Source of the DNA: an uncultured Syntrophaceae bacterium
GTDB lineage: Bacteria; Desulfobacterota; Syntrophia; Syntrophales; UBA2210
Assembly (NCBI GenBank): GCA_964610735.1
Contig: CAZSYH010000002.1
Coordinates: 12,933-76,932, forward strand
Length of the DNA: 64,000 nt
Reading direction: 5' to 3'
Part shown: piece after piece, positions 1 through 64,000 of the stretch
How the letters are laid out: each line of letters begins with the position of its first letter
Position numbering within the stretch: the stretch's first letter is position 1
Translations under genes and position numbers: made by a program
The notes under the pieces: generated by a model
Database searches by the model: none
The model's input: only the letters and a program-made list of their open reading frames with translations
What the model was told of the DNA's origin: nothing

Positions 1-100
1 AGGGAGTGAGATATCCAAGAGTTTCGTGGAGCCTCTCCGTGTTGTAGAAGTTAAAATAGATGGACAGAAGTGAACGTGCTTCTGAAACAGTCCGGTAATC

Positions 101-532
101 ATGGAGATAGATTTCTTCAAAAACTATAACGATAGCTACGGCCACCCCGCGGGAGATCAGGTGCTTTCCCAGATTGCAAACGTCTTCAAAAAACTGCTCA
201 ACAGGCCCACGGATCACTGCATGAGGACCGGCGGCGAAGAATTCTGTATAGTCTTTGCCGATTCGGACAAGGAAAAATCTATTGAATTCCTGGAGGAGAT
301 CAGGGTCGGGATAGAGGCGTTGAAGATTAAACACGAATACAGCGATGTACACCCGTATGTCACCGTTTCAGCGGGCGCTGTTGTCGGTTTCGGAACCGAC
401 ATCCCCGATAATGAGCGGCTCTACCGTCAGGCGGATGAGGCGCTCTACAAGGCGAAGGAGGAGAGGAACAAACTGGTAGTGACCGGGGAGGTACGATTAC
501 GGGGTCAGGCCTCACATTCGACAAAACAGTGA
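101..532 (+). CDS. GGDEF-domain fragment (diguanylate cyclase catalytic core), N-terminally truncated; possibly a gene remnant
   Basis: The ORF opens at MEIDFFKNYND, which is the DxDxFKxxND strand of a GGDEF domain. It has an RPTD I-site five residues before the GGEEF motif. Stops occur in all three forward frames within 1..100. Confidence 0.6.
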   Translation: MEIDFFKNYNDSYGHPAGDQVLSQIANVFKKLLNRPTDHCMRTGGEEFCIVFADSDKEKSIEFLEEIRVGIEALKIKHEYSDVHPYVTVSAGAVVGFGTDIPDNERLYRQADEALYKAKEERNKLVVTGEVRLRGQASHSTKQ

Positions 533-750
533 CAGCAACCATTTTTTTCTTTGTACAATATCATTACATCCCGTATTTCATCAAGCAGTTTTCTGTTTTT
601 AGAAGTACTTTCAGGCGTTGACGTATGGTGTGTCTCCTTTGATAAAAATAGTGTAACTGGTACATACTCAAGTCAATTTGAGCATTAACGGGTCGTAACG
701 GACAGAAACGGGCCTCCAGGATAACCTCCGTCAGTAAAAATTTGTGGCTT

Positions 751-1929
751 ATGAAAAATTTATCGTTGGCATTTCTTGTTATTCTAATCCTTACGGGATG
801 TTCCGCGTGGGATGCTGCCCGCGTAGCCAGGATAGCGGCTACCGGGGATATTGCGTCCGCCCAGCGAATGGCCGCGGAAAAGGCGGTCCGGTATGCCGCG
901 AACCCGAAGGCGCTGGATCGGGATATAAAGCACTTTCAGAAAGAGTTTGCGAAACTTGTTGAAACATTCAGAAAAGCTGTCGGAGGTGTCTGGGGAAAAG
1001 AAGAAATAAAAGAACCCGGACCCAGGGAATATGTCAAATACACTCAGAACTACCTTTCCCGTGCTTCGGTTGATTTTGACAGGGGGATAATCACTGTTGA
1101 AACTCTGGACCGGAAAGATCCATTAAAAAGCCTGAAAAATGCCATCATTACAACCCTGCTTACCCCTGACGATCCCCGAGCCGTGGACATTTATTCTGCC
1201 AGGTCTGTGAAGCTGGGTAAAATGCCTTTTCTCTATGGTGAAGTAAATGACCACGAGGGCAAAAATATTCGATGGTCCTGGCGGGCAGGATGTTTCGCCG
1301 ATTATCTCATCAAAAACAGGCTTCAGCCCAGGCAAATCAAAGCCGGTGATAAAACCAAAGACGTACCTTGTGTGATTATCCCGATGGTAAAAGATCACTG
1401 TGAAATACGGGCTCTGAAGTACAGGCCGCTCGTTGAACGTTTCGCAAAGGATCTTTCCATCAGCAGAAACCTTGTCTATGCCATTATTAAGACCGAAAGC
1501 GATTTCAATCCATACGCTGTGAGTAACGCTCCAGCATTTGGACTCATGCAAATCGTTCCCACGACTGCAGGACAAGACGCTCACAGGTTTTTGAATAATG
1601 TTGATGGCCTGCCCTCCAGGGAGTTTCTCCTTAATCCCGGGAACAATATTCAATATGGCACCGCTTACCTTCATCTCCTGTATTACAAATACCTGAGTGA
1701 TATTCAACACCCCGTATCCAGGGAATATTGTGTCATTGCCGCCTATAACACCGGCGCCGGCAATGTCCTGCGCACCTTTGACCCCGACAGGAACCTCGCG
1801 CGGCAACGCATAAACGAGATCGGCCCGCTCCAGGTATTCAAGACTCTTCAAACAAGACTGCCCCACGATGAAGCAAGAAGATATCTGGCAAAAGTAATGG
1901 ATGCCAAGAAAAAATTCGTGAAGTTTTAG
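751..1929 (+). CDS. mltC: Membrane-bound lytic murein transglycosylase C (lipoprotein)
   Basis: Lipobox LILTGC. MltC N-domain pattern YVKYTQNY..DFDRGIITVET..PFLYGEV. SLT catalytic motif TESDFNPYAVSNAPAFGLMQI and AYNTGAGNV. ATG 751 preferred over the TTG at 742. Confidence 0.9.
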   Translation: MKNLSLAFLVILILTGCSAWDAARVARIAATGDIASAQRMAAEKAVRYAANPKALDRDIKHFQKEFAKLVETFRKAVGGVWGKEEIKEPGPREYVKYTQNYLSRASVDFDRGIITVETLDRKDPLKSLKNAIITTLLTPDDPRAVDIYSARSVKLGKMPFLYGEVNDHEGKNIRWSWRAGCFADYLIKNRLQPRQIKAGDKTKDVPCVIIPMVKDHCEIRALKYRPLVERFAKDLSISRNLVYAIIKTESDFNPYAVSNAPAFGLMQIVPTTAGQDAHRFLNNVDGLPSREFLLNPGNNIQYGTAYLHLLYYKYLSDIQHPVSREYCVIAAYNTGAGNVLRTFDPDRNLARQRINEIGPLQVFKTLQTRLPHDEARRYLAKVMDAKKKFVKF

Positions 1930-2076
1930 CCCCTGTTGATTTTCACAAAAAAGTTGACAGAGCCTGATAAAGGCCATAGTGTAATTTCATTCTCGGGAGT
2001 GACAGAGAAGTGGGAGTAATATTCTTCTCGGCTGATCATCGAACGAGTAGCTAGAACATTTGAGGAGGGAAGTTAT

Positions 2077-3264
2077 ATGCAACATGATAGTGACGTGGTG
2101 ATTGTAAGTGCGTGCAGAACACCACTCGGAACGTTTCAGGGCGGCCTGAGTAAAATTCCGGCTACAGAGCTCGGCGCCGTTGTCATTAAAGAAGCGATAA
2201 AAAGGGCAGGCCTTCAGCAGGAAGATATCGACGAGGTCATTATGGGTATGGTTCTCCCCTGCGGATACGGCCAAAACCCGGCGAGACAGGCCTCCATCAA
2301 GGCGGATATTCCCTTCGAGAAGTGCGCGATCACCGTCAATAAGGTATGCGGTTCCGGTCTTATGGCAGTGATGCTGGCGGCACAGTATGTCCAGACAGGT
2401 TTTGCGGATCTTGTGGTAGCCGGAGGCATGGAAAATATGAGCGCGGCACCGCATTATCTCCCCGATTCGCGTCTCGGGATTCGAATGGGAACGGGCAGTC
2501 TTATTGATCATATGGTTCACGACGGACTCTGGGATGTCGTTAATGATTTTCATATGGGTTTCACAAACGACATTATTTCAGAAGAATGGAAGGTCAGCAG
2601 AGAGGATCAGGATGCATTTGCCTGTGAATCCTACAGACGGGCAACTGAAGCAGTCGAAAAGGGAACTTTTGTCGAGGAAATCGTGCCCGTCGCATCTCAG
2701 GATCGACGAAAGGGACCCATTATCATCGACACCGATGAAGGCCCCAGGTTTACCGGCGTGGAACTCCTTTCTAAAATGAACCCTGCCTTCCAGAAAGAGG
2801 GCTACGCGACCGCCGGGAATTCCGCCATCATCAGCGACGGGGCGTCGGCCCTTGTGGTAACATCCCGCAAAACAGCGCAGGAGCGGGGTCTTCCTGTTCT
2901 CGCGAAAATTTATGCATACGGAGCAGCCGGAATCAAGCTTGAGCATGTCCTCATGGCTCCCATCAATTCTATTCCGAAGACACTTAAGAAGGCGGGCCTT
3001 CAAATAGCCGATATTGATTTGCATGAAATCAACGAGGCCTTTTCGGGATCAACCGTTGCCATCATGAGAACCCTCGGTATCGACCACGAAAAGGTAAATG
3101 TAAACGGCGGTGCGGTTGCACTTGGTCATCCGATTGGCGCGTCGGGCGCCCGGGTTCTGACAACACTCATCCATGAAATGAGGCGGCAAAACCTTGAGAT
3201 GGGACAGGCTTCGCTCTGCCTGGGTGGCGGTGAAGCAGTCACCATGATTATCGAAATGGAGTAA
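2077..3264 (+). CDS. Acetyl-CoA C-acetyltransferase (thiolase II)
   Basis: VIVSACRTPLGTFQGG N-terminus, active-site NKVCGSGL, and C-terminal NGGAVALGHPIGASGAR and CLGGGEA thiolase signatures; 395 aa. Confidence 0.92.
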   Translation: MQHDSDVVIVSACRTPLGTFQGGLSKIPATELGAVVIKEAIKRAGLQQEDIDEVIMGMVLPCGYGQNPARQASIKADIPFEKCAITVNKVCGSGLMAVMLAAQYVQTGFADLVVAGGMENMSAAPHYLPDSRLGIRMGTGSLIDHMVHDGLWDVVNDFHMGFTNDIISEEWKVSREDQDAFACESYRRATEAVEKGTFVEEIVPVASQDRRKGPIIIDTDEGPRFTGVELLSKMNPAFQKEGYATAGNSAIISDGASALVVTSRKTAQERGLPVLAKIYAYGAAGIKLEHVLMAPINSIPKTLKKAGLQIADIDLHEINEAFSGSTVAIMRTLGIDHEKVNVNGGAVALGHPIGASGARVLTTLIHEMRRQNLEMGQASLCLGGGEAVTMIIEME

Positions 3265-3268
3265 TATT

Positions 3269-3820
3269 ATGCCTAAAAAAGAAAAAAATCTGGGATCTTT
3301 TGGCCAGAGAATACAGACATTGCGGGAAAAACAGGGCTTGAGCCTGGAGGAACTGGCTCATGAGACAGGCTATCCTCCCGATATATTGAAAAAAATAGAA
3401 GCTGACGATACTGTCCCCCCCGTGTCACTGGTAATACAACTCAGTCATATTTTCAAGATAGATGTTGACCAGCTTGAGAGCGTGGAAGAAAAAAAAGCCT
3501 CCCGACGACGGGTCAAGAGTCACAAAAAGCGGGTGGATTCCTACGCGTATACCTCCCTGTCCCGTCCTGGTTCAGATAAGCATCTGAGGGCATATCTTGT
3601 GACGATTGATCCTGAAACACAGCATAAGGGTGTTGAGTACCACCACGAAGGTGAAGAGTTCGTCTATGTCTTAAAGGGCGGCCTTACAATCCAAATTGGG
3701 GATAACGTGACAAAACTGGAAGATGGCGGGTACATTCATTTTAATTCCGCCCTCCATCATAAATTGAGCAACCCCACAAAAGAGACCACTGAGCTTCTGG
3801 TTATTGTCTATATTCCATAG
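3269..3820 (+). CDS. XRE-family HTH transcriptional regulator with C-terminal cupin domain
   Basis: N-terminal HTH (IQTLREKQGLSLEELAHETG) and C-terminal cupin pattern (HHHEGEEFVYVLKG ... IHFNSALHHKLSN). Confidence 0.8.
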   Translation: MPKKEKNLGSFGQRIQTLREKQGLSLEELAHETGYPPDILKKIEADDTVPPVSLVIQLSHIFKIDVDQLESVEEKKASRRRVKSHKKRVDSYAYTSLSRPGSDKHLRAYLVTIDPETQHKGVEYHHEGEEFVYVLKGGLTIQIGDNVTKLEDGGYIHFNSALHHKLSNPTKETTELLVIVYIP

Positions 3821-3832
3821 GAGGACTACACC

Positions 3833-4981
3833 TTGTTTCAACTGACAAGCGAACAGGAAATGGTCAGATTGATGGCCAGGAACTTTGCGAAAAAAGAGCT
3901 CGAACCCTATGCATGTGAACGGGATAAGAATGAAACATTCCCCGCGGAAGTAATCAGGAAAATGGGTGAGCTCGGCCTTATGGGTATGATGATTCCTCCA
4001 GAATATGGGGGTTCCGGCGCGGGAACAGTGAGTTATTCACTCGCACTGCAGGAAATTGCTTATGCCTGCGCTTCTACGGCCGTCACTATGTCCGTGGCGA
4101 ACCTCTCAACGGAACCTCTCCTTCATTTCGGCAACGAAGAACAGAAACAAAAATACTTGCTACCTCTTGCCTCCGGTGAAAAACTCGGCGCCTTCGCGAT
4201 TACGGAACCGGATGCCGGTTCTGATCCAGGCAGCATGGTAACCAGTGCCGAGGAAAAAGATGACCATTATCTTATCAACGGGAGAAAAATCTTCATCACC
4301 AACGGCAGTTATGCCGATGTTATTAATCTGATCGCGCGCACCGACCCTCAAAAGGGCAATCGAGGGCTATCGGCTTTTCTCATCGAAAAAGGGATGTCTG
4401 GCTTTTCCATCGGGAAGAAAGAAGAGAAACTGGGCCTTCACGCATCAGACACGGTTGAACTTATCTTTGATGATTGTATAGTTCCAAAGGAAAATTTACT
4501 GGGAAAGAAAGGCCAGGGCTTCAAGATTGCCATGACCGCTCTGGACAGTGGCCGCATCGGAATCGCATCACAATCACTGGGAATTGCGCGGGCATGCCTG
4601 GACGAGGCCGTCAGCTATTCTCAAGATCGCAGGCAATTCGGCAGGGCGATCAGCGCCTTTCAGGCGATACAGTGGATGATAGCCGATATGGCCACCCAGA
4701 TTGAAGCGGCATACTGGCTTGCACTGTCAGCGGCCAACCGGAAAGACCTGGGGGTTCCCTTCACAAGAGAGGCGTCCATGGCAAAACTCTTTGCCTCTGA
4801 GCTGGCGAACAGGGCCGCGTACAAGGCCCTTCAAATTCACGGGGGATATGGCTATATGTCGGACTATAAAATAGCACGTCTCTACCGTGACGCGCGAGTT
4901 ACCACTATTTATGAAGGAAGCTCGGAAGTTCAACGGATTGTCATTGCCAGGGAAACCTTAGGGCGTGGAAGCAACCATTGA
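3833..4981 (+). CDS. Acyl-CoA dehydrogenase (short/medium-chain type)
   Basis: GAFAITEPDAGSDP, FITNG, and C-terminal IYEGSSEVQR motifs; 382 aa. TTG start lies 8 nt after AGGAGG. Confidence 0.9.
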   Translation: MFQLTSEQEMVRLMARNFAKKELEPYACERDKNETFPAEVIRKMGELGLMGMMIPPEYGGSGAGTVSYSLALQEIAYACASTAVTMSVANLSTEPLLHFGNEEQKQKYLLPLASGEKLGAFAITEPDAGSDPGSMVTSAEEKDDHYLINGRKIFITNGSYADVINLIARTDPQKGNRGLSAFLIEKGMSGFSIGKKEEKLGLHASDTVELIFDDCIVPKENLLGKKGQGFKIAMTALDSGRIGIASQSLGIARACLDEAVSYSQDRRQFGRAISAFQAIQWMIADMATQIEAAYWLALSAANRKDLGVPFTREASMAKLFASELANRAAYKALQIHGGYGYMSDYKIARLYRDARVTTIYEGSSEVQRIVIARETLGRGSNH

Positions 4982-4994
4982 AAGGTGTTGCCGG

Positions 4995-5549
4995 ATGAGC
5001 GACCATATCGAAAAAGGAACGAAGAAACAAGACCGGGGCCTTGTAATGGTCCTGACCGGGGACGGAAAGGGGAAAACTACATCGGCGCTCGGGCAGGCCC
5101 TCCGGGCACTTGGCCATGGCTTCAAGGTTTATATGATCCAGTTTATGAAGGGGAGAAAATATGGCGAGGTGCTTGCCGCTGAAAAGCATCTTCCCGGTTT
5201 GACCGTTGCGCAATTCGGTCTCGACAGCTTTGTCATGAGGGACAACCCCGCGCCCGTGGATATCGAACTGGCACAGGAAGGGCTGGAGAGCGCACAAGAA
5301 ATCATTGCTTCCAATGCGTACGACATGGTGATACTCGACGAAATTAACGTGGCCATTGATTTTAAACTGATATCGCTGGCCTCCGTATTGGAGCTGATTA
5401 AGAATAAACCCATGGAGCTGACCCTGATCCTCACCGGAAGGTATGCCCCACCTGAGATTGTCGAGATGGCCGATATGGTAAGCGAAGTAAAAGAGATAAA
5501 ACATCACTATGCCTCCGGCATAAAAAACCGTGCAGGTATCGAGTATTAG
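4995..5549 (+). CDS. cobO: ATP:cob(I)alamin (cob(I)yrinic acid a,c-diamide) adenosyltransferase, CobO/BtuR type
   Basis: TGDGKGKTTSALG P-loop, MIQFMKG and ILDEIN motifs. ATG 4995 preferred because the ORF-track start at 4965 lies inside the preceding gene. Confidence 0.85.
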   Translation: MSDHIEKGTKKQDRGLVMVLTGDGKGKTTSALGQALRALGHGFKVYMIQFMKGRKYGEVLAAEKHLPGLTVAQFGLDSFVMRDNPAPVDIELAQEGLESAQEIIASNAYDMVILDEINVAIDFKLISLASVLELIKNKPMELTLILTGRYAPPEIVEMADMVSEVKEIKHHYASGIKNRAGIEY

Positions 5550-5632
5550 GAATAAAGGGATCCTCTGCCAGAACGGGCGTCGTGATTCAATGCCGTGTGT
5601 ACGAGAGCCCACTGTCGTTACACATCAACAGG

Positions 5633-7864
5633 CTATTCCATTTCAGCTTTCAAACGGGTTACATGATCCAGCGTTTTTTGAGATCCGTTTCCCACGGATC
5701 TGAGTACAGCCAGAATTTTTTCCTTGTCGACATGGTCTCTGTCGATGAGTCCCGCCATTTCTGATATATCCATCGTAAAAACACGAAACCGATCAAACAG
5801 ATCATCCCTCAGATCATTGGAAACCATATCGACAAATTTGAAAAGGTACTGAAATTTAAGGTTTTCTTTGTAGTCACCCAGATGAAATATGATTGATCTC
5901 TCCGTCTCCTGCTTTAGCCTCCTCACGCCATCTCTCAAGGCGAGGATCCCCACCTCTTTTTTGTTTTGAATCTGCCGTCTGAACAGTTTTTTTATAATCT
6001 TGGCAACATTGTAGAATCCCAGACGCATGACGGCCTCGGCACGAACCCTGGCAGTGTACCGGAGCGGTGAAACGAGAGGCGGAACATTGAGACCGGCCCT
6101 CTTCCTCAGGTCTTCGATGTCGATTGCCCGCTTTACCCCCGGTGTGTACTCTACCGAAGAGATGCCCAGGTTTTTTGCCGTCTCTTTATATCTCTGAAGA
6201 GTATCGCGAACCAGTGCATCATACGAACCGGAGGTCTTGTCGAGAGAGTTGAAAATCTTCTTCTCTTCCTGTCTTATAAACTGTATCAACCGAGGATTGA
6301 CCGTCTCCGCCATAAAAAAATCAAGGTCATGTTTAAAATCCTGGAACAGCATATACAGGGCCGTAGAAAATCCCATTCCCTCAAGATCATTCTCATTTCT
6401 TTCATAATTGGGTTCGTATTTTCTCACAAACCCTTGTATGTTATTGATCACGGGCCCATAGCGAATATCCATGAATCCATCCACCTCTTTGCCGATCTCA
6501 TTCTTTGTCTTGCGCGATGCGCCGTCCATGGTGTCTTTTATTACCGGATTCAGATCCTTCAACTGTCTGCGGGCATTTTCCATCTTCTCAAAGACAGCCC
6601 CGGCTTCCTTCGAATCTCTTGTCAGAATGTCGCTGTTGACACCAGCCCAATCCTTCAGGGATGCCATCATAACTGCAACCCGCTCCAGGGGGTTCTTCAA
6701 CAGAAGTGTAAATCTGTCCCGCGTAAGCTTCTCCCGAAATACAGACTCAAATCTCTCGCTCTCCTGATCTGAAAATCCAGCAAACTCTTTTTCGCCTTGC
6801 CACTGCTCCAATTTGGCTCTGTCTCTGCGGGATACATCCTTCATCTTCCTGAGAAGATTAAATAATGTGGAAATCGTAAATATTGTGGGATCAGGTTTTA
6901 TTACCGATATTTCCTCTTCTATTCTCCCGACAAGAGCTGTAAGCCCCTCTATGCTTTCATGTTCATTGAAATCACAGTTTATGACAAAGAATATGTTCTC
7001 CATAAGCCCCATTTTTCTGATCATGGAGAGAAATTTTATATCCGCCTGTCTCACACCCGTTCGGCTACTCAGGAGGTAAATGATAAGATGGGTGCGGAGA
7101 AGATATTCCTGGGTCATTGAAAGGTGCAGGGGATTGGGGGAATCGCTTCCCTGGCAATCCGCTATCTCAATGTTATCATACAGTTCTTCTGCCGAAGGAA
7201 TCCGCAATTCAAGGTTTCTCAGATAGATCGCGAGAGAATCATCGCCCACAAAATCCTTGTGCCTGACAAATTCCGAACCATCAAATCTCCTCGTCCTGGC
7301 ATCAAGAGAGATTATATTCTTTACGTGTTCATACCCCTTAAGATAAGCCATAAGCAGCATGTTGTTGACATCAAGAGTCTCCTGTAAAATGATATTCTCC
7401 GAGCCGAGCGCCTTTAGAGCCCTCTCCAACCCCTTCCGGTCCCCTCCACGCCTTATGTCGAACTGCCCGTCACCGGAACCCCTGTCGAAAGCGGGGAGAA
7501 ATACCATTGCCTGCCGCATATCCGCGTTTACATCATCCCATGTCTTGAAATCGAGAATCGCCTTCAAGGCTGGGCCCCTTCGTGTCTTTGTCACGATAGA
7601 TGTTACTACGCCAGCCCCTCGCTTGAGATAATCCCCGCCCAAAAAGGCATTTACGAACGTACTCTTCCCCGATTTTATGGCCCCCACCACGGCTATCCGC
7701 AGTATACCCTCATCTACTTGCGCCTCTATGGAACCGCTCATTTTTTCCCATTCATCGAAAGGGAGACTCGATATACCGGGAAGCTCCCCCGCTGCATCAA
7801 AAAGAGTCTTGATCTCTCTGTTTATATGGAAAAGCTCATTTTTCATCGAATCAAATGTTTTCAT
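5633..7864 (-). CDS. Bacterial dynamin-like GTPase
   Basis: P-loop GAIKSGKSTFVNAFLG, a DxxG switch (IADCQGSDSP), and a long helical C-terminal region; 743 aa. Confidence 0.8.
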   Translation of the reverse strand: MKTFDSMKNELFHINREIKTLFDAAGELPGISSLPFDEWEKMSGSIEAQVDEGILRIAVVGAIKSGKSTFVNAFLGGDYLKRGAGVVTSIVTKTRRGPALKAILDFKTWDDVNADMRQAMVFLPAFDRGSGDGQFDIRRGGDRKGLERALKALGSENIILQETLDVNNMLLMAYLKGYEHVKNIISLDARTRRFDGSEFVRHKDFVGDDSLAIYLRNLELRIPSAEELYDNIEIADCQGSDSPNPLHLSMTQEYLLRTHLIIYLLSSRTGVRQADIKFLSMIRKMGLMENIFFVINCDFNEHESIEGLTALVGRIEEEISVIKPDPTIFTISTLFNLLRKMKDVSRRDRAKLEQWQGEKEFAGFSDQESERFESVFREKLTRDRFTLLLKNPLERVAVMMASLKDWAGVNSDILTRDSKEAGAVFEKMENARRQLKDLNPVIKDTMDGASRKTKNEIGKEVDGFMDIRYGPVINNIQGFVRKYEPNYERNENDLEGMGFSTALYMLFQDFKHDLDFFMAETVNPRLIQFIRQEEKKIFNSLDKTSGSYDALVRDTLQRYKETAKNLGISSVEYTPGVKRAIDIEDLRKRAGLNVPPLVSPLRYTARVRAEAVMRLGFYNVAKIIKKLFRRQIQNKKEVGILALRDGVRRLKQETERSIIFHLGDYKENLKFQYLFKFVDMVSNDLRDDLFDRFRVFTMDISEMAGLIDRDHVDKEKILAVLRSVGNGSQKTLDHVTRLKAEME

Positions 7865-7873
7865 TAGACGCCT

Positions 7874-8446
7874 CTATCCAATAATAATATCCTCAAGCGC
7901 ACGCTTCGGCACATGATGAACGCTATCACTATCTCTCCAGTAGGTTGTATCACCGGAAGGGGGAACCTCCGCTATTACTACTTTCTCCTTCGGCCTGCCG
8001 AGGGCCACGACAAGCGCTATTTCGCAACTGTCCGGAATGATGAGCTTTCCCCGAAGCTGTTCACGTTTTACCGAAGCTAACATACAGCCCCCCAGCCCCT
8101 TTTCCACCGCTCCAAGAAGTATGCTCTGGGCCGTTATTCCAACATCATACTTTACATAGGGATTGCTCAATCCCTTATCTTCCAGTATGATTATATACGC
8201 AGACGGTCGTTCTCCCTCGGAAGGCCCCGGCCAATCTTTCAGAGAAGCGGCCCAGGCAAGAGTTGAAAACACTATCGCATTCCTGCCGGGGTCGCAGGAC
8301 AACACGTATTTCAGCGGCTGTTTATTGCCTGCCGACGCGCTCAGCCTGGCAAGATCGACAAGTTCCCTCAATGTATCAAGATCCACGGGAAAATCCTGGT
8401 GAAAACGCCGATAACTCCTGTTTTTTGTTACCAGATCTCTTATCAT
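7874..8446 (-). CDS. Nitroreductase-family protein
   Basis: N-terminal NRSYRRF motif and a 190-aa nitroreductase-type sequence. Lies 9 nt upstream of the dynamin-like gene on the same strand. Confidence 0.8.
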   Translation of the reverse strand: MIRDLVTKNRSYRRFHQDFPVDLDTLRELVDLARLSASAGNKQPLKYVLSCDPGRNAIVFSTLAWAASLKDWPGPSEGERPSAYIIILEDKGLSNPYVKYDVGITAQSILLGAVEKGLGGCMLASVKREQLRGKLIIPDSCEIALVVALGRPKEKVVIAEVPPSGDTTYWRDSDSVHHVPKRALEDIIIG

Positions 8447-8730
8447 TTTTCCTTCCTTTCATTGATGTTCTCCGGTTATCATCCGGGCGATTTTTTAGAA
8501 GGCGTTAATACTAAAACATAAACCATTTAATCTCAAGAGAGTTTAATGTTTTAGCATTCACTTCATCTCTCTTGTCCTTCCCGCGAATCGTACCCTCGAC
8601 GCCCCCCCTTCTGGTCGGAAAGAGAAATATCAGGAAAAATGATAAGCTCTCCTACTACTTTTAAATATTATTTGACTAAATATCGTTATCGTGGCAGGCT
8701 GAGTTTCCCACAAATACATCTGTCTCAGGG

Positions 8731-9486
8731 GTGAAGCATACCATGAATGCTCTGTTGCGCATATTCAAGGTTCTCTGGGTTTCCTTCTGGCTAGGATTTG
8801 CCACCGTTGTAGTATTTATTCCGATTGTTGTGTCTGCCTCGCTGAGTTCCACGGGAAATCTTGCGTTTACTATTTCAAGGGTGTGGGCGTGGTTAATGCT
8901 GAAGGTAACATGGGTAAGCCTTAAGAGCAGAGGCAACGAGAATATCCGGCAAGGTCAGTCATATATAATAATATCGAATCACCAATCGCTCTTTGACATC
9001 CTCGCCCTCGTAGTAGAACTTGGCATCCAGTTTCGCTGGATCATCAAAAAGGAACTCCGCAAGGTGCCGCTCTTCGGATTTGCCCTCTACAAATCGAGGA
9101 ACATATTTATAGATCGCTCCGACAGGCAGAAGGCGGTAAGAAGTATCAGTGCAGGGATAAAACGTCTTTCCCTGGGTGTTAGTGTCATGTTTTTTGCCGA
9201 AGGCACGAGGTCACCCGATGGAGAGATACATAAATTTAAAAAGGGAGGATTCGCGACGGCTGTGGAAAGCGGTCTTCCTATTCTTCCGGTAACAGTAAAT
9301 GGCAGCAGAAAGATTCTTCCGAAAAAAGCCCTCGCGTTCAACCCGGGGGGTATAGAGTTGGTCATAGGAAAACCTGTTGTCACGGAACACTATACTCACG
9401 ACAACTTGGAAGATCTTATGGACAAGACCAGAAACATTATCGTTGCCAATTTTAATCCTGATTATCCCGAAAGAGCAACGTCATGA
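8731..9486 (+). CDS. plsC: 1-acyl-sn-glycerol-3-phosphate acyltransferase
   Basis: HX4D motif NHQSLFD, FAEGTRS motif, and an N-terminal TM helix. Alternative ATG start at 8743. Confidence 0.85.
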   Translation: MKHTMNALLRIFKVLWVSFWLGFATVVVFIPIVVSASLSSTGNLAFTISRVWAWLMLKVTWVSLKSRGNENIRQGQSYIIISNHQSLFDILALVVELGIQFRWIIKKELRKVPLFGFALYKSRNIFIDRSDRQKAVRSISAGIKRLSLGVSVMFFAEGTRSPDGEIHKFKKGGFATAVESGLPILPVTVNGSRKILPKKALAFNPGGIELVIGKPVVTEHYTHDNLEDLMDKTRNIIVANFNPDYPERATS

Positions 9487-9845
9487 AGATATCGGCAAAA
9501 GCCGCCCTTCTGTCAGGGTTTGCATTCCCGGGAGCAGGACAGATTTACCTGAAACGATTCCGGAGGGGCGTCACTATAATGATTCTTGCCTCTTCAGGGA
9601 TTGGGGTCATTGTCTGGATGGCCACTGTCAGAGCGCTCTCTGTTCTCAAGAGGATACAGAATCAGCTGGATCAGGTCGATATGGCCACCATATCGAATGT
9701 AGCGCTGGCCGCCTCAGCGAATCATACATCAATATATTACAAACCCATTTTACTGTTTATAGTTTGCTGCTGGCTCTTTTCTGTAATAGACGCTTACAGG
9801 ATAGGTAAAACGAGGGAATATTTAGAAAAAACTCAGGGGATTTGA
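9483..9845 (+). CDS. Small integral membrane protein, function unknown
   Basis: Three predicted hydrophobic helices. Start overlaps the plsC stop (ATGA). No motif recognised. Confidence 0.5.
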   Translation: MKISAKAALLSGFAFPGAGQIYLKRFRRGVTIMILASSGIGVIVWMATVRALSVLKRIQNQLDQVDMATISNVALAASANHTSIYYKPILLFIVCCWLFSVIDAYRIGKTREYLEKTQGI

Positions 9846-9856
9846 GGTAGCGATCA

Positions 9857-11221
9857 ATGGCGGATATTGAAAAATACTCATACAAAATCACAAGGAAAAT
9901 ACGGGTTCGTATCCCGGACATCCCCGGCGCATTTGGCCAAATTGCAACGGAGCTTGGAAAGCATGGCGCCGTGCTGGGTGACATTACAAAAGTACATCTT
10001 ACCTCTCAATATATCACACGGGATGTGATAATGTTTTTCGACGATGAAAAACAGTTTTCAGACACGATTTCCGACCTGGAACACCTTAAAGGTTATAAAA
10101 TAATCTCCATCGAAGACGAAGTCCTGCATCTACATCGCGGCGGCAAGATAGCCATAACTCCGACGGCAAAGGTAGATACGCTGAGTGATCTGAGGATGAT
10201 TTATACTCCGGGAGTTGCTCAGGTGTGCAATTACATCATTGAACATCCTGAAGAGGCACGGGAATATACATCCATCGGCAATTCCGTATGCATCGCGACA
10301 AACGGCTCCGCCGTGCTGGGTCTCGGCGACATCGGCGTCCTTGCGGGAATGCCCGTTATGGAGGGTAAATCAGTCATCCTGAACAGAATGGCGGGTGTAA
10401 GTTGCATACCTCTCCTTATAGAAAGCGACAACGCGGACAGGATCGTTGACACACTTGAAGCAGTATCAAAGACATTCAGCGTCATCATGATAGAGGATAT
10501 AAAAGCGCCCCTCTGTTTCGAGGTAGAAGAGAGGCTACAGAAAAGAGTAGACATCCCCGTCTTTCATGATGATCAGCACGGGACAGCGACTGTTATCTTG
10601 GCTGCGCTACTGAAGGCACTACAGCTTGTAGACAGACAAAAGGAAAAGGTAAAAATCGTCATCAGCGGCGCGGGCGCGGCGGGAGTGGCCACCGGAAAGA
10701 TGCTCATGGAATACGGCTTCAGGCATATAACTATCTGCGACAGAAAAGGGGCCCTCTACATGGGCAGACCGGAACATATGAACGCATACAAGAATTCAAT
10801 TGCTGAACTTACCAATAAACCCGGAGAAAAAGGTGACTTAAAAGAGGTTATGAGGGGAAAGGATATTTTTATTGGAGTCTCATCATCAAATCTGGTCTCA
10901 AAAGATATGGTGCGAAGCATGAATAATGCCCCCATTATCTTCGCATTAGCCAATCCTCTTCCCGAGATACACCTTGGAGACGCATTGGAAGCTGGGGCAG
11001 CGATAGCGCTGGACGGCAGAACTATAAACAATTGTCTGGTCTTTCCCGGTATTATACGCGGCACGCTTGACGCGGGTGCCCCAAGAATCACCTATCCCAT
11101 GAAATTCAGCGCCGCTGAAACCCTTGCATCCCTGGCAGGCAAACATGAGATAGTGCCTGACTTTATGAATCCCGGCGTGCACAAAAAGATAGCGGAGGCT
11201 GTAGAACAAGCGGCATTGTAA
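9857..11221 (+). CDS. NAD(P)-dependent malic enzyme with N-terminal ACT domain
   Basis: Malic-enzyme motifs YTPGVA, LGLGDIG, FHDDQHGTA and the GAGAAG Rossmann motif, preceded by an ~80-aa ACT-like segment. Confidence 0.85.
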   Translation: MADIEKYSYKITRKIRVRIPDIPGAFGQIATELGKHGAVLGDITKVHLTSQYITRDVIMFFDDEKQFSDTISDLEHLKGYKIISIEDEVLHLHRGGKIAITPTAKVDTLSDLRMIYTPGVAQVCNYIIEHPEEAREYTSIGNSVCIATNGSAVLGLGDIGVLAGMPVMEGKSVILNRMAGVSCIPLLIESDNADRIVDTLEAVSKTFSVIMIEDIKAPLCFEVEERLQKRVDIPVFHDDQHGTATVILAALLKALQLVDRQKEKVKIVISGAGAAGVATGKMLMEYGFRHITICDRKGALYMGRPEHMNAYKNSIAELTNKPGEKGDLKEVMRGKDIFIGVSSSNLVSKDMVRSMNNAPIIFALANPLPEIHLGDALEAGAAIALDGRTINNCLVFPGIIRGTLDAGAPRITYPMKFSAAETLASLAGKHEIVPDFMNPGVHKKIAEAVEQAAL

Positions 11222-11389
11222 GCTCTGCTCTTGCTTTTTGATGTTTCAGCTTATATGTAAATACAGAATAAAAAACCAGGACACATGAACCCGGGGCTAT
11301 TCTGCTGACACATTGATCTACTTCGCACTTGCCTCGCCGTCAGTCTCTTTGGTGCACCCCAGTTTCAACAAACGGAAAGGAATATTGAG

Positions 11390-12196
11390 ATGAGTTGGTG
11401 GGGAAAATTGATAGGAGGCTCGGTGGGCTTTCTTTTCGGAGGTCCTCTGGGTGCGATTCTGGGCACCGCTGTAGGGCATAGCTTTGACCACGCCAAAACA
11501 GCAGTTGGCGGCGGGAATTTCGGATTCGGAAATCCCGAGCGGGTGCAGATTGCCTTCTTTACAGCAACATTCTCTGTAATGGGCCACCTCGCGAAGGCGG
11601 ATGGAAGGGTTTCCGAGGAAGAGATCGCCGCGGTGAGTACTACCATGAGAAATATGCGGCTTACTCCGGAACAGCAGCAGGCTGCGCTCAATCTTTTTAA
11701 TGAAGGCAAACGTCCCGATTTTCCGCTTGACGATATCCTAGAGCAGTTCAGACGGGAGTGCCATGGAAGGCGCAGTCTCATACGGATGTTTCTTGAGATT
11801 CTCCTGGGAACAGCAATGGCTGACGGAGAAATTCATGACTCGGAACTCTATATCCTCTATTATGTCTGCGACCATACAGGTTATCCCAGGGCGGATTTCG
11901 AGGGCATCATACAAATGATGCAGGCAGGACAGCGTGCGGGAGGTACCGCGGGCTTCGACCGGCAATATAGCGCGGATGACACCCGTCTCAGGGACGCCTA
12001 CGGTGTGTTGGGGCTTTCTAAAAAGGCCTCTGACGATGAAGTCAAAAAATCGTATCGGCGTCTCATGACACAGTATCATCCTGATAAACTCGTTTCCAAA
12101 GGTCTTCCCGATGAGATGATGAAATTTGCCACTGAAAAAACCGGGGATATCAAGGCGGCCTACGATCTCATACGAAGCTCCCGAAAGCTCCATTGA
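11390..12196 (+). CDS. djlA: Co-chaperone DjlA (TerB-like domain plus C-terminal J domain)
   Basis: N-terminus [26 protein letters not shown]-terminal J domain with AYGVLGL...[12 protein letters not shown]. Confidence 0.88.
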
Positions 12197-12430
12197 TGAA
12201 ACGGGGCCCTTCCTTCCTGAACTTTTCCATTGACGCCTGCGTATAAATAATCCATATTGGCACGCTTGAGAACGGCACCAATCATGATGCACCTGTAAAA
12301 CTATGGGAAAAGGGGGCTTCCCCTGTTTGATTTCCAGTCGGGCCCGGAGCTCCTCTGCGATAGACTTTCGGCGTTTCCTGTTTTTCAAGGCATTACCAAA
12401 ACTTTTTTACTGATCCCAACTTGACTAAAA

Positions 12431-14386
12431 ATGATTTCACTGCAAAACATATCCAAACAGTACAGCGGAAAATATCTCTTCAGAGGTCTTTCTCTCCATA
12501 TAGAAGACGGAAACAGGATTGCCTTCGTGGGTCGGAACGGAACAGGTAAATCCACGCTGATGAAGATAATCCTGGGAGAAATCGAAGCGGATTCGGGAAA
12601 AATTATCCAATCCAGATTTAACAGCGTAGGTTATCTCCCCCAGGACAGCGTGTATCACACGGGCCGAACTCTTTTTGAAGAAGCGGCAACCGCCTTTGAC
12701 GACCTGAACCGCCTCCACAAAAGAATCAGAGAGATAGGCGACGAAATCTCGACCATAATTTCTCCGCAAGGGGATAACTCTCCGAAAGTACAGGGCCTTA
12801 TTGATGAGATGGGGCAGGCGCAGAGCATCCTGGAGCACCGGGAGGGCTACAACATAGAGATAAGGGTGAAGCAGATCCTTTCAGGCCTCGGATTTAATGA
12901 AGAGGACATGTCCCGAATGACAGAGGAGTTCAGCGGTGGCTGGCAGATGAGAATAGCCCTTGCCAAGCTGCTCCTCAGGGAACCGACCATCCTGCTGCTT
13001 GACGAACCCACCAATCACCTCGATATGGAGTCACTGGAGTGGATTGAAGGATATCTTAAGTCGTACAGGGGTTCTATTGTGCTGGTATCTCACGATAGCC
13101 GCTTTCTTGACAATCTCGTCGAGAGGGTGATCGAAATATCCAGGGGAGAGGCGACTGAATACGCCGGCAATTATTCATCCTACCTGACTCAAAAAGCCCA
13201 GCGCCTCGAGATGCTGCAGTCCTCACTCAGAAACCGGCAGCGCGTGATTGACAGTAATACACATTTTATAGAGCGATTCCGGTATAAAAGCACCAAGGCA
13301 AAACAGGTCCAGAGCCGTATCAGGATGCTCGAAAAGATGGGGCATATCGAGATAGATAAAGAGGAAAGTTCCATATTTTTCGATTTTCCGGAACCGCCGC
13401 GTGCCGGCAGGGTGGTAATGGAGATAGACGCCCTTACAAAGTCCTATGGTAATAATATGGTATTGGGCGAAATATCCTTCATCATTGAACGCGGAGACAA
13501 AGTCGCCCTTCTCGGGGTCAATGGTTCCGGCAAATCCACTCTCGCGCGTATTATCGCCGATGTTGACACCTTCCAGCGCGGTTTTAGAAAACCGGGTCAC
13601 AATACTGTTATCTCTTATTATGCCCAGAACATAGTGGAAGGGCTGGACCCGGACAAGACAGCCTTGCAGACACTTGACGCGGTCGCTCCCCTCAAATCTC
13701 CCGGTGAGTTGAGAACTCTTCTCGGCTGTTTCCTCTTTAAGGATGATGATGTATTTAAACCGGTTTCCGTCCTGTCAGGAGGCGAAAAGAGCCGGCTTGC
13801 CCTCGCCAAAATGATTCTGAAGCCCGCGAATTTATTGATAATGGACGAACCGACAAATCACCTCGACGCGCAGTCGAAAGCCATTCTCCAGCGCAGTCTC
13901 AAAAGATTTTCGGGGGCATATGTAATTGTGTCTCACGACAGGGATTTTCTCGCGCCGCTTATAAACAAGGTCGCCGTACTGACGGACAACGGTCTTAGAA
14001 TATATCATGGGAATGTCGATGATTATCTGGACAAATATCGTAGGGATAAAGAAAATGCTGACACCAAAAAAGACCTTCCGGAAAACAGAATCCCGTTAGA
14101 TGTTAAAAAGAACCAGAAAAGAGTGGCGGCTGAGACAAGACAGCAACGGTACAAAAAACTGAAGCCTCTGAAGGACGCGCAGGAGAAAATTGAAAGAGAA
14201 ATAGCCGCTTATGAGAAGAAAAAACTGGAGATTGAAACCTCTTTCTCAGACCAGAACACCTATAAAAACGATGTTTTAATCCAATCTCTCAATATTGAAT
14301 ACTCCCAGATCACCTCCCTGCTCGATTCTTTTTACGATAAATGGACGGCAACGGAAGAAAAGATAGGGAAGATTACAGACGATTAA
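12431..14386 (+). CDS. ABC-F family ATPase (two ABC domains, no TM domain)
   Basis: Two Walker A motifs (GRNGTGKST, GVNGSGKST), two LSGG signatures (FSGGWQMR, LSGGEKSR), and a C-terminal coiled-coil tail. Confidence 0.9.
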   Translation: MISLQNISKQYSGKYLFRGLSLHIEDGNRIAFVGRNGTGKSTLMKIILGEIEADSGKIIQSRFNSVGYLPQDSVYHTGRTLFEEAATAFDDLNRLHKRIREIGDEISTIISPQGDNSPKVQGLIDEMGQAQSILEHREGYNIEIRVKQILSGLGFNEEDMSRMTEEFSGGWQMRIALAKLLLREPTILLLDEPTNHLDMESLEWIEGYLKSYRGSIVLVSHDSRFLDNLVERVIEISRGEATEYAGNYSSYLTQKAQRLEMLQSSLRNRQRVIDSNTHFIERFRYKSTKAKQVQSRIRMLEKMGHIEIDKEESSIFFDFPEPPRAGRVVMEIDALTKSYGNNMVLGEISFIIERGDKVALLGVNGSGKSTLARIIADVDTFQRGFRKPGHNTVISYYAQNIVEGLDPDKTALQTLDAVAPLKSPGELRTLLGCFLFKDDDVFKPVSVLSGGEKSRLALAKMILKPANLLIMDEPTNHLDAQSKAILQRSLKRFSGAYVIVSHDRDFLAPLINKVAVLTDNGLRIYHGNVDDYLDKYRRDKENADTKKDLPENRIPLDVKKNQKRVAAETRQQRYKKLKPLKDAQEKIEREIAAYEKKKLEIETSFSDQNTYKNDVLIQSLNIEYSQITSLLDSFYDKWTATEEKIGKITDD

Positions 14387-14453
14387 AATCAGTTGTAGAC
14401 TTCATGGAATTTTGGAGGCATTATCACACATATAAAAAGGAGTGGGGTGGGAT

Positions 14454-14912
14454 ATGTTTAAGGCAAGCAATATTATGACAAAAAAGATTGTTTCTGTTTC
14501 TCCTGAAACGGAAATTACCGTGGCCGCAAAGCTGATGTTTGAGCACCATTTCAACGGGCTTCCTGTAGTTGATGAGGCGGGTTGCCTGTTGGGAATTATC
14601 TGTCAGGATGACCTGATCATCCAACAGAAAAAAGTCCCTCTGCCTTCCTTCTTTACCCTTCTTGATGGTATTATTCCCTTGGCTTCTTATAAGAAGATTG
14701 AGAAAGAAGTGGAAAAGATGGTTGCAACCAAGGTGGCTCAGGCCATGACATCTAACCCGATAACCGTTGATCCGGAAACCAGCCTGGAAGATATCGCATC
14801 CCTGATGCTAAAGAACAACGTGCATACATTGCCTGTCCTGGAACAGGGCAAGCTGGTTGGTATTATAGGCAAGGAGGATATTCTAAGGACACTCATGTTC
14901 AACGAAAGATGA
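14454..14912 (+). CDS. CBS-domain pair protein
   Basis: Two CBS repeats (IMTKKIVSV..GLPVVD..GIICQDDL and AMTSNPITV..HTLPVLE..GIIGKEDILR). ATG 14454 lies 11 nt after AGGAG; the ORF-track GTG at 14442 overlaps that SD. Confidence 0.8.
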   Translation: MFKASNIMTKKIVSVSPETEITVAAKLMFEHHFNGLPVVDEAGCLLGIICQDDLIIQQKKVPLPSFFTLLDGIIPLASYKKIEKEVEKMVATKVAQAMTSNPITVDPETSLEDIASLMLKNNVHTLPVLEQGKLVGIIGKEDILRTLMFNER

Positions 14913-14953
14913 AATTGAATCTGATTGACGGGCATATCCAGCGGTGACAGGCC

Positions 14954-15352
14954 ATGAGAAAAACAATAACATTCAGAACCACATCCCGGGAAGAGATAGT
15001 GGACATAACGGCGCAGGTACGAGATGCCGTGTCCTCGTATGGCAAAGACCATGAGCTGTGCGCCCTGTACGCCCTTGGGGCAACAGCGGCAATCATGATA
15101 CAGGAAAACTGGGATCCGAACATACAAACCGATGTGCTGAACTGTCTTCGCGCCGTAGCCCCTAAGGGACAGTGGTTGCATGACAGAATAGATGGAAACG
15201 GTGACGCGCATATGAAGGCGGGACTTGTGGGCCCATCAGAAATTGTTCCCATACAGGACGGACAGCTTCTCCTCAGTACATGGCAGAACATCTTTTTCTG
15301 TGAGTTTGACGGTCCAAGAACATCAAGAAAGGTGATTATTACTCTGATATAG
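14954..15352 (+). CDS. YjbQ/UPF0047-family protein (secondary thiamine-phosphate synthase type)
   Basis: 132 aa with the pattern TSREEIVDIT...IMIQENWD...GNGDAHMKA...WQNIFFCEFDGPR typical of YjbQ. Confidence 0.75.
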   Translation: MRKTITFRTTSREEIVDITAQVRDAVSSYGKDHELCALYALGATAAIMIQENWDPNIQTDVLNCLRAVAPKGQWLHDRIDGNGDAHMKAGLVGPSEIVPIQDGQLLLSTWQNIFFCEFDGPRTSRKVIITLI

Positions 15353-15356
15353 CCCT

Positions 15357-16415
15357 TTACCTTACATAGACGGGGTTTGAAAATATCCACGGCCTGTATT
15401 TCCCCCGAACTTTCAGATACACCTCGGCTCGATAAACACCTTTCCGCGATATCTTACACGTTATATCTTTATCAATCGTCTCCGCAAACACATCACCATC
15501 TTGTATGATACGGATTTTCCCCCTTTCGGGAATCTTAACGTCCAACAATGCATCCCCTTTCAGAAAAAATTCATCGCCCATTGTAACTTCTCCATTCTCA
15601 TCGGAGAGAGAAAGGGAAAAGCCCTTTGCGGCGCGGAAATATTCCATGGCTATATATGCCCGCCCATTTTTGAGGGCCTTCAAAAGGATATCTATATCCC
15701 CTTTCCCTTCACCACTCAGAGGATTATCAAGCAACAGATGGGTCCTAATGAACCGAAACGCCCTGTTAAAGGGAAAAATGCTGATGGTTAATCCCAATAT
15801 CTTACGCGGGGTCTCGTGGTTATCCAACTCACCGATCCCCACAACCCTGCCCTTCTTATTAAGATAGTCCCATCTCTTCAAAGTTATATTCCTGGGGCCG
15901 TTTAAAACATAAGCGGGAAAGAGATACCCGGCCAGAGCACTTGGGAGACCCTTCAGGGTGGACTGCCAGTCGGTCATAAAATCCCATACTCCCATTCCTG
16001 TATAGCCAGAGACTGACCAATCACGCCATGGGAAATGTTTCACGTGAAACTTTTCTGTGCCTTCATGGTCCGGATGAGCTATAAAACCAATTCCCCCCAG
16101 CTCCTTCACCCTGTCTATGTAATCCTGCGGTTTGCTCGCTGTGTCGTTTTCATCGATGATCAACTCCTCATTTATCCCGAACGCCAGGTAGTGATTGAAT
16201 CGCGGCGATAGTTCCTGACCGACAACCAAAAGGACGCCTCCATTCCATCCCTCCAACCCACTTTTCCTTGCACCTAAGGTGGAGTGGTCTGTGATCATAA
16301 GAAAACCGATATCATTTTCACCCGCCGCTTTAATAATATCCCCTACAGTTGCCTTCCCATCGAAAGAATAGGAGGAATGGAAATGTATGACCCCTGCGTA
16401 ATCATATAATTTCAT
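15357..16415 (-). CDS. PHP-domain metallohydrolase (CehA/McbA-like)
   Basis: N-terminal HFHSSYSFDG and ITDHST PHP metal-binding motifs; 352 aa. Confidence 0.75.
   Translation of the reverse strand: MKLYDYAGVIHFHSSYSFDGKATVGDIIKAAGENDIGFLMITDHSTLGARKSGLEGWNGGVLLVVGQELSPRFNHYLAFGINEELIIDENDTASKPQDYIDRVKELGGIGFIAHPDHEGTEKFHVKHFPWRDWSVSGYTGMGVWDFMTDWQSTLKGLPSALAGYLFPAYVLNGPRNITLKRWDYLNKKGRVVGIGELDNHETPRKILGLTISIFPFNRAFRFIRTHLLLDNPLSGEGKGDIDILLKALKNGRAYIAMEYFRAAKGFSLSLSDENGEVTMGDEFFLKGDALLDVKIPERGKIRIIQDGDVFAETIDKDITCKISRKGVYRAEVYLKVRGKYRPWIFSNPVYVR
16036..16051. promoter_or_regulatory. parS-like ParB binding site
   Basis: TGTTTCACGTGAAACT matches 15 of 16 positions of the canonical parS tGTTTCACGTGAAACa. 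The 14-bp core GTTTCACGTGAAAC is a perfect palindrome. It lies inside the PHP gene, ~7 kb from parAB. Confidence 0.6.
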
Positions 16416-16502
16416 ATTCAGCTCTTTGAAAAAATAGCGGGATTAACAAGCTTTCAAGGTTGTAGCTTTAGCAATGCAAGTTCACAGCATGAAGGGCTAG
16501 TT

Positions 16503-17171
16503 TCATAACAGGTTTGCGTTCTCAAGGGGGCAACCGCTGCAAAACGGCTTTTTCCTGCAGAAATGCTTTCCCGTGTTTACCAGCAGGGCATGGTATTGAT
16601 TGTACAGCGGTGTATCCTGTGGAAGGTTCTCCATAAAAAGCGCCTGTATCTCTTTATAGATCCGGTCCCGGGGAATAATATCATGTCTTTCCAGTATCCT
16701 GCGGGTGTAGGCATCAACGACAAAAATCGGTTTGCCACCGCCATAAAGCAGGATGCTGTCCACCGTCTCCTCGCCAATCCCATTGACACCCAGCAATTTT
16801 CCCCGGAGTGTCCACAGCTCTTCATTGAACATTTCCCCCATCTTGCCGGCATATTCTTCCTGCAGGAAACGGAGGAACGCCTTGAGTCTTTTTGTTTTTA
16901 TATTGTAATATCCTGAAGATCTTATAAGGTCGGCAACGACACTGTCCTCCGCCGTATAAAGCCTGAGCGGGTTGAGAAGATCCGCCTCTTTTAGTTTCGC
17001 TATGGCAATCTCCACATTTTTCCAGTTTGTGTTCTGCGTCAGGATTGCTCCGACGGCAATTTCGAAAGGGGTTTCTCCCGGCCACCAGTAGAGCTCGCCG
17101 AAATGTTCATTAAGGGTTTTATAAATTTTGCACAGCGTATCATGCAATTGCATCACTAAAAGCTCCAGCAT
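16503..17171 (-). CDS. Endonuclease III-related HhH-GPD protein with Fe-S cluster loop
   Basis: ILTQNTNW, HhH LLGVNGIGEETVDSILLY, and a C-terminal Cys cluster C-x7-C-x2-C (CRKKPFCSGC). Confidence 0.8.
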   Translation of the reverse strand: MLELLVMQLHDTLCKIYKTLNEHFGELYWWPGETPFEIAVGAILTQNTNWKNVEIAIAKLKEADLLNPLRLYTAEDSVVADLIRSSGYYNIKTKRLKAFLRFLQEEYAGKMGEMFNEELWTLRGKLLGVNGIGEETVDSILLYGGGKPIFVVDAYTRRILERHDIIPRDRIYKEIQALFMENLPQDTPLYNQYHALLVNTGKHFCRKKPFCSGCPLENANLL

Positions 17172-17299
17172 CCCGACAAGTCGGAAGCTATATATGGGAA
17201 GCGAGTTTTTAAGTTACTTGAAAGACGCTTAAATCTTTGAAGAAAGCGCTCGATGCGTAAAAATCGTGACCAGAATACGAGTCCCGCGAAAACCCTCTC

Positions 17300-17376
17300 G
17301 AAAGAAAAAAAGAAAAGCACAAAGAGAAAGGGGCTATCAGCAATGGGTCTTTTAACGCTAATTGCCGGCAGCCCCT
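17300..17376 (-). terminator. Candidate intrinsic terminator downstream of htrA
   Basis: On the minus strand, 15 nt after the htrA stop: GC-rich outer stem AGGGGCT/AGCCCCT (17370-17376 / 17329-17335) with partly paired inner arms, followed by the T-rich run ttctctttgtgcttttcttttttt. Confidence 0.5.
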
Positions 17377-17390
17377 ACTCGCTTCTTCTG

Positions 17391-18878
17391 TTACTTTCTA
17401 ATCACGGCAAAGAACTTTGACTCTCCCCTCTGTATGAGCACCAGGACACTGTCCCCGGAAACCGCTCTCGGCATTACACTCCGATACTCCTTCAACGAAG
17501 AAACCTTTGATCTATTAACCTGTCGTATAATGTCTCCCGCCTGTATACCCGCCTCATCTGCCGGGCTACCGCTTTCCACCTGCGCTATAATAACACCCTC
17601 TGCATTTGGGAGTCCGAGATGTTCGGCAATTTCAGGCGTTATTTCCTGGACGGTCATTCCGAAGTGCTTGCCGCTCTCTTCGGGTTCCACCTCTGTCAGA
17701 TCCTTGGTCTCCGGACGTTCCGTTACTTTAACTGTAAAGGCTTTTTGCCTGCCGTCCCGCAACACCTTAATCTCCACTTTATCGCCCACGGTAACGCCTG
17801 CGACGATCTTTATCAGTTCATGGGTATCCCTTACATCCTTGCCATCAATCTCAATTATGACATCCCCTGTCTTTATGCCCGCCTTCTCGGCGGGATCTCC
17901 CTTAAATACGTCAGAGACAAGGGCCCCTTCAGCCGTTTTTAGATTCAGGTTTTTGGCAATATCCTCTGTGATCCCCTGAACGGAAACGCCCAACCAGCCG
18001 CGTATCACCTTCCCCTTTGTTCTGAGATTGGGAAGGATCTCCTTTGCCATATCTACAGGTATGGCAAAACCTATCCCCTGACCCTGGGCAACGATAGCCG
18101 TATTTATCCCTACAACCTTTCCCTCCAGATCGAAAAGGGGGCCCCCACTATTCCCGGGGTTTATAGAAGCATCTGTCTGTATAAAATCATCGTAAGGCCC
18201 GGCGCCTATAACCCTCCCCTTGGCGCTCACGATTCCCGCCGTTACTGTCTGAGAGAGACCAAATGGATTTCCTATCGCAATAACCCAGTCCCCGACACGC
18301 AACTTTGACGAATCTCCAAGTTTGACAACTGGCAGAGCATCCTCTGATTCTATCTTCAGCAGGGCTATGTCCGTGTTCTTATCCTTGCCCTTTACCGTGG
18401 CATCGTACTCCTTCCCATTGGACAGTTTGACCACTATCTTGTCGGCTTTTTCAACCACATGATTATTCGTAAAGATATATCCGTCCTTGCTGATGATAAA
18501 CCCAGATCCCAGGCTTCTCTGTTTGAATTCTCTCCCCGGCATATCGCCAAAAAACTTTTTAAAGAACTCCTCCCCGCCAAAAAACCTGTCCAACTGCTCA
18601 TTATTTAAAGGGGTCCTGAACCCTCCGGTGGTTATCGTCTTTGTCGTGCTGATATTTACAACCGCGGGTTTCAGCTTTTCAGCCAGATCCGCAAAAGACG
18701 AGGGGGAGACACTTGCCGTCTCTGTCGTTGAAGCCGCCATGGCATCACGGGAAGAAACCCCTAAAGATATTGCAGAGAAGTGAATCGTCCCTGCAAAAGA
18801 AATTATGAAAATTATTACAAGAAACGACACCAGAACCAATAGAAACCTTTTTCTTTTTTTTGTACTTTCAGAATTCAT
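17391..18878 (-). CDS. htrA: Periplasmic serine endoprotease DegP/HtrA family with two PDZ domains
   Basis: N-terminal TM/signal segment, catalytic triad context (TNNHVV, DIALLKI, GNSGGPL), and two PDZ-like repeats (GALVSDV..PAEKAGIKTGDVI and GVIIAQV..PADEAGIQAGDII). Confidence 0.92.
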   Translation of the reverse strand: MNSESTKKRKRFLLVLVSFLVIIFIISFAGTIHFSAISLGVSSRDAMAASTTETASVSPSSFADLAEKLKPAVVNISTTKTITTGGFRTPLNNEQLDRFFGGEEFFKKFFGDMPGREFKQRSLGSGFIISKDGYIFTNNHVVEKADKIVVKLSNGKEYDATVKGKDKNTDIALLKIESEDALPVVKLGDSSKLRVGDWVIAIGNPFGLSQTVTAGIVSAKGRVIGAGPYDDFIQTDASINPGNSGGPLFDLEGKVVGINTAIVAQGQGIGFAIPVDMAKEILPNLRTKGKVIRGWLGVSVQGITEDIAKNLNLKTAEGALVSDVFKGDPAEKAGIKTGDVIIEIDGKDVRDTHELIKIVAGVTVGDKVEIKVLRDGRQKAFTVKVTERPETKDLTEVEPEESGKHFGMTVQEITPEIAEHLGLPNAEGVIIAQVESGSPADEAGIQAGDIIRQVNRSKVSSLKEYRSVMPRAVSGDSVLVLIQRGESKFFAVIRK

Positions 18879-18925
18879 ATAATTCTCCCCATTTTTGCAA
18901 AAAATCTGTCTCCCGAACGTCGGGC

Positions 18926-19732
18926 CTATTCTCTCTTCACGGGATTTGTAAGCTCACCAATATTCTCAATAGAGACCGTAATTATATCACCATCTTGAAG
19001 AAATACCGGCGGATTTCTTGTAAAGCCCACACCCTCCGGTGTCCCCGTAAGTATTACAGTCCCGGGCAAAAGCGTCATGGAACAACTGAGATTGCTGATT
19101 ATCGTGGCGATGTCAAAAAACATGTCAGATGTATCGGAATCCTGCATGACCTCTCCATTTAGTATCGAACGCACCCTCAGACGGTTCGCATTTACCACCT
19201 CATCCTTTGTCACCAGATATGGTCCTATTGGGCAAAAAGTGTCAAAACTCTTCCCCCTCGCCCATTGTTTCTTCTGCTTGCGGATCTGCCAGTCACGAGC
19301 GCTTACATCGTTGGCGCAGGTATATCCCATCACATATTCTCCTGCATCATTCCGAGAAACATTTTTTGCTTCCTTACCAATTATCACGGCGAGTTCCGCC
19401 TCGTAATCCACTTCGGCAGGCCCTGCGGCAGGAAGTAATATAGCTGCTCCGTGGCCAATTACGCTGCTTGTTGCCTTAAGAAACATTACCGGAATTTCAG
19501 GATATTTTACCTCTGTTTCATCGGCATGCTTCCCATAATTCAGACCAAGGGCGATTATATTCGGCGGAGAGACGGGCGGCAAAAATGTCTCTATGCGTTC
19601 CACCCTTTCCGTTACTTCAATATCCCCGAAAATATCGCCTTCAATTATTCGGGCTTCATCCGGCATCTCGGGATCGAACACCCCTGACAACTCTTCTCCG
19701 CTCTGTGAGATAAATCTTATGATCTTCATCAC
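18926..19732 (-). CDS. Fumarylacetoacetate hydrolase (FAH) family protein
   Basis: FAH-fold pattern GLNYGKHA, DYEAELAVIIG, CANDVSARDWQ, GTVILTGTPEGVG; 268 aa. Confidence 0.85.
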   Translation of the reverse strand: MMKIIRFISQSGEELSGVFDPEMPDEARIIEGDIFGDIEVTERVERIETFLPPVSPPNIIALGLNYGKHADETEVKYPEIPVMFLKATSSVIGHGAAILLPAAGPAEVDYEAELAVIIGKEAKNVSRNDAGEYVMGYTCANDVSARDWQIRKQKKQWARGKSFDTFCPIGPYLVTKDEVVNANRLRVRSILNGEVMQDSDTSDMFFDIATIISNLSCSMTLLPGTVILTGTPEGVGFTRNPPVFLQDGDIITVSIENIGELTNPVKRE

Positions 19733-19755
19733 ACATCCTCCATGATTTCAATCTG

Positions 19756-20727
19756 TTACAGATATCTCTCGTCTTTCCCCAGATAATTTACTACATAATC
19801 CGAGACAGCGTCTTCAAGCGAGGATGTGTGCACGGGGCAACCAACCGACAGGAGTTTGTCCATTTTTGCTTCGGTAAAGTACTGATACTGCCGCCTGATC
19901 GACTCTGGCATCTCTATGTATTCAATCCTGGGTTCCTTGCCCATCGCGGCAAAGACTGCTTTTGTCAGGTCATTCCACGTTCTGGCACGACCTGTGCCAA
20001 GATTGAATATCCCTGCAACATCTCTGTTTTCAAGAAACCACCAGATCACTTCCGCGCAATCCTTCACATAAATAAAATCTCTTTTTTGCTCGCCGTCTCG
20101 GAAATCAGGTCTGTGGGATTTGAAAAGCCTCACCTTTCCCGTTTCACGAATCTGTCTAAAAGATTTGTGAATAACGCTTCTCATGTCCCCCTTATGATAT
20201 TCATTCGGCCCGAAGACATTGAAAAACTTTATCCCCACAGTCTTCTCTTCCAGCCGCTTCCTCAGTACCCAAAGATCGAACAGCTGCTTGGAATAACCGT
20301 ACATATTTATGGGACGAAGTCCGGCGCTTACGCCATCATCATCGGAAAACCCCACGGAGCCGTCTCCATATGTTGCCGCGCTGCTCGCATAGATAAAGTG
20401 GATATTTTTTTCCACGGCCCACTCTGCAAGCCGGGCAGTGTAGTGGTAGTTGTTCTCCACAAGGTAATCCGCATCTCTTTCCGTAGTTGAAGAACACGCG
20501 CCCATGTGGACAATAGCCTCAACCTCGAATGGCACCTCATCATCAAGAACCAGCTCAAGAAAATCGTCTTTATCCAGATAATCCACAAACCTGCTGTTGA
20601 CCAGGTTCTTCCACTTTTCGGATACTCCGAGGCTGTCAACAACGACAATATCATCAAACCCATGTGTATTCAGCTTCCATACAACTGCGCTACCTATAAA
20701 TCCTGCTCCTCCGGTCACTACAATCAT
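19756..20727 (-). CDS. hldD: ADP-L-glycero-D-manno-heptose 6-epimerase
   Basis: Collinear with E. coli HldD as I recall it: MIVVTGGAGFIGS, HMGACSSTTE, YASSAATYG, YGYSK, FNVFGPNEYHKG, IFNLGTGRA. Confidence 0.9.
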   Translation of the reverse strand: MIVVTGGAGFIGSAVVWKLNTHGFDDIVVVDSLGVSEKWKNLVNSRFVDYLDKDDFLELVLDDEVPFEVEAIVHMGACSSTTERDADYLVENNYHYTARLAEWAVEKNIHFIYASSAATYGDGSVGFSDDDGVSAGLRPINMYGYSKQLFDLWVLRKRLEEKTVGIKFFNVFGPNEYHKGDMRSVIHKSFRQIRETGKVRLFKSHRPDFRDGEQKRDFIYVKDCAEVIWWFLENRDVAGIFNLGTGRARTWNDLTKAVFAAMGKEPRIEYIEMPESIRRQYQYFTEAKMDKLLSVGCPVHTSSLEDAVSDYVVNYLGKDERYL

Positions 20728-20736
20728 CTGGATCTC

Positions 20737-21248
20737 CTATAATATCGGCAGATATCTCTCCAATTCATACTTTGACACGTGTCTCATGTACAGACTTCTT
20801 TCGACTTTTTTGTTCTCAACAAATTTATTAAAGGTATGTTCGCCCAGGGCTTTTTTATAGCCGAGCTGTTTTCCCCTCCTAGGAGGCTGTCCGAGAACTC
20901 GAATATTTGTCGTTTTGGGAAATTAAGGCGCAATAATATCAATTGTTTACAAGTGTAAGTTTCACAAAAAGCTATTCTCGGACAGCCTCCTATGGAATAA
21001 TGGCAAAGATTGCCGGGTCCGGCATGGCTATCATATCGTTCTCTTCAATCCTAGTAAATCCCTCAATTGACGTCCATCAAATCCCATGCCCTCGGTCATG
21101 CCTACCTCAAGCTCAAGGGGACGGCCGGCACAAACTCTTAAGCATCCCAAGAACATCGGTAAACCAGAACTGGACAAACTTCGCATCTTTATCCCCGACA
21201 TTCTTTAAAACATCTTGTTTCGTCGATCTGATCCGAGCTTCTCTTCAT
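20737..21248 (-). pseudogene. glnA: Glutamine synthetase (glnA) remnant: N-terminal ~85 codons and C-terminal ~45 codons only, with frameshifts
   Basis: Minus strand 21248..20993 reads ..KQDVLKNVGDKDAKFVQFWFTDVLGMLKS / ELEVGMTEGMGFDG / SIEGFTRIEENDMIAMPDPAIFAIIP across at least three frame changes (GS beta-grasp N-domain). Minus strand 20873..20737 reads KQLGYKKALGEHTFNKFVENKKVERSLYMRHVSKYELERYLPIL-stop (GS C-terminus). The catalytic middle is absent. Confidence 0.75.
20880..20992. repeat. 113-bp segment bounded by perfect 18-bp terminal inverted repeats (MITE-like element or deletion scar)
   Basis: TAGGAGGCTGTCCGAGAA at 20880-20897 and its exact reverse complement at 20975-20992, around a 77-bp AT-rich interior. 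The arms start where GS homology stops on each side. Confidence 0.6.
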
Positions 21249-21342
21249 TGCTTTAATTTAAAAGGGTAACCTAAGTTCAAGACAAGGTAATGTCAAGTTT
21301 TTTATATCTTGCGAATAGTTGTCGCAGTAGCCGATTTCTCGC

Positions 21343-22083
21343 TTATTTGGTTTTTCCTCTCCCATACAAATCAACCTGATGACATATACCACGGATTATT
21401 TTCACATCCCTGGCAAACAGTCTGGTCCTCGACAAAAAGCGCCTCACATTTGTCATCCAGTAATCAGGATTCTGAGGTTTTATAAAATTTATCCGCAAAA
21501 ACATCTCCCTCAAATGGTCGTACATTGCCTCAGTCTCTGCCGAAGCAGCCAGCTTCGGGGTAAAAGCGGAGGTACCCCCAACGCGTGCGGTAAAGATTTC
21601 ATAACAAATGATCATTACCGCATGCGAAAGATTGAGTGATTTCAGGCCTTCTGACGTGGGAATCTTTACCAGTACATCACAATATTTAAGATCGCTATTG
21701 GTAAGTCCTCTGTCTTCAGGACCAAAAACTAACGCTACCCTGTTGTTCTGAGAGAGATCAACGATATCTTCCGCCATTTTCTCCGGATATATCATTGACC
21801 TTTTAAGGCTCGTATTTCCTGATCTCCCGGTCGTCCCGACTATATGGTTAAACGGGGCAAGCGCAAGGTCCAGCCTGTCAAAATATTTGATTTTTTCCAC
21901 GATATCCAAGGCAAAGTGTGTTGCCCGCTGTTCAATCTTTTCTCTATCGGCATTCAGGGGATTTACAACGATGATGTTGCTTATTCCCATATTTTTAGCG
22001 CACCGGGCAACCGCCCCTATATTACCCGGATGTTTCGGCCCGTTAAGCACTATTGCCAGATTCTCCATCCTTGCTTTTTCCAA
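21343..22083 (-). CDS. trmJ: SpoU/TrmH-family RNA 2'-O-methyltransferase (TrmJ-like)
   Basis: VLNGPKHPGNIGAVARCAKNMG, LVFGPEDRGLTN and SLNLSHAV motifs; 246 aa with a TrmJ-like C-terminal extension. Confidence 0.8.
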   Translation of the reverse strand: MEKARMENLAIVLNGPKHPGNIGAVARCAKNMGISNIIVVNPLNADREKIEQRATHFALDIVEKIKYFDRLDLALAPFNHIVGTTGRSGNTSLKRSMIYPEKMAEDIVDLSQNNRVALVFGPEDRGLTNSDLKYCDVLVKIPTSEGLKSLNLSHAVMIICYEIFTARVGGTSAFTPKLAASAETEAMYDHLREMFLRINFIKPQNPDYWMTNVRRFLSRTRLFARDVKIIRGICHQVDLYGRGKTK

Positions 22084-22229
22084 TCTATGCCCCCTGTCGA
22101 AGTTTATGAGTCTGTTGATCTATGAGTTTGTTGTTGCATAAAAAATGCTCCTGTTTTAACATTCACATCTACTGGCATATTATATCATAAACTACTGGAG
22201 TCTGCCACGACGGGTTATCCTTCAATTCT

Positions 22230-22907
22230 GTGAACCGGTTACAAATGGAAAAATTAAAAGACATAATCTCCACAACCTCTGGGGATATCGGTATAAATCT
22301 CACCACTCGTGAGATAGATCTCCTCGTTGAATATTACAAAGAACTGTTGCTCTGGAATAAAAAGATGTCCCTTGTCTCAATAAAATCTCCTCTTGACATA
22401 CCAAAACACTTCATCGATTCTCTGACAGTCACAAAATTTATAAAAAATGAGACCTCAAAACTGTTGGATGTAGGAACAGGAGCCGGTTTGCCCGGTATTC
22501 CGTTGAAGATAAAAATGGAGGCACTCAGTGTCACCCTCCTTGATTCATCACGCAAAAAGACATCTTTCCTCAAAAGTGTCATCCGCAAGCTCGATCTCAA
22601 GGACATCTCAGTCATAAATGGCAGGGCGGAATCGTTAGTACATGAAAAAGGATACAAGGGGGGGTTTGATATCGTCATATCCAGGGCTGCCTTCAAAATC
22701 CCTGATTTTCTCACATTGGGAGCACAATTTTTGTCTGACGGCGGCACCCTGATAGCCATGAAGGGGAAAAATGCAGATGACGAGCTTGAACGGGCGGCTG
22801 GCACAATCAAGAAAACGAGTCTTGCATTGACATGCGTCCATGAAATAAGACTTCCGGTCACAGGCGAATTAAGAAAAATTCTCTGTTTTCATAAGAACCT
22901 GTTATAG
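22230..22907 (+). CDS. rsmG: 16S rRNA (guanine527-N7)-methyltransferase RsmG (GidB)
   Basis: SAM motif LDVGTGAGLPGIPLKI, SRKKTSFL and RAESL motifs. Alternative ATG start at 22245. Confidence 0.88.
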   Translation: MNRLQMEKLKDIISTTSGDIGINLTTREIDLLVEYYKELLLWNKKMSLVSIKSPLDIPKHFIDSLTVTKFIKNETSKLLDVGTGAGLPGIPLKIKMEALSVTLLDSSRKKTSFLKSVIRKLDLKDISVINGRAESLVHEKGYKGGFDIVISRAAFKIPDFLTLGAQFLSDGGTLIAMKGKNADDELERAAGTIKKTSLALTCVHEIRLPVTGELRKILCFHKNLL

Positions 22908-23013
22908 AATGAGAATTGCTACCCCAAATTACTGCTTCTAAAATGCCCCTTTATATGATAGTTTCTCCCGATGAATTTATACCTCAAAGATCACGAAAGA
23001 ATTGTCTGAATAA

Positions 23014-23784
23014 ATGAGAAAAGTCATATGCATAGCCAACCAGAAGGGGGGCGTCGGCAAAACAACGACTGCTATCAATCTGTCCGCTTCCCTGGCCGCC
23101 GCGGAAAGGAAAACTCTTCTGATAGATTGTGATCCTCAAGGAAACGCCACAAGCGGTGTTGGCATAGACCCCTCCACAATAAACGAGAAAAATCTTTACT
23201 ACGCCCTTATTCAAGACGCTCCATTTGAAGAAATCGTATTCAAGACACAAATTCCCACTCTCGACATTATCCCCTCTAATCAGGATCTTATCGGTGTGGA
23301 GATAGAGTTCGTATCACTAAGTAACAGGGAAAAGAGGTTGAAAAACTTTCTAAAAAAAATTGACTTTTCTTATGAATTTATTATAATCGACTGTCCACCT
23401 TCTCTTGGTTTTTTAACTGTTAATTCTCTTGTTGCATCCGATTTACTCATAATTCCTCTGCAATGCGAGTACTTTGCACTGGAAGGATTGGGCCACCTGT
23501 TAAACAGCGTTAAACTTGTACAGGCAAGACTCAATCCATCCCTGTCATTGGCCGGCATACTGCTTACCATGTTCGACAAAAGAAATCGGCTTTCCCACCA
23601 GGTAGCCGACGAAGCCAGGAAGTTTTTTGGGTCTAACGTATTAAAAACAGTTATACCAAGAAATGTGAGGCTTTCCGAAAGCCCAAGCCATGGATTGCCT
23701 ATTATACTGTACGATATAAAATCCAGCGGTGCCATTTCATACATGGCGTTGGCAACGGAGATTATGACCAACGGAAGGATATGA
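23014..23784 (+). CDS. parA: Chromosome partitioning ATPase ParA/Soj
   Basis: Deviant Walker A NQKGGVGKTTTAINL, IIIDCPPSLG, and the RNVRLSESPSHG motif. Confidence 0.93.
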   Translation: MRKVICIANQKGGVGKTTTAINLSASLAAAERKTLLIDCDPQGNATSGVGIDPSTINEKNLYYALIQDAPFEEIVFKTQIPTLDIIPSNQDLIGVEIEFVSLSNREKRLKNFLKKIDFSYEFIIIDCPPSLGFLTVNSLVASDLLIIPLQCEYFALEGLGHLLNSVKLVQARLNPSLSLAGILLTMFDKRNRLSHQVADEARKFFGSNVLKTVIPRNVRLSESPSHGLPIILYDIKSSGAISYMALATEIMTNGRI

Positions 23785-24644
23785 TGCCTAAAAAAAACGC
23801 ATTGGGAAAGGGGCTGGGTGCCATATTCACCGACCTTATGGAGGACCCTTCTGACAAACCAAACTTCGCAATGTGCGGAATCGAGGAATTGTCACCAAAC
23901 AGATTCCAGCCAAGGAAGATATTTGACGGGAAAGAGCAAAAAAACCTTGTAACGTCCATCAAAAAAAACGGTATATTGCAACCAATTGTTGTGAGAAAAG
24001 CTGAGTCGGGCTATGAAATTATCGCTGGAGAACGCAGATGGAGAGCAGCTCAGACCGCAGGATTAATGAATGTACCGATCATTATCAGGCATAATGCTAA
24101 AGATATCGACGTAGCAGAGCTGTCTCTCGTGGAAAATATACAGCGCGAGGGGCTGAACCCCATAGAAGAATCGGAGGCATACCAAACCCTCACTAAAACA
24201 TTTCGCCTCTCCCAAGACGAAATATCATCTCGGGTGGGTAAAGATCGGTCAACCATAGCAAATTCCCTTCGGCTGCTTAATCTTCCGGGAGAAGCAAGGG
24301 ATGCGCTGATAAAAAAAGATATTTCCGCCGGACACGCGAGAGCCATCCTGTCGGTTGATTCGCGGGAAAAACAGATTGTTCTGTTAATGGAAGTCATAAA
24401 GAAAAAACTCAGCGTCAGGGAAACTGAAAAGCTGGCAAAATCTATTGATACTCACCTTAAAAAGAAAAAAAAGGTGGGAAAAGATACATACATTATAGAC
24501 CTTGAGAATAAAATGTCGGAAAGATTGATGGCAAGGACAGGCGTAAAACAATTGAGTAATGGTGGTGTTATAGAAATTAGATTCTCATCCTCAGATGATC
24601 TGGAGAGGTTGGTGGATATTATCATGAGTGGAGATGATAAGTAA
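23781..24644 (+). CDS. parB: Chromosome partitioning protein ParB/Spo0J
   Basis: ParB box QPIVVRK..YEIIAGERRWRAA, HTH SQDEISSRVGKDRSTIANSLRLL. Start overlaps the parA stop (ATGA). Confidence 0.93.
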   Translation: MMPKKNALGKGLGAIFTDLMEDPSDKPNFAMCGIEELSPNRFQPRKIFDGKEQKNLVTSIKKNGILQPIVVRKAESGYEIIAGERRWRAAQTAGLMNVPIIIRHNAKDIDVAELSLVENIQREGLNPIEESEAYQTLTKTFRLSQDEISSRVGKDRSTIANSLRLLNLPGEARDALIKKDISAGHARAILSVDSREKQIVLLMEVIKKKLSVRETEKLAKSIDTHLKKKKKVGKDTYIIDLENKMSERLMARTGVKQLSNGGVIEIRFSSSDDLERLVDIIMSGDDK

Positions 24645-24690
24645 GATGTCTCCTCCCATAAAAAGGCGTTCTGTCTGTATGCTGTAAAAC

Positions 24691-24710
24691 CTATCAACAC
24701 TTGTTGATAA
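24691..24710. promoter_or_regulatory. Inverted pair of DnaA-box-like 9-mers upstream of dnaA
   Basis: CTATCAACA (7/9) and TGTTGATAA (reverse complement TTATCAACA, 8/9 to TTATCCACA), 2 bp apart and 25 bp upstream of the dnaA TTG start. Confidence 0.35.
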
Positions 24711-24734
24711 CATTGTTAATAAAGGTAGGTAATA

Positions 24735-26057
24735 TTGGAATCATTTTGGAACGAAAGTGTTAAAATAATTAAGAAAAAAGTTAGTCAGCAGAACTTTGAA
24801 ACCTGGATAAAACCTATCAGGATTGTTTCGCTGGAAGATAGTAATATTCTTCTGGGTGTGCCTAATAAGTTCTTTAAGGACTGGCTTGTCGAAAACTATA
24901 TTGACATTATCAGCAACTCTTTTTCGGCTGTGTCTGGCATCGGGGTAGATATAAAATTTATTGTAAGTAAGCCGGAGAAAATAGATATATCGCGGGATAT
25001 GGAAGCAAAAACTTTTATAAAAGGCAGGCCGGTTCGATTACACTCATCTCTCAATCCAAACTACAGTTTTGAAAGATTTGTTGTAGGATCATCCAATCAG
25101 TTCGCTCATGCGGCAGCTCTTTCCGTAGCGGAGCAACCGGGACATAGTTACAACCCCCTGTTTATTTACGGCGGTGTGGGGTTAGGGAAAACACACCTGT
25201 TAAACGCTATCGGTATTCATACTGTTTCCCTGTATCCACAAAAGAATGTACTCTATGTATCAGCGGAAGAATTCATGAATGAGCTGATATATTCTATCAG
25301 ATATGATAAGATGTCCAAGTTTAGGGAAAAATATAGAAAGATAGATTCTCTTCTTATTGATGATATTCAGTTTATAGCAGGTAAGGAAAGAACCCAGGAA
25401 GAATTTTTTCACACTTTCAACACCCTTCATGATTCAAAAAAACAGATAGTTGTTACAAGTGATAAATTTCCAAAAGAAATACAGAACCTTGAGGGACGAC
25501 TGAGATCAAGGTTTGAGTGGGGGTTAATAGCAGACATTCAACCCCCGGATGTAGAAACGAGAATAGCAATTATAGAAAAGAAGGCGCAGGAAAACAGTAT
25601 CACGGTGTCAAATGATATCATACGTTATATAGCCTTCGTTGCAGACTCAAATATAAGAGAATTGGAGGGTACATTAACAAGAATAGCCGCATATTCTTCT
25701 CTTACCGGAAAAGAAATAACAATAGATACAGTAAAGGATGTTATAAAAAACTTACTCAACCACACGATAAAGAGAGAAATAACTATAGATGAAATAATAA
25801 AAGCTGTCGGGAAAAAGTTTAATCTTAGAGTGGGAGATATAAGATCCCGAAAGAAGAATAAAAACCTTGTACTTTCACGTCAGATTGCAATGTATCTTTC
25901 AAGAAAGCTGACTAACAAATCTTTTCCAGATATAGGTGAGAAGATTGGGGGAAGGGACCACTCGACCGTTATTTACTCAAATAATAAGATAAAAAATATA
26001 ATGGGAAAGGATTATGAAATAAAAAAATTAGTGGAAGAAATAGAGAGGACCTTATAA
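24735..26057 (+). CDS. dnaA: Chromosomal replication initiator protein DnaA
   Basis: N-terminus FWNESVKIIKKKVSQQNFETWIKPI, AAA+ Walker A GGVGLGKTHLL, Walker B LLIDDIQF, and C-terminal DNA-binding DHSTVIYS motif. TTG start. Confidence 0.95.
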   Translation: MESFWNESVKIIKKKVSQQNFETWIKPIRIVSLEDSNILLGVPNKFFKDWLVENYIDIISNSFSAVSGIGVDIKFIVSKPEKIDISRDMEAKTFIKGRPVRLHSSLNPNYSFERFVVGSSNQFAHAAALSVAEQPGHSYNPLFIYGGVGLGKTHLLNAIGIHTVSLYPQKNVLYVSAEEFMNELIYSIRYDKMSKFREKYRKIDSLLIDDIQFIAGKERTQEEFFHTFNTLHDSKKQIVVTSDKFPKEIQNLEGRLRSRFEWGLIADIQPPDVETRIAIIEKKAQENSITVSNDIIRYIAFVADSNIRELEGTLTRIAAYSSLTGKEITIDTVKDVIKNLLNHTIKREITIDEIIKAVGKKFNLRVGDIRSRKKNKNLVLSRQIAMYLSRKLTNKSFPDIGEKIGGRDHSTVIYSNNKIKNIMGKDYEIKKLVEEIERTL

Positions 26058-26206
26058 ACCGGTTCTTAACCTTTCATCAAGTGTACTTTAAGAAGATATA
26101 GTTATAGAATTATTAAGGTTAGATAAATTATATTAACAAATTAACAATTCCTACTATTACTACTAATCTTTTAAACTAATATTTTTTTTAAGGAATAGGT
26201 GGAAAA
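26058..26206. other. Very AT-rich dnaA-dnaN spacer (candidate DNA-unwinding element / part of oriC)
   Basis: 149 bp dominated by A/T, with short tandem motifs (attaacaa x2 at ~26132-26147; tacta repeats at 26152-26165). No strong DnaA boxes seen inside it. Confidence 0.3.
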
Positions 26207-29738
<3,532 letters not shown>

Positions 29739-29850
29739 CTTTAGAGACAAACAAGAGCATTCCTGTCATAAAAAATACCAGGCATTGAACAGCGAGCGAT
29801 AAAAAATAAACATTTTCCTTAATCCCGATAATCGGGGTAAGTCCGTTAAT

Positions 29851-29888
29851 GAAATTATTTTCTGCCAGAAAACACAGAAAATAATTTC
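29851..29888 (+). other. Perfect 14-bp stem hairpin in the gyrB-gyrA spacer
   Basis: GAAATTATTTTCTG (29851-29864), 10-nt loop, CAGAAAATAATTTC (29875-29888). No U-tract follows, so it is not called a terminator. Confidence 0.5.
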
Positions 29889-29967
29889 TAACTTACTAAA
29901 CAAGCGGAGATCCTGTGGATGCGGGATTGCGAGGAGCTACCAATAGATAGAAAGGTTTTTAAAAATT

Positions 29968-32448
29968 ATGGATCAGTTGTTCCAGAAGAACATACCGGTA
30001 ACGATAGAAGCTGAGATGAAGAAGTCCTACATGGAATACGCGATGAGCGTGATTGTAGGACGCGCCATTCCCGATATCAGGGACGGATTAAAGCCGGTTC
30101 ACAGAAGAGCACTATTTGCCATGTCTGAGCTTGGAAACCGGTGGAACAAGCCCTATAAGAAGTCCGCGAGGATAGTGGGTGATATTATCGGCAAGTATCA
30201 TCCACATGGTGACACGGCTGCGTATGATACCGTCGTCAGGATGGCGCAGGATTTCTCCATGCGGTATCCGCTCATTGACGGCCAGGGGAACTTCGGATCT
30301 GTTGATGGAGACCCGCCCGCTGCCATGCGTTATACAGAGGTCAGGATGGAGAAGATGGCGGAGGAGCTTCTTTCGGATCTTGATAAGGATACCGTTGATT
30401 TTATTCCGAACTACGACGGCTCTCTTCAGGAACCGGTGGTGCTGCCCGCCAGGATTCCGACCCTCCTTCTCAACGGGTCGTCGGGAATAGCAGTTGGTTT
30501 GACAACCAATGTCCCCCCTCATAATCTTACCGAACTTGTCGATGGAATAATCGAGCTTATACATAATCCGGAACTTTCGGTTGACGATCTCATGGTATTC
30601 ATCAAGGGCCCCGACTTTCCGACGGCCGGCTTTATCAACGGCCGAGACGGAATCGTCTCCGCCTACCGTACGGGGCGCGGTATCATCAGAATCAGAGCGC
30701 GTGCAATCATCGAGCGAAACGCCAGAAACGACAGAGAGAGCATCATCATTACGGAACTTCCCTACCAGGTAAACAAGGCACATCTGATAGAAAAGATATC
30801 AGATCTGGTAAAAGACAAGAAGATCAGTGGTATAGCCGACCTGAGAGACGAATCGGACCGGGAAGGGATGAGGGTCGTTATCGATCTCAAACGGGAAGAA
30901 ATGTCGGGGGTTATTCTCAACCAGCTGTATAAGCACACCCAGATGGAATCGACGTTCGGCATCATCATGCTGGCCATTGACCGGGGACAGCCCCGGCTGA
31001 TGAACCTCAAAGAAATATTGGTTAAGTTTATTGATTTCAGGAAAGAAATTGTTATCAGAAGGACGATGTTTGAACTGGCCCGCGCCAGGGAGAAGCTGCA
31101 TATCTTGGAGGGGCTCATTATCGCCCTCGACAATATTGATGAGGTCATTGCCGTTATCAAGGCGTCCGAAAACGCGAAGACGGCAGCCGAAGAGCTGATG
31201 GCGCGATTCGGCCTGAGCGAGGAACAGACCAAGGCCATTCTGGAGATGAGGTTGCAGAGGCTGACCGGTCTGGAACGCGACAAGATACGGGAGGAACATA
31301 TCGAGATATCAGCCCTTGTTAAGAAACTGGAGGGCATACTTGCGGATTCCCAGAAGGTACTCGATATCATTATAGCGGAGCTGGAGGATATACTGAAACG
31401 GTACGGGGATGCGAGGAGAACGGAAATCGTCCTGAGCAGTACCGATATCGGGATTGAGGATATGATTGTGGAGGAGGATATGGTGGTTACCATATCGCAC
31501 CAGAACTACATCAAGAGAAATCCGGCCAGTCTGTACAGGAGCCAGCACCGTGGAGGGCGCGGCAAAGTCGGTATGGGTACAAAAGAGGACGATTTTCTTG
31601 AGAGATTGTTTATAGCCTCGACACACAGTCATATCCTGTTTTTCACCAATATGGGGCGCGTATACTGGCTGAAGATATACCAGATTCCTCAGGCTGGAAG
31701 AGCTGCGAAGGGCAAGGCGATCGTAAATCTCATAGGAATATCAAAAGATGAGAAGATTACGGCGGTTCTTCCTGTAAAGGAGTTTGTTGAGGATAAATTT
31801 GTTATAATGGCGACCAAGCGGGGAATTATCAAAAAGACGGACCTCATTGCCTATTCCAATCCCCGCTCCGGCGGCATCATTGCGTTGACCCTCGACGAAG
31901 GGGATGAACTGATTGATGTCAAACAGACGAACGGCGACCAGGACATCTTCCTCGGTGCCAGGAAGGGCAACGCGATCCGATTCAACGAGAAAAATGTTCG
32001 TGCCATAGGCAGAACGGCCCGCGGTGTAACCGGGATTAGAATAGCAGCCGATGATGAAGTGGTTGGCATGGAAGTGTTGAGTGACAGCAATTCCATCCTG
32101 ACCGTTTCAGAAAATGGATTTGGCAAGAGAACGGAGATTTCGGAATATCGGCTTCAGTCACGAGGTGGAAAGGGCATTATTAATCTCAAGACCACACCAA
32201 GAATAGGTTTCGTGACACGAATAAAGCAGGTCACCGGCGATGAGGACATTATGCTAATCAGCAGTACGGGAAACATCATACGGCTTGGTGTTGATGAAGT
32301 TTCACTCCTGCACCGCAGTACCCAAGGAGTCAAGCTGATAGATCTGGGCGATGAAGAGACGCTTGTGGGATTGGCAAGAGTGGAACGTGAAGAGCCCGAT
32401 ATGGACGAGGACTTGCTCGGTGAGGAGTCGGAGACGTTTGATTTTTGA
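29968..32448 (+). CDS. gyrA: DNA gyrase subunit A
   Basis: [24 protein letters not shown], the QRDR region [14 protein letters not shown], the active-site Tyr context AMRYTEVR, and an acidic C-terminal tail; 826 aa. Confidence 0.96.
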
Positions 32449-32896
32449 CGGGGGTATCCGGCTATCAATCATTATAGACCAACCCGGAAATTCTCAAGAA
32501 TGACAACTTCGTAAAAAGTTGAACCTAGGTACATCCGCCATTCCAGCAGAAGAGGGAATAATGGAGGAGATACTAGGGTATTGTAAGAGAGTCAGGACTT
32601 TCAGCTTTTTAATCAGGACATCTGCGTTTGAGCTGAATTATGCGCTGAGGTTCTCGTCTTTTTCCACATTCCATGCAAGTTGAAGTATGTGTGAAATGCG
32701 GGCGTTGCTAACGCTATCAATTTGGATCCGGATCGCAGGCCCTATCTCAGAGCTGTTGTAATGGGCATAATGCCGGGATTCCCTTTCATTCAAATTTTCC
32801 GCTGAAGAAGAGGGCATATCTGCCGATAGTCGAGCGGGGACACCTCTTTCATTTCTCAGGCGGGTGTTCTATACTTGACAAAAGCAGGTATCCGAT

Positions 32897-33340
32897 ATGA
32901 ATAAAGATAAAGTTCAAGCGATCTTCTCGCCTTACAGTATATTTGATCATACGGCCGACTTGGGAGTGGAGATATATGGAATAGATGAGCGGGATCTCTT
33001 TCGCAATGCCGCAGTTGCCCTTTTTGATATAATGACGGACGTAAGCCTTGTACATGCAAGAGGAGAATGGGAAGTTTTTGCTGAAGGGAGGGATTTAGAG
33101 GAACTTCTGGTAAACTTCCTCAGAGAGATATTGTATATGTACAGCGGTGAGGGATTGTTGCTGAAAGAATTTGTTATTTCCGAGATGGACAATTTTCACT
33201 TAAAGGGAACAGCAAGGGGGGAACCTTTTGTACATAAAAGGCACTGTATGAGTGCCGAGGTAAAGGCAGTTACATACCACGGGACAGAGATACACAGAGC
33301 TGGGGGAGTGTGGACCGGGAGGATTATCCTTGATGTCTGA
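32897..33340 (+). CDS. Archease (RtcB activator)
   Basis: FDHTADLGVEIYG N-terminal motif and C-terminal VKAVTYHG pattern; 147 aa. Overlaps the rtcB start by 11 nt. Confidence 0.85.
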   Translation: MNKDKVQAIFSPYSIFDHTADLGVEIYGIDERDLFRNAAVALFDIMTDVSLVHARGEWEVFAEGRDLEELLVNFLREILYMYSGEGLLLKEFVISEMDNFHLKGTARGEPFVHKRHCMSAEVKAVTYHGTEIHRAGGVWTGRIILDV

Positions 33341-34778
33341 TATCAAGATAGAACGGCTTGATGCCTTCCGCTGGATCATACCCCCTACGGGTGGCATGCG
33401 TGTACCCGGGATTATCTATGCCGATGAGCGGATGATGAAAACGATGGGCACGGATGAAAGCCTCAAACAGGTCGCCAATGTGGCGCACCTGCCGGGGATC
33501 ATCGGCCATTCACTGGCGATGCCCGATATCCACTGGGGATATGGATTCCCCATCGGCGGTGTCGCGGCTTTCGATATGGAAGAGGGGATTATCTCTCCCG
33601 GAGGGGTGGGATATGACATCAATTGCGGTGTTCGCCTGATGGCGACTAATCTCCAGTTTGGTGAAATCAAAAACAGGGTGAAAGATCTTGTTATCGCTCT
33701 CTTCAAGAACATACCTGCCGGTGTGGGCTCCGAAAGTGCCCTTAGGCTTTCGATGGATGAAGAAAAAAAGGTGTTACGCCAGGGAGCCGCGTGGGCGATT
33801 AACCGTGGCTATGGCTCCGACGACGATCTTGCCAAGACCGAAGATGGCGGCGCGATGCAGGGGGCGGACCCCTCCTGTGTAAGTGAACGGGCCCTCGAGC
33901 GAGGGCGCAGACAGCTGGGGACCCTGGGTTCCGGGAACCATTTTTTGGAGATAGAGGTTGTGGATAAGATCTTTGACAGAAAAATTGCCTCCACATTCGG
34001 ACTGGTGGCCGAGGGACAGGTTGCCGTCGCCATTCACACCGGGTCACGGGGTTTCGGATATCAGGTGTGCGACGACTATCTCGCGCGAATGGTCAAGCAC
34101 AGCAGCGCTCTGGACTTTTCCCTCCCCGACCGGCAGCTGGCCTGTGCGTATCTTACCTCTGATGAGGGTAAGAAATATATGACTGCCATGGCCTGTGCCG
34201 CGAACTATGCCTGGGCGAACAGGCAGATGTTGATGCACTGGACGGCACAGACCTTTGAGAAAACCCTGCAACGCTCTCCACGCGACATAGGGATGAGGCT
34301 TGTTTACGATGTGTGTCACAATATCGCAAAGGTGGAAGAATTTGAGATAGCGGGCAGGGAAAAAAGCTTATGCGTACACCGCAAGGGGGCCACGAGAGCG
34401 TTGCCTCCACAGCACCCAGCCCTGCCGGACGTGTATCGCGAGGTGGGCCAGCCGGTACTGATACCTGGGGACATGGGGACAGGATCTTATGTGCTAGCGG
34501 GGACAGACAAGGCCCTAGAGGAGACCTTCGGCAGTACCTGCCATGGCGCTGGGCGTATAATGAGTCGCGGCAGGGCGATGAAGGAGAGCGGGAGCAGATC
34601 AATAGCAAAAGAGATGGCCGACAGGGGTATTGTGGTTATGGCTGCTGGCAAAAAGACAATTCGGGAGGAGATGCCCGACGCGTATAAGGACATAGAAGAC
34701 GTGGTGAACATTGTCCATCTGGCCGGCCTGTCCACAAAGGTCGCGCGGCTCAGGGCAGTTGGCTGTATCAAGGGATGA
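33330..34778 (+). CDS. rtcB: RNA-splicing ligase RtcB (3'-phosphate/5'-hydroxyl RNA ligase)
   Basis: MPDIHWGYGFPIGG, GGVGYDINCGVRL, LGSGNHF, HTGSRGFG, and STCHGAGR motifs; 482 aa. Confidence 0.93.
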   Translation: MMSDIKIERLDAFRWIIPPTGGMRVPGIIYADERMMKTMGTDESLKQVANVAHLPGIIGHSLAMPDIHWGYGFPIGGVAAFDMEEGIISPGGVGYDINCGVRLMATNLQFGEIKNRVKDLVIALFKNIPAGVGSESALRLSMDEEKKVLRQGAAWAINRGYGSDDDLAKTEDGGAMQGADPSCVSERALERGRRQLGTLGSGNHFLEIEVVDKIFDRKIASTFGLVAEGQVAVAIHTGSRGFGYQVCDDYLARMVKHSSALDFSLPDRQLACAYLTSDEGKKYMTAMACAANYAWANRQMLMHWTAQTFEKTLQRSPRDIGMRLVYDVCHNIAKVEEFEIAGREKSLCVHRKGATRALPPQHPALPDVYREVGQPVLIPGDMGTGSYVLAGTDKALEETFGSTCHGAGRIMSRGRAMKESGSRSIAKEMADRGIVVMAAGKKTIREEMPDAYKDIEDVVNIVHLAGLSTKVARLRAVGCIKG

Positions 34779-34988
34779 GAGAGGAGAACAGGATAAAGGA
34801 GCGCCACCTGGAATAGCGATTTCAGGTTCAGGGATGGCCGATGCTTGACAAAACAGAGAATATGATTAGCTTGAAGCGAGTATCCGGAAAGCAGCAGGAA
34901 GGGGTTTATGTTCTGAAACCCGATTCCCGACAGCTGGATATTGGAATAATAGTGAGCTGGATTTGTAAATTCCAAAGGAGACTGAATC

Positions 34989-35954
34989 GTGCCTGATATA
35001 AATATACCGAAGGACACCTATGATATTGTTATAGTGGGGGGCGGCCCCGGAGGACTGGCTGCGGGGATGTATGCGGCTAGGGCTGACATGAAAGTATTGC
35101 TGCTGGAGGGAAATGCCCAGGCCAGCCAGATAACCATGACGGATATGATAGAAAATTACCCCGGCATATCTGAGATCAGCGGGTTTGAACTTAATGATAG
35201 GTTTAAAAAGCAGGCGGTTTCATTTGGTTTGGAGACCAGACCGGAACAGGTAGACCGCATAAACCGAAACCAATCAGGAGACATTGAAGGATGGGAGGTT
35301 ATTACCGATAACGATGCCTACCGGACTCTTTCCGTCATTGTTTCTACGGGAGCGGCTTGGAGTAGCTTGGGAGTGCCGGGGGAGCACAAGTTTATCGGCA
35401 GAGGAATATCATACTGCGCCACCTGTGATGCCCCCTTTTACAGAGACAGGGAAGTTGTCGTGATTGGAGGCGGAGATACCGCTATCCAGGAAGCCCTCTA
35501 TTTGACGAAATTTGCCTCGAAGGTTACAGTCATTCACAGAAGAGACCGCCTGCGCGCGACGGCCATACTTCAGCAGCGGGCCTTTGCCAACGAAAAAATC
35601 ACATTTGCCTGGGATTCCACCGTGGAGGAGATCCTGGGAGAGGATGGTGTAACAGGGGTAAGAATAAAGAATGTCAAAGCGCCTGACAGGTATGAAGAAA
35701 TTTCTGCCGACGGCGTTTTTATCTTTGTCGGTCTTGTGCCGAATACGGCCTTTATCAAGGGAATTGTCGATCTGGATAAGGGGGGATATATTATTACAGA
35801 CAGCGATATGAGCACATCGGCTGGAGGCGTCTTCGCATGTGGAGATTGCATCAGCAAATCCCTGAGACAGGTGGTAACCGCCTGCGGCGATGGGGCGACG
35901 GCCACGCACAGCGCCTCGCTGTATGTTGATGAATTAAGGGGACAGGCATACTGA
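34989..35954 (+). CDS. trxB: Thioredoxin-disulfide reductase
   Basis: FAD motif VIVGGGPGG, redox-active CATCD, NADPH motif VVVIGGGDTA, and GVFACGD; GTG start. Confidence 0.9.
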   Translation: MPDINIPKDTYDIVIVGGGPGGLAAGMYAARADMKVLLLEGNAQASQITMTDMIENYPGISEISGFELNDRFKKQAVSFGLETRPEQVDRINRNQSGDIEGWEVITDNDAYRTLSVIVSTGAAWSSLGVPGEHKFIGRGISYCATCDAPFYRDREVVVIGGGDTAIQEALYLTKFASKVTVIHRRDRLRATAILQQRAFANEKITFAWDSTVEEILGEDGVTGVRIKNVKAPDRYEEISADGVFIFVGLVPNTAFIKGIVDLDKGGYIITDSDMSTSAGGVFACGDCISKSLRQVVTACGDGATATHSASLYVDELRGQAY

Positions 35955-35976
35955 GAAATATTTTTAAGGAGAAAAA

Positions 35977-36171
35977 ATGCCGATTTATGAGTACGTCTGC
36001 AAAAATTGCGGCAATAAATTTGAATTAATCCGATTCGCGAGTGATGATGATAACGATATAGAATGTCCTGGATGTGGCGAGAAAAAGGCAGAGAAGGTTG
36101 TTTCCTCCCCTGCCGGGTTGCAGGGATCCGGTCAATCCTGTTCGGGAGGGGGAACATCCCCTTTTACCTGA
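35977..36171 (+). CDS. FmdB-family zinc-ribbon protein
   Basis: MPIYEYVCKNCGNKFE...CPGCG, a classic CxxC...CxxC zinc-ribbon pattern with a Gly/Ser-rich tail. Confidence 0.8.
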   Translation: MPIYEYVCKNCGNKFELIRFASDDDNDIECPGCGEKKAEKVVSSPAGLQGSGQSCSGGGTSPFT

Positions 36172-36256
36172 GGCTGATTTATGCCCCGACGGGTCGGGGC
36201 TGATATCAGGTGGGGTACAGGTTTGAATTCAGGGCCGGAACTTCTGACACCGAAAG

Positions 36257-37108
36257 ATGGGGGCAATGATCCAAACAGTCAATTTCTGGCAGCATATTCC
36301 TGAGCATATCAATCCGGCGTTTCTGGAGATAGGTTCCTTTCAGCTTCGTTACTATGGGCTTATGTACCTTGTCGCTTTCTTCATCGTCTATCTGCTCGTT
36401 ATCCACAGAATAAAGGATGAAGGTATCGACTGGTCGAAGGAAACTATCCAGGACTATTTTGTATGGGCAATAGCAGGACTTTTGATAGGGTCGCGGCTGG
36501 GATATGTCCTCTTCTATAATCTTGAATACTATGCGGCGCACCCCCTTTACATTATATTTCCCTTTGACACCTCCGCCGGTTTCCGGTTTATCGGGATCAG
36601 CGGTATGTCATATCATGGAGGGCTTGCGGGTATTGTCCTTGCGTCTGTCTGGTTTTGCCGGAGGCGCGTGATAAATTTCTGGCAGTTTGCGGATCTTTTC
36701 TGTCCCGCGGTACCGCTCGGGTATACATTCGGCAGGATAGGAAACTTCCTGAACGGTGAGCTTTACGGCCGAGTAACCGATGCATGGTGGGGCATGTATT
36801 TCCCTCTGGACCCGCTTTTTCGCCTTCGTCACCCATCTCAGCTTTATGAAGCCTTTTTTGAAGGCCTATTTCTCTTTGCGCTCCTGTGGAGTGTCAGGAA
36901 AAAAGGCTGGTTTGACGGATCTTTGTTGAGCCTGTATCTTGTCGGTTATGGGATTGTGCGGTTTTGTATTGAATTTTTCAGACAGCCGGATTCCCAGGTG
37001 GGCCTATTTATGGGAATGCTCAGCATGGGGCAGCTACTCTGCCTCGCGATGATTATTTTTGGTGTTGTTGTTATGCTCGTAAAAAAACAACAGGGAGAAA
37101 GCGAATGA
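36257..37108 (+). CDS. lgt: Phosphatidylglycerol:prolipoprotein diacylglyceryl transferase
   Basis: YYGLMYLVAF, SYHGGLAG, FGRIGNFLNGELYGR, HPSQLYE motifs and multiple TM helices. Confidence 0.92.
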   Translation: MGAMIQTVNFWQHIPEHINPAFLEIGSFQLRYYGLMYLVAFFIVYLLVIHRIKDEGIDWSKETIQDYFVWAIAGLLIGSRLGYVLFYNLEYYAAHPLYIIFPFDTSAGFRFIGISGMSYHGGLAGIVLASVWFCRRRVINFWQFADLFCPAVPLGYTFGRIGNFLNGELYGRVTDAWWGMYFPLDPLFRLRHPSQLYEAFFEGLFLFALLWSVRKKGWFDGSLLSLYLVGYGIVRFCIEFFRQPDSQVGLFMGMLSMGQLLCLAMIIFGVVVMLVKKQQGESE

Positions 37109-38439
37109 ACAGAAAGCTGATAGTAATCGGGGGCGGCGCCGGGGGACCTTCTGCAGCCGCGGAGGCAAAGAGGAGAGATCCATCCCTGGATGTAACAATG
37201 TTGGAAAAGGGTGAGTTTGTTTCATATGCCGCCTGACCCATGCCTTATTACATCGGTGATGTAATCAAAGATTCGGGAAACCTTATCGCGAGAACCCCAG
37301 AAAAGTTTGAAGAAACCGGGGTAAGCGTGGAGCTTAACACCTGCGTCGAAGGCATCGAGACCGACAGGGGGGAAGTCCTGCTGGCAAGTGGCAGAAAGCT
37401 GTCATATGATACGCTTGTTATAGGAACAGGTGCCGAAGCAACTCTACCTGACATACCGGGCACGACACGGGACGGGGTATTCACGCTGAAAAATCTGCGG
37501 GACGGCATCAACATCAAGGAATATATAAAGCGTAACAGGTGTCGCAGGGCGGTAATAGTCGGGGCCGGTTTTATCGCCATGGAGATGAGCGAGGCCCTGA
37601 GAACTCTTAGCCTTGAGACCAGCGTCGTATACAGGGGCGAGCTTCCTGTCAAAAAATGGGATCCGGTATTTTCCGGGGTGGTTCTGGAGGAGCTTGTAAA
37701 CAACGGAGTATCCTTTATCGCCCACAACTCTCCTGTTGCTGTTGAGAAGGGCTCAGATGCCCGACTGTGTCTGGTTACCGATAAAGGAAAGATAGAGACC
37801 GACATTATCGTATTCGCCCTCGGTGTGAGACCTGAGACGAAGCTGGCGCGTGAAGCAGGCCTTGAGACGGGAGAATCCGGCGCCATCCAGGTGGATTCTT
37901 CGCAACGCACCTCACGAGAGGAAATATTTGCCGTTGGCGATTGCTGTGAGTCATATCACCGGTTGAGCAAGAAATGGGTGAATATTCCACTGGGAGATAT
38001 AGCGAACAAACAAGGACGGGTAGCCGGCCGTAATATTGCCGGATATCCTATGATATTCCCCGGGATTGTAGGCGCCCAATCCTTTAAGGTGTTTGGCTTG
38101 GAAGTTGCCATGACCGGTCTTGATGAGAAGACGGCGGAAAAGAGCGGATATTCGCCCGCAGGCAGCATAATCTGGGGGAACCCTGTGGCGCGTTCCATGA
38201 GTGGGGGTCAGAGACTGGGGCTCAAACTGATCGCGGACAGGGGTTCGGGAAAATTGCTGGGGGCGCAGGCAGTAGGACAAAGCGGAGCGGTCAGCCGCAT
38301 CAACATTCTGTCCGCGTGTCTGTGGTCCGGCATGGGGCTTGACGAAATAGGCTATATGGATCTCGCCTACAGTCCGCCCTTTGGCGGGGCGTGGGATGTG
38401 ATTCATACCGCGGCCCAGGTCCTGGGGAAAAAGCTGTGA
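37105..38439 (+). CDS. CoA-disulfide reductase / NADH oxidase-family flavoprotein with in-frame TGA (probable selenocysteine) at the redox-active Cys position
   Basis: ATG 37105 (ATGA overlap with the lgt stop) reads MNRKLIVIGGGAGGPSAAAE..LEKGEFVSYAA-TGA(37234-37236)-PMPYYIGDVIKD, in the same frame as ORF 37240..38439. The full length would be 444 aa, typical for the family. A second Rossmann motif (VIVGAGFIAME) and GDC are present. Confidence 0.8.
37247..37265 (+). other. Candidate bacterial SECIS hairpin
   Basis: Perfect 8-bp stem ATTACATC/GATGTAAT with a GGU apical loop, starting 10 nt after the UGA. The loop centre is ~21 nt from the UGA. Confidence 0.55.
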
Positions 38440-38566
38440 AATTCCCGGGAGTGGTTTGGCAATAACAACAGACCCCATATGCCCCGGGGTGCTGTGAAAT
38501 ATGTATCGAGTCTGAAACAGATGAACCTTTAGTCCTCGTTTTCAGGGCTTTATCAGGTATCAGCCA

Positions 38567-39964
38567 TTACAATCCGGACTCGCTGGGATTGTAATGTTTT
38601 TTGCTGTAATGCTGTTTCACGGCGTGGAGGAAGCGTACCCCGCGGCCCATCTCTTCAAAAACGGGGATGCCCATATCTTCCAGACCTTTTTTGAATGCGT
38701 GGAAAGGTTCTCCCATCCCCGCCAGCCATGCGATGACTGGTTTGTCAAGTTCTTCCTTAAGCCTGCTCAGGTGGAGAAACACACTGCTGTCACATCTTCC
38801 TGAAAATGGATGTATGATAAGAGAGTCAACTCCCCTGTCGTGCATGACTGCGGCCGCCACCTTTGTGTAGACGGCCTCTATTCCATTTTTTTCGACGGCA
38901 GGCCATATATCAACAGGATTTGAGGGATCCATCCAGGGTGGGAAGACCTCTTTAATGGATTTCAAGGTTTCTTCGGATAATGAAGCCAGAGGGAGATCAT
39001 AATCCTGCAGAAAATCGGCGGTCACGATTCCTCCTCCACCCGAGAAGGTAATAACAGCCGTTCCACCATCACTCTTACGGTATCTGGTTTTGGAAAAACC
39101 CCGGAGAAGATCCATGAGTTCATTAAAGTCATACGCCGGTATTACACCTGATTGCGTGAAGGCGTGTTTCATGATTGTGTAATTACCAGCCAGGCTGGCC
39201 GTGTGACTCACGGCTGCGCGGGCTCCGGAGGGGCTTCTCCCCCCCTTGAGAACGATGACTGGTTTAGTGGTGGATCGGCACAGTTTCATGAAACGCCTGA
39301 TGTCGACGATAGATTCAGTGTACAACCCGATAACCTCGGTGAGGGGATCATCTATCAGATATTCCAGCAAATCGGTTTCATTGACGTCACTTTTATTCCC
39401 GATAGAGCATATCTTGCTAATACCCATCCCCCCCCTCTCGAGTATCATCATGAGAAAAATAGCGGAGAGTAAGCCGCTTTGAACGATCATCGAAACGTTC
39501 CCGGGAACCATCAGGGTCTTCCACGAATCCGTATACATGAAGGAAAACACATGCCTCGAATGACCGTCGAGAAGACCCATGCAGTTGGGTCCCCACAGCC
39601 TGATTTTGTGTTTGCGAGCTATGGCTGTGCATTCTTCCTGGAGTTTTTTTCCTTCTTCACCCACTTCCGCGAATCCGGCCGACTCAATAATGATTCCCCT
39701 GACATTTTTCTTCGCGCACTCTTCTATGACAGGGGGAAGAAAAGTGGCCGGGATGAAGTATATGGCCAGGTCAAAATCACCGGGGATGGATGATATATCG
39801 GGATAGCATTTCATTCCAAGGATTGAATCATGCTTCGGATTTACGGGGTATATCCTGCCTTTGTACCCGCCGGACATGTTGTTCAGGATGTGATATCCGC
39901 CTCTCAAAGGATTGTCCGAAGCACCGATTATTGCCACCCCGTCGGGGTTGAAGAAAAAATTCAT
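38567..39964 (-). CDS. Acyl-CoA synthetase (NDP-forming) alpha-type protein (CoA-binding plus CoA-ligase domains)
   Basis: N-terminus FFNPDGVAIIGASDNPLRGGY..YPVNPK (CoA-binding) and GPNCMG. The middle region has succinyl-CoA-ligase-like flavodoxin domains. No ATP-grasp subunit is adjacent. Confidence 0.8.
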   Translation of the reverse strand: MNFFFNPDGVAIIGASDNPLRGGYHILNNMSGGYKGRIYPVNPKHDSILGMKCYPDISSIPGDFDLAIYFIPATFLPPVIEECAKKNVRGIIIESAGFAEVGEEGKKLQEECTAIARKHKIRLWGPNCMGLLDGHSRHVFSFMYTDSWKTLMVPGNVSMIVQSGLLSAIFLMMILERGGMGISKICSIGNKSDVNETDLLEYLIDDPLTEVIGLYTESIVDIRRFMKLCRSTTKPVIVLKGGRSPSGARAAVSHTASLAGNYTIMKHAFTQSGVIPAYDFNELMDLLRGFSKTRYRKSDGGTAVITFSGGGGIVTADFLQDYDLPLASLSEETLKSIKEVFPPWMDPSNPVDIWPAVEKNGIEAVYTKVAAAVMHDRGVDSLIIHPFSGRCDSSVFLHLSRLKEELDKPVIAWLAGMGEPFHAFKKGLEDMGIPVFEEMGRGVRFLHAVKQHYSKKHYNPSESGL

Positions 39965-40239
39965 GAGGGTTCACTCCGTTTTTGTTTATTAGCCGCCTTC
40001 TTTATAAACGGAACAGGCGAATTGTCAAACGCTTTCTTCCCGCAATAGTTTTATAGGATCAAGTTTCCTTTCTGGATGGCACTCGCTATCATATACGATA
40101 CTAGGTTCTGGCGAGTAAAGCTTGCCGCATTAAAAGAGTTGACAATTACTGGCAAATATTTTATTGATCTACAATACGAGAGGAAGTTGTTTTATTGGAA
40201 ACAGAGGTTAGACATTACATTATTTGAAAGGAGAGGATT

Positions 40240-41265
40240 ATGTTGAAGAGGAAAAGTCTTGTACTGTTTATTGCGCTGATTGTGGCTTTGTCAATGGTCT
40301 TTATCAGCCCGGCGTTTGCGGCGAAAAAGAGTTTCTTCGCGATTGCAACGGGGGGCACGGGGGGCACTTATTATCCCCTGGGGGGGGTTCTGGCGCAGGC
40401 CCTGTCCAACAAAATTCCCAGCGTTATTGTTACCGCTCAGTCGGGTAACGCGTCTGTCGCGAACTGCAACCTCATAAAGAGTCACCAGATCGAATCGGCT
40501 TTCGTGCAGAACAATGTTGCCTACTATGCGTATACCGGGATCCAGCAGTTTGATGGGAACCCCGTTAAAAACCTGAGGGCCATCGCCTCTCTCTACCCCG
40601 AGACAATCCAGATTATTGCCAGGGAGGGAGCCGGGATAAAAGGCGTGAATGACCTGAAGGGAAAGAAGATGATCCCGGGTGACAGGGGAAGCGGGACCGA
40701 AGTGGACTGCCAGGCGGTTCTTTACGGTATCGGCCTTACCTATGATGATTTTGCCAACGTGGACTGGCTCAGCTTTTCCGGCGCCGGCCAGAGGCTGAAA
40801 GACAGGCAGGCCGATGTGGCGTTCATTACAGCGGGATGGCCCACGGCTGCTATTACAGAGCTGGCCACGACATCGGATGTCACACTTGTTCCGCTGGATG
40901 ACGAAACCATAGCAAAGATCATCAAAAAATATCCCTTCTACGCGAAGGTCGTTATCCCCGCGGGCACTTACAGAGGAGTGGATGTGGATACTCCGGCCAT
41001 CACCACGATGGCTCAGTGGGTGGTTGATGCCAAAGTTTCGGAAAAGATGGTGTACGACCTTACAAAGGCGCTGTGGGATAAGGGGGCTTTTGTCCTGCGC
41101 AAAGCGGGAGAGAAGGCCGCCGATGCGCCGAGCGGAGCTGAGATTATGGCGCAGGCCCACGACAAGGGTAAAGATGTTACCCTCGCCACGGCGCTTGACG
41201 GCGTAGCAATCCCCCTTCATCCGGGCGCAGCGAAGTTTTACAGGGAGAAGGGTCTGATAAAATAG
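40240..41265 (+). CDS. TAXI-family TRAP transporter solute-binding protein
   Basis: Signal peptide, then the IATGGTGGTYYPLGG motif and the pattern ...NAS..N...; C-terminal HPGAAKFYRE. Confidence 0.88.
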   Translation: MLKRKSLVLFIALIVALSMVFISPAFAAKKSFFAIATGGTGGTYYPLGGVLAQALSNKIPSVIVTAQSGNASVANCNLIKSHQIESAFVQNNVAYYAYTGIQQFDGNPVKNLRAIASLYPETIQIIAREGAGIKGVNDLKGKKMIPGDRGSGTEVDCQAVLYGIGLTYDDFANVDWLSFSGAGQRLKDRQADVAFITAGWPTAAITELATTSDVTLVPLDDETIAKIIKKYPFYAKVVIPAGTYRGVDVDTPAITTMAQWVVDAKVSEKMVYDLTKALWDKGAFVLRKAGEKAADAPSGAEIMAQAHDKGKDVTLATALDGVAIPLHPGAAKFYREKGLIK

Positions 41266-41290
41266 CAGCGGATTGATCCGTTAAGGAGGT

Positions 41291-41320
41291 GTCCGGGCAC
41301 CGGTTTTCCGGTGCCCGGAC
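41291..41320 (+). promoter_or_regulatory. Strong intercistronic stem-loop between the binding-protein gene and the DUF1850 gene
   Basis: Perfect 13-bp GC-rich stem GTCCGGGCACCGG/CCGGTGCCCGGAC with a TTTT loop. It lies between AAGGAGG (41284-41290) and the ATG at 41324, and only three T residues follow the stem. Confidence 0.7.
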
Positions 41321-41323
41321 TTT

Positions 41324-41824
41324 ATGGATAAGAAAAAAATAATCATCCTCTCTTCTCTTGCCGCCCTCTTTTTCTTTTCTCTTATTCCCTGTCATGTATT
41401 GCGAATAGAGGCGGCAAGGAGAAATCAAACGGTCTTCGTTCAGGCAATCCGGCCGGATTACAGATTTTCAACCAGATATATTCATTCGGTTGAGTTGTGC
41501 CCTGTCGGAGAGTACTTCAAAATTGATAGTAATTTCAGAATCGTTCTTTATGAAACGACATTCTCTTCCTGCAATACCGGACTTCCAACTACTCTTTCCG
41601 GAAATGAAAAGTTCTGTACTAATGGGGATCACATGCGTATCTCCGACATGCACAGGGTATTGCCGCAGCTTGATCTATGGGTCAATAAAAAGTACGATAA
41701 CACCTTGACGCTGTGGGATGGGGAGGTATTGGACCTCCCCTCTCTGGCGGGAGACACCCTCTTGAGGATAACAGTGGAAAAGCTGACTGTTTTCAATCTT
41801 TTGTATCTAAAGATGGAAAGCTGA
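41324..41824 (+). CDS. DUF1850-domain protein (accessory gene of TAXI-TRAP loci)
   Basis: N-terminal TM helix and the YIHSVELCPVGEYF motif. The position between the TAXI receptor and the fused permease is typical. Confidence 0.7.
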   Translation: MDKKKIIILSSLAALFFFSLIPCHVLRIEAARRNQTVFVQAIRPDYRFSTRYIHSVELCPVGEYFKIDSNFRIVLYETTFSSCNTGLPTTLSGNEKFCTNGDHMRISDMHRVLPQLDLWVNKKYDNTLTLWDGEVLDLPSLAGDTLLRITVEKLTVFNLLYLKMES

Positions 41825-41836
41825 GAGGACCTTTAC

Positions 41837-44572
41837 ATGGAACTACAGGAAACAGCAACCATCTCTGAAAACATAGAGGATATCGCCAAATACGATCCGG
41901 AGTTTCGATTCCGCCAGCTTACAGGCATTACACTGAAACTTGCCTTTTTTATGACGCAGGTTCTTTCGATATTTCATATCTATACGGCAGGCTTCGGCGT
42001 TTTTCAGGAGTGGAGGCACAGGGCGTTTCACCTGGCCTTTGTCCTTCCGCTTGTGTTTTTCCTTTATACGATAAGAAAAGACAATACGGACGAGAGAAAA
42101 CATCTTGTCCATGATGTCTTCTATGGCATTATCGGAGCCGCCATGGTCGGCGCCATGTTTCGCGAAATCCTGGAACTTTCAGGATACGCAACACTTATGC
42201 TATCTGCAGCATCATTCCTGTTTATCATCTATTTCAAGCGCAGAGAGTTTCTAACGAACAGGACTTTTATATATTTAGACTTTATTATATTTTCCATAAT
42301 GATAGTGATGCTGGTCTGCGGCGCGCGTCTCGGGTTTCAATATATGCACCTTGGAGAATCATTTGAAAATTCCGGCATATCCCTCTTTTTCTGGAGTGTT
42401 TTCCTGTTCGGTGTATTCTTCAGCATGATATTGCTCTTTGCCGTTCAGTGGGTCAGGGCACTGTTTGCCATGGTAAAGGGTGGACAGTTCACCTATAAAC
42501 AGGATGATATTCCCTACTTTGATGTATTTTTTGCAATTCTCGCGTCTTTTATCTCTGTTTATATATTTCTGGAATTTAACAGTCTGGTTATACGCGCGGG
42601 TATTCCCCTCAAGATGGATGTCGTTGTGGGTGCCTTTGCTTTTTTGCTGGTGCTGGAGGGGGCGCGACGCAGTGTAGGGCCTCCCCTTCCCATTATTGCC
42701 TTCCTTGTTCTGGTAAACTGTTATCTGGGCCCCTATTTTCTTGATATTCCCGGACTCAGTTTTTTCGCGCACAGGGGATATCCCATTGAGCGGATCATTG
42801 AGCACATGTATCTTGGCACGGAAGGTATATATGGCATCCCGCTCGGGGTTGTCGCTACCTTTGTGTTCCATTTTGTGCTGTTCGGAATCTTTATATCCAA
42901 GACAGGCTTGGGGCAGTTCTTTATGGATTGCGCGATGGCCATTGCCGGGTGGTCTTCCGGTGGGCCTGCCAAGGTTGCCGTTATAAGCAGTGGCTTTATG
43001 GGTTCTATAAGCGGGAGTTCCATAGCGAACACCGTCACCACCGGGGCTTTTACGATTCCTCTCATGAAGCGCGTCGGTTACTCTCCACAGTTCGCCGGAG
43101 CTGTGGAGGCGGCTTCGTCTACGGGTGGACAGTTGATGCCGCCTATTATGGGCGCTGCCGCGTTCATCATGGCAGAATTCTTAGGCATACCATATATCAA
43201 GATTGCGGCGTGCGCGGTTGTTCCCGCCATACTTTATTTCTTTGCGGTGGGCACCATGGTGCATCTGGAGGCCAAAAAACAGGGGCTTCTGGGGATCCCT
43301 CGTGAGGCGCTGCCCAACCTGTGGAAGGTTGTAAAGGATGGGTGGCTGCTGCTGACGCCCCTTGTGGTAATTGTGTACCTCCTGATCTCAGGGAGCAGCC
43401 CGTTTCTGGCCGCTTTTTGGGGAATCTTTTTTTCCGTTGCCACAGGCCAGATACACAGGAAGACATATCCTCTGCTGATCACCATCTTTCTGGCAATTCC
43501 AGCTGTCCTGGTCAGGGCAAATCCCCTGGAACAGCTTTCCCTCTTTTCGATTGTATGGTTTGGCCTGCTCGCCGCCGGCTTTGTCTATGCCTTCAAAAAA
43601 ACAGACAGGACTTCCTGGCTTGTCAGCCTGCTGCCTGCCTCTGTCCTTGTGGTGTTGCTTGCCTGGGGACTGGAGCCGTCCCTCTGCTCCTTCTGGGCAA
43701 TGGCAACGGTTATCGCGATAGGGGTCTGTTACAGGGAAAGCAGGATGAGAATACCGGATATAATGGAGACCCTGGAGCTGGGAACAAAAAATGCCCTTGC
43801 CATCGGGGCCGCGTGTGCCTGCATAGGTTTTATTGTGGGGGCGACAACCCTTACCGGCCTGGGGCTCAAGTTTGCGGCCGCGGTTATTGAACTTGCCCAC
43901 GTGATAACGTCTATTGTCATGAACCTTGACATACTTCATCTCCTGAGCTTGAACTCTGTCGCACTGTTCTTCACCCTCGTACTAACTGCCGTGGCTTGTT
44001 TTGTCCTCGGCATGGGTATTCCCACGACGGCCCAGTATATTATAGCGTCCATGATTGCGGCCCCGGCACTCCTGCAGTGGGGAATCCATCCCCTGGTGTC
44101 TCACATGTTTGTGCTGTTTTATGCCGTTCTTGCGGATGTGACCCCCCCCGTCGCACTTGCTGCCTACGCGGCGTCGGGGATTTCCGGCGCCAATCCGTTC
44201 AAAACGGGACTTACCGCTTTCGGTCTGGCTTCCGCGGGGTTTGTCATTCCTTTTGTTATTGTGGCCGCTCCCATAATCCTCTGGCTGCCGCCTCTTCTCG
44301 ACCCTGAAGCTTCATTTGACTACCTCAGATTCGCTCATATATTTATAACCCTGCTGATGGGAGTTGTGGCTCTCGGGACTGCCATTATAGGATATTTCAG
44401 GACCAATTCAACCCTTTTAGAAAGGGCGTTGACAGGCGTTGCGGCCATTTCCCTCCTTTCTCCGGAGGTTTACAGTGATCTGGCAGGAATTGCCATAATG
44501 GCATTTGTGTATATAGTTCAAGGCCAAAGAATCATGATAAAAGAAAAAAAGGAGAAACAAGATGAGCAGTAA
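41837..44572 (+). CDS. TRAP transporter fused 4TM/12TM permease (TAXI type)
   Basis: 911 aa, highly hydrophobic throughout, with TRAP-T DctM-like segments (e.g. GGPAKVAVISSGFMGSISGSSIANTVTTGAFTIPLMK). Confidence 0.88.
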   Translation: MELQETATISENIEDIAKYDPEFRFRQLTGITLKLAFFMTQVLSIFHIYTAGFGVFQEWRHRAFHLAFVLPLVFFLYTIRKDNTDERKHLVHDVFYGIIGAAMVGAMFREILELSGYATLMLSAASFLFIIYFKRREFLTNRTFIYLDFIIFSIMIVMLVCGARLGFQYMHLGESFENSGISLFFWSVFLFGVFFSMILLFAVQWVRALFAMVKGGQFTYKQDDIPYFDVFFAILASFISVYIFLEFNSLVIRAGIPLKMDVVVGAFAFLLVLEGARRSVGPPLPIIAFLVLVNCYLGPYFLDIPGLSFFAHRGYPIERIIEHMYLGTEGIYGIPLGVVATFVFHFVLFGIFISKTGLGQFFMDCAMAIAGWSSGGPAKVAVISSGFMGSISGSSIANTVTTGAFTIPLMKRVGYSPQFAGAVEAASSTGGQLMPPIMGAAAFIMAEFLGIPYIKIAACAVVPAILYFFAVGTMVHLEAKKQGLLGIPREALPNLWKVVKDGWLLLTPLVVIVYLLISGSSPFLAAFWGIFFSVATGQIHRKTYPLLITIFLAIPAVLVRANPLEQLSLFSIVWFGLLAAGFVYAFKKTDRTSWLVSLLPASVLVVLLAWGLEPSLCSFWAMATVIAIGVCYRESRMRIPDIMETLELGTKNALAIGAACACIGFIVGATTLTGLGLKFAAAVIELAHVITSIVMNLDILHLLSLNSVALFFTLVLTAVACFVLGMGIPTTAQYIIASMIAAPALLQWGIHPLVSHMFVLFYAVLADVTPPVALAAYAASGISGANPFKTGLTAFGLASAGFVIPFVIVAAPIILWLPPLLDPEASFDYLRFAHIFITLLMGVVALGTAIIGYFRTNSTLLERALTGVAAISLLSPEVYSDLAGIAIMAFVYIVQGQRIMIKEKKEKQDEQ

Positions 44573-45560
44573 GACAATACGGGTAGTGCAATATGGTCTG
44601 GGGCCTATCGGAAGCGCTACGGCACGTCACATTATAGAGCGGGATGGAGTGGAACTGGTCGGTGGGGTTGATATTGACCCGGCCAAAACAGGCAGGGATG
44701 TCGGAGAAGTAATCGGTCTCGGCAGCCCTGTGGGATTTCCTGTCGTCAACGACCTGTCCCGGGCGCTGGAGAAAACGGAGGCGGATGTGGTGCTTCACAC
44801 CACCGGATCCTTCTTTGACTTCTTTGAGACTCAGATTATGGAAATTCTGGAGGCCGGGCTGGATATTGTTTCAACATCCGAGGAACTCTCCTTTCCCTGG
44901 CTGGCTCACCCGGATGCCGCCGCCAGGATAGACGCCGCCGCCAGGCAGGCAGGCAAAACAGTATTGGGCACTGGCGTAAACCCCGGATTTCTCATGGATG
45001 CACTGCCCCTCAATCTCACGGCTATCTGTCAGCGGGTGGATCGCATTGACGTGACGCGTCGCATGAATGCCTCGTTGCGAAGAGGTCCTTTCCAGGCAAA
45101 GATAGGTTCAGGAATGACGGTGGAAGGGTTTAAGGCGAAGATGGAAACGGGGCGCATGGGACATGTCGGGCTTCAACAATCCATGGGAATGGTTTTTTCC
45201 ACACTGGGCAGAGATCTGGTAAAATATGAATCCAGTGTCGAGCCGGTAGTGGCTGATTCACCGGTCAAGACGGATTACTTTGAGGTACAACCCGGCCAGG
45301 TAAGAGGACTTAAGCAGGTAGCCCGCGGTTATACCGGTGAGTGCGAATTTATGACGCTTACCTTTGTCGCCGCCCTGGATGAAAAAGTAGACGGAGATAC
45401 CATCCTGATTACCGGAAAACCGGATCTGGAGGTCAGGTTAAAAGGCACCAATGGCGACATCGCGACGGTGGCAATTGCGGTCAACGCCGTGCGCCGTGTA
45501 TTTGAGGCGCTGCCCGGTCTGGTCACCATGCGTGACCTGCCCATAGTAACAATCTGGTAG
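44562..45560 (+). CDS. DapB-like NAD(P)-dependent amine dehydrogenase (2,4-diaminopentanoate dehydrogenase family)
   Basis: N-terminal Rossmann IRVVQYGLGPIGS, NPGFLMD, HVGLQQSM, and C-terminal NGDIATVAIAVNAV..LPGLVTMRDLP. Start overlaps the permease stop by 11 nt, and AGGAG lies 9 nt upstream. Confidence 0.65.
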   Translation: MSSKTIRVVQYGLGPIGSATARHIIERDGVELVGGVDIDPAKTGRDVGEVIGLGSPVGFPVVNDLSRALEKTEADVVLHTTGSFFDFFETQIMEILEAGLDIVSTSEELSFPWLAHPDAAARIDAAARQAGKTVLGTGVNPGFLMDALPLNLTAICQRVDRIDVTRRMNASLRRGPFQAKIGSGMTVEGFKAKMETGRMGHVGLQQSMGMVFSTLGRDLVKYESSVEPVVADSPVKTDYFEVQPGQVRGLKQVARGYTGECEFMTLTFVAALDEKVDGDTILITGKPDLEVRLKGTNGDIATVAIAVNAVRRVFEALPGLVTMRDLPIVTIW

Positions 45561-45588
45561 GTATAAAACATCAGGTGAGGGAATTTTT

Positions 45589-47403
45589 ATGAAAAGATTG
45601 ATTGATTTGTCAAAGGAAGAACTTCTCGAAAGGATATGGGAGACGGAGCCCAAACTCAAGGATATTCTTAGCAATGCCAGACATGTGGAAGAAGCACGGT
45701 ATGTTTTTTTTGATTACCTTGATCGTTTCGGAAGAGACCTGTACAACATGAAAGCCGATACACCCTTTGCGGATTTGAATGTTGTAGAGAGGAGAAATGC
45801 CAGGGAATGTATCCGGGTGCTCGCAAATACAATGCGGACAGAAAACGAACATCTGACACAGACTTCGCCGCTGGCACTTTTGTATAATCTTGCAAATGAT
45901 GAGGAGGGAGCCCTTGAGAAGGTAAGCGCGGGTTTTTTGATGGAATACGTTGCCCTGCTGGAGGGTATCAGAGGAAAATATGGAAAACATTCCCAACACC
46001 ACGAGCTTCTGGAGCAAAAAGAGGGAAGAGGCGCCGCTATTGAGCGGTCTTCCCAGTTGGATGATTACGGAGCGATGATAAGAAGATATTTCAAAAGATA
46101 TAAAACAGGGCTGGATCCCAGACTGGTAAAAAAGAGAAAGAAACTGAAAGATAGGATACTGGATTATTTCGGGGCCGGAGAAGAAGACTGGGGGAATTAT
46201 CTCTGGCATATGAAACACATCATCAAAGACATCGAGACACTGTCTGCTCTTGTCAAGCTGGATGATGATGAAATGGAAGGGTTAAGACTGGCGACGGAAA
46301 ATCTTATTCCTTTTGAAATAACGCCTCATTACCTGTCGCTTTTTAATGAAGACGGAATGACTTTACATGATCGCGCCATTCGCGCGCAGGTTATCCAGAG
46401 CCCCCGGTATTGTACCAATGTCCTCGCAAATCAGGGGGAGGGAAGAGACATGGATTTTATGGGGGAGCATGCGACGAGTCCGATAGATGGAGTCACGCGC
46501 AGGTATCCTCAGATTATTATTATGAAACCGTTCAATTCATGCCCGCAGATATGCGTTTATTGCCAGAGAAACTGGGAGATAAAGGACATTGACGACAGCC
46601 CTATGATGTCCAGGGACAAGGTAGAAGAAATGATAAACTGGGCCAGAGAGGATAAAAACCTCTCAGAGATTCTGATAACCGGTGGAGATCCCTTGACACT
46701 CAACAACAAGTACCTTGACTGGATGATCGGAGAAGTCGCGGCAATAGATCATGTAGACAGGATAAGAATCGGAACCAGAACGCTTGTAACCCTGCCCCAG
46801 AGGATAAATGACGGTCTGCTTGAGATCCTTGGGAAATACCACGAGTGGGGGAAAAGAGAGATTACCATTGTTACACATGTCGAGCACCCCACCGAAATAT
46901 GTCCGGAAGTCCTGGATGCCGTGAAAAAGATAAAAAAGCTGGGAATTAATATCTATAACCAGCAGGTTTTCACCTATTACAACAGCAAAAAATTTGAAAC
47001 GGCCTTCCTGCGGAAAACGCTTAAGGTTTGCGGTATCGATCCTTACTATACCTTCAACTGTCAGGGTAAGGGAGAAACCGTGGATTTCAGGGTTCCCATA
47101 TCAAGGATATTGCAGGAAAATAAGGAAGAGGCAAGGCTCATGCCCGGTCTTGTCAGGACGGATGAGCCAGTCTTCAACGTGCCGAGATTGGGGAAATCAC
47201 ACTTGAGGGCGTGGCAGGACCATGAAGTCATCATGATCCTGCCCGATGGCCGGAGGGTATACAGATTCTATTCATGGGAGACAAAACTTACAACAGCCAG
47301 AGACTATCTCTATACGGATGTGTCCGTTTACGATTATTTTAAAAGACTGCAGGAAGATGGTGAGAATGTTAATGATTATCTCTCCATGCTGTATTATTTT
47401 TAG
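45589..47403 (+). CDS. KamA-family radical SAM aminomutase with ~200-aa N-terminal extension
   Basis: KamA core from ~aa 200: WGNYLWHMKH, FEITPHYLSLF, TRRYPQIIIMKP, radical-SAM CPQICVYCQR (C318/C322/C325), ITGGDPL, YYTFNCQG, and a candidate PLP lysine in NVPRLGKS; 604 aa. Confidence 0.8.
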   Translation: MKRLIDLSKEELLERIWETEPKLKDILSNARHVEEARYVFFDYLDRFGRDLYNMKADTPFADLNVVERRNARECIRVLANTMRTENEHLTQTSPLALLYNLANDEEGALEKVSAGFLMEYVALLEGIRGKYGKHSQHHELLEQKEGRGAAIERSSQLDDYGAMIRRYFKRYKTGLDPRLVKKRKKLKDRILDYFGAGEEDWGNYLWHMKHIIKDIETLSALVKLDDDEMEGLRLATENLIPFEITPHYLSLFNEDGMTLHDRAIRAQVIQSPRYCTNVLANQGEGRDMDFMGEHATSPIDGVTRRYPQIIIMKPFNSCPQICVYCQRNWEIKDIDDSPMMSRDKVEEMINWAREDKNLSEILITGGDPLTLNNKYLDWMIGEVAAIDHVDRIRIGTRTLVTLPQRINDGLLEILGKYHEWGKREITIVTHVEHPTEICPEVLDAVKKIKKLGINIYNQQVFTYYNSKKFETAFLRKTLKVCGIDPYYTFNCQGKGETVDFRVPISRILQENKEEARLMPGLVRTDEPVFNVPRLGKSHLRAWQDHEVIMILPDGRRVYRFYSWETKLTTARDYLYTDVSVYDYFKRLQEDGENVNDYLSMLYYF

Positions 47404-48275
47404 ATGTGTTCCCCTCCGGCTTGTGGCGTGGACAACCGGAGATGTTCTTTTCCAAGTTCTTTGTATAGGCTTTCCCCTATCTTCAGACCGAGGGCGATGA
47501 AGTCGGGACCGTACTCCCTGCCGGTGGATGTGCGGAAAGTATCGCTGATCTTTTCCAGAGTTTTTAATCCGGAGGGAAAATGATCTAATAAAATTTCGAT
47601 GGAGATATCCAGGGTGTCTGATATATCCCATATCATTTCCGTGAAATTATCGGGACCCCACCGGAACTTGTCGGCGTCGTACAGGGCATCGGACAGAAGT
47701 TGAGCGTCCGGGTCGGAAAGGGGGGCGCATGGTTGAAAGGCCTCGTGATTTCCTATCGCGGCGACCACAGACACTTGTTCTTTGTCTGTAAGGTCAAAGC
47801 CCCTGAGGATCTTCCTCGCCTCTTCCGCCCCACGCCGGGCGTGATTTTTGTCTGATCGTTTTATATCATGCAGAATGCCGGCTATATGTGCCAGAACAAC
47901 GGCGCGCTTTACGTTGCCCGCTTTTATCGCATCCTGCCCTTCGATGAGCATTATGGCCCCCACGTCTATCGCAACCTTTCGTGCATGAGACAATCCATGG
48001 CCGGAGGAGTCTGCCCTCGCGGTTATTATCTCAATACACGCTGTGACCATCGGATTATTTTCAAGCAGACGGAGAGACTCGCTGATTTCAATCTTTTTTT
48101 CCCGGTAAAAACGAGGAGCGGCAAATGTGACCGCGATTTTTTCAGACAGTATTTTCGCATCTGAAAGCGTTTGGGTGATCATGGGATTTTGTTTTATTCC
48201 CCTGGAAACGATTATGTGTCCATCATTTTTTTGAGTTTCCTGTGAACAACAGCGGAAATACGATGTCACTGACAC
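47400..48275 (-). CDS. HD-domain protein
   Basis: GLSHARKV...AGILHDIKR HD signature. The ORF-track start at 48275 overlaps the upstream gene by 53 nt, so the internal ATG at 48182 (MITQTLSD) is an alternative start. Confidence 0.7.
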   Translation of the reverse strand: MSVTSYFRCCSQETQKNDGHIIVSRGIKQNPMITQTLSDAKILSEKIAVTFAAPRFYREKKIEISESLRLLENNPMVTACIEIITARADSSGHGLSHARKVAIDVGAIMLIEGQDAIKAGNVKRAVVLAHIAGILHDIKRSDKNHARRGAEEARKILRGFDLTDKEQVSVVAAIGNHEAFQPCAPLSDPDAQLLSDALYDADKFRWGPDNFTEMIWDISDTLDISIEILLDHFPSGLKTLEKISDTFRTSTGREYGPDFIALGLKIGESLYKELGKEHLRLSTPQAGGEHI

Positions 48276-48837
48276 AACAGGGTATCAGGACGGCAATAAA
48301 CAGGAACATGAAGACGACAATGTACGACAGCCAGTTTAATGTACCCCCCACGGCCATGATAATATGAAAGATTGAGGCCCAGGTGCTCAGGAGGACGTGT
48401 CCCGCATGGGGAAACTTTGTTGACGGCCGGAAGTAGGCTACGGCTATTCCCAGTATCGCCAGGGGATTTACCAGCCACCACTTTTCGATAAAGCCGATGT
48501 GAAGGCCCCTGTCGGGCATGTTGAGCATAACTTCGCCAAGATAGGGTATCAGGGAATCACTTATAGTGGCAATGCCTATAGAGCCTGCATAACCTATAAC
48601 CAGCAGAATCCAGATATTGCATTTACCTCCGACCTCTCCGCATTTGTGAAGTTTGTACATGGATGTCGTGACCAGGGCGCTCAAAACAACGTGTAGAGGA
48701 TGGAGGACATAGAAAATATTCAGAGCGGTTGTGTGTGGTATATGCTGAAAGAGAACCATAATTACTATACCGGTAGCTGCACCGAGGAGAGTAAAAGGGG
48801 CGTGATTTTTTAATTCTCTTAGTATTTGTACGGTCAT
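48223..48837 (-). CDS. Integral membrane protein with duplicated His-rich TM motif, function unknown
   Basis: About six hydrophobic helices. Repeated motif HPLHVVLSALV (N-half) and HAGHVLLSTWA (C-half). Confidence 0.55.
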   Translation of the reverse strand: MTVQILRELKNHAPFTLLGAATGIVIMVLFQHIPHTTALNIFYVLHPLHVVLSALVTTSMYKLHKCGEVGGKCNIWILLVIGYAGSIGIATISDSLIPYLGEVMLNMPDRGLHIGFIEKWWLVNPLAILGIAVAYFRPSTKFPHAGHVLLSTWASIFHIIMAVGGTLNWLSYIVVFMFLFIAVLIPCCVSDIVFPLLFTGNSKK

Positions 48838-49102
48838 AACTCTCTTTATCTCTATTTTATCTGGGAGGCTGCCCGATAACGCACCACGGGTGTCATTTTA
48901 TCCAAAGCAAGAAATCTTATTTAATGGAACATCCATCACTTTCAGAGTTTATTTTCTGGTCGAAATGACATGAAAATCTTTTAACAAACAGCCTTCCGGA
49001 ACACCGACAGAACGTACCGGATGGGGCAAGACCAAAAAAGGCGATTTATCGGTAAAAGAAATTGCCGGCAAATTGTCCGTCAAGAGCGAAATATTACGCC
49101 TG

Positions 49103-49660
49103 TTATCCTGCCGCCTTTGATGAACAATTTTCAGCCATTTTGATGCCAAGGTCGAGGGCATCCTGGTTAATCTGTAAAAAAGCGGAAGGAATCCTGGTCT
49201 CCAATACCTTCATGATAGACTCTGGCCTGACTATTTTTAAAAAGGTAATCAGGGCGCCGAGCATGCATATGTTGAAGACAATTGGCTTCCCGATTTTATC
49301 CATAACCTCTGTGTACATATTAAGTTCTATCTGCTTTGCGTCAACTTTTTCATTCTGTTTGACATAATGTCTGTCGGTCAGGAGAAAACCTCCCGGTCGA
49401 ATAAGCCCGGAGAATTTATCGTATGCTTCCTGAGTAAGACACACTAAAATGTTTGGTTCAATAACCTTGGGAAACAATATATCCGTATCGGAAATGATAA
49501 CATCTGAACGACTTGCGCCACCTCTGGCTTCAGGGCCGTATGACTGGGATTGAACTGCATTCAACCCTTCACAAAGGAGAGCCGCCTCAGCCAGTATTAT
49601 GGCCGCTGTAATCACACCCTGTCCGCCTGAACCGGAGAGGATAATTCTACGTCTTTCCAT
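49103..49660 (-). CDS. 2-oxoacid:ferredoxin oxidoreductase gamma subunit
   Basis: N-terminus IILSGSGGQGVITAA and SYGPEARGG motifs; 185 aa. Confidence 0.88.
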   Translation of the reverse strand: MERRRIILSGSGGQGVITAAIILAEAALLCEGLNAVQSQSYGPEARGGASRSDVIISDTDILFPKVIEPNILVCLTQEAYDKFSGLIRPGGFLLTDRHYVKQNEKVDAKQIELNMYTEVMDKIGKPIVFNICMLGALITFLKIVRPESIMKVLETRIPSAFLQINQDALDLGIKMAENCSSKAAG

Positions 49661-49663
49661 AAT

Positions 49664-50467
49664 TTACCTTCCCTTAGACGCCCTTTCTATGACCTTGTCA
49701 TATTCAGCACAGTATTCTGGCCGTTCTTCCTGGACAAATATACCTCGTTCTATGAGATCGGGATTTTTCTCCTTTTCCTTGCTCCCTATGGGAGTTGTAT
49801 TGGTTTTATAACTATTGAGCATATCCACTGCACTGGGGATCTTGTTTCTTCGGCCAAACTGTATTGGGCACTGAGACAAAACTTCTACAACCGAAAACCC
49901 TTTATGCGTGATGGCCTTCTCCAATATCTTTACCATTGGATTGACATGATAGGTTGTCGTCCTGGCAACAAAGGAGGCCCCAGCGCCGGTTGCGAGCTTA
50001 ACCACATCAAAGGAATGATCTATATTCCCATAGGGCGCGGTCGTTGCAAATTCTCCGTATCCCGTCAAAGGAGAGTATTGACCTCCTGTCATACCATAGA
50101 TGCTGTTGTTCATGATAATGGCAGTTACATCGATATTGCGCCTCGCCGCATGGATAAAATGGTTACCGCCAATAGCACAGGCATCACCGTCCCCCATGGG
50201 GACCAGTACGGTAAGCTCCGACCTGCTCAGTTTGACACCGGTGGCAAAGGCAAGGGCCCGGCCGTGGAGTGTATGCAGGGTATGAAAATCAAGGTAGCCA
50301 CTGATACGGGCAGAACATCCAATACCCGAAACCGCAGCGATATGCTTTTTTTCCAGACCGAGGTTTTCAATCGCACGGATAATGGCAGTCATTACAGTGC
50401 CATGGCCGCAACCTGGGCACCAAATATGAGGGAAAAATCTCTTTCTGATATAGTCTTTAACTGCCAT
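49664..50467 (-). CDS. 2-oxoacid:ferredoxin oxidoreductase beta subunit (TPP-binding)
   Basis: WCPGCGHG, GIGCS, GDGD..IGGNH, and NNSIYGMTGGQ motifs. Confidence 0.9.
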   Translation of the reverse strand: MAVKDYIRKRFFPHIWCPGCGHGTVMTAIIRAIENLGLEKKHIAAVSGIGCSARISGYLDFHTLHTLHGRALAFATGVKLSRSELTVLVPMGDGDACAIGGNHFIHAARRNIDVTAIIMNNSIYGMTGGQYSPLTGYGEFATTAPYGNIDHSFDVVKLATGAGASFVARTTTYHVNPMVKILEKAITHKGFSVVEVLSQCPIQFGRRNKIPSAVDMLNSYKTNTTPIGSKEKEKNPDLIERGIFVQEERPEYCAEYDKVIERASKGR

Positions 50468-50470
50468 TTC

Positions 50471-51619
50471 TTACACCCCCTTTCCCTGGGTGATTCTTAT
50501 GATACTCAAGACATCGGTAGGCGTAATAAATCCACCGTCAATCCTGTTGGCAAGAAAAACTCCGTCAGGATTCTTGACCGCCTTCTTTACCTCACCAAGT
50601 ATCTGGCCCATATTCATTTCTACCACAATTATCTGATTCGCAGAGGCACATCGCTCCCTGACAAGTTTAGCAGGGAAGGGCCAGAGAGTCTGTAGCTCCA
50701 ATAACCCGAGTTTTTCACCCCGCTCTCTCCTGTTTTTTACAATGTGAAGGGCCGTTCTGGCGGCGGATCCATAAGAAATCAGGAGGCATTCCGCATCATC
50801 AACAAAGAACTCCTTTATCCTTGTGATTTCATTTACGTGGGTCTCAATCTTGTCTACCAGATGGTGCATCAATCCATATACAACACCCGGCTTGTTTGAA
50901 GGAAACCCCCACATATCATGCGCCAGCCCTGTGACATTATGCCGGTGATCACCTCCAAAATCAGACATGGGAAGGCGGCCATCCTCCCTTGGCAGATACG
51001 GGTGATAATCAGTTCCTGCTGGCACGGACGTTTTCAGTCTCTCTACCACGTCGATTTCCCCTGCCTTCGGCTCCACAAGCCTTTCCCTTGTATGTCCAAC
51101 AACTTCATCAAGAAGCAAAATAACAGGTGTCCTGAAGGTTTCCGCCAGATTAAAGGCATCAACCGTTATTGCAAAAACATCTTGACTGTTGGATGCGGTT
51201 AAAACGATAATGGCATGGTCTCCATGGGTTCCCCAGCGTGCCTGCATGACATCTCCCTGACTTCCACTCGTAGGAAGACCTGTCGAAGGGCCACCCCTCT
51301 GAACATCAACGATCACACATGGGGTTTCAGTCATTACAGCAAAACCGAGAGCTTCCTGCTTCAAGGAAAAACCCGGGCCCGAGGTTGCGGTCATAACCTT
51401 TTTCCCAGTGAGTGAGGCGCCGACTATGGCACACATGGAGGAAATCTCGTCCTCCATCTGAATAAATTTCCCCCTCTTCTCGGGCAAACGAAGCGAGAGC
51501 AGCTCCGCAATTTCTGTGGAAGGAGTTATCGGGTAACCGGCAAAAAACTCAAGCCCGGCATAAAGAGCCCCCCTTACACAAGCTTCATTACCTTGAACAA
51601 ACACGACATCTTTCTTCAC
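50471..51619 (-). CDS. 2-oxoacid:ferredoxin oxidoreductase alpha subunit
   Basis: QGNEACVRGAL, YPITPSTEI, TATSGPGFSL motifs. GTG start 8 nt after AAGGAGG. Confidence 0.9.
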   Translation of the reverse strand: MKKDVVFVQGNEACVRGALYAGLEFFAGYPITPSTEIAELLSLRLPEKRGKFIQMEDEISSMCAIVGASLTGKKVMTATSGPGFSLKQEALGFAVMTETPCVIVDVQRGGPSTGLPTSGSQGDVMQARWGTHGDHAIIVLTASNSQDVFAITVDAFNLAETFRTPVILLLDEVVGHTRERLVEPKAGEIDVVERLKTSVPAGTDYHPYLPREDGRLPMSDFGGDHRHNVTGLAHDMWGFPSNKPGVVYGLMHHLVDKIETHVNEITRIKEFFVDDAECLLISYGSAARTALHIVKNRRERGEKLGLLELQTLWPFPAKLVRERCASANQIIVVEMNMGQILGEVKKAVKNPDGVFLANRIDGGFITPTDVLSIIRITQGKGV

Positions 51620-51923
51620 TTCGAAAATAGCCTCCTTACTAAGCAGCTGTTTGTTTTAGCTTTGTCATTGCTTTTCAGCCGGATATTCGCATGGTAAATT
51701 TGAAAAATCGAGGACCATCAGCAAACAGCGTCAACTATGGCCTTAAAAAAAGGTCTTTTCTTCCACGTGCATAGCCTGGTTGAATAATTCAAGTTGTCAT
51801 GAACTCACACCGGAACATCTACAATGCCGGCACTCTCTTCCCGCACAACATACGGTTCTATCTTTCTAACCTCCCTTGAGATATCTCTCTGGAAAGGTGT
51901 CAGAAAAAAATAAGAAAGACATC

Positions 51924-52127
51924 CTATTTCAGCTCAATCGCAAGATCGGGGCAGCGTAGTTCGCACATTCCACAGCTATTACACTTTTCCGGATATTCGA
52001 GCATGGCCTTTTCCATGCCATCCATTGACAAAGCATCCTGTGGACAAAACTCAACACAGATTCCACATCCCTTGCACCAGTCTCTTGTAATAACCGGTAA
52101 TTTTCTATCTTTCGTTTCCTTGTCCAT
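51924..52127 (-). CDS. 2-oxoacid:ferredoxin oxidoreductase delta subunit (2x[4Fe-4S] ferredoxin)
   Basis: Two cluster motifs, CKGCGICVEFCP and CNSCGMCELRCP; 67 aa. Confidence 0.85.
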   Translation of the reverse strand: MDKETKDRKLPVITRDWCKGCGICVEFCPQDALSMDGMEKAMLEYPEKCNSCGMCELRCPDLAIELK

Positions 52128-52366
52128 GACACGCCTTCTATTACATCAAAAATGTCTTGCCAACCAATTTTTTGTTTATTTCATGATTTTTTGATGCTGT
52201 TATCGTACCACACATTGTGTGAGGTCAGGCAAAAACCCTATTCTCCATTACAAAAATTTACTTTGTGTGTCAAATCCTTTGTGGTAAGTAATACAATGGC
52301 AAAGCGAATGTTTGTTGTATTAAGAGGTCTGACCCATGAAGCAGCTTTATTTTGAGGAGATTTTAT

Positions 52367-52771
52367 ATGAAGATTTTGTGTGTGGATCATGTCGGTATTG
52401 CGGCCAATAGTATAGACAGGAGTCTAAATTTCTATACGCAGATGTTGGGGCTGGAATTGGTTGGAGTCGAAGAAGTGACAGCGCAGAAGGTACGGACTGC
52501 TTTCCTGCCGGTCGGAGAATCCGAGCTTGAAATACTGGAATCAACCGCTCCGGATGGACCCATTGCCAAGTATATCTCTAAAAATGGTGAAGGGATACAA
52601 CACATAGCACTGAGAGTTGATGACATTGAATCCGCGCTTGAGGAACTGAAAAACAAAGGGGTAAGACTGATTGATGAAACGCCTCGCCGCGGCGCGGGTG
52701 GCACAAAGATTGCTTTTATACACCCCCGGGCTACCGGGGGAGTACTCCTGGAATTGTGCCAGAGAGACTGA
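52367..52771 (+). CDS. mce: Methylmalonyl-CoA epimerase (VOC/glyoxalase fold)
   Basis: VDHVGIA, LEILE, GEGIQHIALRVDDI, AFIHPRATGGVLLEL pattern. ATG 52367 follows GAGGAG. Confidence 0.85.
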   Translation: MKILCVDHVGIAANSIDRSLNFYTQMLGLELVGVEEVTAQKVRTAFLPVGESELEILESTAPDGPIAKYISKNGEGIQHIALRVDDIESALEELKNKGVRLIDETPRRGAGGTKIAFIHPRATGGVLLELCQRD

Positions 52772-52992
52772 GTCATCTGGCTTTTTAAGAGAATGCTGGA
52801 ATCATATTACCGGAAAAGAGTTTCGCCAAGGCATTTATCGAAAAGAGAAAATCTGTGTCTAAAGGAGAAGATTATTCGATTCCTTCAACCATCGAAGATG
52901 CGTTGGTGCTTGACGGGATTACCAAAGTAGCGGGAAAGATGATTTACGGGGAGAGAAGATTCACTATCAATGATTATTAGAGATGTTTTCCC

Positions 52993-53922
52993 ATGAGCAT
53001 TGCACCGTTTACAATACATCAACCCATGAAGAAGCTTTATCTGGTTGATCTGGATCAACCCGCGGAGGGATTTCGGAATTTTATCAGCAGCTGGATATTT
53101 ATCAGCGGCAATTGTACTGTCGTTGTGGATCCCGGCCCTCAATCTTCCATTCCCATTCTTCTGGACGCCCTTACAAGGTGTGGGGTCCAGAAAATAGACT
53201 ACATACTCCTGACTCATATCCACATTGATCACGCAGGCGGCGCCGGGCTTTTGCTGAAGCATTACCCGGACGCACAAGTTATCTGCCATCCTGATGGAAT
53301 TCGTTATATGATCAATCCTGCCAGGCTGTGGGAAGGATCCAAAAAGGTGTTGGGTAAACTTGCGGAAATGTATGGAGAAATTGCACCCATTTCTGAAAAG
53401 AATATCGAATACAGGGACCATATCGAGGCTGGAGAAATTGTCATAGATGCGCTCAAAACACCCGGGCATGCACATCACCACCTCTGCTATCGTGCCGGGG
53501 ATATTCTCTTTGCCGGGGAGGCGATAGGCGTAAACTATCCATTAAAAGATGGCCTTTATCTCAGAATAGCTACACCCCCCGTATTCAAATACGAGGTTTA
53601 CAGGGATTCCTTGAAGAAGCTTGTTTCTCTTGGTGTCTCTCATATATGTTTTGCCCATTACGGATGCAGATACGATGCAGAAAACGTATTTAATACGGCC
53701 TTAAAGCAAGCAGATAACTGGCTTGCCACAGTAACAAAATATTATTGCCCGGCCAATGAACTGTCCGATGAAGACATCTTTGGCGAACTGCTGAAAAATG
53801 ATAGAGGAATAGCTTATTACCATTCCCTTCCCAAAGATGTGCAAAACCGGGAAAGATATTTTGCCCTTAACAGTATCAGGGGCATTAAAGATTATCTGAG
53901 GAGGAAAAGGGATAAGAAATAG
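52993..53922 (+). CDS. MBL-fold metallo-hydrolase
   Basis: LTHIHIDHAGG (HxHxDH) and TPGHAHHH motifs; 309 aa. Confidence 0.8.
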   Translation: MSIAPFTIHQPMKKLYLVDLDQPAEGFRNFISSWIFISGNCTVVVDPGPQSSIPILLDALTRCGVQKIDYILLTHIHIDHAGGAGLLLKHYPDAQVICHPDGIRYMINPARLWEGSKKVLGKLAEMYGEIAPISEKNIEYRDHIEAGEIVIDALKTPGHAHHHLCYRAGDILFAGEAIGVNYPLKDGLYLRIATPPVFKYEVYRDSLKKLVSLGVSHICFAHYGCRYDAENVFNTALKQADNWLATVTKYYCPANELSDEDIFGELLKNDRGIAYYHSLPKDVQNRERYFALNSIRGIKDYLRRKRDKK

Positions 53923-53977
53923 CATTGGGCAAATCTATACGCTATAATCGGGCGCATTTATCAGGAGGGATAGTGTC

Positions 53978-56107
53978 ATGTCAGAACATCCGGATACAAA
54001 AAAATGGAGAGAACTTGCGGAAAAGAGTTTAAAAGGTAAATCGCTTGAATCCCTGAACTGGATCACCCCGGAGGGAATCCGGATAAAACCCTTGTACACA
54101 GCCGAAGATCTTGAAGGCCTGGAGTTTGTCAACACTCTTCCGGGACTTGCCCCCTATATCAGGGGGCCTCATGCTACCATGTATGTCCAGAGACCGTGGA
54201 CAATCCGCCAGTATGCCGGTTTTTCCACGGCAAAAGAATCGAATAAATTTTACAGAAGCAACCTTGCCGCCGGACAAAGGGGCCTTTCGGTGGCCTTTGA
54301 TCTTGCGACTCACAGGGGCTATGACTCTGATCACCCCAGGGTGGTTGGCGATATCGGAAAGGCTGGCGTCGCGATAGATTCCGTGGAGGACATGAAGGTT
54401 CTTTTCGATCAGATTCCTCTGGACAAGATGTCTGTTTCCATGACCATGAACGGAGCTGTTCTTCCCTGTCTCGCGGGGTATATCGTTGCCGCGGAAGAGC
54501 AGGGGGTTACTCAGGACAAACTTTCGGGGACCATACAGAACGACATCCTCAAAGAGTATCTCACGAGGAATACGTACATATACCCTCCGGGTCCTTCCAT
54601 GAGGATCGTCTCGGATATTATCGGGTACTGCTCGAAGAATATGCCCCGGTACAATACCGTCAGCATCAGCGGATACCACATCATGGAGGCCGGGGCGAGC
54701 TCTGTACTCCAGGCCGCTTTTACCCTGGCTGATGGGGTTCAGTACGTGCATGCCGCCCTTGACGCGGGACTTGACATAGACGCGTTTGCGCCGCGGCTCT
54801 CATTTTTTTTCGGGATCGGGATGAATTTTTTCATGGAAATTGCCATGTTGAGGGCCGCCCGTTTTCTCTGGCATGAGCTAATCAGCAAGTTCAACCCTCA
54901 AAACCCGAAGTCCGCCATACTCAGAACCCACTGTCAGACATCCGGCTGGAGTCTGACGGAGCAGGACCCATATAATAATATCATACGAGTCACCATTGAA
55001 TGTATGGCCGCGGTTCTGGGCGGGACCCAGTCTCTCCATACCAATTCATTCGATGAGGCTGTGGCCACACCTTCGAATTTTTCCGCCAGGCTCGCGAGAA
55101 ACACCCAGATCATTGTTCAGGAAGAATCCCAAATCTGTCACGTTATTGATCCGATGGGCGGTTCCTATTATGTCGAGGTTCTGACCGATGGGATTATCCG
55201 GGAGGCAAGGAAAATTATTAATGAGGTCGAAGATCTGGGCGGCATGGCAAAGGCCATCGAAACCGGAATGCCGAAGATGCGAATAGAGGAATCGGCCGCT
55301 AGAAAGCAGGCCCGAATAGACCAGGGGCTGGATGTGATTTTGGGTGTGAACAAGTATCAGATAGAGGAAGAGCCCCTTGGTGATATTCGTGAAGTATCGG
55401 AGGCTGTTCGGGATGAGCAGGTTGCGAGATTAAAAGAGCTTAAGGCAAAACGAAACCCCGCCGCTGTGCGTAAGTCCCTGGAGGCCTTAACGAACTGTGC
55501 TGAATCGGGGGGGAATCTTCTGGAAGTGGCAATATCCGCCACACGGGCCAGGGCAACGGTTGGAGAAATTTCAAATGCCATAGAGAAAGTCTTTGGACGA
55601 TATACAGCGACAACCCGGTGTATATCCGGAGCCTATGCCTCTGAATACACGGACAGTGAAATATTCGCCGCTGTAAAAAAAAGAACAAGTGATTTTATGG
55701 AGAGGGAAGGCAGACGGCCACGGATGCTTGTTGTCAAGATGGGCCAGGATGGTCATGACCGCGGGAGCAAAGTGATCGCTACGGCCTACGCGGATCTTGG
55801 GTTTGACGTGGATATCGGTCCCATGTTCCAGACTCCCGATGAGGCGGCCAGGATGGCTGTAGAAAACGATGTTCATGTCGTCGGTGTCTCAAGTCTGGCT
55901 GCCGGTCACAAGACCCTTATCCCCCAGCTTTTAGAAAGCCTCAAGGAAGAGGGCGGGAAAGATATCAAGGTAGTTGCCGGCGGGGTAATTCCCCATAGCG
56001 ATTATGATTTCCTCTATGATGCCGGAGTGGCAGCGGTATTTGGTCCTGGGACACCCATTCTTGATTCCGCAAACCGGACTCTCGACATCCTGGAGCAGAA
56101 AACATGA
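53978..56107 (+). CDS. Methylmalonyl-CoA mutase, large subunit with C-terminal B12-binding domain
   Basis: [39 protein letters not shown], and C-terminal [12 protein letters not shown] (DxHxxG B12 motif); 709 aa. Confidence 0.93.
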
Positions 56108-57087
56108 TATCAAGTGATATTCAGCCTTATATAGAAGGTGTGCTGAAGCATGACAGGCGTATGATCTCCAAGACCATCACACTGATTGAAAGCACGCTCC
56201 CTGCCCACAAAAAGATGGCGCGGCTTGTTATCGATCAACTGCTCCCTCACACGGGAAAGGCGATACGACTCGGGATAACGGGGGTGCCGGGTGCGGGGAA
56301 GAGCACCTTCATAGAGGCACTCGGCATGCTGCTGGTGAAAAAGGGGTACAGCGTGGCTGTCCTTGCTGTTGATCCGAGCAGCATAAGGAGCGGGGGAAGT
56401 ATTCTGGCGGATAAGACCCGCATGGAAAAACTCTCTGTTGAGGAGAAGGCATTTATTCGGCCTTCTCCCTCGGGAGACACCCTTGGGGGCGTTGCAAGCA
56501 AGACCAGGGAAACCATGCTTGTGTGCGAGGCTGCCGGCTTTGATGTGGTGATTGTCGAAACTTTGGGCTCCGGTCAATCCGAGGTGGCGGTGGCTTCCAT
56601 GGTTGATTTCTTCCTGATGCTGATGATATCCGGAGCAGGAGATGAACTTCAGGGAATGAAAAAGGGCGTCTTGGAACTGGTTGACGCCATTGCCGTCAAC
56701 AAGGCGGACGGCGATAATATTCAAAGGGCGGATTTTGCAAAAAAGCAGAGCGAGACAGCACTTCATTTTTCAACCCCCTCTTCCCCCAACTGGTTTCCGC
56801 CTGCGCTTACATGCAGCGCCTTGAATTTAACCGGCATACATGAGATATGGGATACCGTCCTGGAACATAGAGAAAAGATGTCATCTACCGGAGAGCTGGA
56901 GATGAAGAGGGCAGAACAGGGCCTCGACTGGATGTGGCTCCTGGTAAAAGAAGGCCTTGTCGAGTGGTTTTATAAAAGTCCCTATGTCAAAGAGATAATG
57001 CAGAAGCTTGAGAAAGAAGTGGAAGAGGGAACGACCACGCCGACCGCCGCTGCGGACAAACTGCTGTTTTTCCTGGCGGATAAGTAA
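56104..57087 (+). CDS. meaB: Methylmalonyl-CoA mutase-associated GTPase MeaB/ArgK
   Basis: [13 protein letters not shown]-loop, [21 protein letters not shown] motifs. Start overlaps the mutase stop (ATGA). Confidence 0.9.
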
Positions 57088-57170
57088 CGATTTTCTGGGA
57101 AGTCGGATTTCCTTGACTTTTTATAAAGCCATCAAATTTGAGTTTCACTAATAAAAAACTGGAGGAATAA

Positions 57171-60101
57171 ATGACAAAAGTTTCTTATGGTTTTGAGCTT
57201 TTGCAGGAACAGTATATCGTTGAACTGAAGACAAGCGCACGATTTTACAGGCATGTTCAAACGGGTGCCGAACTGTTGTCCATGATAAATGATGACGAGA
57301 ATAAGGTTTTTGGAATCACCTTTCGAACGCCGCCTCGCGATTCGACAGGTGTGGCCCACATTCTGGAACATTCCGTTCTCTGTGGTTCCCGCAGGTATCC
57401 TGTAAAGGAGCCATTTGTAGAAATATTAAAGGGATCTCTGCAGACTTTTCTGAATGCGTTCACCTATCCGGACAGGACCTGCTATCCTGTGGCAAGTCAG
57501 AATGCCCAGGATTTTTATAATTTGGTAGATGTCTATCTCGACGCGGTTTTCTACCCGCGCATTACGCCGGAGATCTTTCAGCAGGAGGGATGGCACTACG
57601 AGATGGAGGCGCTGGATGGACCGCTTGCGCACAAGGGCGTGGTTTTTAATGAGATGAAAGGCGCCAACTCATCTCCGGACAGGCTTCTCGCCGAATATTC
57701 ACAACAGTCACTGTTTCCCGATACGACGTACGGGCTGGACTCCGGGGGAGACCCCGCGGTCATCCCCGAACTGAGCTATGAACAGTTCAGAGATTTTCAC
57801 AAAAGATATTATCATCCCTCAAATGCACGCATTTTCTTTGCCGGTGATGACGACCCGGAAGAGAGGTTGCGGATCGTAAATGATTATCTGAAAGACTTTC
57901 AAAAGACGGAAGTGGATTCAGCGATATTCCTCCAGCCACGATTTGACAGTCCCAGGCGGATCGCGCGTTCCTTTGCCGCTGGCGAGGATTCATCCAAGGG
58001 CATGGTGACGGTAAACTGGATGCTGGGTGAAACAAAAGATGGCGTCACAAATATGGCGCTCAATATCCTGGGATATATCCTTCTCGGCACTCCCGGTTCG
58101 CCTCTGCGCAAGGCGCTTATTGAATCTGGCCTGGGAGAAGATGTTACGGGCGGCGGCCTGGAGGACGAATTGCGGCAGCTGTTTTTCTCCGTGGGACTGA
58201 AGGGAATTGACGCGGGGAAGGCGGATGCCGTTGAGTCACTGATACTGGAAACTCTGGAAAATCTGGCGGGAGATGGCATTGAACCCGACGCAGTGGAGGC
58301 AGCCCTTAATACCATAGAATTCAGCCTGCGTGAAAACAACACCGGCAGTTACCCCCGCGGACTGGTGCTGATGCTGAGGGCGATGACAACCTGGTTGTAT
58401 GATGGCGATCCTTTCGCGTTACTCACCTTTGAATCTCTTCTATCGGAGGTCCGGTCTCGTATCGCTTCGGGGGAGGCATTCTTTGAAGATATGATAAGGG
58501 AATTGTTCCTGGAGAATCCGCACCGCACAACTGTCATTATGGAACCGGACACTAACCTGAAGGATGAGATGGATGCGGCGGAAAGACGGAAACTCGATGA
58601 CGTTCGCAAGTCTGCCGGCCCCGGGGAATTAAAGAATATCTTTGAAAACGCCGAACGGCTCAAAAAAATCCAGGAAGCTCCGGATTCCCTTGAAGCCCTT
58701 GCAACCATACCCATCCTGAAGATTGCCGATCTGGAGAAGAAAAACAAGACGATACCGATCGCCATTCTGGAGGAAAAGGGTGCCACGGTTTTGTACCATG
58801 ACATATCCACAAACGATATCGCGTACATTGAAATAGGCATGGATCTGCGTCTACTCCCCCGGAGATATGTCCAGTATATCCCCCTGTTCAGCAGGGCACT
58901 TCTTGAAATGGGTACAAAAAGGGAAGATTACGTTGAGATTTCTCGTAGAATTGACCGGAAGACAGGGGGAGTTCATCCGTCCCTGCTTGTGTCGTCGGTC
59001 AAAGATACGAGGGAGGCCGAGGCCAGGCTTTTTATCTGCGGAAAGGCAATGCTTCCGCAGGTGGGGGAAGTTTTCGATATTATCAGGGATCTTCTTATGG
59101 ATGTCAGACTGGACAACAGAGAGCGTTTCAAACAAATGCTACTGGAGGAAAAGGCCCGGCAGGAACAGCAACTGGTGCCCGGCGGACATCAGGCAGTCAA
59201 CCTGCGTCTGAGAGCACACTTCAGCGAAGCCGGCTGGCTGTCGGAACAGTTAAACGGGGTGAGCTATCTTTTCTTTCTGCGTGAGCTTGCCGGCCGAATA
59301 GACCAGGACTGGCCTTCCGTCTATGCTATCCTTGAGGAGATGCGGAGGGCCCTTGTCAACCGCGAGACTATGCTCTTTAATGTTACCGTTGATGAGACAG
59401 GATGGGAAAAGATAAGGCCTCATCTTGCCAACTTTGCAGGTCAAATACCGGCAGGGCCGACTGGCGCGAAGACTGACATCGCCGGAGATCTTTTGACTGA
59501 CATGAATATTCCTGAGTATGAGGGACTTATCATTCCCTCTCAGATCAACTATGTGGGGAAGGGGGCGGATCTTTACCGGGCAGGATACAGATATCATGGT
59601 TCTGCCAGGGTTATTACCCGCTATCTCAGGACTTCCTGGCTGTGGGACAGCGTACGGGTCCGGGGGGGCGCCTACGGAGCGTTCTGTAATTTTGATAAAT
59701 TTTCGGGTGTATTGACTTTCCTGTCGTACCGTGATCCGAATCTTCTGAAAACCATCGAGGCGTTCGACAAAACAGCCGGATTCCTGCGTAAGTATGATCT
59801 TGGCGGCGACGAACTGACAAAGGGGATTATCGGCGCCATAGGAGAGATGGATGCATATATGTTTCCCGACGCCAGGGGATATGCCTCAATGATTCGGTAC
59901 CTGACCGGCAACACCGAAGAGGATATCCAGCGGACGCGGGATGAAATTTTTTCCACAACAGCGGAAGACTTCAAAAAATTCGCGGATGTAATGGATAGGG
60001 TGGCAAAGAACGGGCTGGTGAAGGTCCTCGGTTCGGAGAAGGCCATCAGAGAGGCCACAGCCGGCGGGCAGTTGTCTCTGGAAACGTTGAAGGTTCTTTG
60101 A
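57171..60101 (+). CDS. M16C-family zinc metalloprotease (PreP/insulinase-like)
   Basis: Inverted zinc motif HILEHSVLCGS followed by ..FLNAFTYPDRTCYP; 976 aa. Confidence 0.88.
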   Translation: MTKVSYGFELLQEQYIVELKTSARFYRHVQTGAELLSMINDDENKVFGITFRTPPRDSTGVAHILEHSVLCGSRRYPVKEPFVEILKGSLQTFLNAFTYPDRTCYPVASQNAQDFYNLVDVYLDAVFYPRITPEIFQQEGWHYEMEALDGPLAHKGVVFNEMKGANSSPDRLLAEYSQQSLFPDTTYGLDSGGDPAVIPELSYEQFRDFHKRYYHPSNARIFFAGDDDPEERLRIVNDYLKDFQKTEVDSAIFLQPRFDSPRRIARSFAAGEDSSKGMVTVNWMLGETKDGVTNMALNILGYILLGTPGSPLRKALIESGLGEDVTGGGLEDELRQLFFSVGLKGIDAGKADAVESLILETLENLAGDGIEPDAVEAALNTIEFSLRENNTGSYPRGLVLMLRAMTTWLYDGDPFALLTFESLLSEVRSRIASGEAFFEDMIRELFLENPHRTTVIMEPDTNLKDEMDAAERRKLDDVRKSAGPGELKNIFENAERLKKIQEAPDSLEALATIPILKIADLEKKNKTIPIAILEEKGATVLYHDISTNDIAYIEIGMDLRLLPRRYVQYIPLFSRALLEMGTKREDYVEISRRIDRKTGGVHPSLLVSSVKDTREAEARLFICGKAMLPQVGEVFDIIRDLLMDVRLDNRERFKQMLLEEKARQEQQLVPGGHQAVNLRLRAHFSEAGWLSEQLNGVSYLFFLRELAGRIDQDWPSVYAILEEMRRALVNRETMLFNVTVDETGWEKIRPHLANFAGQIPAGPTGAKTDIAGDLLTDMNIPEYEGLIIPSQINYVGKGADLYRAGYRYHGSARVITRYLRTSWLWDSVRVRGGAYGAFCNFDKFSGVLTFLSYRDPNLLKTIEAFDKTAGFLRKYDLGGDELTKGIIGAIGEMDAYMFPDARGYASMIRYLTGNTEEDIQRTRDEIFSTTAEDFKKFADVMDRVAKNGLVKVLGSEKAIREATAGGQLSLETLKVL

Positions 60102-60136
60102 TATATGGATGTGGCTGTTCGCAGAGGAGAATAAAT

Positions 60137-61036
60137 ATGGGTGAAAATCCGAAAAGAAAAAAGGCAGAGGTTGTCAAGAGGTTTCTTCCTACCAGAAGCT
60201 TGTTGATGAATCTCGGGTTGATAACAGTGGGCAGTATCATTGCGGCCTTTGGAGTTAACGCGATAGTGGCTCCCCAGCAATTTCTGTCCGGCGGAGCCCT
60301 GGGGATCGCCTTGATCTTCCACTATCTTTTCCCCCAGCTCGACGTAGGCTTTCTCAATCTCCTCGCCAACATACCCTTTGCTATTCTCGGCTGGTTCAGC
60401 GTGAGCCGGAGATTTATGTACTATTCGGTCTTCGGAATTGCCGTCTTTTCTTTTGCCGTCAGTGTAATTCCCCATACGGAACTACTTCACATAGACAACA
60501 AGATGCTGGCAGCTATACTGGGAGGAATAATCTACGGGATGGGTGGAGGGATTATCCTGCGCTCGGCCGGTTCGGGCGGTGGACTGGATATCCTTGCGGT
60601 CTATCTCAACAAGAAATGGGAAATTCGCATTGGGTGGACCTATTCTCTGTTTAACAGCGTGCTGCTTATAGGGGGAGCAATAATATTTTCCCTGGAGACG
60701 GCGCTGTACACGCTGGTTTTTATCTTTACCACAGGGAAGGTTGTCGATGCGGTGATAACCGGCTTCAACCAGCGCAAGCAGATCCTGATCGTTTCGGACC
60801 AACCCGATCTGCTGGCTCAGGAGATATTGAAACGCCTCAACAGGGGGGTAACCTTTCTGTCCGGAGAGGGAGCATATACCCATAACCCCAAGCGCATAAT
60901 CTTCAGTATAGTTTCCCTGACGGAACTTGCACGCATGAAGGACCTGATATTCGAGATTGACCCGCACGCGTTTGTGGTAATCAACGATACCCTGGAAGTC
61001 CTGGGTTATCGACACGCGAGCAGGCGCGTTTATTGA
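60137..61036 (+). CDS. YitT-family membrane protein (DUF2179 C-terminal domain)
   Basis: Five or six TM helices, then the C-terminal RGVTFLSGEGAYT...SIVSLTELARMKDLIFEIDPHAFVVIND. ATG 60137 lies 6 nt after AGGAGA; the ORF-track TTG at 60098 overlaps the upstream stop. Confidence 0.8.
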   Translation: MGENPKRKKAEVVKRFLPTRSLLMNLGLITVGSIIAAFGVNAIVAPQQFLSGGALGIALIFHYLFPQLDVGFLNLLANIPFAILGWFSVSRRFMYYSVFGIAVFSFAVSVIPHTELLHIDNKMLAAILGGIIYGMGGGIILRSAGSGGGLDILAVYLNKKWEIRIGWTYSLFNSVLLIGGAIIFSLETALYTLVFIFTTGKVVDAVITGFNQRKQILIVSDQPDLLAQEILKRLNRGVTFLSGEGAYTHNPKRIIFSIVSLTELARMKDLIFEIDPHAFVVINDTLEVLGYRHASRRVY

Positions 61037-61257
61037 GGATGAACTTTATGTTACAGAAAACCCATCTGGATTTCCCCATACAGCAGGGAGCAGAATCATT
61101 TGCCTTCACAACTATCTTTTTCGCCTTGCTGAGAATCTCGCTTGTCATGGGATTGCCAGACCGAAATTGAAACACCCGCAGGCGCTGACTTCTCAAGAGG
61201 AAGTTCAAAAGATGTGATTCGCTGGCAAACAAGCCAGCTACGGCCGCTCGTAAAGAA

Positions 61258-62457
61258 GTGCTATTGGATAAATACATCAATAAAATGAACTGGAAAATTT
61301 TCGTCACGTTATTTCTGGCAATGTTCGCCTCGACGCTGGGCCAGGGAATCGTTGTGCCACTGTTGCCTGTGTATGCTCATCAGCTTGGAGCCACAAGCTT
61401 CATCATAGGCATTATGTTTGGCGCCTTTTCGATTTCCAGAACACTATTTTTGCCCTATTTCGGTTCCGTATCCGATCGGACAGGCAGGAAACCATACATT
61501 ACGGTTGGACTTCTAGTCTATTTTCTGGCTTCAATTGCCTATATGTTTTCCCATGATGTGAACTCGCTGATCTGTATACGCTTTTTTCAGGGTATAGCTG
61601 CTGCCATGATTCTGCCGGTGGCTCAGGCCTATATAGGCGAAATTACGCCCAGAGGGCAGGAAGGGTTTATGATGGGTCTGCTCAATCTTTCGCTGTACGG
61701 CGGCCTGAGTGCCGGACCTTTACTGGGCGGTATAGCAAAGGATGCACTGGGTATGCGATCAGCCTTTGTCAGCATGGGAGTTCTCTGCATTCTCGGATTT
61801 CTCCTGTGTCTGGTGTTCCTTCCGCCAAGAAAAGACGAATCCCTTGTCTCTCGGGGCAGACCGCCCCAGCGCGTCATGCTGCTCCTGCGCAACCGGCACC
61901 TTTTGGGTCTGTTCCTGTTCCGCTTTGCCACCACCATGTATATCGGTGCTTTCTGGTCATTTGCGCCGCTGCTGGCAGACACTAAATTCAATCTCTCAGG
62001 GCTTGATATCGGAACCTTGATCATGTTCAGTGTATTTATATCCGCTATTCTTACAATCCCCATGGGATACCTGGCAGACAGGATCAACAAACGTTTTCTG
62101 GTTACACTTGGAGGGCTCATCACCTTTGTTTCCATGCTGTTCTTTGCGTATTCTCAGAAATCCTGGGGCCTGTACGCCGCCAGCATCCTTGCCGGCATCG
62201 GCGGCGGTATCTCTGTTCCGGCAATGATGGCGATGGGAGTGTTTATCGGTCGTACAAACGGACACATGGGCTCGGTCATCTCTTTGATAACCGTGGGTCA
62301 CAGCCTGGGCATGATGGCCGGACCGATCCTGGCCGGCATCCTGATAGACCTGGTCAACATGCAAAATACGTTTCTGAGCATGGCGATCTTCATGGCAGCA
62401 ATTGCGTTGCTGTTTATACCGATGACAGCACGATTTGAATCTCTGGAAGATACCTGA
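61258..62457 (+). CDS. MFS transporter
   Basis: Twelve hydrophobic segments and the MFS loop motif GSVSDRTGRKP. Alternative ATG start at 61285 (MNWKIF...). Confidence 0.85.
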   Translation: MLLDKYINKMNWKIFVTLFLAMFASTLGQGIVVPLLPVYAHQLGATSFIIGIMFGAFSISRTLFLPYFGSVSDRTGRKPYITVGLLVYFLASIAYMFSHDVNSLICIRFFQGIAAAMILPVAQAYIGEITPRGQEGFMMGLLNLSLYGGLSAGPLLGGIAKDALGMRSAFVSMGVLCILGFLLCLVFLPPRKDESLVSRGRPPQRVMLLLRNRHLLGLFLFRFATTMYIGAFWSFAPLLADTKFNLSGLDIGTLIMFSVFISAILTIPMGYLADRINKRFLVTLGGLITFVSMLFFAYSQKSWGLYAASILAGIGGGISVPAMMAMGVFIGRTNGHMGSVISLITVGHSLGMMAGPILAGILIDLVNMQNTFLSMAIFMAAIALLFIPMTARFESLEDT

Positions 62458-62478
62458 TCCTTTTTCCCGGGAATTCAA

Positions 62479-62856
62479 TCAAATCTTTTCGGCGGCAGCG
62501 TTCCGGCCGGAAATGCGCCCAAAAACAAGGCATTCTGTAATGGCGCAACTGCCGAGACGACAGGCGCCATGAACCCCACCCGTGACCTCTCCGGCCGCGT
62601 ATAACCCCTTTACAGGATGCTGATTCAGGTCGATGACCTGCCCCCTGACATTGATCTGAATCCCGCCCATAGTATAGTGTACCTTGGGCCATAATCTGAT
62701 TCCATAATAAAGGGGACAATCCAGCGCAGCCGCATCCGGCAGAATCAGTTTGCCGAATTCCGCATCAAGCCCCTTTTCGACATAATCATTGTATTTTTCC
62801 ACGGTAGCTTTCAGATCGTCGCAGGGCAGCCCGTAGAATGACGCGAGTTCCTGCAA
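62479..62856 (-). CDS. C-terminal part of the same FAD-dependent reductase
   Basis: Same frame as 62866..63933. Contains HYTMGGI and the terminal AAGEVTGGVHGACRLGSCAITECLVFGR motif of this flavoprotein family. Confidence 0.75.
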   Translation of the reverse strand: MQELASFYGLPCDDLKATVEKYNDYVEKGLDAEFGKLILPDAAALDCPLYYGIRLWPKVHYTMGGIQINVRGQVIDLNQHPVKGLYAAGEVTGGVHGACRLGSCAITECLVFGRISGRNAAAEKI

Positions 62857-62865
62857 CTGATCGAA

Positions 62866-63933
62866 TTATTTTACCACACCTTTTTTCAGACAACGATCTA
62901 TTTTCCAGCCCGATTGTTCGACCGCTTTCGCGTCAGCGATATCGATGCACGGATGACCAATATTCAGAATAGCATCAGACAGGGTTTTGCGATCCGCCAA
63001 TTCGTCGACGAATCGCTTGCCCGTACCCGGGTCTACCACTATACCGTAGAGAAACACGATGTAATCCGAGAAACCGGGACCAACGCCGAAACCTTTTTCA
63101 TCCGGAGAGGCCCATGGACCAAGCTGTATCTGCGAAAGATGAACAGGTGTCGCCCCGATCTTCAAAGCCTCTTTTAAGGCCTCGGCGGTGGCGAACGGCT
63201 TATTCGTACTATCTATCTTTTCGGACAATCGGGGATCCTGCGCGACCCTGAAGGCTATATCACTGCCGAAACCACCGGTAGTCAGAATAACGGCTTTCCT
63301 TGCCCGGATGTACTTGTAGGTCCCTTTATCTGCGTCCTTATAATTGTAGCCATCGCGCACGAGAACACCGCAAACCCTTCCTTCAGAATCCCTGATAAAA
63401 GTCTGAAAGTAGTTTTGAGTTTTTACCTCCATCCCAAGCTCTCGTATCTTGGCAAGCTGCCGTTTTATAATAGTTGAGCCGGATACGTTAAGAGGCGTAT
63501 AGCAGCGGGGAACGGAATGACCTCCAAATGAATCCACCCTATCCAGATATTCTACTACCAGATAGTCAATCGACCATTGAAAAACCTCGTTTGATTTTTC
63601 CGCGACCTTACGGACCAGATCAGGATAATTAAGGCCCAACCCGGCTTTGAGCATATCAGAGCACATGAGCTCAGGAGAATCCTTGATCCCCGCCTTTCCC
63701 TGCATCGGCGTACCCGCCGCGGCAATCCCCCCATCGCTGATGATCGAGTTTCCACCGGGCGCCTTCATCTTTTCCAGGATAACTACTGAGGCGCCGGCAT
63801 TGCGCGCCTCGATTGCCGCGGTAAGACCAGCGAATCCGCCGCCGATCACCACTACATCCGCGATCTCATCCCAGTCTTCCATCTGCTTTTCAAAGACCTC
63901 TATATTTTCTGCCATTGGACCCGTTGAAAGCAT
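62866..63933 (-). CDS. FAD-dependent flavoprotein reductase (fumarate reductase/flavocytochrome-c flavin-domain family), N-terminal 355-aa part of an interrupted gene
   Basis: VVVIGGGFAGLTAAIEA dinucleotide motif, GGNSIISDGGIAA, and TTGGFG. Ends at TAA 62866-62868, in frame with the next ORF. Confidence 0.8.
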   Translation of the reverse strand: MLSTGPMAENIEVFEKQMEDWDEIADVVVIGGGFAGLTAAIEARNAGASVVILEKMKAPGGNSIISDGGIAAAGTPMQGKAGIKDSPELMCSDMLKAGLGLNYPDLVRKVAEKSNEVFQWSIDYLVVEYLDRVDSFGGHSVPRCYTPLNVSGSTIIKRQLAKIRELGMEVKTQNYFQTFIRDSEGRVCGVLVRDGYNYKDADKGTYKYIRARKAVILTTGGFGSDIAFRVAQDPRLSEKIDSTNKPFATAEALKEALKIGATPVHLSQIQLGPWASPDEKGFGVGPGFSDYIVFLYGIVVDPGTGKRFVDELADRKTLSDAILNIGHPCIDIADAKAVEQSGWKIDRCLKKGVVK

Positions 63934-64000
63934 TTTTGACCTTCCCGTTTTTTGTCCCGTATCTGATGTTTGTACAACAGGTTACATTGGATCTCTGCCA

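Follow-up and report, generated by a model that had tools for sequence, protein, structure and literature searches.

A trmJ-linked glutamine synthetase pseudogene with an IS1182-type MITE at its deletion junction, probably retained as the promoter-bearing leader of hldD

Multiple type I glutamine synthetase (GSI) paralogues are common in bacteria, and deletion formation by insertion sequences is classical for IS1, IS10, and IS903. The target signature of IS630 elements is, classically, a TA duplication at CTAG. For the IS1182 family, published members have a 4-bp repeat, as reported for ISPse1 (PMC3281130) and the ISMac2 MITE (PMC3852290), and IS1182-derived MITEs of 160 and 169 bp are known as ISMac2 derivatives in Methanosarcina acetivorans (PMC3852290).

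Here, we describe a locus that can be set beside each of these systems. It lies in a stretch of 64,000 nucleotides (the window; C2:12933-76932) from an uncultured Syntrophaceae bacterium, placed in the Syntrophales by its closest relatives, whose assembly comprises 2.3 Mb in 155 contigs, with 48% GC. As in the differential loss of duplicated glnA genes, there are two GSI paralogues, ~66% identical, of which most species of the genus have one; the difference is that the window lineage has been caught in mid-decay, with the pseudogene still recognizable, and that sister species have lost the same paralogue by different deletions. As in adjacent deletions by IS1, IS10, and IS903 and in recombination between two IS copies, a deletion endpoint lies exactly at the end of an element still in place, although here the mechanism is read back from the end state alone. 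The element belongs to a family that resembles the ISMac2 MITEs in being small (~100 to 180 bp), non-coding, and multi-copy, with IS1182-matching terminal repeats and probably a short target duplication; it differs in its termini (GGAGGCTGTCCGAGAA), its bacterial hosts, and its CTAG-like insertion sites, and its exact 23-mer end is common to Desulfobacterota, Nitrosomonas, Methylococcales, and Endozoicomonas. Both the pseudogene and the MITE are of known kinds, and what we report is known biology that leaves the current understanding of glutamine synthetase and of transposition unaltered.

Open reading frames and family profiles placed trmJ and hldD on the minus strand, 615 bp apart. The interval between them holds a redundant glutamine synthetase pseudogene (paralogue B, or glnA-B) with an IS1182-type MITE at its deletion junction, and we consider it probable that this is retained as a promoter-bearing leader of hldD. 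The features of the locus are as follows.

19756-20727, minus strand: hldD, ADP-glyceromanno-heptose 6-epimerase, the downstream gene, with a GGAG that overlaps the region of the remnant's stop (TIGR02197 equivalog, 411.8 bits against a cut-off of 274.6; linked to the remnant by an RNA contig)
20737-20879, minus strand: glutamine synthetase C-terminal remnant, codons 399-445 and the TAG stop, one nucleotide deleted (82% DNA identity to the closest relative, L005; Gln-synt_C positions 310-344, E 5.6e-4; 34 of 39 residues as in the L005 protein)
20880-20992, no strand assigned: MITE of an IS1182-type family, with a 77-bp interior of 31% GC between 16-bp terminal repeats GGAGGCTGTCCGAGAA at 20882-20897 and 20975-20990, and TA beside each repeat (copies in relatives; same ends on an 1852-bp IS)
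20993-21236, minus strand: what is left of the N terminus of the trmJ-linked type I glutamine synthetase gene, codons 1-81, with the start codon lost, three indels, and in-frame stops (86% DNA identity to the intact L005 gene, up to 20992; Gln-synt_N, E 6e-18 and 2.8e-11)
21256-21308, minus strand: promoter-like conserved block from what was once a glnA-hldD unit, with TTGACA at 21296-21291 and TAGGTT at 21273-21268 separated by 17 nt (92% identity to L006, 81% to L008; upstream of intact glnA in L005)
21343-22083, minus strand: trmJ-like SpoU-class RNA 2'-O-methyltransferase, the upstream neighbor (PF00588, E 2.6e-29; TIGR00050 TrmJ/YjtD, 192 bits against a cut-off of 167)

A first-pass annotation of this DNA, made from its letters alone, had recognized glutamine synthetase (GS) peptides in the trmJ-hldD interval, and three-frame translation of the minus strand recovered them (DVLKNVGDKDAKFVQFWFTDVLGMLKS, LELEVGMTEGMGFDG, SIEGFTRIEENDMIAMPDPAIFAIIP, and KKALGEHTFNKFVENKKVERSLYMRHVSKYELERYLPIL-stop) in alternating frames. 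Formal alignment gave the same result, with tblastn E values of 4e-20 and 2e-15 when the genome's own intact GlnA was used as the query. The Gln-synt_N profile matched the stitched N-terminal pieces over positions 2-66 of its 82 positions (E 6e-18) and, in a whole-genome scan in which the remnant was read through four stops, over positions 2-71 (E 2.8e-11). The C-terminal piece covers only positions 310-344 of the 344 in Gln-synt_C, and a complete catalytic domain is absent. Alignment to the intact orthologue in L005 placed three indels (+1, +1, and -1) in the N-terminal region, in line with the earlier count of at least three frame changes, and one in the C-terminal part, and it showed that the original start codon has been replaced; the ATG at 21248-21246, which had been described as out of frame, opens a different frame (MKRSSDQIDETRCFKECRG, then a stop). 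The GlnA remnant has no uninterrupted frame, with its start codon lost, four indels, and four stops in the read-through frame. By these features, the trmJ-hldD interval holds the decayed gene of a second type I glutamine synthetase, the one linked to trmJ (paralogue B), and the remnant is to be classed as a pseudogene and not as a member enzyme of TIGR00653.

The same alignment refined several distances. The catalytic middle is missing, as had been noted, but the loss amounts to ~316 codons (948 nt) and not ~350. The GS stop lies 9 nt, and not 10 nt, before the hldD ATG, and DNA homology on the C-terminal side resumes directly outside the left terminal repeat of the element rather than ~6 nt beyond it. 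On the N-terminal side, homology does stop at the right repeat, where the 86% DNA identity to L005 ends at 20992. The open reading frame at 20943-21269 on the plus strand had been called the antisense shadow of the remnant, a reasonable reading, since it has no family match and runs antisense to recognizable GS codons. For annotation, the appropriate labels for the interval are a glnA pseudogene and a mobile element, and not small open reading frames.

A comparison of the trmJ-hldD interval among relatives had been proposed in the first-pass annotation, and the closest relative that we recovered (L005; amino acid identity of 89% for hldD, 90% for trmJ, and 96% for the FAA hydrolase) has the order trmJ, glnA, hldD, FAA hydrolase with an intact glnA. 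This glnA is an uninterrupted type I gene of 445 codons that scores 532 bits against TIGR00653. The minus strand of the window aligns with L005 in two blocks, from 21400 down to 20992 (86% identity) and from 20886 down to 20701 (82% identity), and ~948 nt of L005 (codons 82-398) are without a counterpart between them. At the 107 readable codons, the residue is the same as in L005 in 95 and the same as in the genome's own GlnA on contig C15 in 70, which makes the remnant the orthologue of the trmJ-linked gene and not a copy of the C15 gene. We also found a dN/dS of 0.087 for the remnant against L005, compared with 0.14 for hldD and 0.20 for trmJ; the value for the remnant was computed over hand-chosen readable pieces, which biases it downward somewhat. 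This ratio points to purifying selection on the gene for most of the time since the split from L005 and to a death that is recent on that scale.

The intact glnA that had been sought elsewhere in the genome is the GSI on contig C15 (paralogue A). A GSIII-like gene is present on contig C1 of the same assembly, and the catalytic core of paralogue B was found nowhere else in the assembly. Paralogues A (the C15 type) and B (the trmJ-linked type) are about 65 to 66% identical. Across the 14 species of the genus, B is intact in 7, of which only G243 has A too, and 6 species, including that of the window, have A only; the L005 genome has the trmJ-linked B copy only. The two GSI paralogues are thus almost mutually exclusive across the genus. 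One species (G249) has a gutted A, in which codons 1-84 run out of frame into codons 353-444 (locus L126, G249:C1:18600-21800, at about 1287-1807) with no MITE at the site; the fusion was apparently made across a GGCGGG microhomology, and the G249 assembly, which is 87% complete, yielded no other GS.

The trmJ-hldD locus of three sister species has also lost glnA-B to different extents. In L006, the promoter block and about 60 codons at the end of the gene remain, with the N terminus absent, L008 keeps the promoter block alone, and L007 has nothing recognizable left. Since an N terminus survives in the window but not in L006, and codons ~384-398 survive in L006 but not in the window, the deletions in these two lineages are independent, and the comparison indicates that the trmJ-linked GS copy was lost in the genus through at least two independent deletions. 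Sister species in this way display intact, half-deleted, and fully deleted states of the same gene.

The segment that stands in place of the missing codons had been described as perfect 18-bp inverted repeats around an AT-rich interior, and we found the repeats at 20880-20897 and 20975-20992 on either side of the 77-bp interior. Its size is 109 bp with 16-bp repeats, or 113 bp with 18-bp repeats when the flanking TA is counted. The element has no coding capacity, in that the open reading frames overlapping the interval are without a family match. As RNA, it is predicted to form a 19-pair stem (-43.8 kcal/mol, z -6.1), and a scan of 20600-21450 returned no Rfam match at E values up to 1. A search of the genome for other copies of the 18-bp repeat or the 113-bp unit, which had been recommended, showed that the element is single copy in this assembly. 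Also absent from the assembly is an intact IS1182 transposase; the only IS1182-type trace is a ~57-amino-acid fragment with 60% identity (G000:C3:19947-20115), which is presumably a decayed IS copy. We rejected a template-switch model in which the filler is an inverted copy of glnA, as the interior, when aligned locally to L005 in both orientations, scored 16 to 17, below a shuffled mean of 19.8, and the repeat is a conserved transposon end in many genomes.

Used as a BLAST query on 339 genomes from the order, the element returned two copies in G227 that are 89% identical over the full length, full-length relatives at ~70% identity in four other genomes, and many inverted pairs of the terminal 18 to 27 nt spaced 105 to 182 bp apart. 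The 17 paired copies that we retrieved are 101 to 178 bp long and have the 16-bp terminus GGAGGCTGTCCGAGAA, mostly with cTA...TAg flanks. Several copies are only tens of bases away from a contig end, which is expected of repeats, since these break assemblies. With one mismatch or fewer allowed, hits to the terminal 16-mer came from 73 of the 339 genomes, representing 33 of the 72 genera of the order, with up to 27 ends per genome, and a reversed control pattern gave 0 to 2 hits per genome. Over a wider range of taxa, the exact 23-mer formed by CTAG, the end, and TAGC is carried by more than 120 contigs, those of Desulfobacterota, Nitrosomonas, Methylococcales, and Endozoicomonas among them, where these ends bound MITEs of 68 to 390 bp and elements of insertion-sequence size (1.4 to 1.6 kb). 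A MITE/IS1182 family with highly conserved ends is widespread in uncultivated anaerobes, nitrifiers, and methanotrophs, and it fragments their metagenome assemblies.

Among the members of this family, one in G034 (L116) has two identical 16-bp ends 1852 bp apart, with CTA and TAG flanks, and encodes a 506-amino-acid protein between them. This protein is an IS1182-family transposase (NF033551 equivalog, 404 bits against a cut-off of 270) with DDE_Tnp_1_6, DUF772, and DDE_Tnp_1 domains; it belongs to the partner element and not to the non-coding copy in the window, which has 20 nt in common with the right end of the L116 IS. Judged by these termini, the 113-bp filler is a MITE of the kind mobilized by an IS1182-family transposase. 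The C-TA-[element]-TA-G flanks of the family are like those of IS630/Tc1-mariner MITEs, and we considered an IS630-type MITE on this account; we rejected it because the partner transposase is of the IS1182 type and not of the IS630/Tc1-mariner type. The claim of the first-pass annotation that a small non-autonomous element is associated with the deletion was borne out, in that a MITE sharing IS1182-family termini sits where ~948 bp are missing relative to the orthologue. Its second suggestion, that the 113 bp are an excision scar, the footprint of a larger element that has since departed, draws on the position of the element at the deletion. However, the element is complete, both of its termini being present and the same as in full family members, it is of a size seen among the copies in the order (101 to 178 bp), and it matches the G227 copies over its whole length, so that we regard a scar as scarcely credible.

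Searches of the literature with the terminal-repeat string gave irrelevant primer matches only, and no paper with this terminus was found; the MITE family appears to be undescribed under the terminus GGAGGCTGTCCGAGAA, yet it is an ordinary member of its class. Three solo ends (L112 to L114, in G248:C13, G226:C102, and G311:C2) match the right end of the full IS, and two of them run off contig ends. The one in G248:C13, for which no transposase or partner end was found within 2 kb, is probably a truncated copy.

We also compared filled and empty insertion sites. For one sibling copy, in G247, the window's genome has an empty orthologous site (C9, ~13239-13247), and the difference between the two sites is the element plus 2 bp at ATAG; a second comparison, of L106 with contig C5 of the window's genome, offered no usable site in a rearranged region. 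Because the preferred site is palindromic, duplication of TA (with a 16-bp repeat) and duplication of CTAG (with a 15-bp repeat) look the same there. A 4-bp duplication is favored by copies L108 (CTAA/CTAA) and L110 (CGAG/CGAG), and several other copies fit a TA duplication with fewer mismatches. The window copy has TA/TA flanks, or ATAG and CTAG on the 4-bp model, and it has no empty site for comparison since its insertion site is the deletion junction.

An inverted-repeat segment in a metagenome-derived genome could be a chimeric join or fold-back introduced by the assembler, a concern raised here by the 155 contigs of the source assembly and by the contigs of some runs that break at the terminal repeat. 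The trmJ-hldD stretch is, however, present in many lake-water metagenome runs. In one independent run (X8), a single 1023-nt Logan contig spans 20450-21472, including both junctions, with zero differences. In X1, X2, and X5, one contig ends and the next begins inside the left terminal repeat, with overlaps that are consistent; other copies compete at this repeat, and other contigs with both repeats but with different interiors and flanks show that the same samples contain other family members. The element is also covered by an RNA contig from another run and has close relatives in other genomes, and no joint of an empty or intact allele was seen in the metagenome contigs. The structure is real, and an assembly artefact is extremely unlikely.

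Both ends of the element coincide with both ends of the deletion. The junctions read ATTCCA-TA-[MITE]-TA-GGAGGGG, and the native sequences in relatives with an intact gene read ATTCC(A/C)TGG... and ...(C/A)TCCAGGA(A/G)G, with CCA-TG-G and CC-A-GGA as the forms in L005. We infer the following order of events. The MITE would have inserted into glnA-B, an insertion tolerated because paralogue A on C15, 66% identical, supplies the enzyme. Next, the neighboring gene body, ~948 bp with nearly the whole catalytic domain, would have been lost in a deletion anchored on the MITE. Three routes could have led to this loss: recombination between two equally oriented MITE copies, an adjacent deletion made by the transposase, or slippage where the MITE's 19-pair hairpin has its base. 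Small indels and loss of the start codon would have come after the deletion or earlier. That the element caused the deletion is a reading we favor with moderate confidence. A MITE inside an otherwise intact glnA-B, the intermediate of the first step, was found in no relative.

Alternatively, an ordinary illegitimate deletion could have removed codons 82-398, with a later chance insertion of the MITE into the TA of the junction. Joining the native CCAT of the N-terminal side to the AGGAGG of the C-terminal side would give CCATAGGAGG, which needs no base change relative to L005 or other relatives and has a TA/ATAG target inside it; the MITE-less junction of the ~948-bp deletion would then, on this rather unlikely account, have read ...ATTCCATAGGAGGGG... 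On the 4-bp model, the window flanks ATAG and CTAG differ by one base, as do those of several decayed copies, and the GS genes of L006 and G249 show that internal or 5' deletions occur without a MITE. Against this, the only MITE copy in the genome would have had to hit the exact dinucleotide of a 948-bp deletion, a large coincidence if the two events were unrelated, and we consider a deletion that preceded the element unlikely, although it retains appreciable weight.

There are also short resemblances between the element and the sequence at the breakpoints. The best match to the terminal repeat in all of glnA-B (12 of 16, at position 1182-1197 of the L005 gene) lies at the C-terminal breakpoint, an 8/8-nt match to the terminal repeat (GGCTGTCC) is found at the N-terminal breakpoint in G242 and G241, and the native flank TAGGAGG is a repeat of the first 7 nt of the element (window 20880-20900 and 20975-20995). 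We rejected repeat-like flanks as a habit of the family, as the 145 copy ends that we analyzed were no more repeat-like than control positions (Mann-Whitney P of 0.75). The match at the C-terminal breakpoint is accordingly a single coincidence, since the flanks of the 145 copy ends show no such tendency.

The arrangement in L005 suggests what the deletion has spared. In that genome, 9 nt separate the glnA stop from the hldD start, a GGAG overlaps the stop region, and glnA and hldD look like one unit. The 53-nt block at 21308-21256, with its perfect TTGACA, 17-nt spacer, and TAGGTT, precedes the intact glnA in L005 and is conserved at 92% in L006 and 81% in L008, from both of which glnA is gone; from this pattern, we infer that the block functions as a promoter. 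The consensus scanner made no call on the block because the second hexamer, a putative -10, matches only three of six positions. The promoter scan returned a single promoter-like site (21058-21030), which is within chance, and a terminator scan of the trmJ-hldD interval returned none. The putative glnA promoter and the ribosome-binding site overlapping the glnA stop would still be needed by hldD, and the last 47 codons of glnA survive. We propose that the remnant and the MITE now form the 5' leader of the hldD transcript because hldD depends on the old promoter and on the ribosome-binding site at the glnA stop. The locus would, in evolutionary terms, be a snapshot of a redundant paralogue being dismantled while the promoter and ribosome-binding region for the downstream gene are spared.

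RNA contigs bear on this proposal. One (X13) covers 20659-21244, which takes in the hldD 5' end, both GS remnants, and the complete MITE between them, and it ends ~20 nt downstream of the putative -10. Two further RNA contigs extend upstream into trmJ. Co-transcription of hldD with the MITE and the remnant is likely rather than certain because the RNA contigs are strandless and metatranscriptomes may contain DNA. The earlier suggestion that the remnant may supply the promoter or 5' region of hldD is in this way indirectly supported, by the TTGACA block kept in relatives without glnA and by an RNA contig that connects hldD, across the MITE, with the N-terminal remnant.

A stronger version of this proposal is that the leader has been domesticated, with the remnant and the MITE hairpin under selection as regulators of hldD, for example through RNA processing or stability, and not merely tolerated. 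Co-transcription of the MITE with hldD in the RNA contig, the 19-pair stem with its z of -6.1, and the last 47 to 60 codons that the window and L006 both keep upstream of hldD would fit such a role. However, hldD is expressed in L007 and L008 without a remnant or MITE, L005 is without the MITE, the element occurs only once at this locus, and the stem has no Rfam family match, which together make selection for regulation improbable. We give similarly little credence to the broader idea that the MITE hairpin was co-opted to tune an LPS-heptose epimerase, that the MITE family is a recurrent arbiter of which paralogue survives, and that a pseudo-end was possibly used by the transposase. The reading that we prefer is the simpler one given above, a promoter-bearing leader left by a redundant gene.

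Two minor observations were made in the course of this analysis. An RNA contig from X10 has 8 unmatched letters (TATCATAG) just before window position 20873, a few bases outside the MITE, and these are probably an assembly-graph artefact at the repeat. Upstream of the interval, the genes switch strand at window positions 22084-22229, between trmJ and rsmG, with parA nearby.

Follow-up and report, generated by a model that had tools for sequence, protein, structure and literature searches.

Selenoproteins annotated as "NADH oxidase/CoA-disulfide reductase" form a catalogued family (PMC1794560, PMC9312934, PMC13188914, PMC1976440). The prototype is WP_011365774.1 of Geobacter metallireducens, and one member comes from the Olavius delta1 symbiont (PMC1976440). 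A preliminary description of the locus presented here had mentioned, as unverified, that Sec forms of NADH-oxidase-like proteins were already known, and these four papers bear this out. Surveys call the Sec form of the family rare, with one sequence in 2006. Its discovery is reportedly due to Kryukov and Gladyshev in 2004. The gene studied here encodes the same kind of protein (COG0446/TIGR03385-like) and likewise stems from anaerobic 'Deltaproteobacteria'; the 'UGxP' motif tabulated for the catalogued family suggests that Sec sits at the position of the single redox-active Cys, as is predicted here. Judging from sequence comparison, we assign a probability of about 0.9 to the reading that 37105-38439 is a selenoprotein gene in which UGA-encoded Sec replaces the catalytic Cys, backed by a conserved RNA hairpin.

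All positions refer to the window, that is, the whole 64-kb stretch of DNA analysed, and the features are collected in the table below. The ATG at 37105 overlaps the TGA stop of the lgt ORF as ATGA. From there, 43 sense codons (MNRKLIVIGGGAGGPSAAAEAKRRDPSLDVTMLEKGEFVSYAA) lead to TGA 37234-37236 and then to PMPYYIGDVIKD..., all sharing one frame with the ORF called from 37240, which ends at TGA 38437-38439. The FAD motif GGGAGG sits 5' of the UGA and is missing from the ORF as annotated. The preliminary description had reported the start/stop overlap, the in-frame TGA and a hairpin at 37247-37265, and all these coordinates were confirmed. It had also foreseen that standard gene callers would lose the N-terminus, and indeed every public assembly presents the gene as a 43-aa orphan and a 399-aa ORF. 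The identical gene occurs in 8 independent assemblies, with TGA and hairpin in 8/8. TGA is the commonest ordinary stop in the window (24/59 long ORFs); the terminal UGA of the selenoprotein gene itself has no hairpin.

Table. Features of the predicted selenoprotein locus and its neighbours, in window coordinates.
Feature	Position	Strand	Basis or detail
Complete predicted selenoprotein CDS	37105..38439	+	Translation; 444 codons, Sec = codon 44, ordinary TGA stop 38437-38439
Predicted product: CoADR/Nox-like FAD-dependent pyridine-nucleotide-disulfide oxidoreductase	37105..38439	+	Pfam and PDB matches
Start codon ATG	37105..37107	+	Sequence; start at -43 codons in 74/74 Sec forms
FAD-binding GxGxxG motif, GGGAGG, residues 9-14	37129..37146	+	Kept in 74/74 Sec forms
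UGA, predicted Sec, residue 44, catalytic Cys position	37234..37236	+	Alignment to active-site Cys; orthologue codons
Putative SECIS core	37247..37265	+	8-bp stem 37247-37254 / 37258-37265, GGU apical loop 37255-37257
Short ORF of gene finders, 399 aa, P0001, 'FAD-dependent oxidoreductase'	37240..38439	+	Public annotation
NAD(P)H-binding Rossmann motif GAGFIA, residues 153-158	37561..37578	+	PF00070 covers residues 148-220
Dimerisation domain Pyr_redox_dim, residues 326-429	38080..38391	+	Contains Y422, equivalent of S. aureus CoADR Tyr419'
lgt, prolipoprotein diacylglyceryl transferase	36257..37108	+	PF01790; directly upstream of the selenoprotein gene
trxB, thioredoxin-disulfide reductase	34989..35954	+	TIGR01292, 369.8 bits against a cut-off of 343.45

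The 444-codon product matches Pyr_redox_2 (PF07992; 3e-55, 188 bits), Pyr_redox (PF00070; 3e-17, 63 bits) and Pyr_redox_dim (PF02852; 3e-11, 44 bits), each above the Pfam gathering score, and it contains all three of the FAD-binding fold, the NAD(P)H-binding Rossmann domain and the C-terminal dimerisation domain. A match to PDB 6RUZ (E 2e-89) extends across residues 1-438. In alignments with 6RUZ, 6PFZ and 5L1N the TGA codon coincides with the catalytic Cys, and Sec44 corresponds to Cys42 in Npx (1JOA) and to Cys43 in the CoADR of S. aureus (1YQZ). Cys-form orthologues (P0033, P0047, P0076 and others) carry Cys at the same position between identical flanks (...VSYAACPMPYYIGDVIKD), and the block VSYAA-C/U-PMPYYIGD is common to the Sec product and these proteins. 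The active-site block S40-Y-A-A-U44-P-M-P-Y48 fits S-[FY]-x-x-C-x-x-P-Y, with no CxxxxC disulfide; S40 and Y48 are invariant among 86 sequences, and G153 and G155 of the NAD(P)H motif are invariant as well. These observations agree with the earlier proposal of a CoADR/NADH-oxidase-family flavoprotein with TGA at the catalytic Cys, and they support the view that the product is a predicted member of the single-cysteine CoADR/Nox/Npx group whose sole redox-active residue would be at position 44.

The best NCBIfam matches are CoA-disulfide reductase models, yet all equivalog models remain below their cut-offs: for CoADR, NF007123 (380.7 against 458), TIGR03385 (372.8 against 578.8) and NF010037 (218.7 against 394), and for Nox, NF046103 (213 against 600). 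The sequence signatures appear closer to CoADR than to the peroxidases/oxidases: the position of the catalytic Npx His10 is Ala in 84/86 sequences, that of Npx Arg303 is Asn in 86/86, and Y422, invariant in 86/86, corresponds to CoADR Tyr419'. The position of Tyr361' is Ser or Met and is not conserved; Tyr361' and Tyr419' are the active-site tyrosines of S. aureus CoADR. An additional Cys, C280 in 'GDCC', is invariant in the clade and has no counterpart in 1YQZ or 1JOA.

The preliminary description had suggested a search for orthologues with TGA or TGC/TGT at this codon, and both exist. TGA stands at the orthologous codon in 73 of the 80 closest species-level genomes, which are Syntrophales-type MAGs, and their proteins diverge down to 50% pairwise identity. 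In all, the distinct orthologous sequences comprise 74 with TGA and 14 with TGC/TGT. The Cys-form set was obtained by searching metagenome contigs with a degenerate DNA pattern (3 loci) and was enlarged with contigs encoding Cys-form proteins. Starts at an internal Met had been considered as well, but in each of the 74 Sec forms a start codon lies exactly 43 codons 5' of the TGA, and GxGxxG is intact. Codon-position entropies upstream of the TGA in these 74 sequences (0.58, 0.33 and 1.61 for positions 1, 2 and 3) are a coding signature, which is present on each side of the TGA. A protein search with the N-terminus alone, aimed at deposited full-length U-forms, returned 7 uninformative fragments only.

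The hairpin consists of ATTACATC (37247-37254), the loop GGT (37255-37257) and GATGTAAT (37258-37265), with 8 perfect Watson-Crick pairs, and is embedded in the codons for Y-Y-I-G-D-V-I. The stem begins 10 nt after the UGA; the loop starts 21 nt from the U of the UGA, with 18 nt intervening. The hairpin goes beyond chance expectation, because perfect 8-bp hairpins with loops of 3-9 nt number only 16 in the whole 64 kb, which puts the expectation at the right distance from a given TGA at about 0.0055 (0.0027 with the added demand for a G among the first two bases of the loop). Its sequence has no other occurrence in the 1.4 Mb of DNA searched. According to the bSECIS model (bSECISearch as summarised in PMC13188914), the apical loop has 3-9 nt and the upper stem 4-16 bp, a G lies among the first two bases of the loop in the pattern N1-G-[G|U]-N-N2, 16-37 nt separate the UGA from the apical loop, and the minimum free energy is -7.5 kcal/mol or lower. 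The 3-nt loop, 8-bp stem and 18-nt spacing fall within these ranges, and the loop with its closing pair, C-G-G-U-G, fits the loop rule, with both Gs invariant in 74/74.

Folded by itself, the hairpin (25 nt) gives a dG of -5.7 kcal/mol (z = -3.3). Its 42-nt and 60-nt contexts are unexceptional in energy (z = -0.95 and -0.07), the 60-nt fold being no better than shuffles and reaching -10.6 kcal/mol only through an unrelated second hairpin. This copy misses the -7.5 kcal/mol limit, both alone and in 42 nt (-6.4 kcal/mol), although the window length and parameters of the model may differ from ours; 64 of 74 orthologues reach the limit in 42 nt. Rfam gave no SECIS or tRNA-Sec family, either at the gathering threshold over the whole window or at E <= 10 around the element. 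Two chance matches were all that the Rfam searches produced.

Conservation of the hairpin includes its synonymous sites. Among the 74 Sec forms, stem sites 37248, 37251, 37254, 37260 and 37263 have zero entropy, while all other third-codon sites between -45 and +75 have 0.8-2.0 bits, and the third base of the loop varies (T45/C24/A3/G2). The sole change in the stem is A37250 to G at three loci; the A-U pair thereby becomes G-U, but Tyr is replaced by Cys. RNAalifold returned exactly the hairpin 37247-37265 as the consensus of the 74 sequences. Every pair of the stem is intact in 74/74 Sec forms compared to 5/14 Cys forms (Fisher 3.5e-9, phylogeny ignored), and the core is identical in 71/74 compared to 2/14 (1.9e-10, phylogeny again ignored). 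This pattern supports the view that selection on the nucleotide sequence of the hairpin acts at TGA-bearing loci alone. The element had originally been called SECIS-like, and this name is upheld by the contrast between the two forms together with the published rules for loop, stem, loop G and spacing.

Searches with E. coli SelA, SelB and SelD (tblastn), Rfam and ARAGORN detected no selA, selB, selD or tRNA-Sec in the 64-kb window. With ARAGORN, the window yielded no tRNA at all, and the related loci (1.4 Mb) no tRNA-Sec. When the three E. coli proteins were compared by tblastn with the window and all related loci, selA alone was recovered (TIGR00474, 623 bits), on contig L031 of a related MAG, beside a Sec-form orthologue. 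Selenoproteins are known in the lineage, 19 in Syntrophus aciditrophicus and 31-39 in Syntrophobacter fumaroxidans according to the literature searched. Both upstream neighbours are conserved: in 55/84 related loci a same-strand lgt precedes the gene at a distance of no more than 4 kb, and the order trxB, Zn-ribbon, lgt, selenoprotein gene occurs in 46/84 loci and also with Cys-form orthologues. A scan of the window for other genes with an in-frame TGA left one plausible candidate, TGA 12422, which proved to be a spacer before the start of an ABC-F ATPase.

Gene structure, the correspondence of Sec and Cys, and conservation of both UGA and hairpin are thus read directly from the alignments; from them we infer SelB binding and actual selenium incorporation at UGA 37234. 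The hairpin, with its 8-bp stem and G-G-N loop, would recruit SelB with GTP and Sec-tRNA(Sec) to a ribosome paused at the UGA, and Sec would be inserted in place of chain termination. UGA-C is a weak, leaky terminator, a context that may favour Sec insertion over termination. In the resulting 444-residue flavoprotein, presumably a homodimer, NAD(P)H would reduce FAD, and the flavin would then reduce Sec44, present as a selenenic acid or as a selenenyl-sulfide such as Se-S-CoA; the substrate is putative.

Several other explanations deserve consideration. The locus might hold two genes, as all pipelines call it: a 43-aa ORF ending at TGA 37234 and a 399-aa oxidoreductase starting from ATG 37240, which in this window lies 3 nt past the TGA, with the hairpin being incidental. 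We consider this very improbable. The 399-aa product would have neither FAD-binding fold nor catalytic residue, the 43 codons 5' of the TGA are kept as protein in 74 genomes, and the Cys-form orthologues are continuous proteins of 443-448 aa. Moreover, 17 of the 74 Sec forms have no Met for at least 55 residues past the U, and an internal start is therefore impossible in those 17. It could also be argued that the gene is a pseudogene or an artefact, its TGA having arisen by nonsense mutation or by an error in sequencing or assembly, since a lone in-frame stop in metagenome-derived sequence is a priori often an error. Here, however, the TGA recurs in 8 independent assemblies and 73 other species-level genomes, the sequence before and after it shows no decay, and the neighbouring hairpin is kept by selection. 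Such conservation across genomes effectively refutes this explanation, to which we attach a negligible probability.

The remaining alternatives concern the hairpin or the amino acid inserted. YYIGDVI is also conserved in most Cys forms, several of which retain much of the stem, and the hairpin might be kept only by this peptide and local codon bias, with no RNA function. This is highly unlikely, given that adjacent Tyr codons are fixed unlike each other, TAT and then TAC, each as base pairing requires, and that Val is GTA and Asp is GAT in 74/74 Sec forms while other synonymous sites and the loop vary; Cys forms with the same peptide use GTC, GTG, GAC and TAT, by which the stem is broken or weakened. 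A small probability, greater than for any of the preceding explanations, is left to read-through of the UGA without Sec, by near-cognate Trp or Cys or by lineage-specific reassignment, with the hairpin acting as a generic stimulator of read-through or pausing and not as a SelB-binding SECIS. The window shows no Sec machinery, the hairpin is small and thermodynamically weak, and the UGA-C context is leaky. Nevertheless, UGA is not reassigned because TGA is the most frequent ordinary stop in the window, including that of the selenoprotein gene itself. Further arguments against it are that the recoded position is exactly the redox Cys, a hallmark of Sec/Cys pairs, that loop G-G, spacing and stem length match the bSECIS model, that selA lies on a related contig carrying the Sec form, and that the family is accepted as a selenoprotein family.

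Taken as a selenoprotein gene, the locus is a new, mis-annotated member of a family already catalogued and no new kind of system. The chief outcome is the correction of a gene split in two by annotation pipelines. Importantly, the correction extends to at least 73 species-level Syntrophales orthologues which, like this gene, are turned into a 43-aa orphan and a fragment without cofactor site and catalytic residue, so that these syntrophs have wrong metabolic reconstructions and wrong selenoproteome counts. A selenoprotein family treated as rare in surveys also gains a large, coherent clade. In addition, the clade shows very cleanly how an RNA element restricts synonymous sites, and even amino acids, in its own coding segment, and it displays what appears to be repeated Sec/Cys interconversion with remnant SECIS hairpins.

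A more far-reaching interpretation, which we put forward tentatively and which may well prove wrong, is that the Sec form is ancestral and dominant in Syntrophales, as opposed to an uncommon side branch of a Cys family. It would use an unusually small, invariant SECIS of 19 nt (an AU-rich 8-bp stem and a GGN triloop, weaker than the usual bSECIS energy threshold) that has stayed frozen down to 50% protein identity and constrains YYIGDVI, and it would have been lost repeatedly by independent Sec-to-Cys reversions that left remnant hairpins. If this were true, the element would be a natural minimal SECIS and a clean model for work on SelB recognition and Sec/Cys exchange, and it would account for the failure of energy-thresholded SECIS predictors and PGAP to find any of the clade.

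Among proteins of solved structure, the best homologues are Thermus thermophilus NADH oxidase (6RUZ), Archaeoglobus NoxA-3 (6PFZ) and Pyrococcus horikoshii CoADR (4FX9/5L1N), which match from end to end with E values of 2e-89 to 1e-75. They share with the product the GxGxxG, the VS-x-x-x-C-x-x-PY block and the C-terminal AY-x-PPF, but they use Cys where Sec is predicted here, and their reduction of O2, CoA disulfide or polysulfide is not simply transferable. S. aureus CoADR (1YQZ) and Enterococcus faecalis Npx (1JOA) have the single-Cys mechanism in common with it at an identity of only 29-30%. The product resembles S. aureus CoADR in having Ala at the Npx His10 position and Y422 as the Tyr419' equivalent, but it lacks Tyr361', just as it lacks His10 and Arg303 of Npx.

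The best-known Sec-containing pyridine-nucleotide-disulfide oxidoreductase is animal thioredoxin reductase, which belongs to the same flavoprotein superfamily and also employs Sec in redox catalysis. In that enzyme Sec is located in a C-terminal GCUG extension, its partner is an N-terminal CxxxxC disulfide, and the SECIS lies in the 3'UTR. Here, in contrast, Sec would occupy the single N-terminal active-site Cys position beside the flavin, and the SECIS would be within the CDS. In this respect the hairpin resembles the bSECIS consensus, with E. coli fdhF as its archetype: it lies immediately 3' of the UGA, within the CDS, and has G-G first in the loop. It differs in being very short and AU-rich, in lacking a lower stem or bulge within the conserved part, and in its invariant sequence, with no covariation beyond the single A-U to G-U change. 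Within the catalogued NADH oxidase/CoADR family, the prototype was compared by its tabulated motif, which is U-G-x-P as opposed to U-P-M-P here. The clade is Syntrophales whereas the prototype is from Geobacter, and Sec is the majority form in the closest 80 genomes, compared to its rarity in surveys.

The gene at 37105-38439 was proposed in the preliminary description to run through an in-frame TGA, and the sequence bears this out. Its ATG (37105-37107) shares bases, as ATGA, with the TGA stop of the upstream lgt ORF (36257..37108) and is followed by 43 sense codons (MNRKLIVIGGGAGGPSAAAEAKRRDPSLDVTMLEKGEFVSYAA), the TGA at 37234-37236 and, still in frame, PMPYYIGDVIKD...; the frame closes at another TGA, a conventional stop (38437-38439). 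The N-terminus is lost in gene calling, as had been anticipated: mechanical ORF listing begins at ATG 37240 and yields 399 aa. Public annotation splits the gene uniformly, for example as the 399-aa "FAD-dependent oxidoreductase" MBW2557812.1. No dedicated selenoprotein model was matched in an NCBIfam profile search of the product, which may be why the gene is mis-annotated.

With the TGA read as sense, the 444-residue product matched Pyr_redox_2 (3e-55), Pyr_redox (3e-17) and Pyr_redox_dim (3e-11) in a domain search. It aligned end to end with Thermus thermophilus NADH oxidase 6RUZ (2e-89) and also with Archaeoglobus NoxA-3 (6PFZ), Pyrococcus CoA-disulfide reductase (CoADR; 5L1N/4FX9), NADH peroxidase (Npx) and Staphylococcus aureus CoADR. 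In every printed structure alignment the active-site Cys stood opposite the TGA (VSYGAC-GLPY, VSLGRC-GLPY, VSHAPC-GIPY), as claimed, and residue 44 falls opposite Cys42 of Npx and Cys43 of S. aureus CoADR (reference sequences exactly matching 1JOA_A and 1YQZ_A, respectively). The best NCBIfam matches were CoADR equivalogs, all under their curated cut-offs (NF007123, 380.7 vs 458; TIGR03385, 372.8 vs 578.8), followed by H2O-forming NADH oxidase, also below (213 vs 600). None of the characterised enzymes is an equivalog of this protein. His10 of Npx and NADH oxidase is replaced by Ala, as in CoADR, and Arg303 of Npx by Asn; of the S. aureus CoADR tyrosines, Tyr419' is kept as Y422, whereas Tyr361' is not conserved. 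These residue states hold across 86 clade members, and the alignment places the enzyme in the single-Cys group, leaning towards the CoADR side; CoA disulfide, persulfide or polysulfide would be more likely substrates than peroxide or O2. Directly past the FAD-binding GD motif lies a Cys doublet, C280-C281, in GDCCE (37942-37947); the corresponding residues are GDIA in S. aureus CoADR and GDAT in Npx. All 86 clade sequences have C280, and 72/86 have C281; the doublet is a candidate for a second redox or resolving thiol.

Close relatives (64-100% identity) are nearly all deposited as proteins of 398-405 aa that start with MPYYIGD or MTYYIGD and cover 90% of the query; farther relatives (55-68%) are mostly full-length (443-448 aa) and read ...VSYAACPMPYYIGDVIKD... 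Such a length pattern is the classic mark of a selenoprotein. Scanning a single genome for each species gave 80 loci, every one in a Syntrophales, Syntrophaceae, Smithellaceae or "Deltaproteobacteria" MAG. Codon 44 was TGA (Sec form) in 73 and TGC or TGT (Cys form) in 7, a ratio that holds for the near neighbourhood rather than for the family as a whole, since the loci were those most similar to a Sec-form query. Pairwise identity among the 74 distinct Sec forms, a set including the window sequence, goes down to 50% (median 59%). Without exception they have a start codon precisely 43 codons 5' of the TGA and an intact GxGxxG FAD motif, and the segment 5' of the TGA has a coding signature (mean entropy at the first, second and third codon positions 0.58, 0.33 and 1.61 bits).

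The perfect 8-bp hairpin described downstream is present, formed by ATTACATC (37247-37254), GGT (37255-37257) and GATGTAAT (37258-37265). It begins 10 nt past the UGA, and its loop opens 21 nt from the U of that codon. Only 16 such hairpins occur in the 64-kb window, so that chance would place about 0.0055 at the right distance from any one TGA (0.0027 with a loop G as an added requirement). The bacterial SECIS model that we used for comparison (PMC13188914) has a loop of 3-9 nt, a stem of 4-16 bp, 16-37 nt from UGA to loop, a G within the first two loop positions (N1-G-[G|U]-N-N2) and an energy of -7.5 kcal/mol or lower. Loop and stem lengths, the UGA-to-loop distance (18 nt) and the loop G (C-G-G-U-G) agree with this model, as the preliminary description had supposed. 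Folding energy is modest: -5.7 kcal/mol (z = -3.3) for the hairpin alone, and no better than shuffled sequence in its 42-nt and 60-nt contexts. At -5.7 to -6.4 kcal/mol the window copy misses the -7.5 limit, which 64/74 orthologues reach in a 42-nt window.

Across the 74 Sec forms the stem is invariant but for A37250, which is G in three loci; A-U there becomes G-U and the pair is kept, despite a Tyr-to-Cys replacement. Five third-codon positions in the stem (37248, 37251, 37254, 37260, 37263) are fixed, while all remaining ones from -45 to +75 vary (0.8-2.0 bits) and the third base of the loop is mixed (T45/C24/A3/G2). The fixation cannot be put down to codon bias, because adjacent Tyr codons are fixed unlike each other, TAT and then TAC, both as pairing needs. 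Run over the 74 sequences, RNAalifold gave a consensus of just the 8-bp stem and 3-nt loop, and the 19-mer does not recur in the 1.4 Mb of DNA examined. Fourteen Cys forms were compared, of which the genome scan supplied 7, a degenerate pattern run on metagenomes 3 and look-ups 4. Their stem was fully paired in 5, vs 74/74 Sec forms (Fisher 3.5e-9), and the core identical in 2, vs 71/74 (1.9e-10), both uncorrected for phylogeny. Where Cys forms have the same peptide, the stem is broken or weakened by their codons GTC, GTG, GAC or TAT; the YYIGDVI peptide itself is altered in 5/14 Cys vs 3/74 Sec forms. Judged from these comparisons, the hairpin appears to be under selection as RNA, in association with the UGA.

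Other explanations of the TGA fare poorly. An assembly error is ruled out, as both TGA and hairpin are present in all eight independent assemblies (ENA, JGI, Logan) of the identical gene. Genome-wide reassignment of UGA is rejected since TGA is the commonest ordinary stop in the window (24/59 long ORFs) and also ends the gene itself. Nor can an internal start explain the downstream ORF, as 17/74 Sec forms have no Met for at least 55 residues past the TGA. We consider the observation confirmed and its selenoprotein interpretation supported, with a probability of roughly 90% that the gene truly encodes Sec and that its SECIS is functional. Another in-frame TGA, at 12422 (12299-14386), was rejected as a second selenoprotein: its 41 upstream codons lie outside the protein, and the 651-aa ABC-F ATPase ORF behind it begins at ATG 12431.

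No selA, selB, selD, tRNA or Rfam match was found within the 64-kb window. A related contig (L031) has a Sec-form orthologue with a bona fide selA about 8 kb upstream, and selB would be expected just past the end of the examined locus. The literature searched gives 19 selenoproteins for Syntrophus aciditrophicus and 31-39 for Syntrophobacter fumaroxidans. Together, this selA and these selenoprotein counts are good indirect support for Sec machinery in the lineage.

The window covers the neighbourhood of the chromosomal replication origin (22230-34778). Past rtcB come trxB, an FmdB-type zinc ribbon, lgt and the Sec gene, which faces a downstream ADP-forming acetate-CoA-ligase-like gene on the opposite strand, followed by a TAXI-TRAP transporter. 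The trxB-lgt-gene arrangement is widespread (Lgt upstream in 55/84 loci and TrxB in 46/84, Cys forms included) and weakly consistent with a thiol-redox role. A different assembly of this organism has rtcB in two pieces (93 aa and 366 aa) rather than as a single 481-aa gene, which could be a frameshift, an assembly variant or a further recoding event. Genes typical of syntroph metabolism also occur in the window.

Features of the window and of related loci (bare coordinates refer to the window)
Feature	Location	Strand	Remarks
thiolase and acyl-CoA dehydrogenase	2077-4981		syntroph-type
bacterial dynamin-family protein, 743 aa	5633-7864	minus	PF00350 5.8e-14
rsmG/gidB	22230-22907
parA	23014-23784
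parB	23781-24644
dnaA	24735-26057
dnaN	26207-27316
gyrB	27327-29738
gyrA	29968-32448
archease	~32897-33340
rtcB	33330-34778
two adjacent ORFs, 291 aa and 204 aa	47400-48837	minus	downstream of radical-SAM gene; no Pfam match at E <= 1e-5
three-subunit 2-oxoacid:ferredoxin oxidoreductase; methylmalonyl-CoA mutase fused to B12-binding domain; MeaB GTPase	49103-51619; 53978-57087	minus; plus	syntroph-type
selA	L031 631-2070	minus	TIGR00474, 623 bits vs cut-off 268; uncultured Syntrophaceae MAG
split rtcB	L085 3139-4584
TAC to TGC (Tyr49 to Cys) in hairpin 5' arm	L053 ~1081-1140		Sec form; peptide otherwise invariant
same	L067 ~10130-10190		Sec form; peptide otherwise invariant
same	L078 ~7760-7820		Sec form; peptide otherwise invariant
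complete unaltered hairpin	L062 10130-10165		Cys form (TGC)
complete unaltered hairpin	L090 568-602	minus	Cys form (TGC)

Cys forms do not cluster apart but are interspersed with the Sec forms; five have a Sec form as nearest neighbour, and there are two small Cys-only groups. Two Cys forms keep the complete hairpin and others a degraded one, resembling the "remnant SECIS" reported for Sec-to-Cys conversions (PMC1794560); the two intact copies look like remnants left by recent conversion. This pattern, such hairpins and a SECIS frozen across deep divergence suggest that Sec is ancestral in the clade and was lost several times.

Sec-containing members of this family are already catalogued, among them the "NADH oxidase" of Geobacter metallireducens (PMC1794560) and one family member in the Olavius delta1 symbiont (PMC1976440). 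The preliminary description was therefore right that such forms appear in selenoproteome surveys, and this is not a new kind of system. The gene joins a known selenoprotein family as a new member that has been mis-annotated. The new details are a large, predominantly Sec-form clade within Syntrophales, the U-P-x-P motif, a minimal SECIS of invariant sequence, and the uniform splitting of the gene in public annotation.

Follow-up and report, generated by a model that had tools for sequence, protein, structure and literature searches.

Gene content of the locus

Five genes on the + strand of the window (the whole 64-kb stretch of DNA that was analysed) lie in the same direction and close together, and all five open reading frames were found as the earlier note described them. 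Each has a strong family match, with profile scores far beyond chance, which bears out the family assignments made there. These genes, together with three others from the window, are as follows.

40240-41265, + strand: TAXI receptor, 341 aa (TIGR02122)
41324-41824, + strand: DUF1850 protein, 166 aa (PF08905)
41837-44572, + strand: fused TRAP permease, 911 aa (TIGR02123; DctM PF06808)
44562-45560, + strand: predicted native amine dehydrogenase, group G1, 332 aa (PF19328 and PF01113)
45589-47403, + strand: long KamA-family aminomutase, 604 aa (TIGR00238)
38567-39964, - strand: alpha subunit of an NDP-forming acyl-CoA synthetase (Succ_CoA_lig and CoA_binding domains)
2077-3264: thiolase (presence confirmed)
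3833-4981: acyl-CoA dehydrogenase (presence confirmed)

The intergenic distances between the five genes are, in order, 58, 12, -11, and 28 nt; the negative value confirms the reported 11-nt overlap of the dehydrogenase start with the permease stop (44562-44572). Shine-Dalgarno-like sequences are present 5' of the dehydrogenase (AAGGAG) and of the aminomutase (GGTGAGG). The shortness of the 28-nt gap, the latter sequence, and the lack of a convincing terminator suggest co-transcription of the dehydrogenase and aminomutase genes.

Thiolase, acyl-CoA dehydrogenase, and synthetase had been described as present in the window with none of them adjacent to the locus. All three are real, but the synthetase does adjoin the operon, in divergent orientation, and a homologue occupies the same position in six compared loci (L001, L002, L005, L006, L010, and L086). 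The protein scores 396 bits with TIGR02717 (under the cutoff of 567) and is a possible downstream partner, converting acyl-CoA to acid with formation of ATP; ACD genes are also found near long aminomutases in L024, L027, L028, L031, L038, and L047. A tblastn search of the 64-kb window revealed no kamDE and no BKACE/kce genes, in agreement with the earlier statement that kamDE and kce are missing from the locus.

Transporter and receptor

The TAXI receptor carries a signal peptide and matches TIGR02122 with 329.7 bits (cutoff 84). Its best solved relatives are TtGluBP (PDB ID: 1US4 and 1US5, E = 2e-65) and the L-glutamate receptor VcGluP (PDB ID: 8S4J). Receptor residues Tyr44, Tyr45, Ser72, Gln90, Glu121, and Gly152 match the VcGluP contacts Tyr45, Tyr46, Ser75, Gln93, Glu125, and Gly156, and Thr197 matches the TtGluBP contact Thr187, so that the site looks like that of a glutamate/glutamine-type binder; receptors of the TtGluBP type take glutamate or glutamine as their ligand (PMC11574862). 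The residues that contact the alpha-amino group of bound L-glutamate, Gln90 and Glu121, are retained, which favors an alpha-amino acid as ligand. The glutamate-type contacts thus probably speak against a non-amino-acid ligand, which the earlier note had named as evidence against its proposal.

All related loci examined have the DUF1850 gene (PF08905, E = 2.9e-15) placed between those for the receptor and the permease. The fused permease, of the DctQ/DctM type, matches TIGR02123 with 676.8 bits (cutoff 320) and has an N-terminal extension of ~180 residues for which a Pfam search gave no match. The system shares the receptor fold, nearly all ligand contacts, and the fused membrane component with glutamate-specific TAXI-TRAP transporters (TtGluBP, 1US5; VcGluP-VcGluQM, 8S4J). 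It differs from them in the added N-terminal region of its 911-aa permease and in the presence of the DUF1850 gene; furthermore, in the literature consulted, no glutamate-specific TAXI system is described with a dehydrogenase or aminomutase as its partner.

Amine dehydrogenase

The dehydrogenase combines DAP_DH_C (PF19328, E = 3e-34) with DapB_N (PF01113), and its relatives in the PDB are 7XDU and 6G1H (AmDH4), at about 1e-56. The active-site pocket consists, from P1 to P11, of Ser83, Ser106, Glu107, Gly138, Val139, Asn140, Phe143, Leu144, Arg166, Asn169, and Ala170 and, from P12 to P21, of Arg174, Phe177, Ile181, His201, Val202, Gly203, Phe268, Ala270, Gly298, and Thr302. It follows the G1 pattern, with Arg at both P9 and P12, the latter being Phe in Ord, and contains four arginines (Arg166, Arg167, Arg173, and Arg174). 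The protein thus belongs to the NAD(P)-dependent native amine dehydrogenases with a DapB/Ord-like fold, more precisely to group G1, which has no known natural substrate.

The previously suggested resemblance to 2,4-diaminopentanoate or native amine dehydrogenases holds for the native amine dehydrogenase family, whereas a true 2,4-diaminopentanoate dehydrogenase is ruled out by the G1 pocket and by the score with the true-Ord model NF040740 (274.5 bits, under the cutoff of 400). Ord (AmDH4, PDB ID: 6G1H and 6G1M; native amine dehydrogenase group G2) shares the fold, the catalytic glutamate (Glu107, corresponding to Glu102), Arg at P9, Asn at P6 and P10, and His at P15, at an identity of about 37% as judged by eye over alignments. 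The window enzyme differs from it at P12 (Arg/Phe), P14 (Ile/Gln), P18 (Phe/His), and P19 (Ala/Gln), and ornithine-fermentation genes (oraSE and ortAB) are not seen in the window.

Orthologues that are 75-80% identical occur on Chloroflexi-type contigs. The listed pocket positions are unchanged in 13 aligned orthologues across phyla, with 11 of the 21 strictly invariant. Genes around the Chloroflexi-type orthologues encode alanine racemase, Amidohydro_3, ABC transporters for peptides or amino acids, and, in 24 loci, a HemL-like aminotransferase of class III; KamA-family genes are absent within 10 kb.

Long aminomutase

The aminomutase matches the KamA family model TIGR00238 with 316.3 bits (cutoff 199) and reaches no equivalog model: the best is glutamate 2,3-aminomutase (238 bits, cutoff 650), followed by lysine 2,3-aminomutase (LAM; 198, cutoff 525), arginine 2,3-aminomutase (154, cutoff 600), and EpmB (127, cutoff 369). 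Clustering with EpmB or a similar characterised clade, which would have contradicted the earlier proposal, is not seen, since all these scores are below cutoff; they place the enzyme outside every characterised KamA clade. It belongs to a large uncharacterised branch of 600-residue proteins. Its all-helical N-terminal domain of ~190 residues gave no match in a Pfam search. The cluster motif is Cys318-x3-Cys322-x2-Cys325, Lys536 is the putative PLP lysine, and Gln492 and Asn530 occupy the specificity positions Asp293 and Asp330 of LAM. The closest solved structure is the lysine 2,3-aminomutase KamA/AblA (PDB ID: 2A5H; sequence match 1e-37, Foldseek TM 0.7 for the fold, with a pLDDT of 84.7 for the AF2 model).

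Most long-form members have the Lys/Asn pair that marks glutamate 2,3-aminomutase: of 56 members that do not belong to the window clade, 54 have Lys in the Asp293 column, and among long-form members 64 of 68 have Asn next to the Asp330 column. Probing these columns in canonical KamA, the replacements D293K and D330N gain 2.6 and 2.7 bits with the glutamate 2,3-aminomutase model and lose 3.4 and 2.7 bits with the lysine model. The window clade has exchanged this Lys for Gln (K492Q, fixed in 12 of 12 members), so glutamate specificity is not to be assumed. Other fixed changes at conserved positions are T491C, P270Q, F431I, and T438C, which, like K492Q, are derived states in a neighbor-joining tree; D/E495G, E508L, and R511N are further changes of the clade, while Lys494 is invariant in the family alignment. 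The fixed substitutions coincide with relocation of the gene to its new context.

Glutamate 2,3-aminomutase itself (Eam; TIGR04368), reportedly described from Clostridioides difficile by Ruzicka and Frey in 2007, is likewise a radical-SAM/PLP enzyme of the KamA superfamily and has both the CxxxCxxC motif and the PLP lysine. Compared with Eam, the window enzyme has the additional N-terminal domain, lacks a LAM_C domain, and has Gln instead of Lys at 492.

Genomic contexts and linkage

Most long-form members adjoin osmolyte or glutamate genes. Archaeal homologues lie in osmolyte neighborhoods (ablAB, MscS, TrkH, and CPA2), as in the mscS-ablA-ablB-aminomutase order of the Methanoperedens loci. 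In L050, genes for ornithine aminotransferase and glutamate-semialdehyde dehydrogenase, whose combined action produces glutamate, come after the long aminomutase, which also lies next to kamDE, kdd, and kce. In L009 and L039 the order is permease, dehydrogenase, a second TAXI receptor, DUF1850, a second permease, an aminotransferase (NF005685 family), BKACE, and aminomutase; the same aminotransferase-BKACE pair flanks the K-type aminomutase of L019 and L021. In the BKACEs of these loci, Arg takes the place of the Glu14 found in Kce and in the Kce-like proteins of lysine clusters. Most Syntrophales homologues are found in glycine cleavage operons (gcvT-H-PA-PB-aminomutase-lipA-lpd), a setting that the degradation through a beta isomer discussed below leaves unexplained.

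Conservation of the gene linkage in related genomes, on which the earlier note made its proposal depend, largely fails. Linkage of the dehydrogenase and aminomutase genes is restricted to loci with an aminomutase of 77% identity or more, i.e., to one shallow Syntrophaceae clade, and conservation within it carries little independent weight. No dehydrogenase lies within 10 kb in the more distant aminomutase loci (more than 60), and no aminomutase is present in about 70 dehydrogenase-orthologue loci beyond the clade. The two genes lie farther apart in L002 (about 180 nt) and in L011 (about 300 nt). In the close relative L089 (dehydrogenase 81% identical), homologues of both downstream genes come directly after permease and dehydrogenase, and the more distant contig L108 has receptor, DUF1850, permease, and dehydrogenase; both lack the aminomutase at this place, so the transporter-dehydrogenase unit exists without an aminomutase next to it.

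Proposed pathway and alternatives

Tentatively, the locus may be read as a lineage-specific Syntrophaceae operon for the uptake of a glutamate-family amino acid and its degradation through the beta isomer. What the transporter takes up would most likely be L-glutamate or one of its very close analogues (such as glutamine or beta-glutamate), and the aminomutase would shift the amino group of this compound from C2 onto C3 with the help of PLP and a 5'-deoxyadenosyl radical derived from [4Fe-4S]/SAM. The dehydrogenase, with its catalytic Glu107 and the four pocket arginines, would then oxidize the 3-amine with NAD(P)+ to a 3-oxo acid and ammonia (3-oxoglutarate, if the substrate is glutamate). 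Decarboxylation would give acetoacetate; the locus itself encodes nothing that would process the 3-oxo acid. Finally, acyl-CoAs would yield ATP through the adjoining synthetase. What the analysis shows directly is the gene order, the families, the motif and pocket residues, and where the linkage occurs; we infer the substrate, the direction of flux, and the sequential action of the two enzymes. Three independent lines (receptor, aminomutase family, and dehydrogenase pocket) point to a glutamate-like acidic substrate, not lysine. Of the earlier scheme of uptake, 2,3-amino migration, and beta-amine deamination, the enzyme families stand and the receptor is apparently of the glutamate type, but the linkage is narrow and the dehydrogenase falls in G1. 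The pathway is plausible and testable but not established; if true, it would be an undescribed route breaking down a glutamate-like amino acid via its beta form.

It is somewhat less likely that two independent modules merely lie side by side, with a self-contained transporter-dehydrogenase unit for an acidic amine also used by the Chloroflexi orthologues with their HemL-like aminotransferase, and an aminomutase that landed downstream and works alone, e.g., in the synthesis of a beta-amino acid as a compatible solute, apparently like its relatives in archaea. The arrangements of L089 and L108 favor this, as do the variable gap (the overlap couples only permease and dehydrogenase), the constancy of the pocket in orthologues that have no KamA gene nearby, and the many contexts in which long aminomutases stand alone. 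However, the convergence on a glutamate-like substrate, the suggested co-transcription, and the clade-specific substitutions at specificity positions argue for a joint function, and in the sister locus L009 beta-amino-acid catabolic genes lie exactly between dehydrogenase and aminomutase.

Opposite logic, with imported beta-glutamate converted to L-glutamate by the aminomutase in reverse and the dehydrogenase as a parallel deaminating branch, is improbable. KamA-family reactions run both ways, the archaeal homologues lie near osmolyte genes, and beta-glutamate is an osmolyte of methanogens, which could be syntroph partners. KEGG holds a single reaction for this compound, whose catabolism thus has no known route (PMC12502400). 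Nevertheless, Gln90 and Glu121 of the receptor favor an alpha-amino acid, and release of beta-glutamate by partner organisms would have to be assumed. A switch of the Gln492 variant to a neutral or amide substrate (e.g., glutamine to beta-glutamine, then deaminated by the dehydrogenase) seems quite improbable: it would suit the clade-specific changes at 492, 495, 508, and 511 and the glutamine binding of TtGluBP-type receptors, but the pocket arginines fit a dicarboxylate better, Lys494 could still give a positive charge, and no downstream chemistry is evident for a 3-oxo-amide.

The proposed route shares its logic with lysine fermentation by KamA, KamDE, Kdd, and Kce, in which an aminomutase, an NAD(P) dehydrogenase, a 3-oxo acid, and a BKACE follow each other. 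A variant of it (lysine to beta-lysine, then diamino acid dehydrogenation, or the same with ornithine) would fit the best-known role of the KamA family, lysine 2,3-aminomutase, and the surroundings of the L050 enzyme, yet it is highly improbable here. Both lysine-binding aspartates are absent (Gln492; Phe529/Asn530), the lysine model stays far below cutoff, kamDE, kdd, and kce are lacking, the dehydrogenase is DapB-like rather than Kdd, and the receptor is glutamate-type. For G1 dehydrogenases, tests on L-beta-lysine yielded no hits (PMC11164908 supplement). In addition, a canonical KamA of 393 aa that includes a LAM_C domain is already present in the L050 cluster, and the Methanoperedens loci have true AblA beside the long form.

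Operon layout and surroundings

The five co-directional genes that the earlier note had described at 40240-47403 of the window are all present there, on the forward strand:

40240-41265, +, TAXI solute receptor (341 aa; TIGR02122, 329.7 bits)
41324-41824, +, DUF1850 protein (166 aa; Pfam/NCBIfam match)
41837-44572, +, fused TRAP permease (911 aa; TIGR02123, 676.8 bits)
44562-45560, +, dehydrogenase (332 aa; DapB_N and DAP_DH_C)
45589-47403, +, aminomutase (604 aa; KamA-family radical-SAM protein, TIGR00238, 316.3 bits against a cutoff of 199.2)

Gaps of 58 nt and 12 nt are followed by an 11-nt permease/dehydrogenase overlap and a gap of 28 nt; the motifs AAGGAG and GGTGAGG lie 5' of the dehydrogenase and aminomutase starts, respectively. 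The proteins belong to the KamA superfamily, to group G1 of the native amine dehydrogenases (nat-AmDH) and to the TAXI-TRAP transporters, and none was placed in a characterised equivalog family. The nearest genome loci are from Syntrophaceae/Syntrophales MAGs (aminomutase identity 95% and 93%). Upstream, the operon is flanked by a divergent gene for the alpha subunit of an NDP-forming acyl-CoA synthetase, and genes for such synthetases also occur near the aminomutase in several lineages. No riboswitch or other RNA element was detected at 36-49 kb of the window. A promoter and terminator scan gave counts no higher than the shuffled expectation. The thiolase and acyl-CoA dehydrogenase mentioned in the earlier note are real, yet lie 36 kb from the operon. 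The following genes were recorded around it, the last three entries not adjoining it:

47400-48837, -, two convergent downstream genes (291 and 204 aa; no confident family)
2077-4981, +, thiolase, HTH-cupin regulator and acyl-CoA dehydrogenase
49103-51619, -, 2-oxoacid:ferredoxin oxidoreductase gamma, beta and alpha subunits
53978-57087, +, fused methylmalonyl-CoA mutase with MeaB

The sole match of the first convergent gene is a weak one, to a DVU_1551-type NTP-transferase. Both convergent genes are kept throughout the window clade (a shallow Syntrophaceae group with aminomutases at least 77% identical), including a relative without the aminomutase.

Transporter and its predicted ligand

The transporter is of the TAXI type, with a receptor and a single fused membrane protein that exceed the cutoffs of TIGR02122 and TIGR02123. 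Among solved proteins, the receptor comes closest to the Thermus glutamate/glutamine-binding protein (1US4/1US5, E = 2e-65) and to the L-glutamate-specific VcGluP of Vibrio cholerae (8S4J). The contact residues of VcGluP have been published, the TtGluBP site being nearly the same, and mutation of Q93 leads to a 990-fold loss of affinity (PMC11574862). According to the alignments, the window receptor has Y44/Y45 (Y45/Y46 in VcGluP), S72 (S75), Q90 (Q93), E121 (E125), G152 (G156) and T197 (T187 in TtGluBP). Retention of these glutamate-type contacts predicts glutamate or a very close alpha-amino acid as the ligand, and agrees with the amino-acid uptake role proposed for the receptor earlier. A second TAXI receptor, encoded in the sister locus (L039/L009), carries Met and Ala in place of Q93 and E125. 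With 911 aa, the permease exceeds the second TAXI permease of L009 (663 aa) by about 250 residues; its N-terminal extension of about 180 residues (window 41837-42390) has no Pfam match, and a weak DUF3394 match is located near the C-terminus (window 44300-44572).

The dehydrogenase belongs to group G1

The dehydrogenase is about 37% identical to AmDH4/7XDU, as estimated by eye from alignments. Its 21 pocket positions (P1-P21, AmDH4 numbering, taken from Supplementary Data 5 of PMC11164908) were mapped by pairwise HMMER alignments rather than structural superposition, and cross-checked against 13 orthologues. They read S83 S106 E107 G138 V139 N140 F143 (P1-P7), L144 R166 N169 A170 R174 F177 I181 (P8-P14) and H201 V202 G203 F268 A270 G298 T302 (P15-P21). 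A published example of the G1 pattern is 'S C E G I N F L R Q N R F I - V G F A G T', and the pattern of G2, which corresponds to 2,4-diaminopentanoate dehydrogenase (Ord), is 'S A E G I N F I R N D F V Q H I G H Q G T' (PMC11164908). The catalytic Glu E107 (P3), R166 (P9), R174 (P12) and H201 (P15) are those expected of G1, while F177, I181, F268 and A270 (P13, P14, P18 and P19) agree with listed G1 members, e.g., A0A1G3B4D8. One loop of the protein contains four arginines (R166, R167, R173 and R174).

The enzyme is therefore established as a G1 native amine dehydrogenase, and the earlier assignment to a nat-AmDH/Ord-like family survives in its first part only. A true Ord, and with it ornithine fermentation, was rejected on the pocket, where R174, I181, F268 and A270 stand against Phe, Gln, His and Gln of Ord at P12, P14, P18 and P19, and on the model score, 274.5 bits on NF040740 (true 2,4-diaminopentanoate dehydrogenase) being below the cutoff of 400.

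G1 comprises 1,427 models of a function not known to the authors who defined it, who read its conserved P12 Arg as binding a negatively charged group and obtained no clue to function from gene context (PMC11164908). Candidate substrates were docked and assayed, and none emerged as the natural one: 2-amino-4-oxopentanoate, 2-(3-oxobutyl)malonate, diaminopimelate, L-beta-lysine, 2,6-diamino-5-hydroxyhexanoate, glutamine, (2-aminoethyl)glycine and piperidine dicarboxylate were assayed, a list outside which beta-glutamate falls (PMC11164908).

The aminomutase belongs to a long-form family with a glutamate-type signature

The cluster motif C318-P-Q-I-C322-V-Y-C325 (CxxxCxxC, [4Fe-4S]/SAM) is kept in all 68 family members aligned. 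None of the characterised equivalog models tried was reached by the aminomutase, which scored 238 on the glutamate model TIGR04368 (cutoff 650), 197.7 on the lysine model TIGR03820 (525.4), 154 on the arginine model (600) and 126.8 bits on EpmB (369.3). It thus lies outside the characterised clades, and a role as EpmB in EF-P beta-lysylation, which the earlier note had named as a possible refutation, is rejected by score. Among solved structures, only lysine 2,3-aminomutase (LAM, 2A5H) is related, matched at 1e-37 by sequence over residues 196-508 and by Foldseek at E = 3e-20 with TM (target) of 0.69-0.71 (model pLDDT 84.7); no LAM_C domain was found in the protein. The N-terminal 190 or so residues, modelled as an all-helical domain, have no Pfam match even at E = 1 and no solved relative that stands out, the 2A5H match covering the core only. 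An exhaustive search with this domain gave 119 representative clusters, most of which are long-form KamA proteins or fragments; a few longer fusions (TetR, DnaJ/peptidase) resemble artefacts of gene calling and offer no functional clue.

The family is very large, consists of proteins of about 600 residues with 45-60% identity between bacteria and archaea, and is found in Syntrophales, Methanoperedens, ANME-2 and other Methanosarcinales, Methanocella, DPANN archaea, Ignavibacteria, Omnitrophota, Elusimicrobia and others. All members are annotated merely as 'KamA family' or 'lysine 2,3-aminomutase'. Methanocaldococcus MJ0634, a KamA-family protein of about 620 aa, was absent among the best 120 homologue matches, and no mention of it in a paper was found.

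Specificity positions were compared in an alignment of the 68 members with canonical KamA from a lysine-fermentation cluster. In the column of Asp293, one of the Asp pair with which LAM binds the epsilon-ammonium group of lysine, Lys is present in 54 of the 56 members outside the window clade, Gln in 12 of 12 clade members (Q492 in the window) and Met in the remaining pair, L013/L014. The Asp330 region corresponds to F529-N530, N530 adjoining the D330 column, and Asn occurs here in 64 of 68 members. K494 is invariant, as is K536 in 'PRLGK', a segment that HMMER and MAFFT align poorly; in an ungapped comparison with the C. subterminale sequence, K536, the putative PLP lysine, aligns with K337 of 2A5H. 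Glutamate 2,3-aminomutases are reportedly defined by Lys and Asn at the D293/D330 positions (so Ruzicka and Frey in 2007). This signature was checked indirectly by scoring in-silico substitutions on curated glutamate and lysine HMMs. In canonical KamA, D293K and D330N add 2.6 and 2.7 bits (5.3 together) on the glutamate model and cost 3.4 and 2.7 bits on the lysine model; in the window aminomutase, Q492K gains 1.6 bits on the glutamate model and Q492D gains 3.0 bits on the lysine model. Mutation of the Asp330-equivalent Asp is known to turn lysine 2,3-aminomutases into alanine 2,3-aminomutases (PMC9850924).

A neighbour-joining tree recovers the Gln clade as a monophyletic group whose sister is the Met pair, and both nest within Lys-type Syntrophales. 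Fourteen positions are fixed differently in the window clade, including P270Q, F431I, T438C, T491C and K492Q. The Lys/Asn columns and the HMM probe indicate a long family that is glutamate-aminomutase-like at its specificity positions, with the window clade as a derived exception. That the window enzyme is a derived member of this family, and not a lysine enzyme, is established.

Gene neighbourhoods

Among the 80 genome loci surveyed around the aminomutase, L001-L011 are the only ones with transporter and dehydrogenase next to it; in L009/L039 the two are 6 kb upstream, and in about 60 more distant loci neither was found within 10 kb. Conservation of the linkage, which the earlier note had proposed as a check, consequently failed beyond one narrow lineage. 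The entire gene row of L009/L039 lies on one strand and includes an aminotransferase-BKACE pair (BKACE, the 3-oxo-acid cleavage family of Kce) that also adjoins Lys-type aminomutases in L019 and L021. In place of the 'GAE' of Kce (2Y7D) and of the Kce-like proteins encoded in L050 and L014, these BKACEs read 'TGSR'. The Glu concerned, Glu14 of Kce, is, as we assume, among the residues that hold the substrate amino group; if so, the Arg would suit an acidic 3-oxo acid.

Elsewhere the company of the aminomutase is different. In many Syntrophales, the Lys-type gene resides inside gcvT-gcvH-gcvPA-gcvPB-aminomutase-lipA-(methyltransferase)-lpd operons with gaps of a few nt:

about 5000-14000 in each of loci L017, L018, L019, L023, L026 and L029, gcv-type aminomutase operon
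about 5000-14000 in each of loci L030, L032, L071, L072, L075 and L080, gcv-type aminomutase operon

We know of no metabolic reason for a link between an aminomutase of the glutamate type and either glycine cleavage or lipoylation. Three Methanoperedens loci (L043, L045 and L052, 6677-11812) have the order mscS-ablA (790 bits)-ablB (344 bits)-long aminomutase, and in other archaea the long form is flanked by TrkH (L041, L044 and L046) or a CPA2 antiporter (L034 and L038). The archaeal neighbourhood is an osmoadaptation setting, and these neighbours suggest that the archaeal long form makes a second beta-amino-acid osmolyte. A DPANN MAG contig of Woesearchaeota (L050, 754-14897) carries what seems to be a full lysine-fermentation set (a 4HBT protein of the hot-dog fold that may be Kal; kce; kdd; canonical kamA of 393 aa; a MutS-like protein; kamDE), then a long KamA. 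Next come ornithine aminotransferase (534 bits, cutoff 378) and glutamate-semialdehyde dehydrogenase (673 bits, cutoff 648), two enzymes that jointly yield glutamate.

The dehydrogenase was surveyed in 85 loci (L081-L165). Its orthologues, 60-92% identical, are abundant, many of them on Anaerolineae/Chloroflexi contigs, and the transporter-dehydrogenase-aminomutase order recurred only in four metagenome contigs of the window clade (aminomutase 77-86% identical); no KamA-family gene was found within 10 kb in dehydrogenase loci outside that clade. A more distant contig (L108, 5652-11002; dehydrogenase 71%) has receptor-DUF1850-permease-dehydrogenase without the aminomutase. In a close relative (L089, 2787-5109; dehydrogenase 81%), permease and dehydrogenase are followed, 540 nt on, by genes homologous to the two that lie downstream of the operon in the window; close relatives therefore differ in whether the aminomutase occupies this very site. 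The juxtaposition of the three functions is established as recent and lineage-restricted. The commonest neighbour of the dehydrogenase is a HemL-like class-III aminotransferase of 467 aa, adjoining in 24 loci (e.g., L084, 8428-12185), and this conserved pair, at times accompanied by alanine racemase, may be the better guide to what G1 enzymes naturally act on. Further neighbours are an Amidohydro_3 protein, beta-lactamase-family proteins, and ABC transporters for peptides or branched-chain amino acids.

Pathway and alternatives

Uptake, a 2,3-shift and oxidative deamination to a 3-oxo acid is tentatively the single most likely reading of the operon. We infer sequential action because three independent indicators converge on a glutamate-like, acidic substrate and because the sister locus contains beta-amino-acid catabolic genes and the spacing is tight. 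Of the beta-amino-acid pathway in the earlier note, the operon and the protein families hold, while the succession of steps keeps this tentative standing. Two independent modules lying side by side, a possible if somewhat doubtful explanation, are nearly as likely because the linkage is patchy.

The remaining weight falls on a reversed (salvage) flux through the operon genes and on an altered aminomutase substrate such as glutamine. Lysine is the least likely substrate, and a lysine or beta-lysine pathway was rejected: the Asp pair is absent (Q492, F529/N530), canonical KamA or AblA accompanies the long form in L050 and L052, and tblastn with KamD, KamE and BKACE queries from L050 and L009 found no match in the window, in line with the absence of kamDE and kce reported earlier. 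The pathway logic of aminomutase, dehydrogenase, 3-oxo acid and BKACE resembles lysine fermentation, but each step uses another enzyme family and, apparently, another substrate.

Extending the uptake, 2,3-shift and deamination reading, we consider it unlikely, though worth stating, that the KamA branch of 600-residue proteins represents the hitherto unassigned glutamate 2,3-aminomutase in methanogen-related archaea and many anaerobic bacteria and that G1 enzymes are beta-glutamate (3-aminoglutarate) dehydrogenases. With BKACE or decarboxylation, glutamate would then be converted without B12, by way of beta-glutamate and 3-oxoglutarate, to acetoacetate or acetyl-CoA. If true, no catabolic fate would have been described earlier for beta-glutamate, a methanogen osmolyte that is raised in the gut in Parkinson's disease and has a single KEGG reaction (PMC12502400). 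If the pathway is real, syntrophic bacteria would ferment glutamate without B12 or 2-hydroxyglutaryl-CoA dehydratase. The analysis delimits a large, highly conserved long-form KamA family with a glutamate-type signature and archaeal osmolyte-cluster neighbours. The value of the operon lies in a concrete hypothesis on the role of this family, G1 function and beta-glutamate catabolism, the latter two being testable in one operon.

Other features of the window

The family-model alignment of a CoA-disulfide reductase ORF (window 37240-38439) begins only at about model position 44, so its listed start may be wrong or the gene N-terminally truncated. The genes gidB, parA, parB, dnaA, dnaN, gyrB and gyrA are consecutive at 22230-32448, the GC skew switches sign around 22-24 kb, and the GC content is 37-39% across 24-28 kb vs about 49% elsewhere; the chromosomal replication origin region lies within the window.
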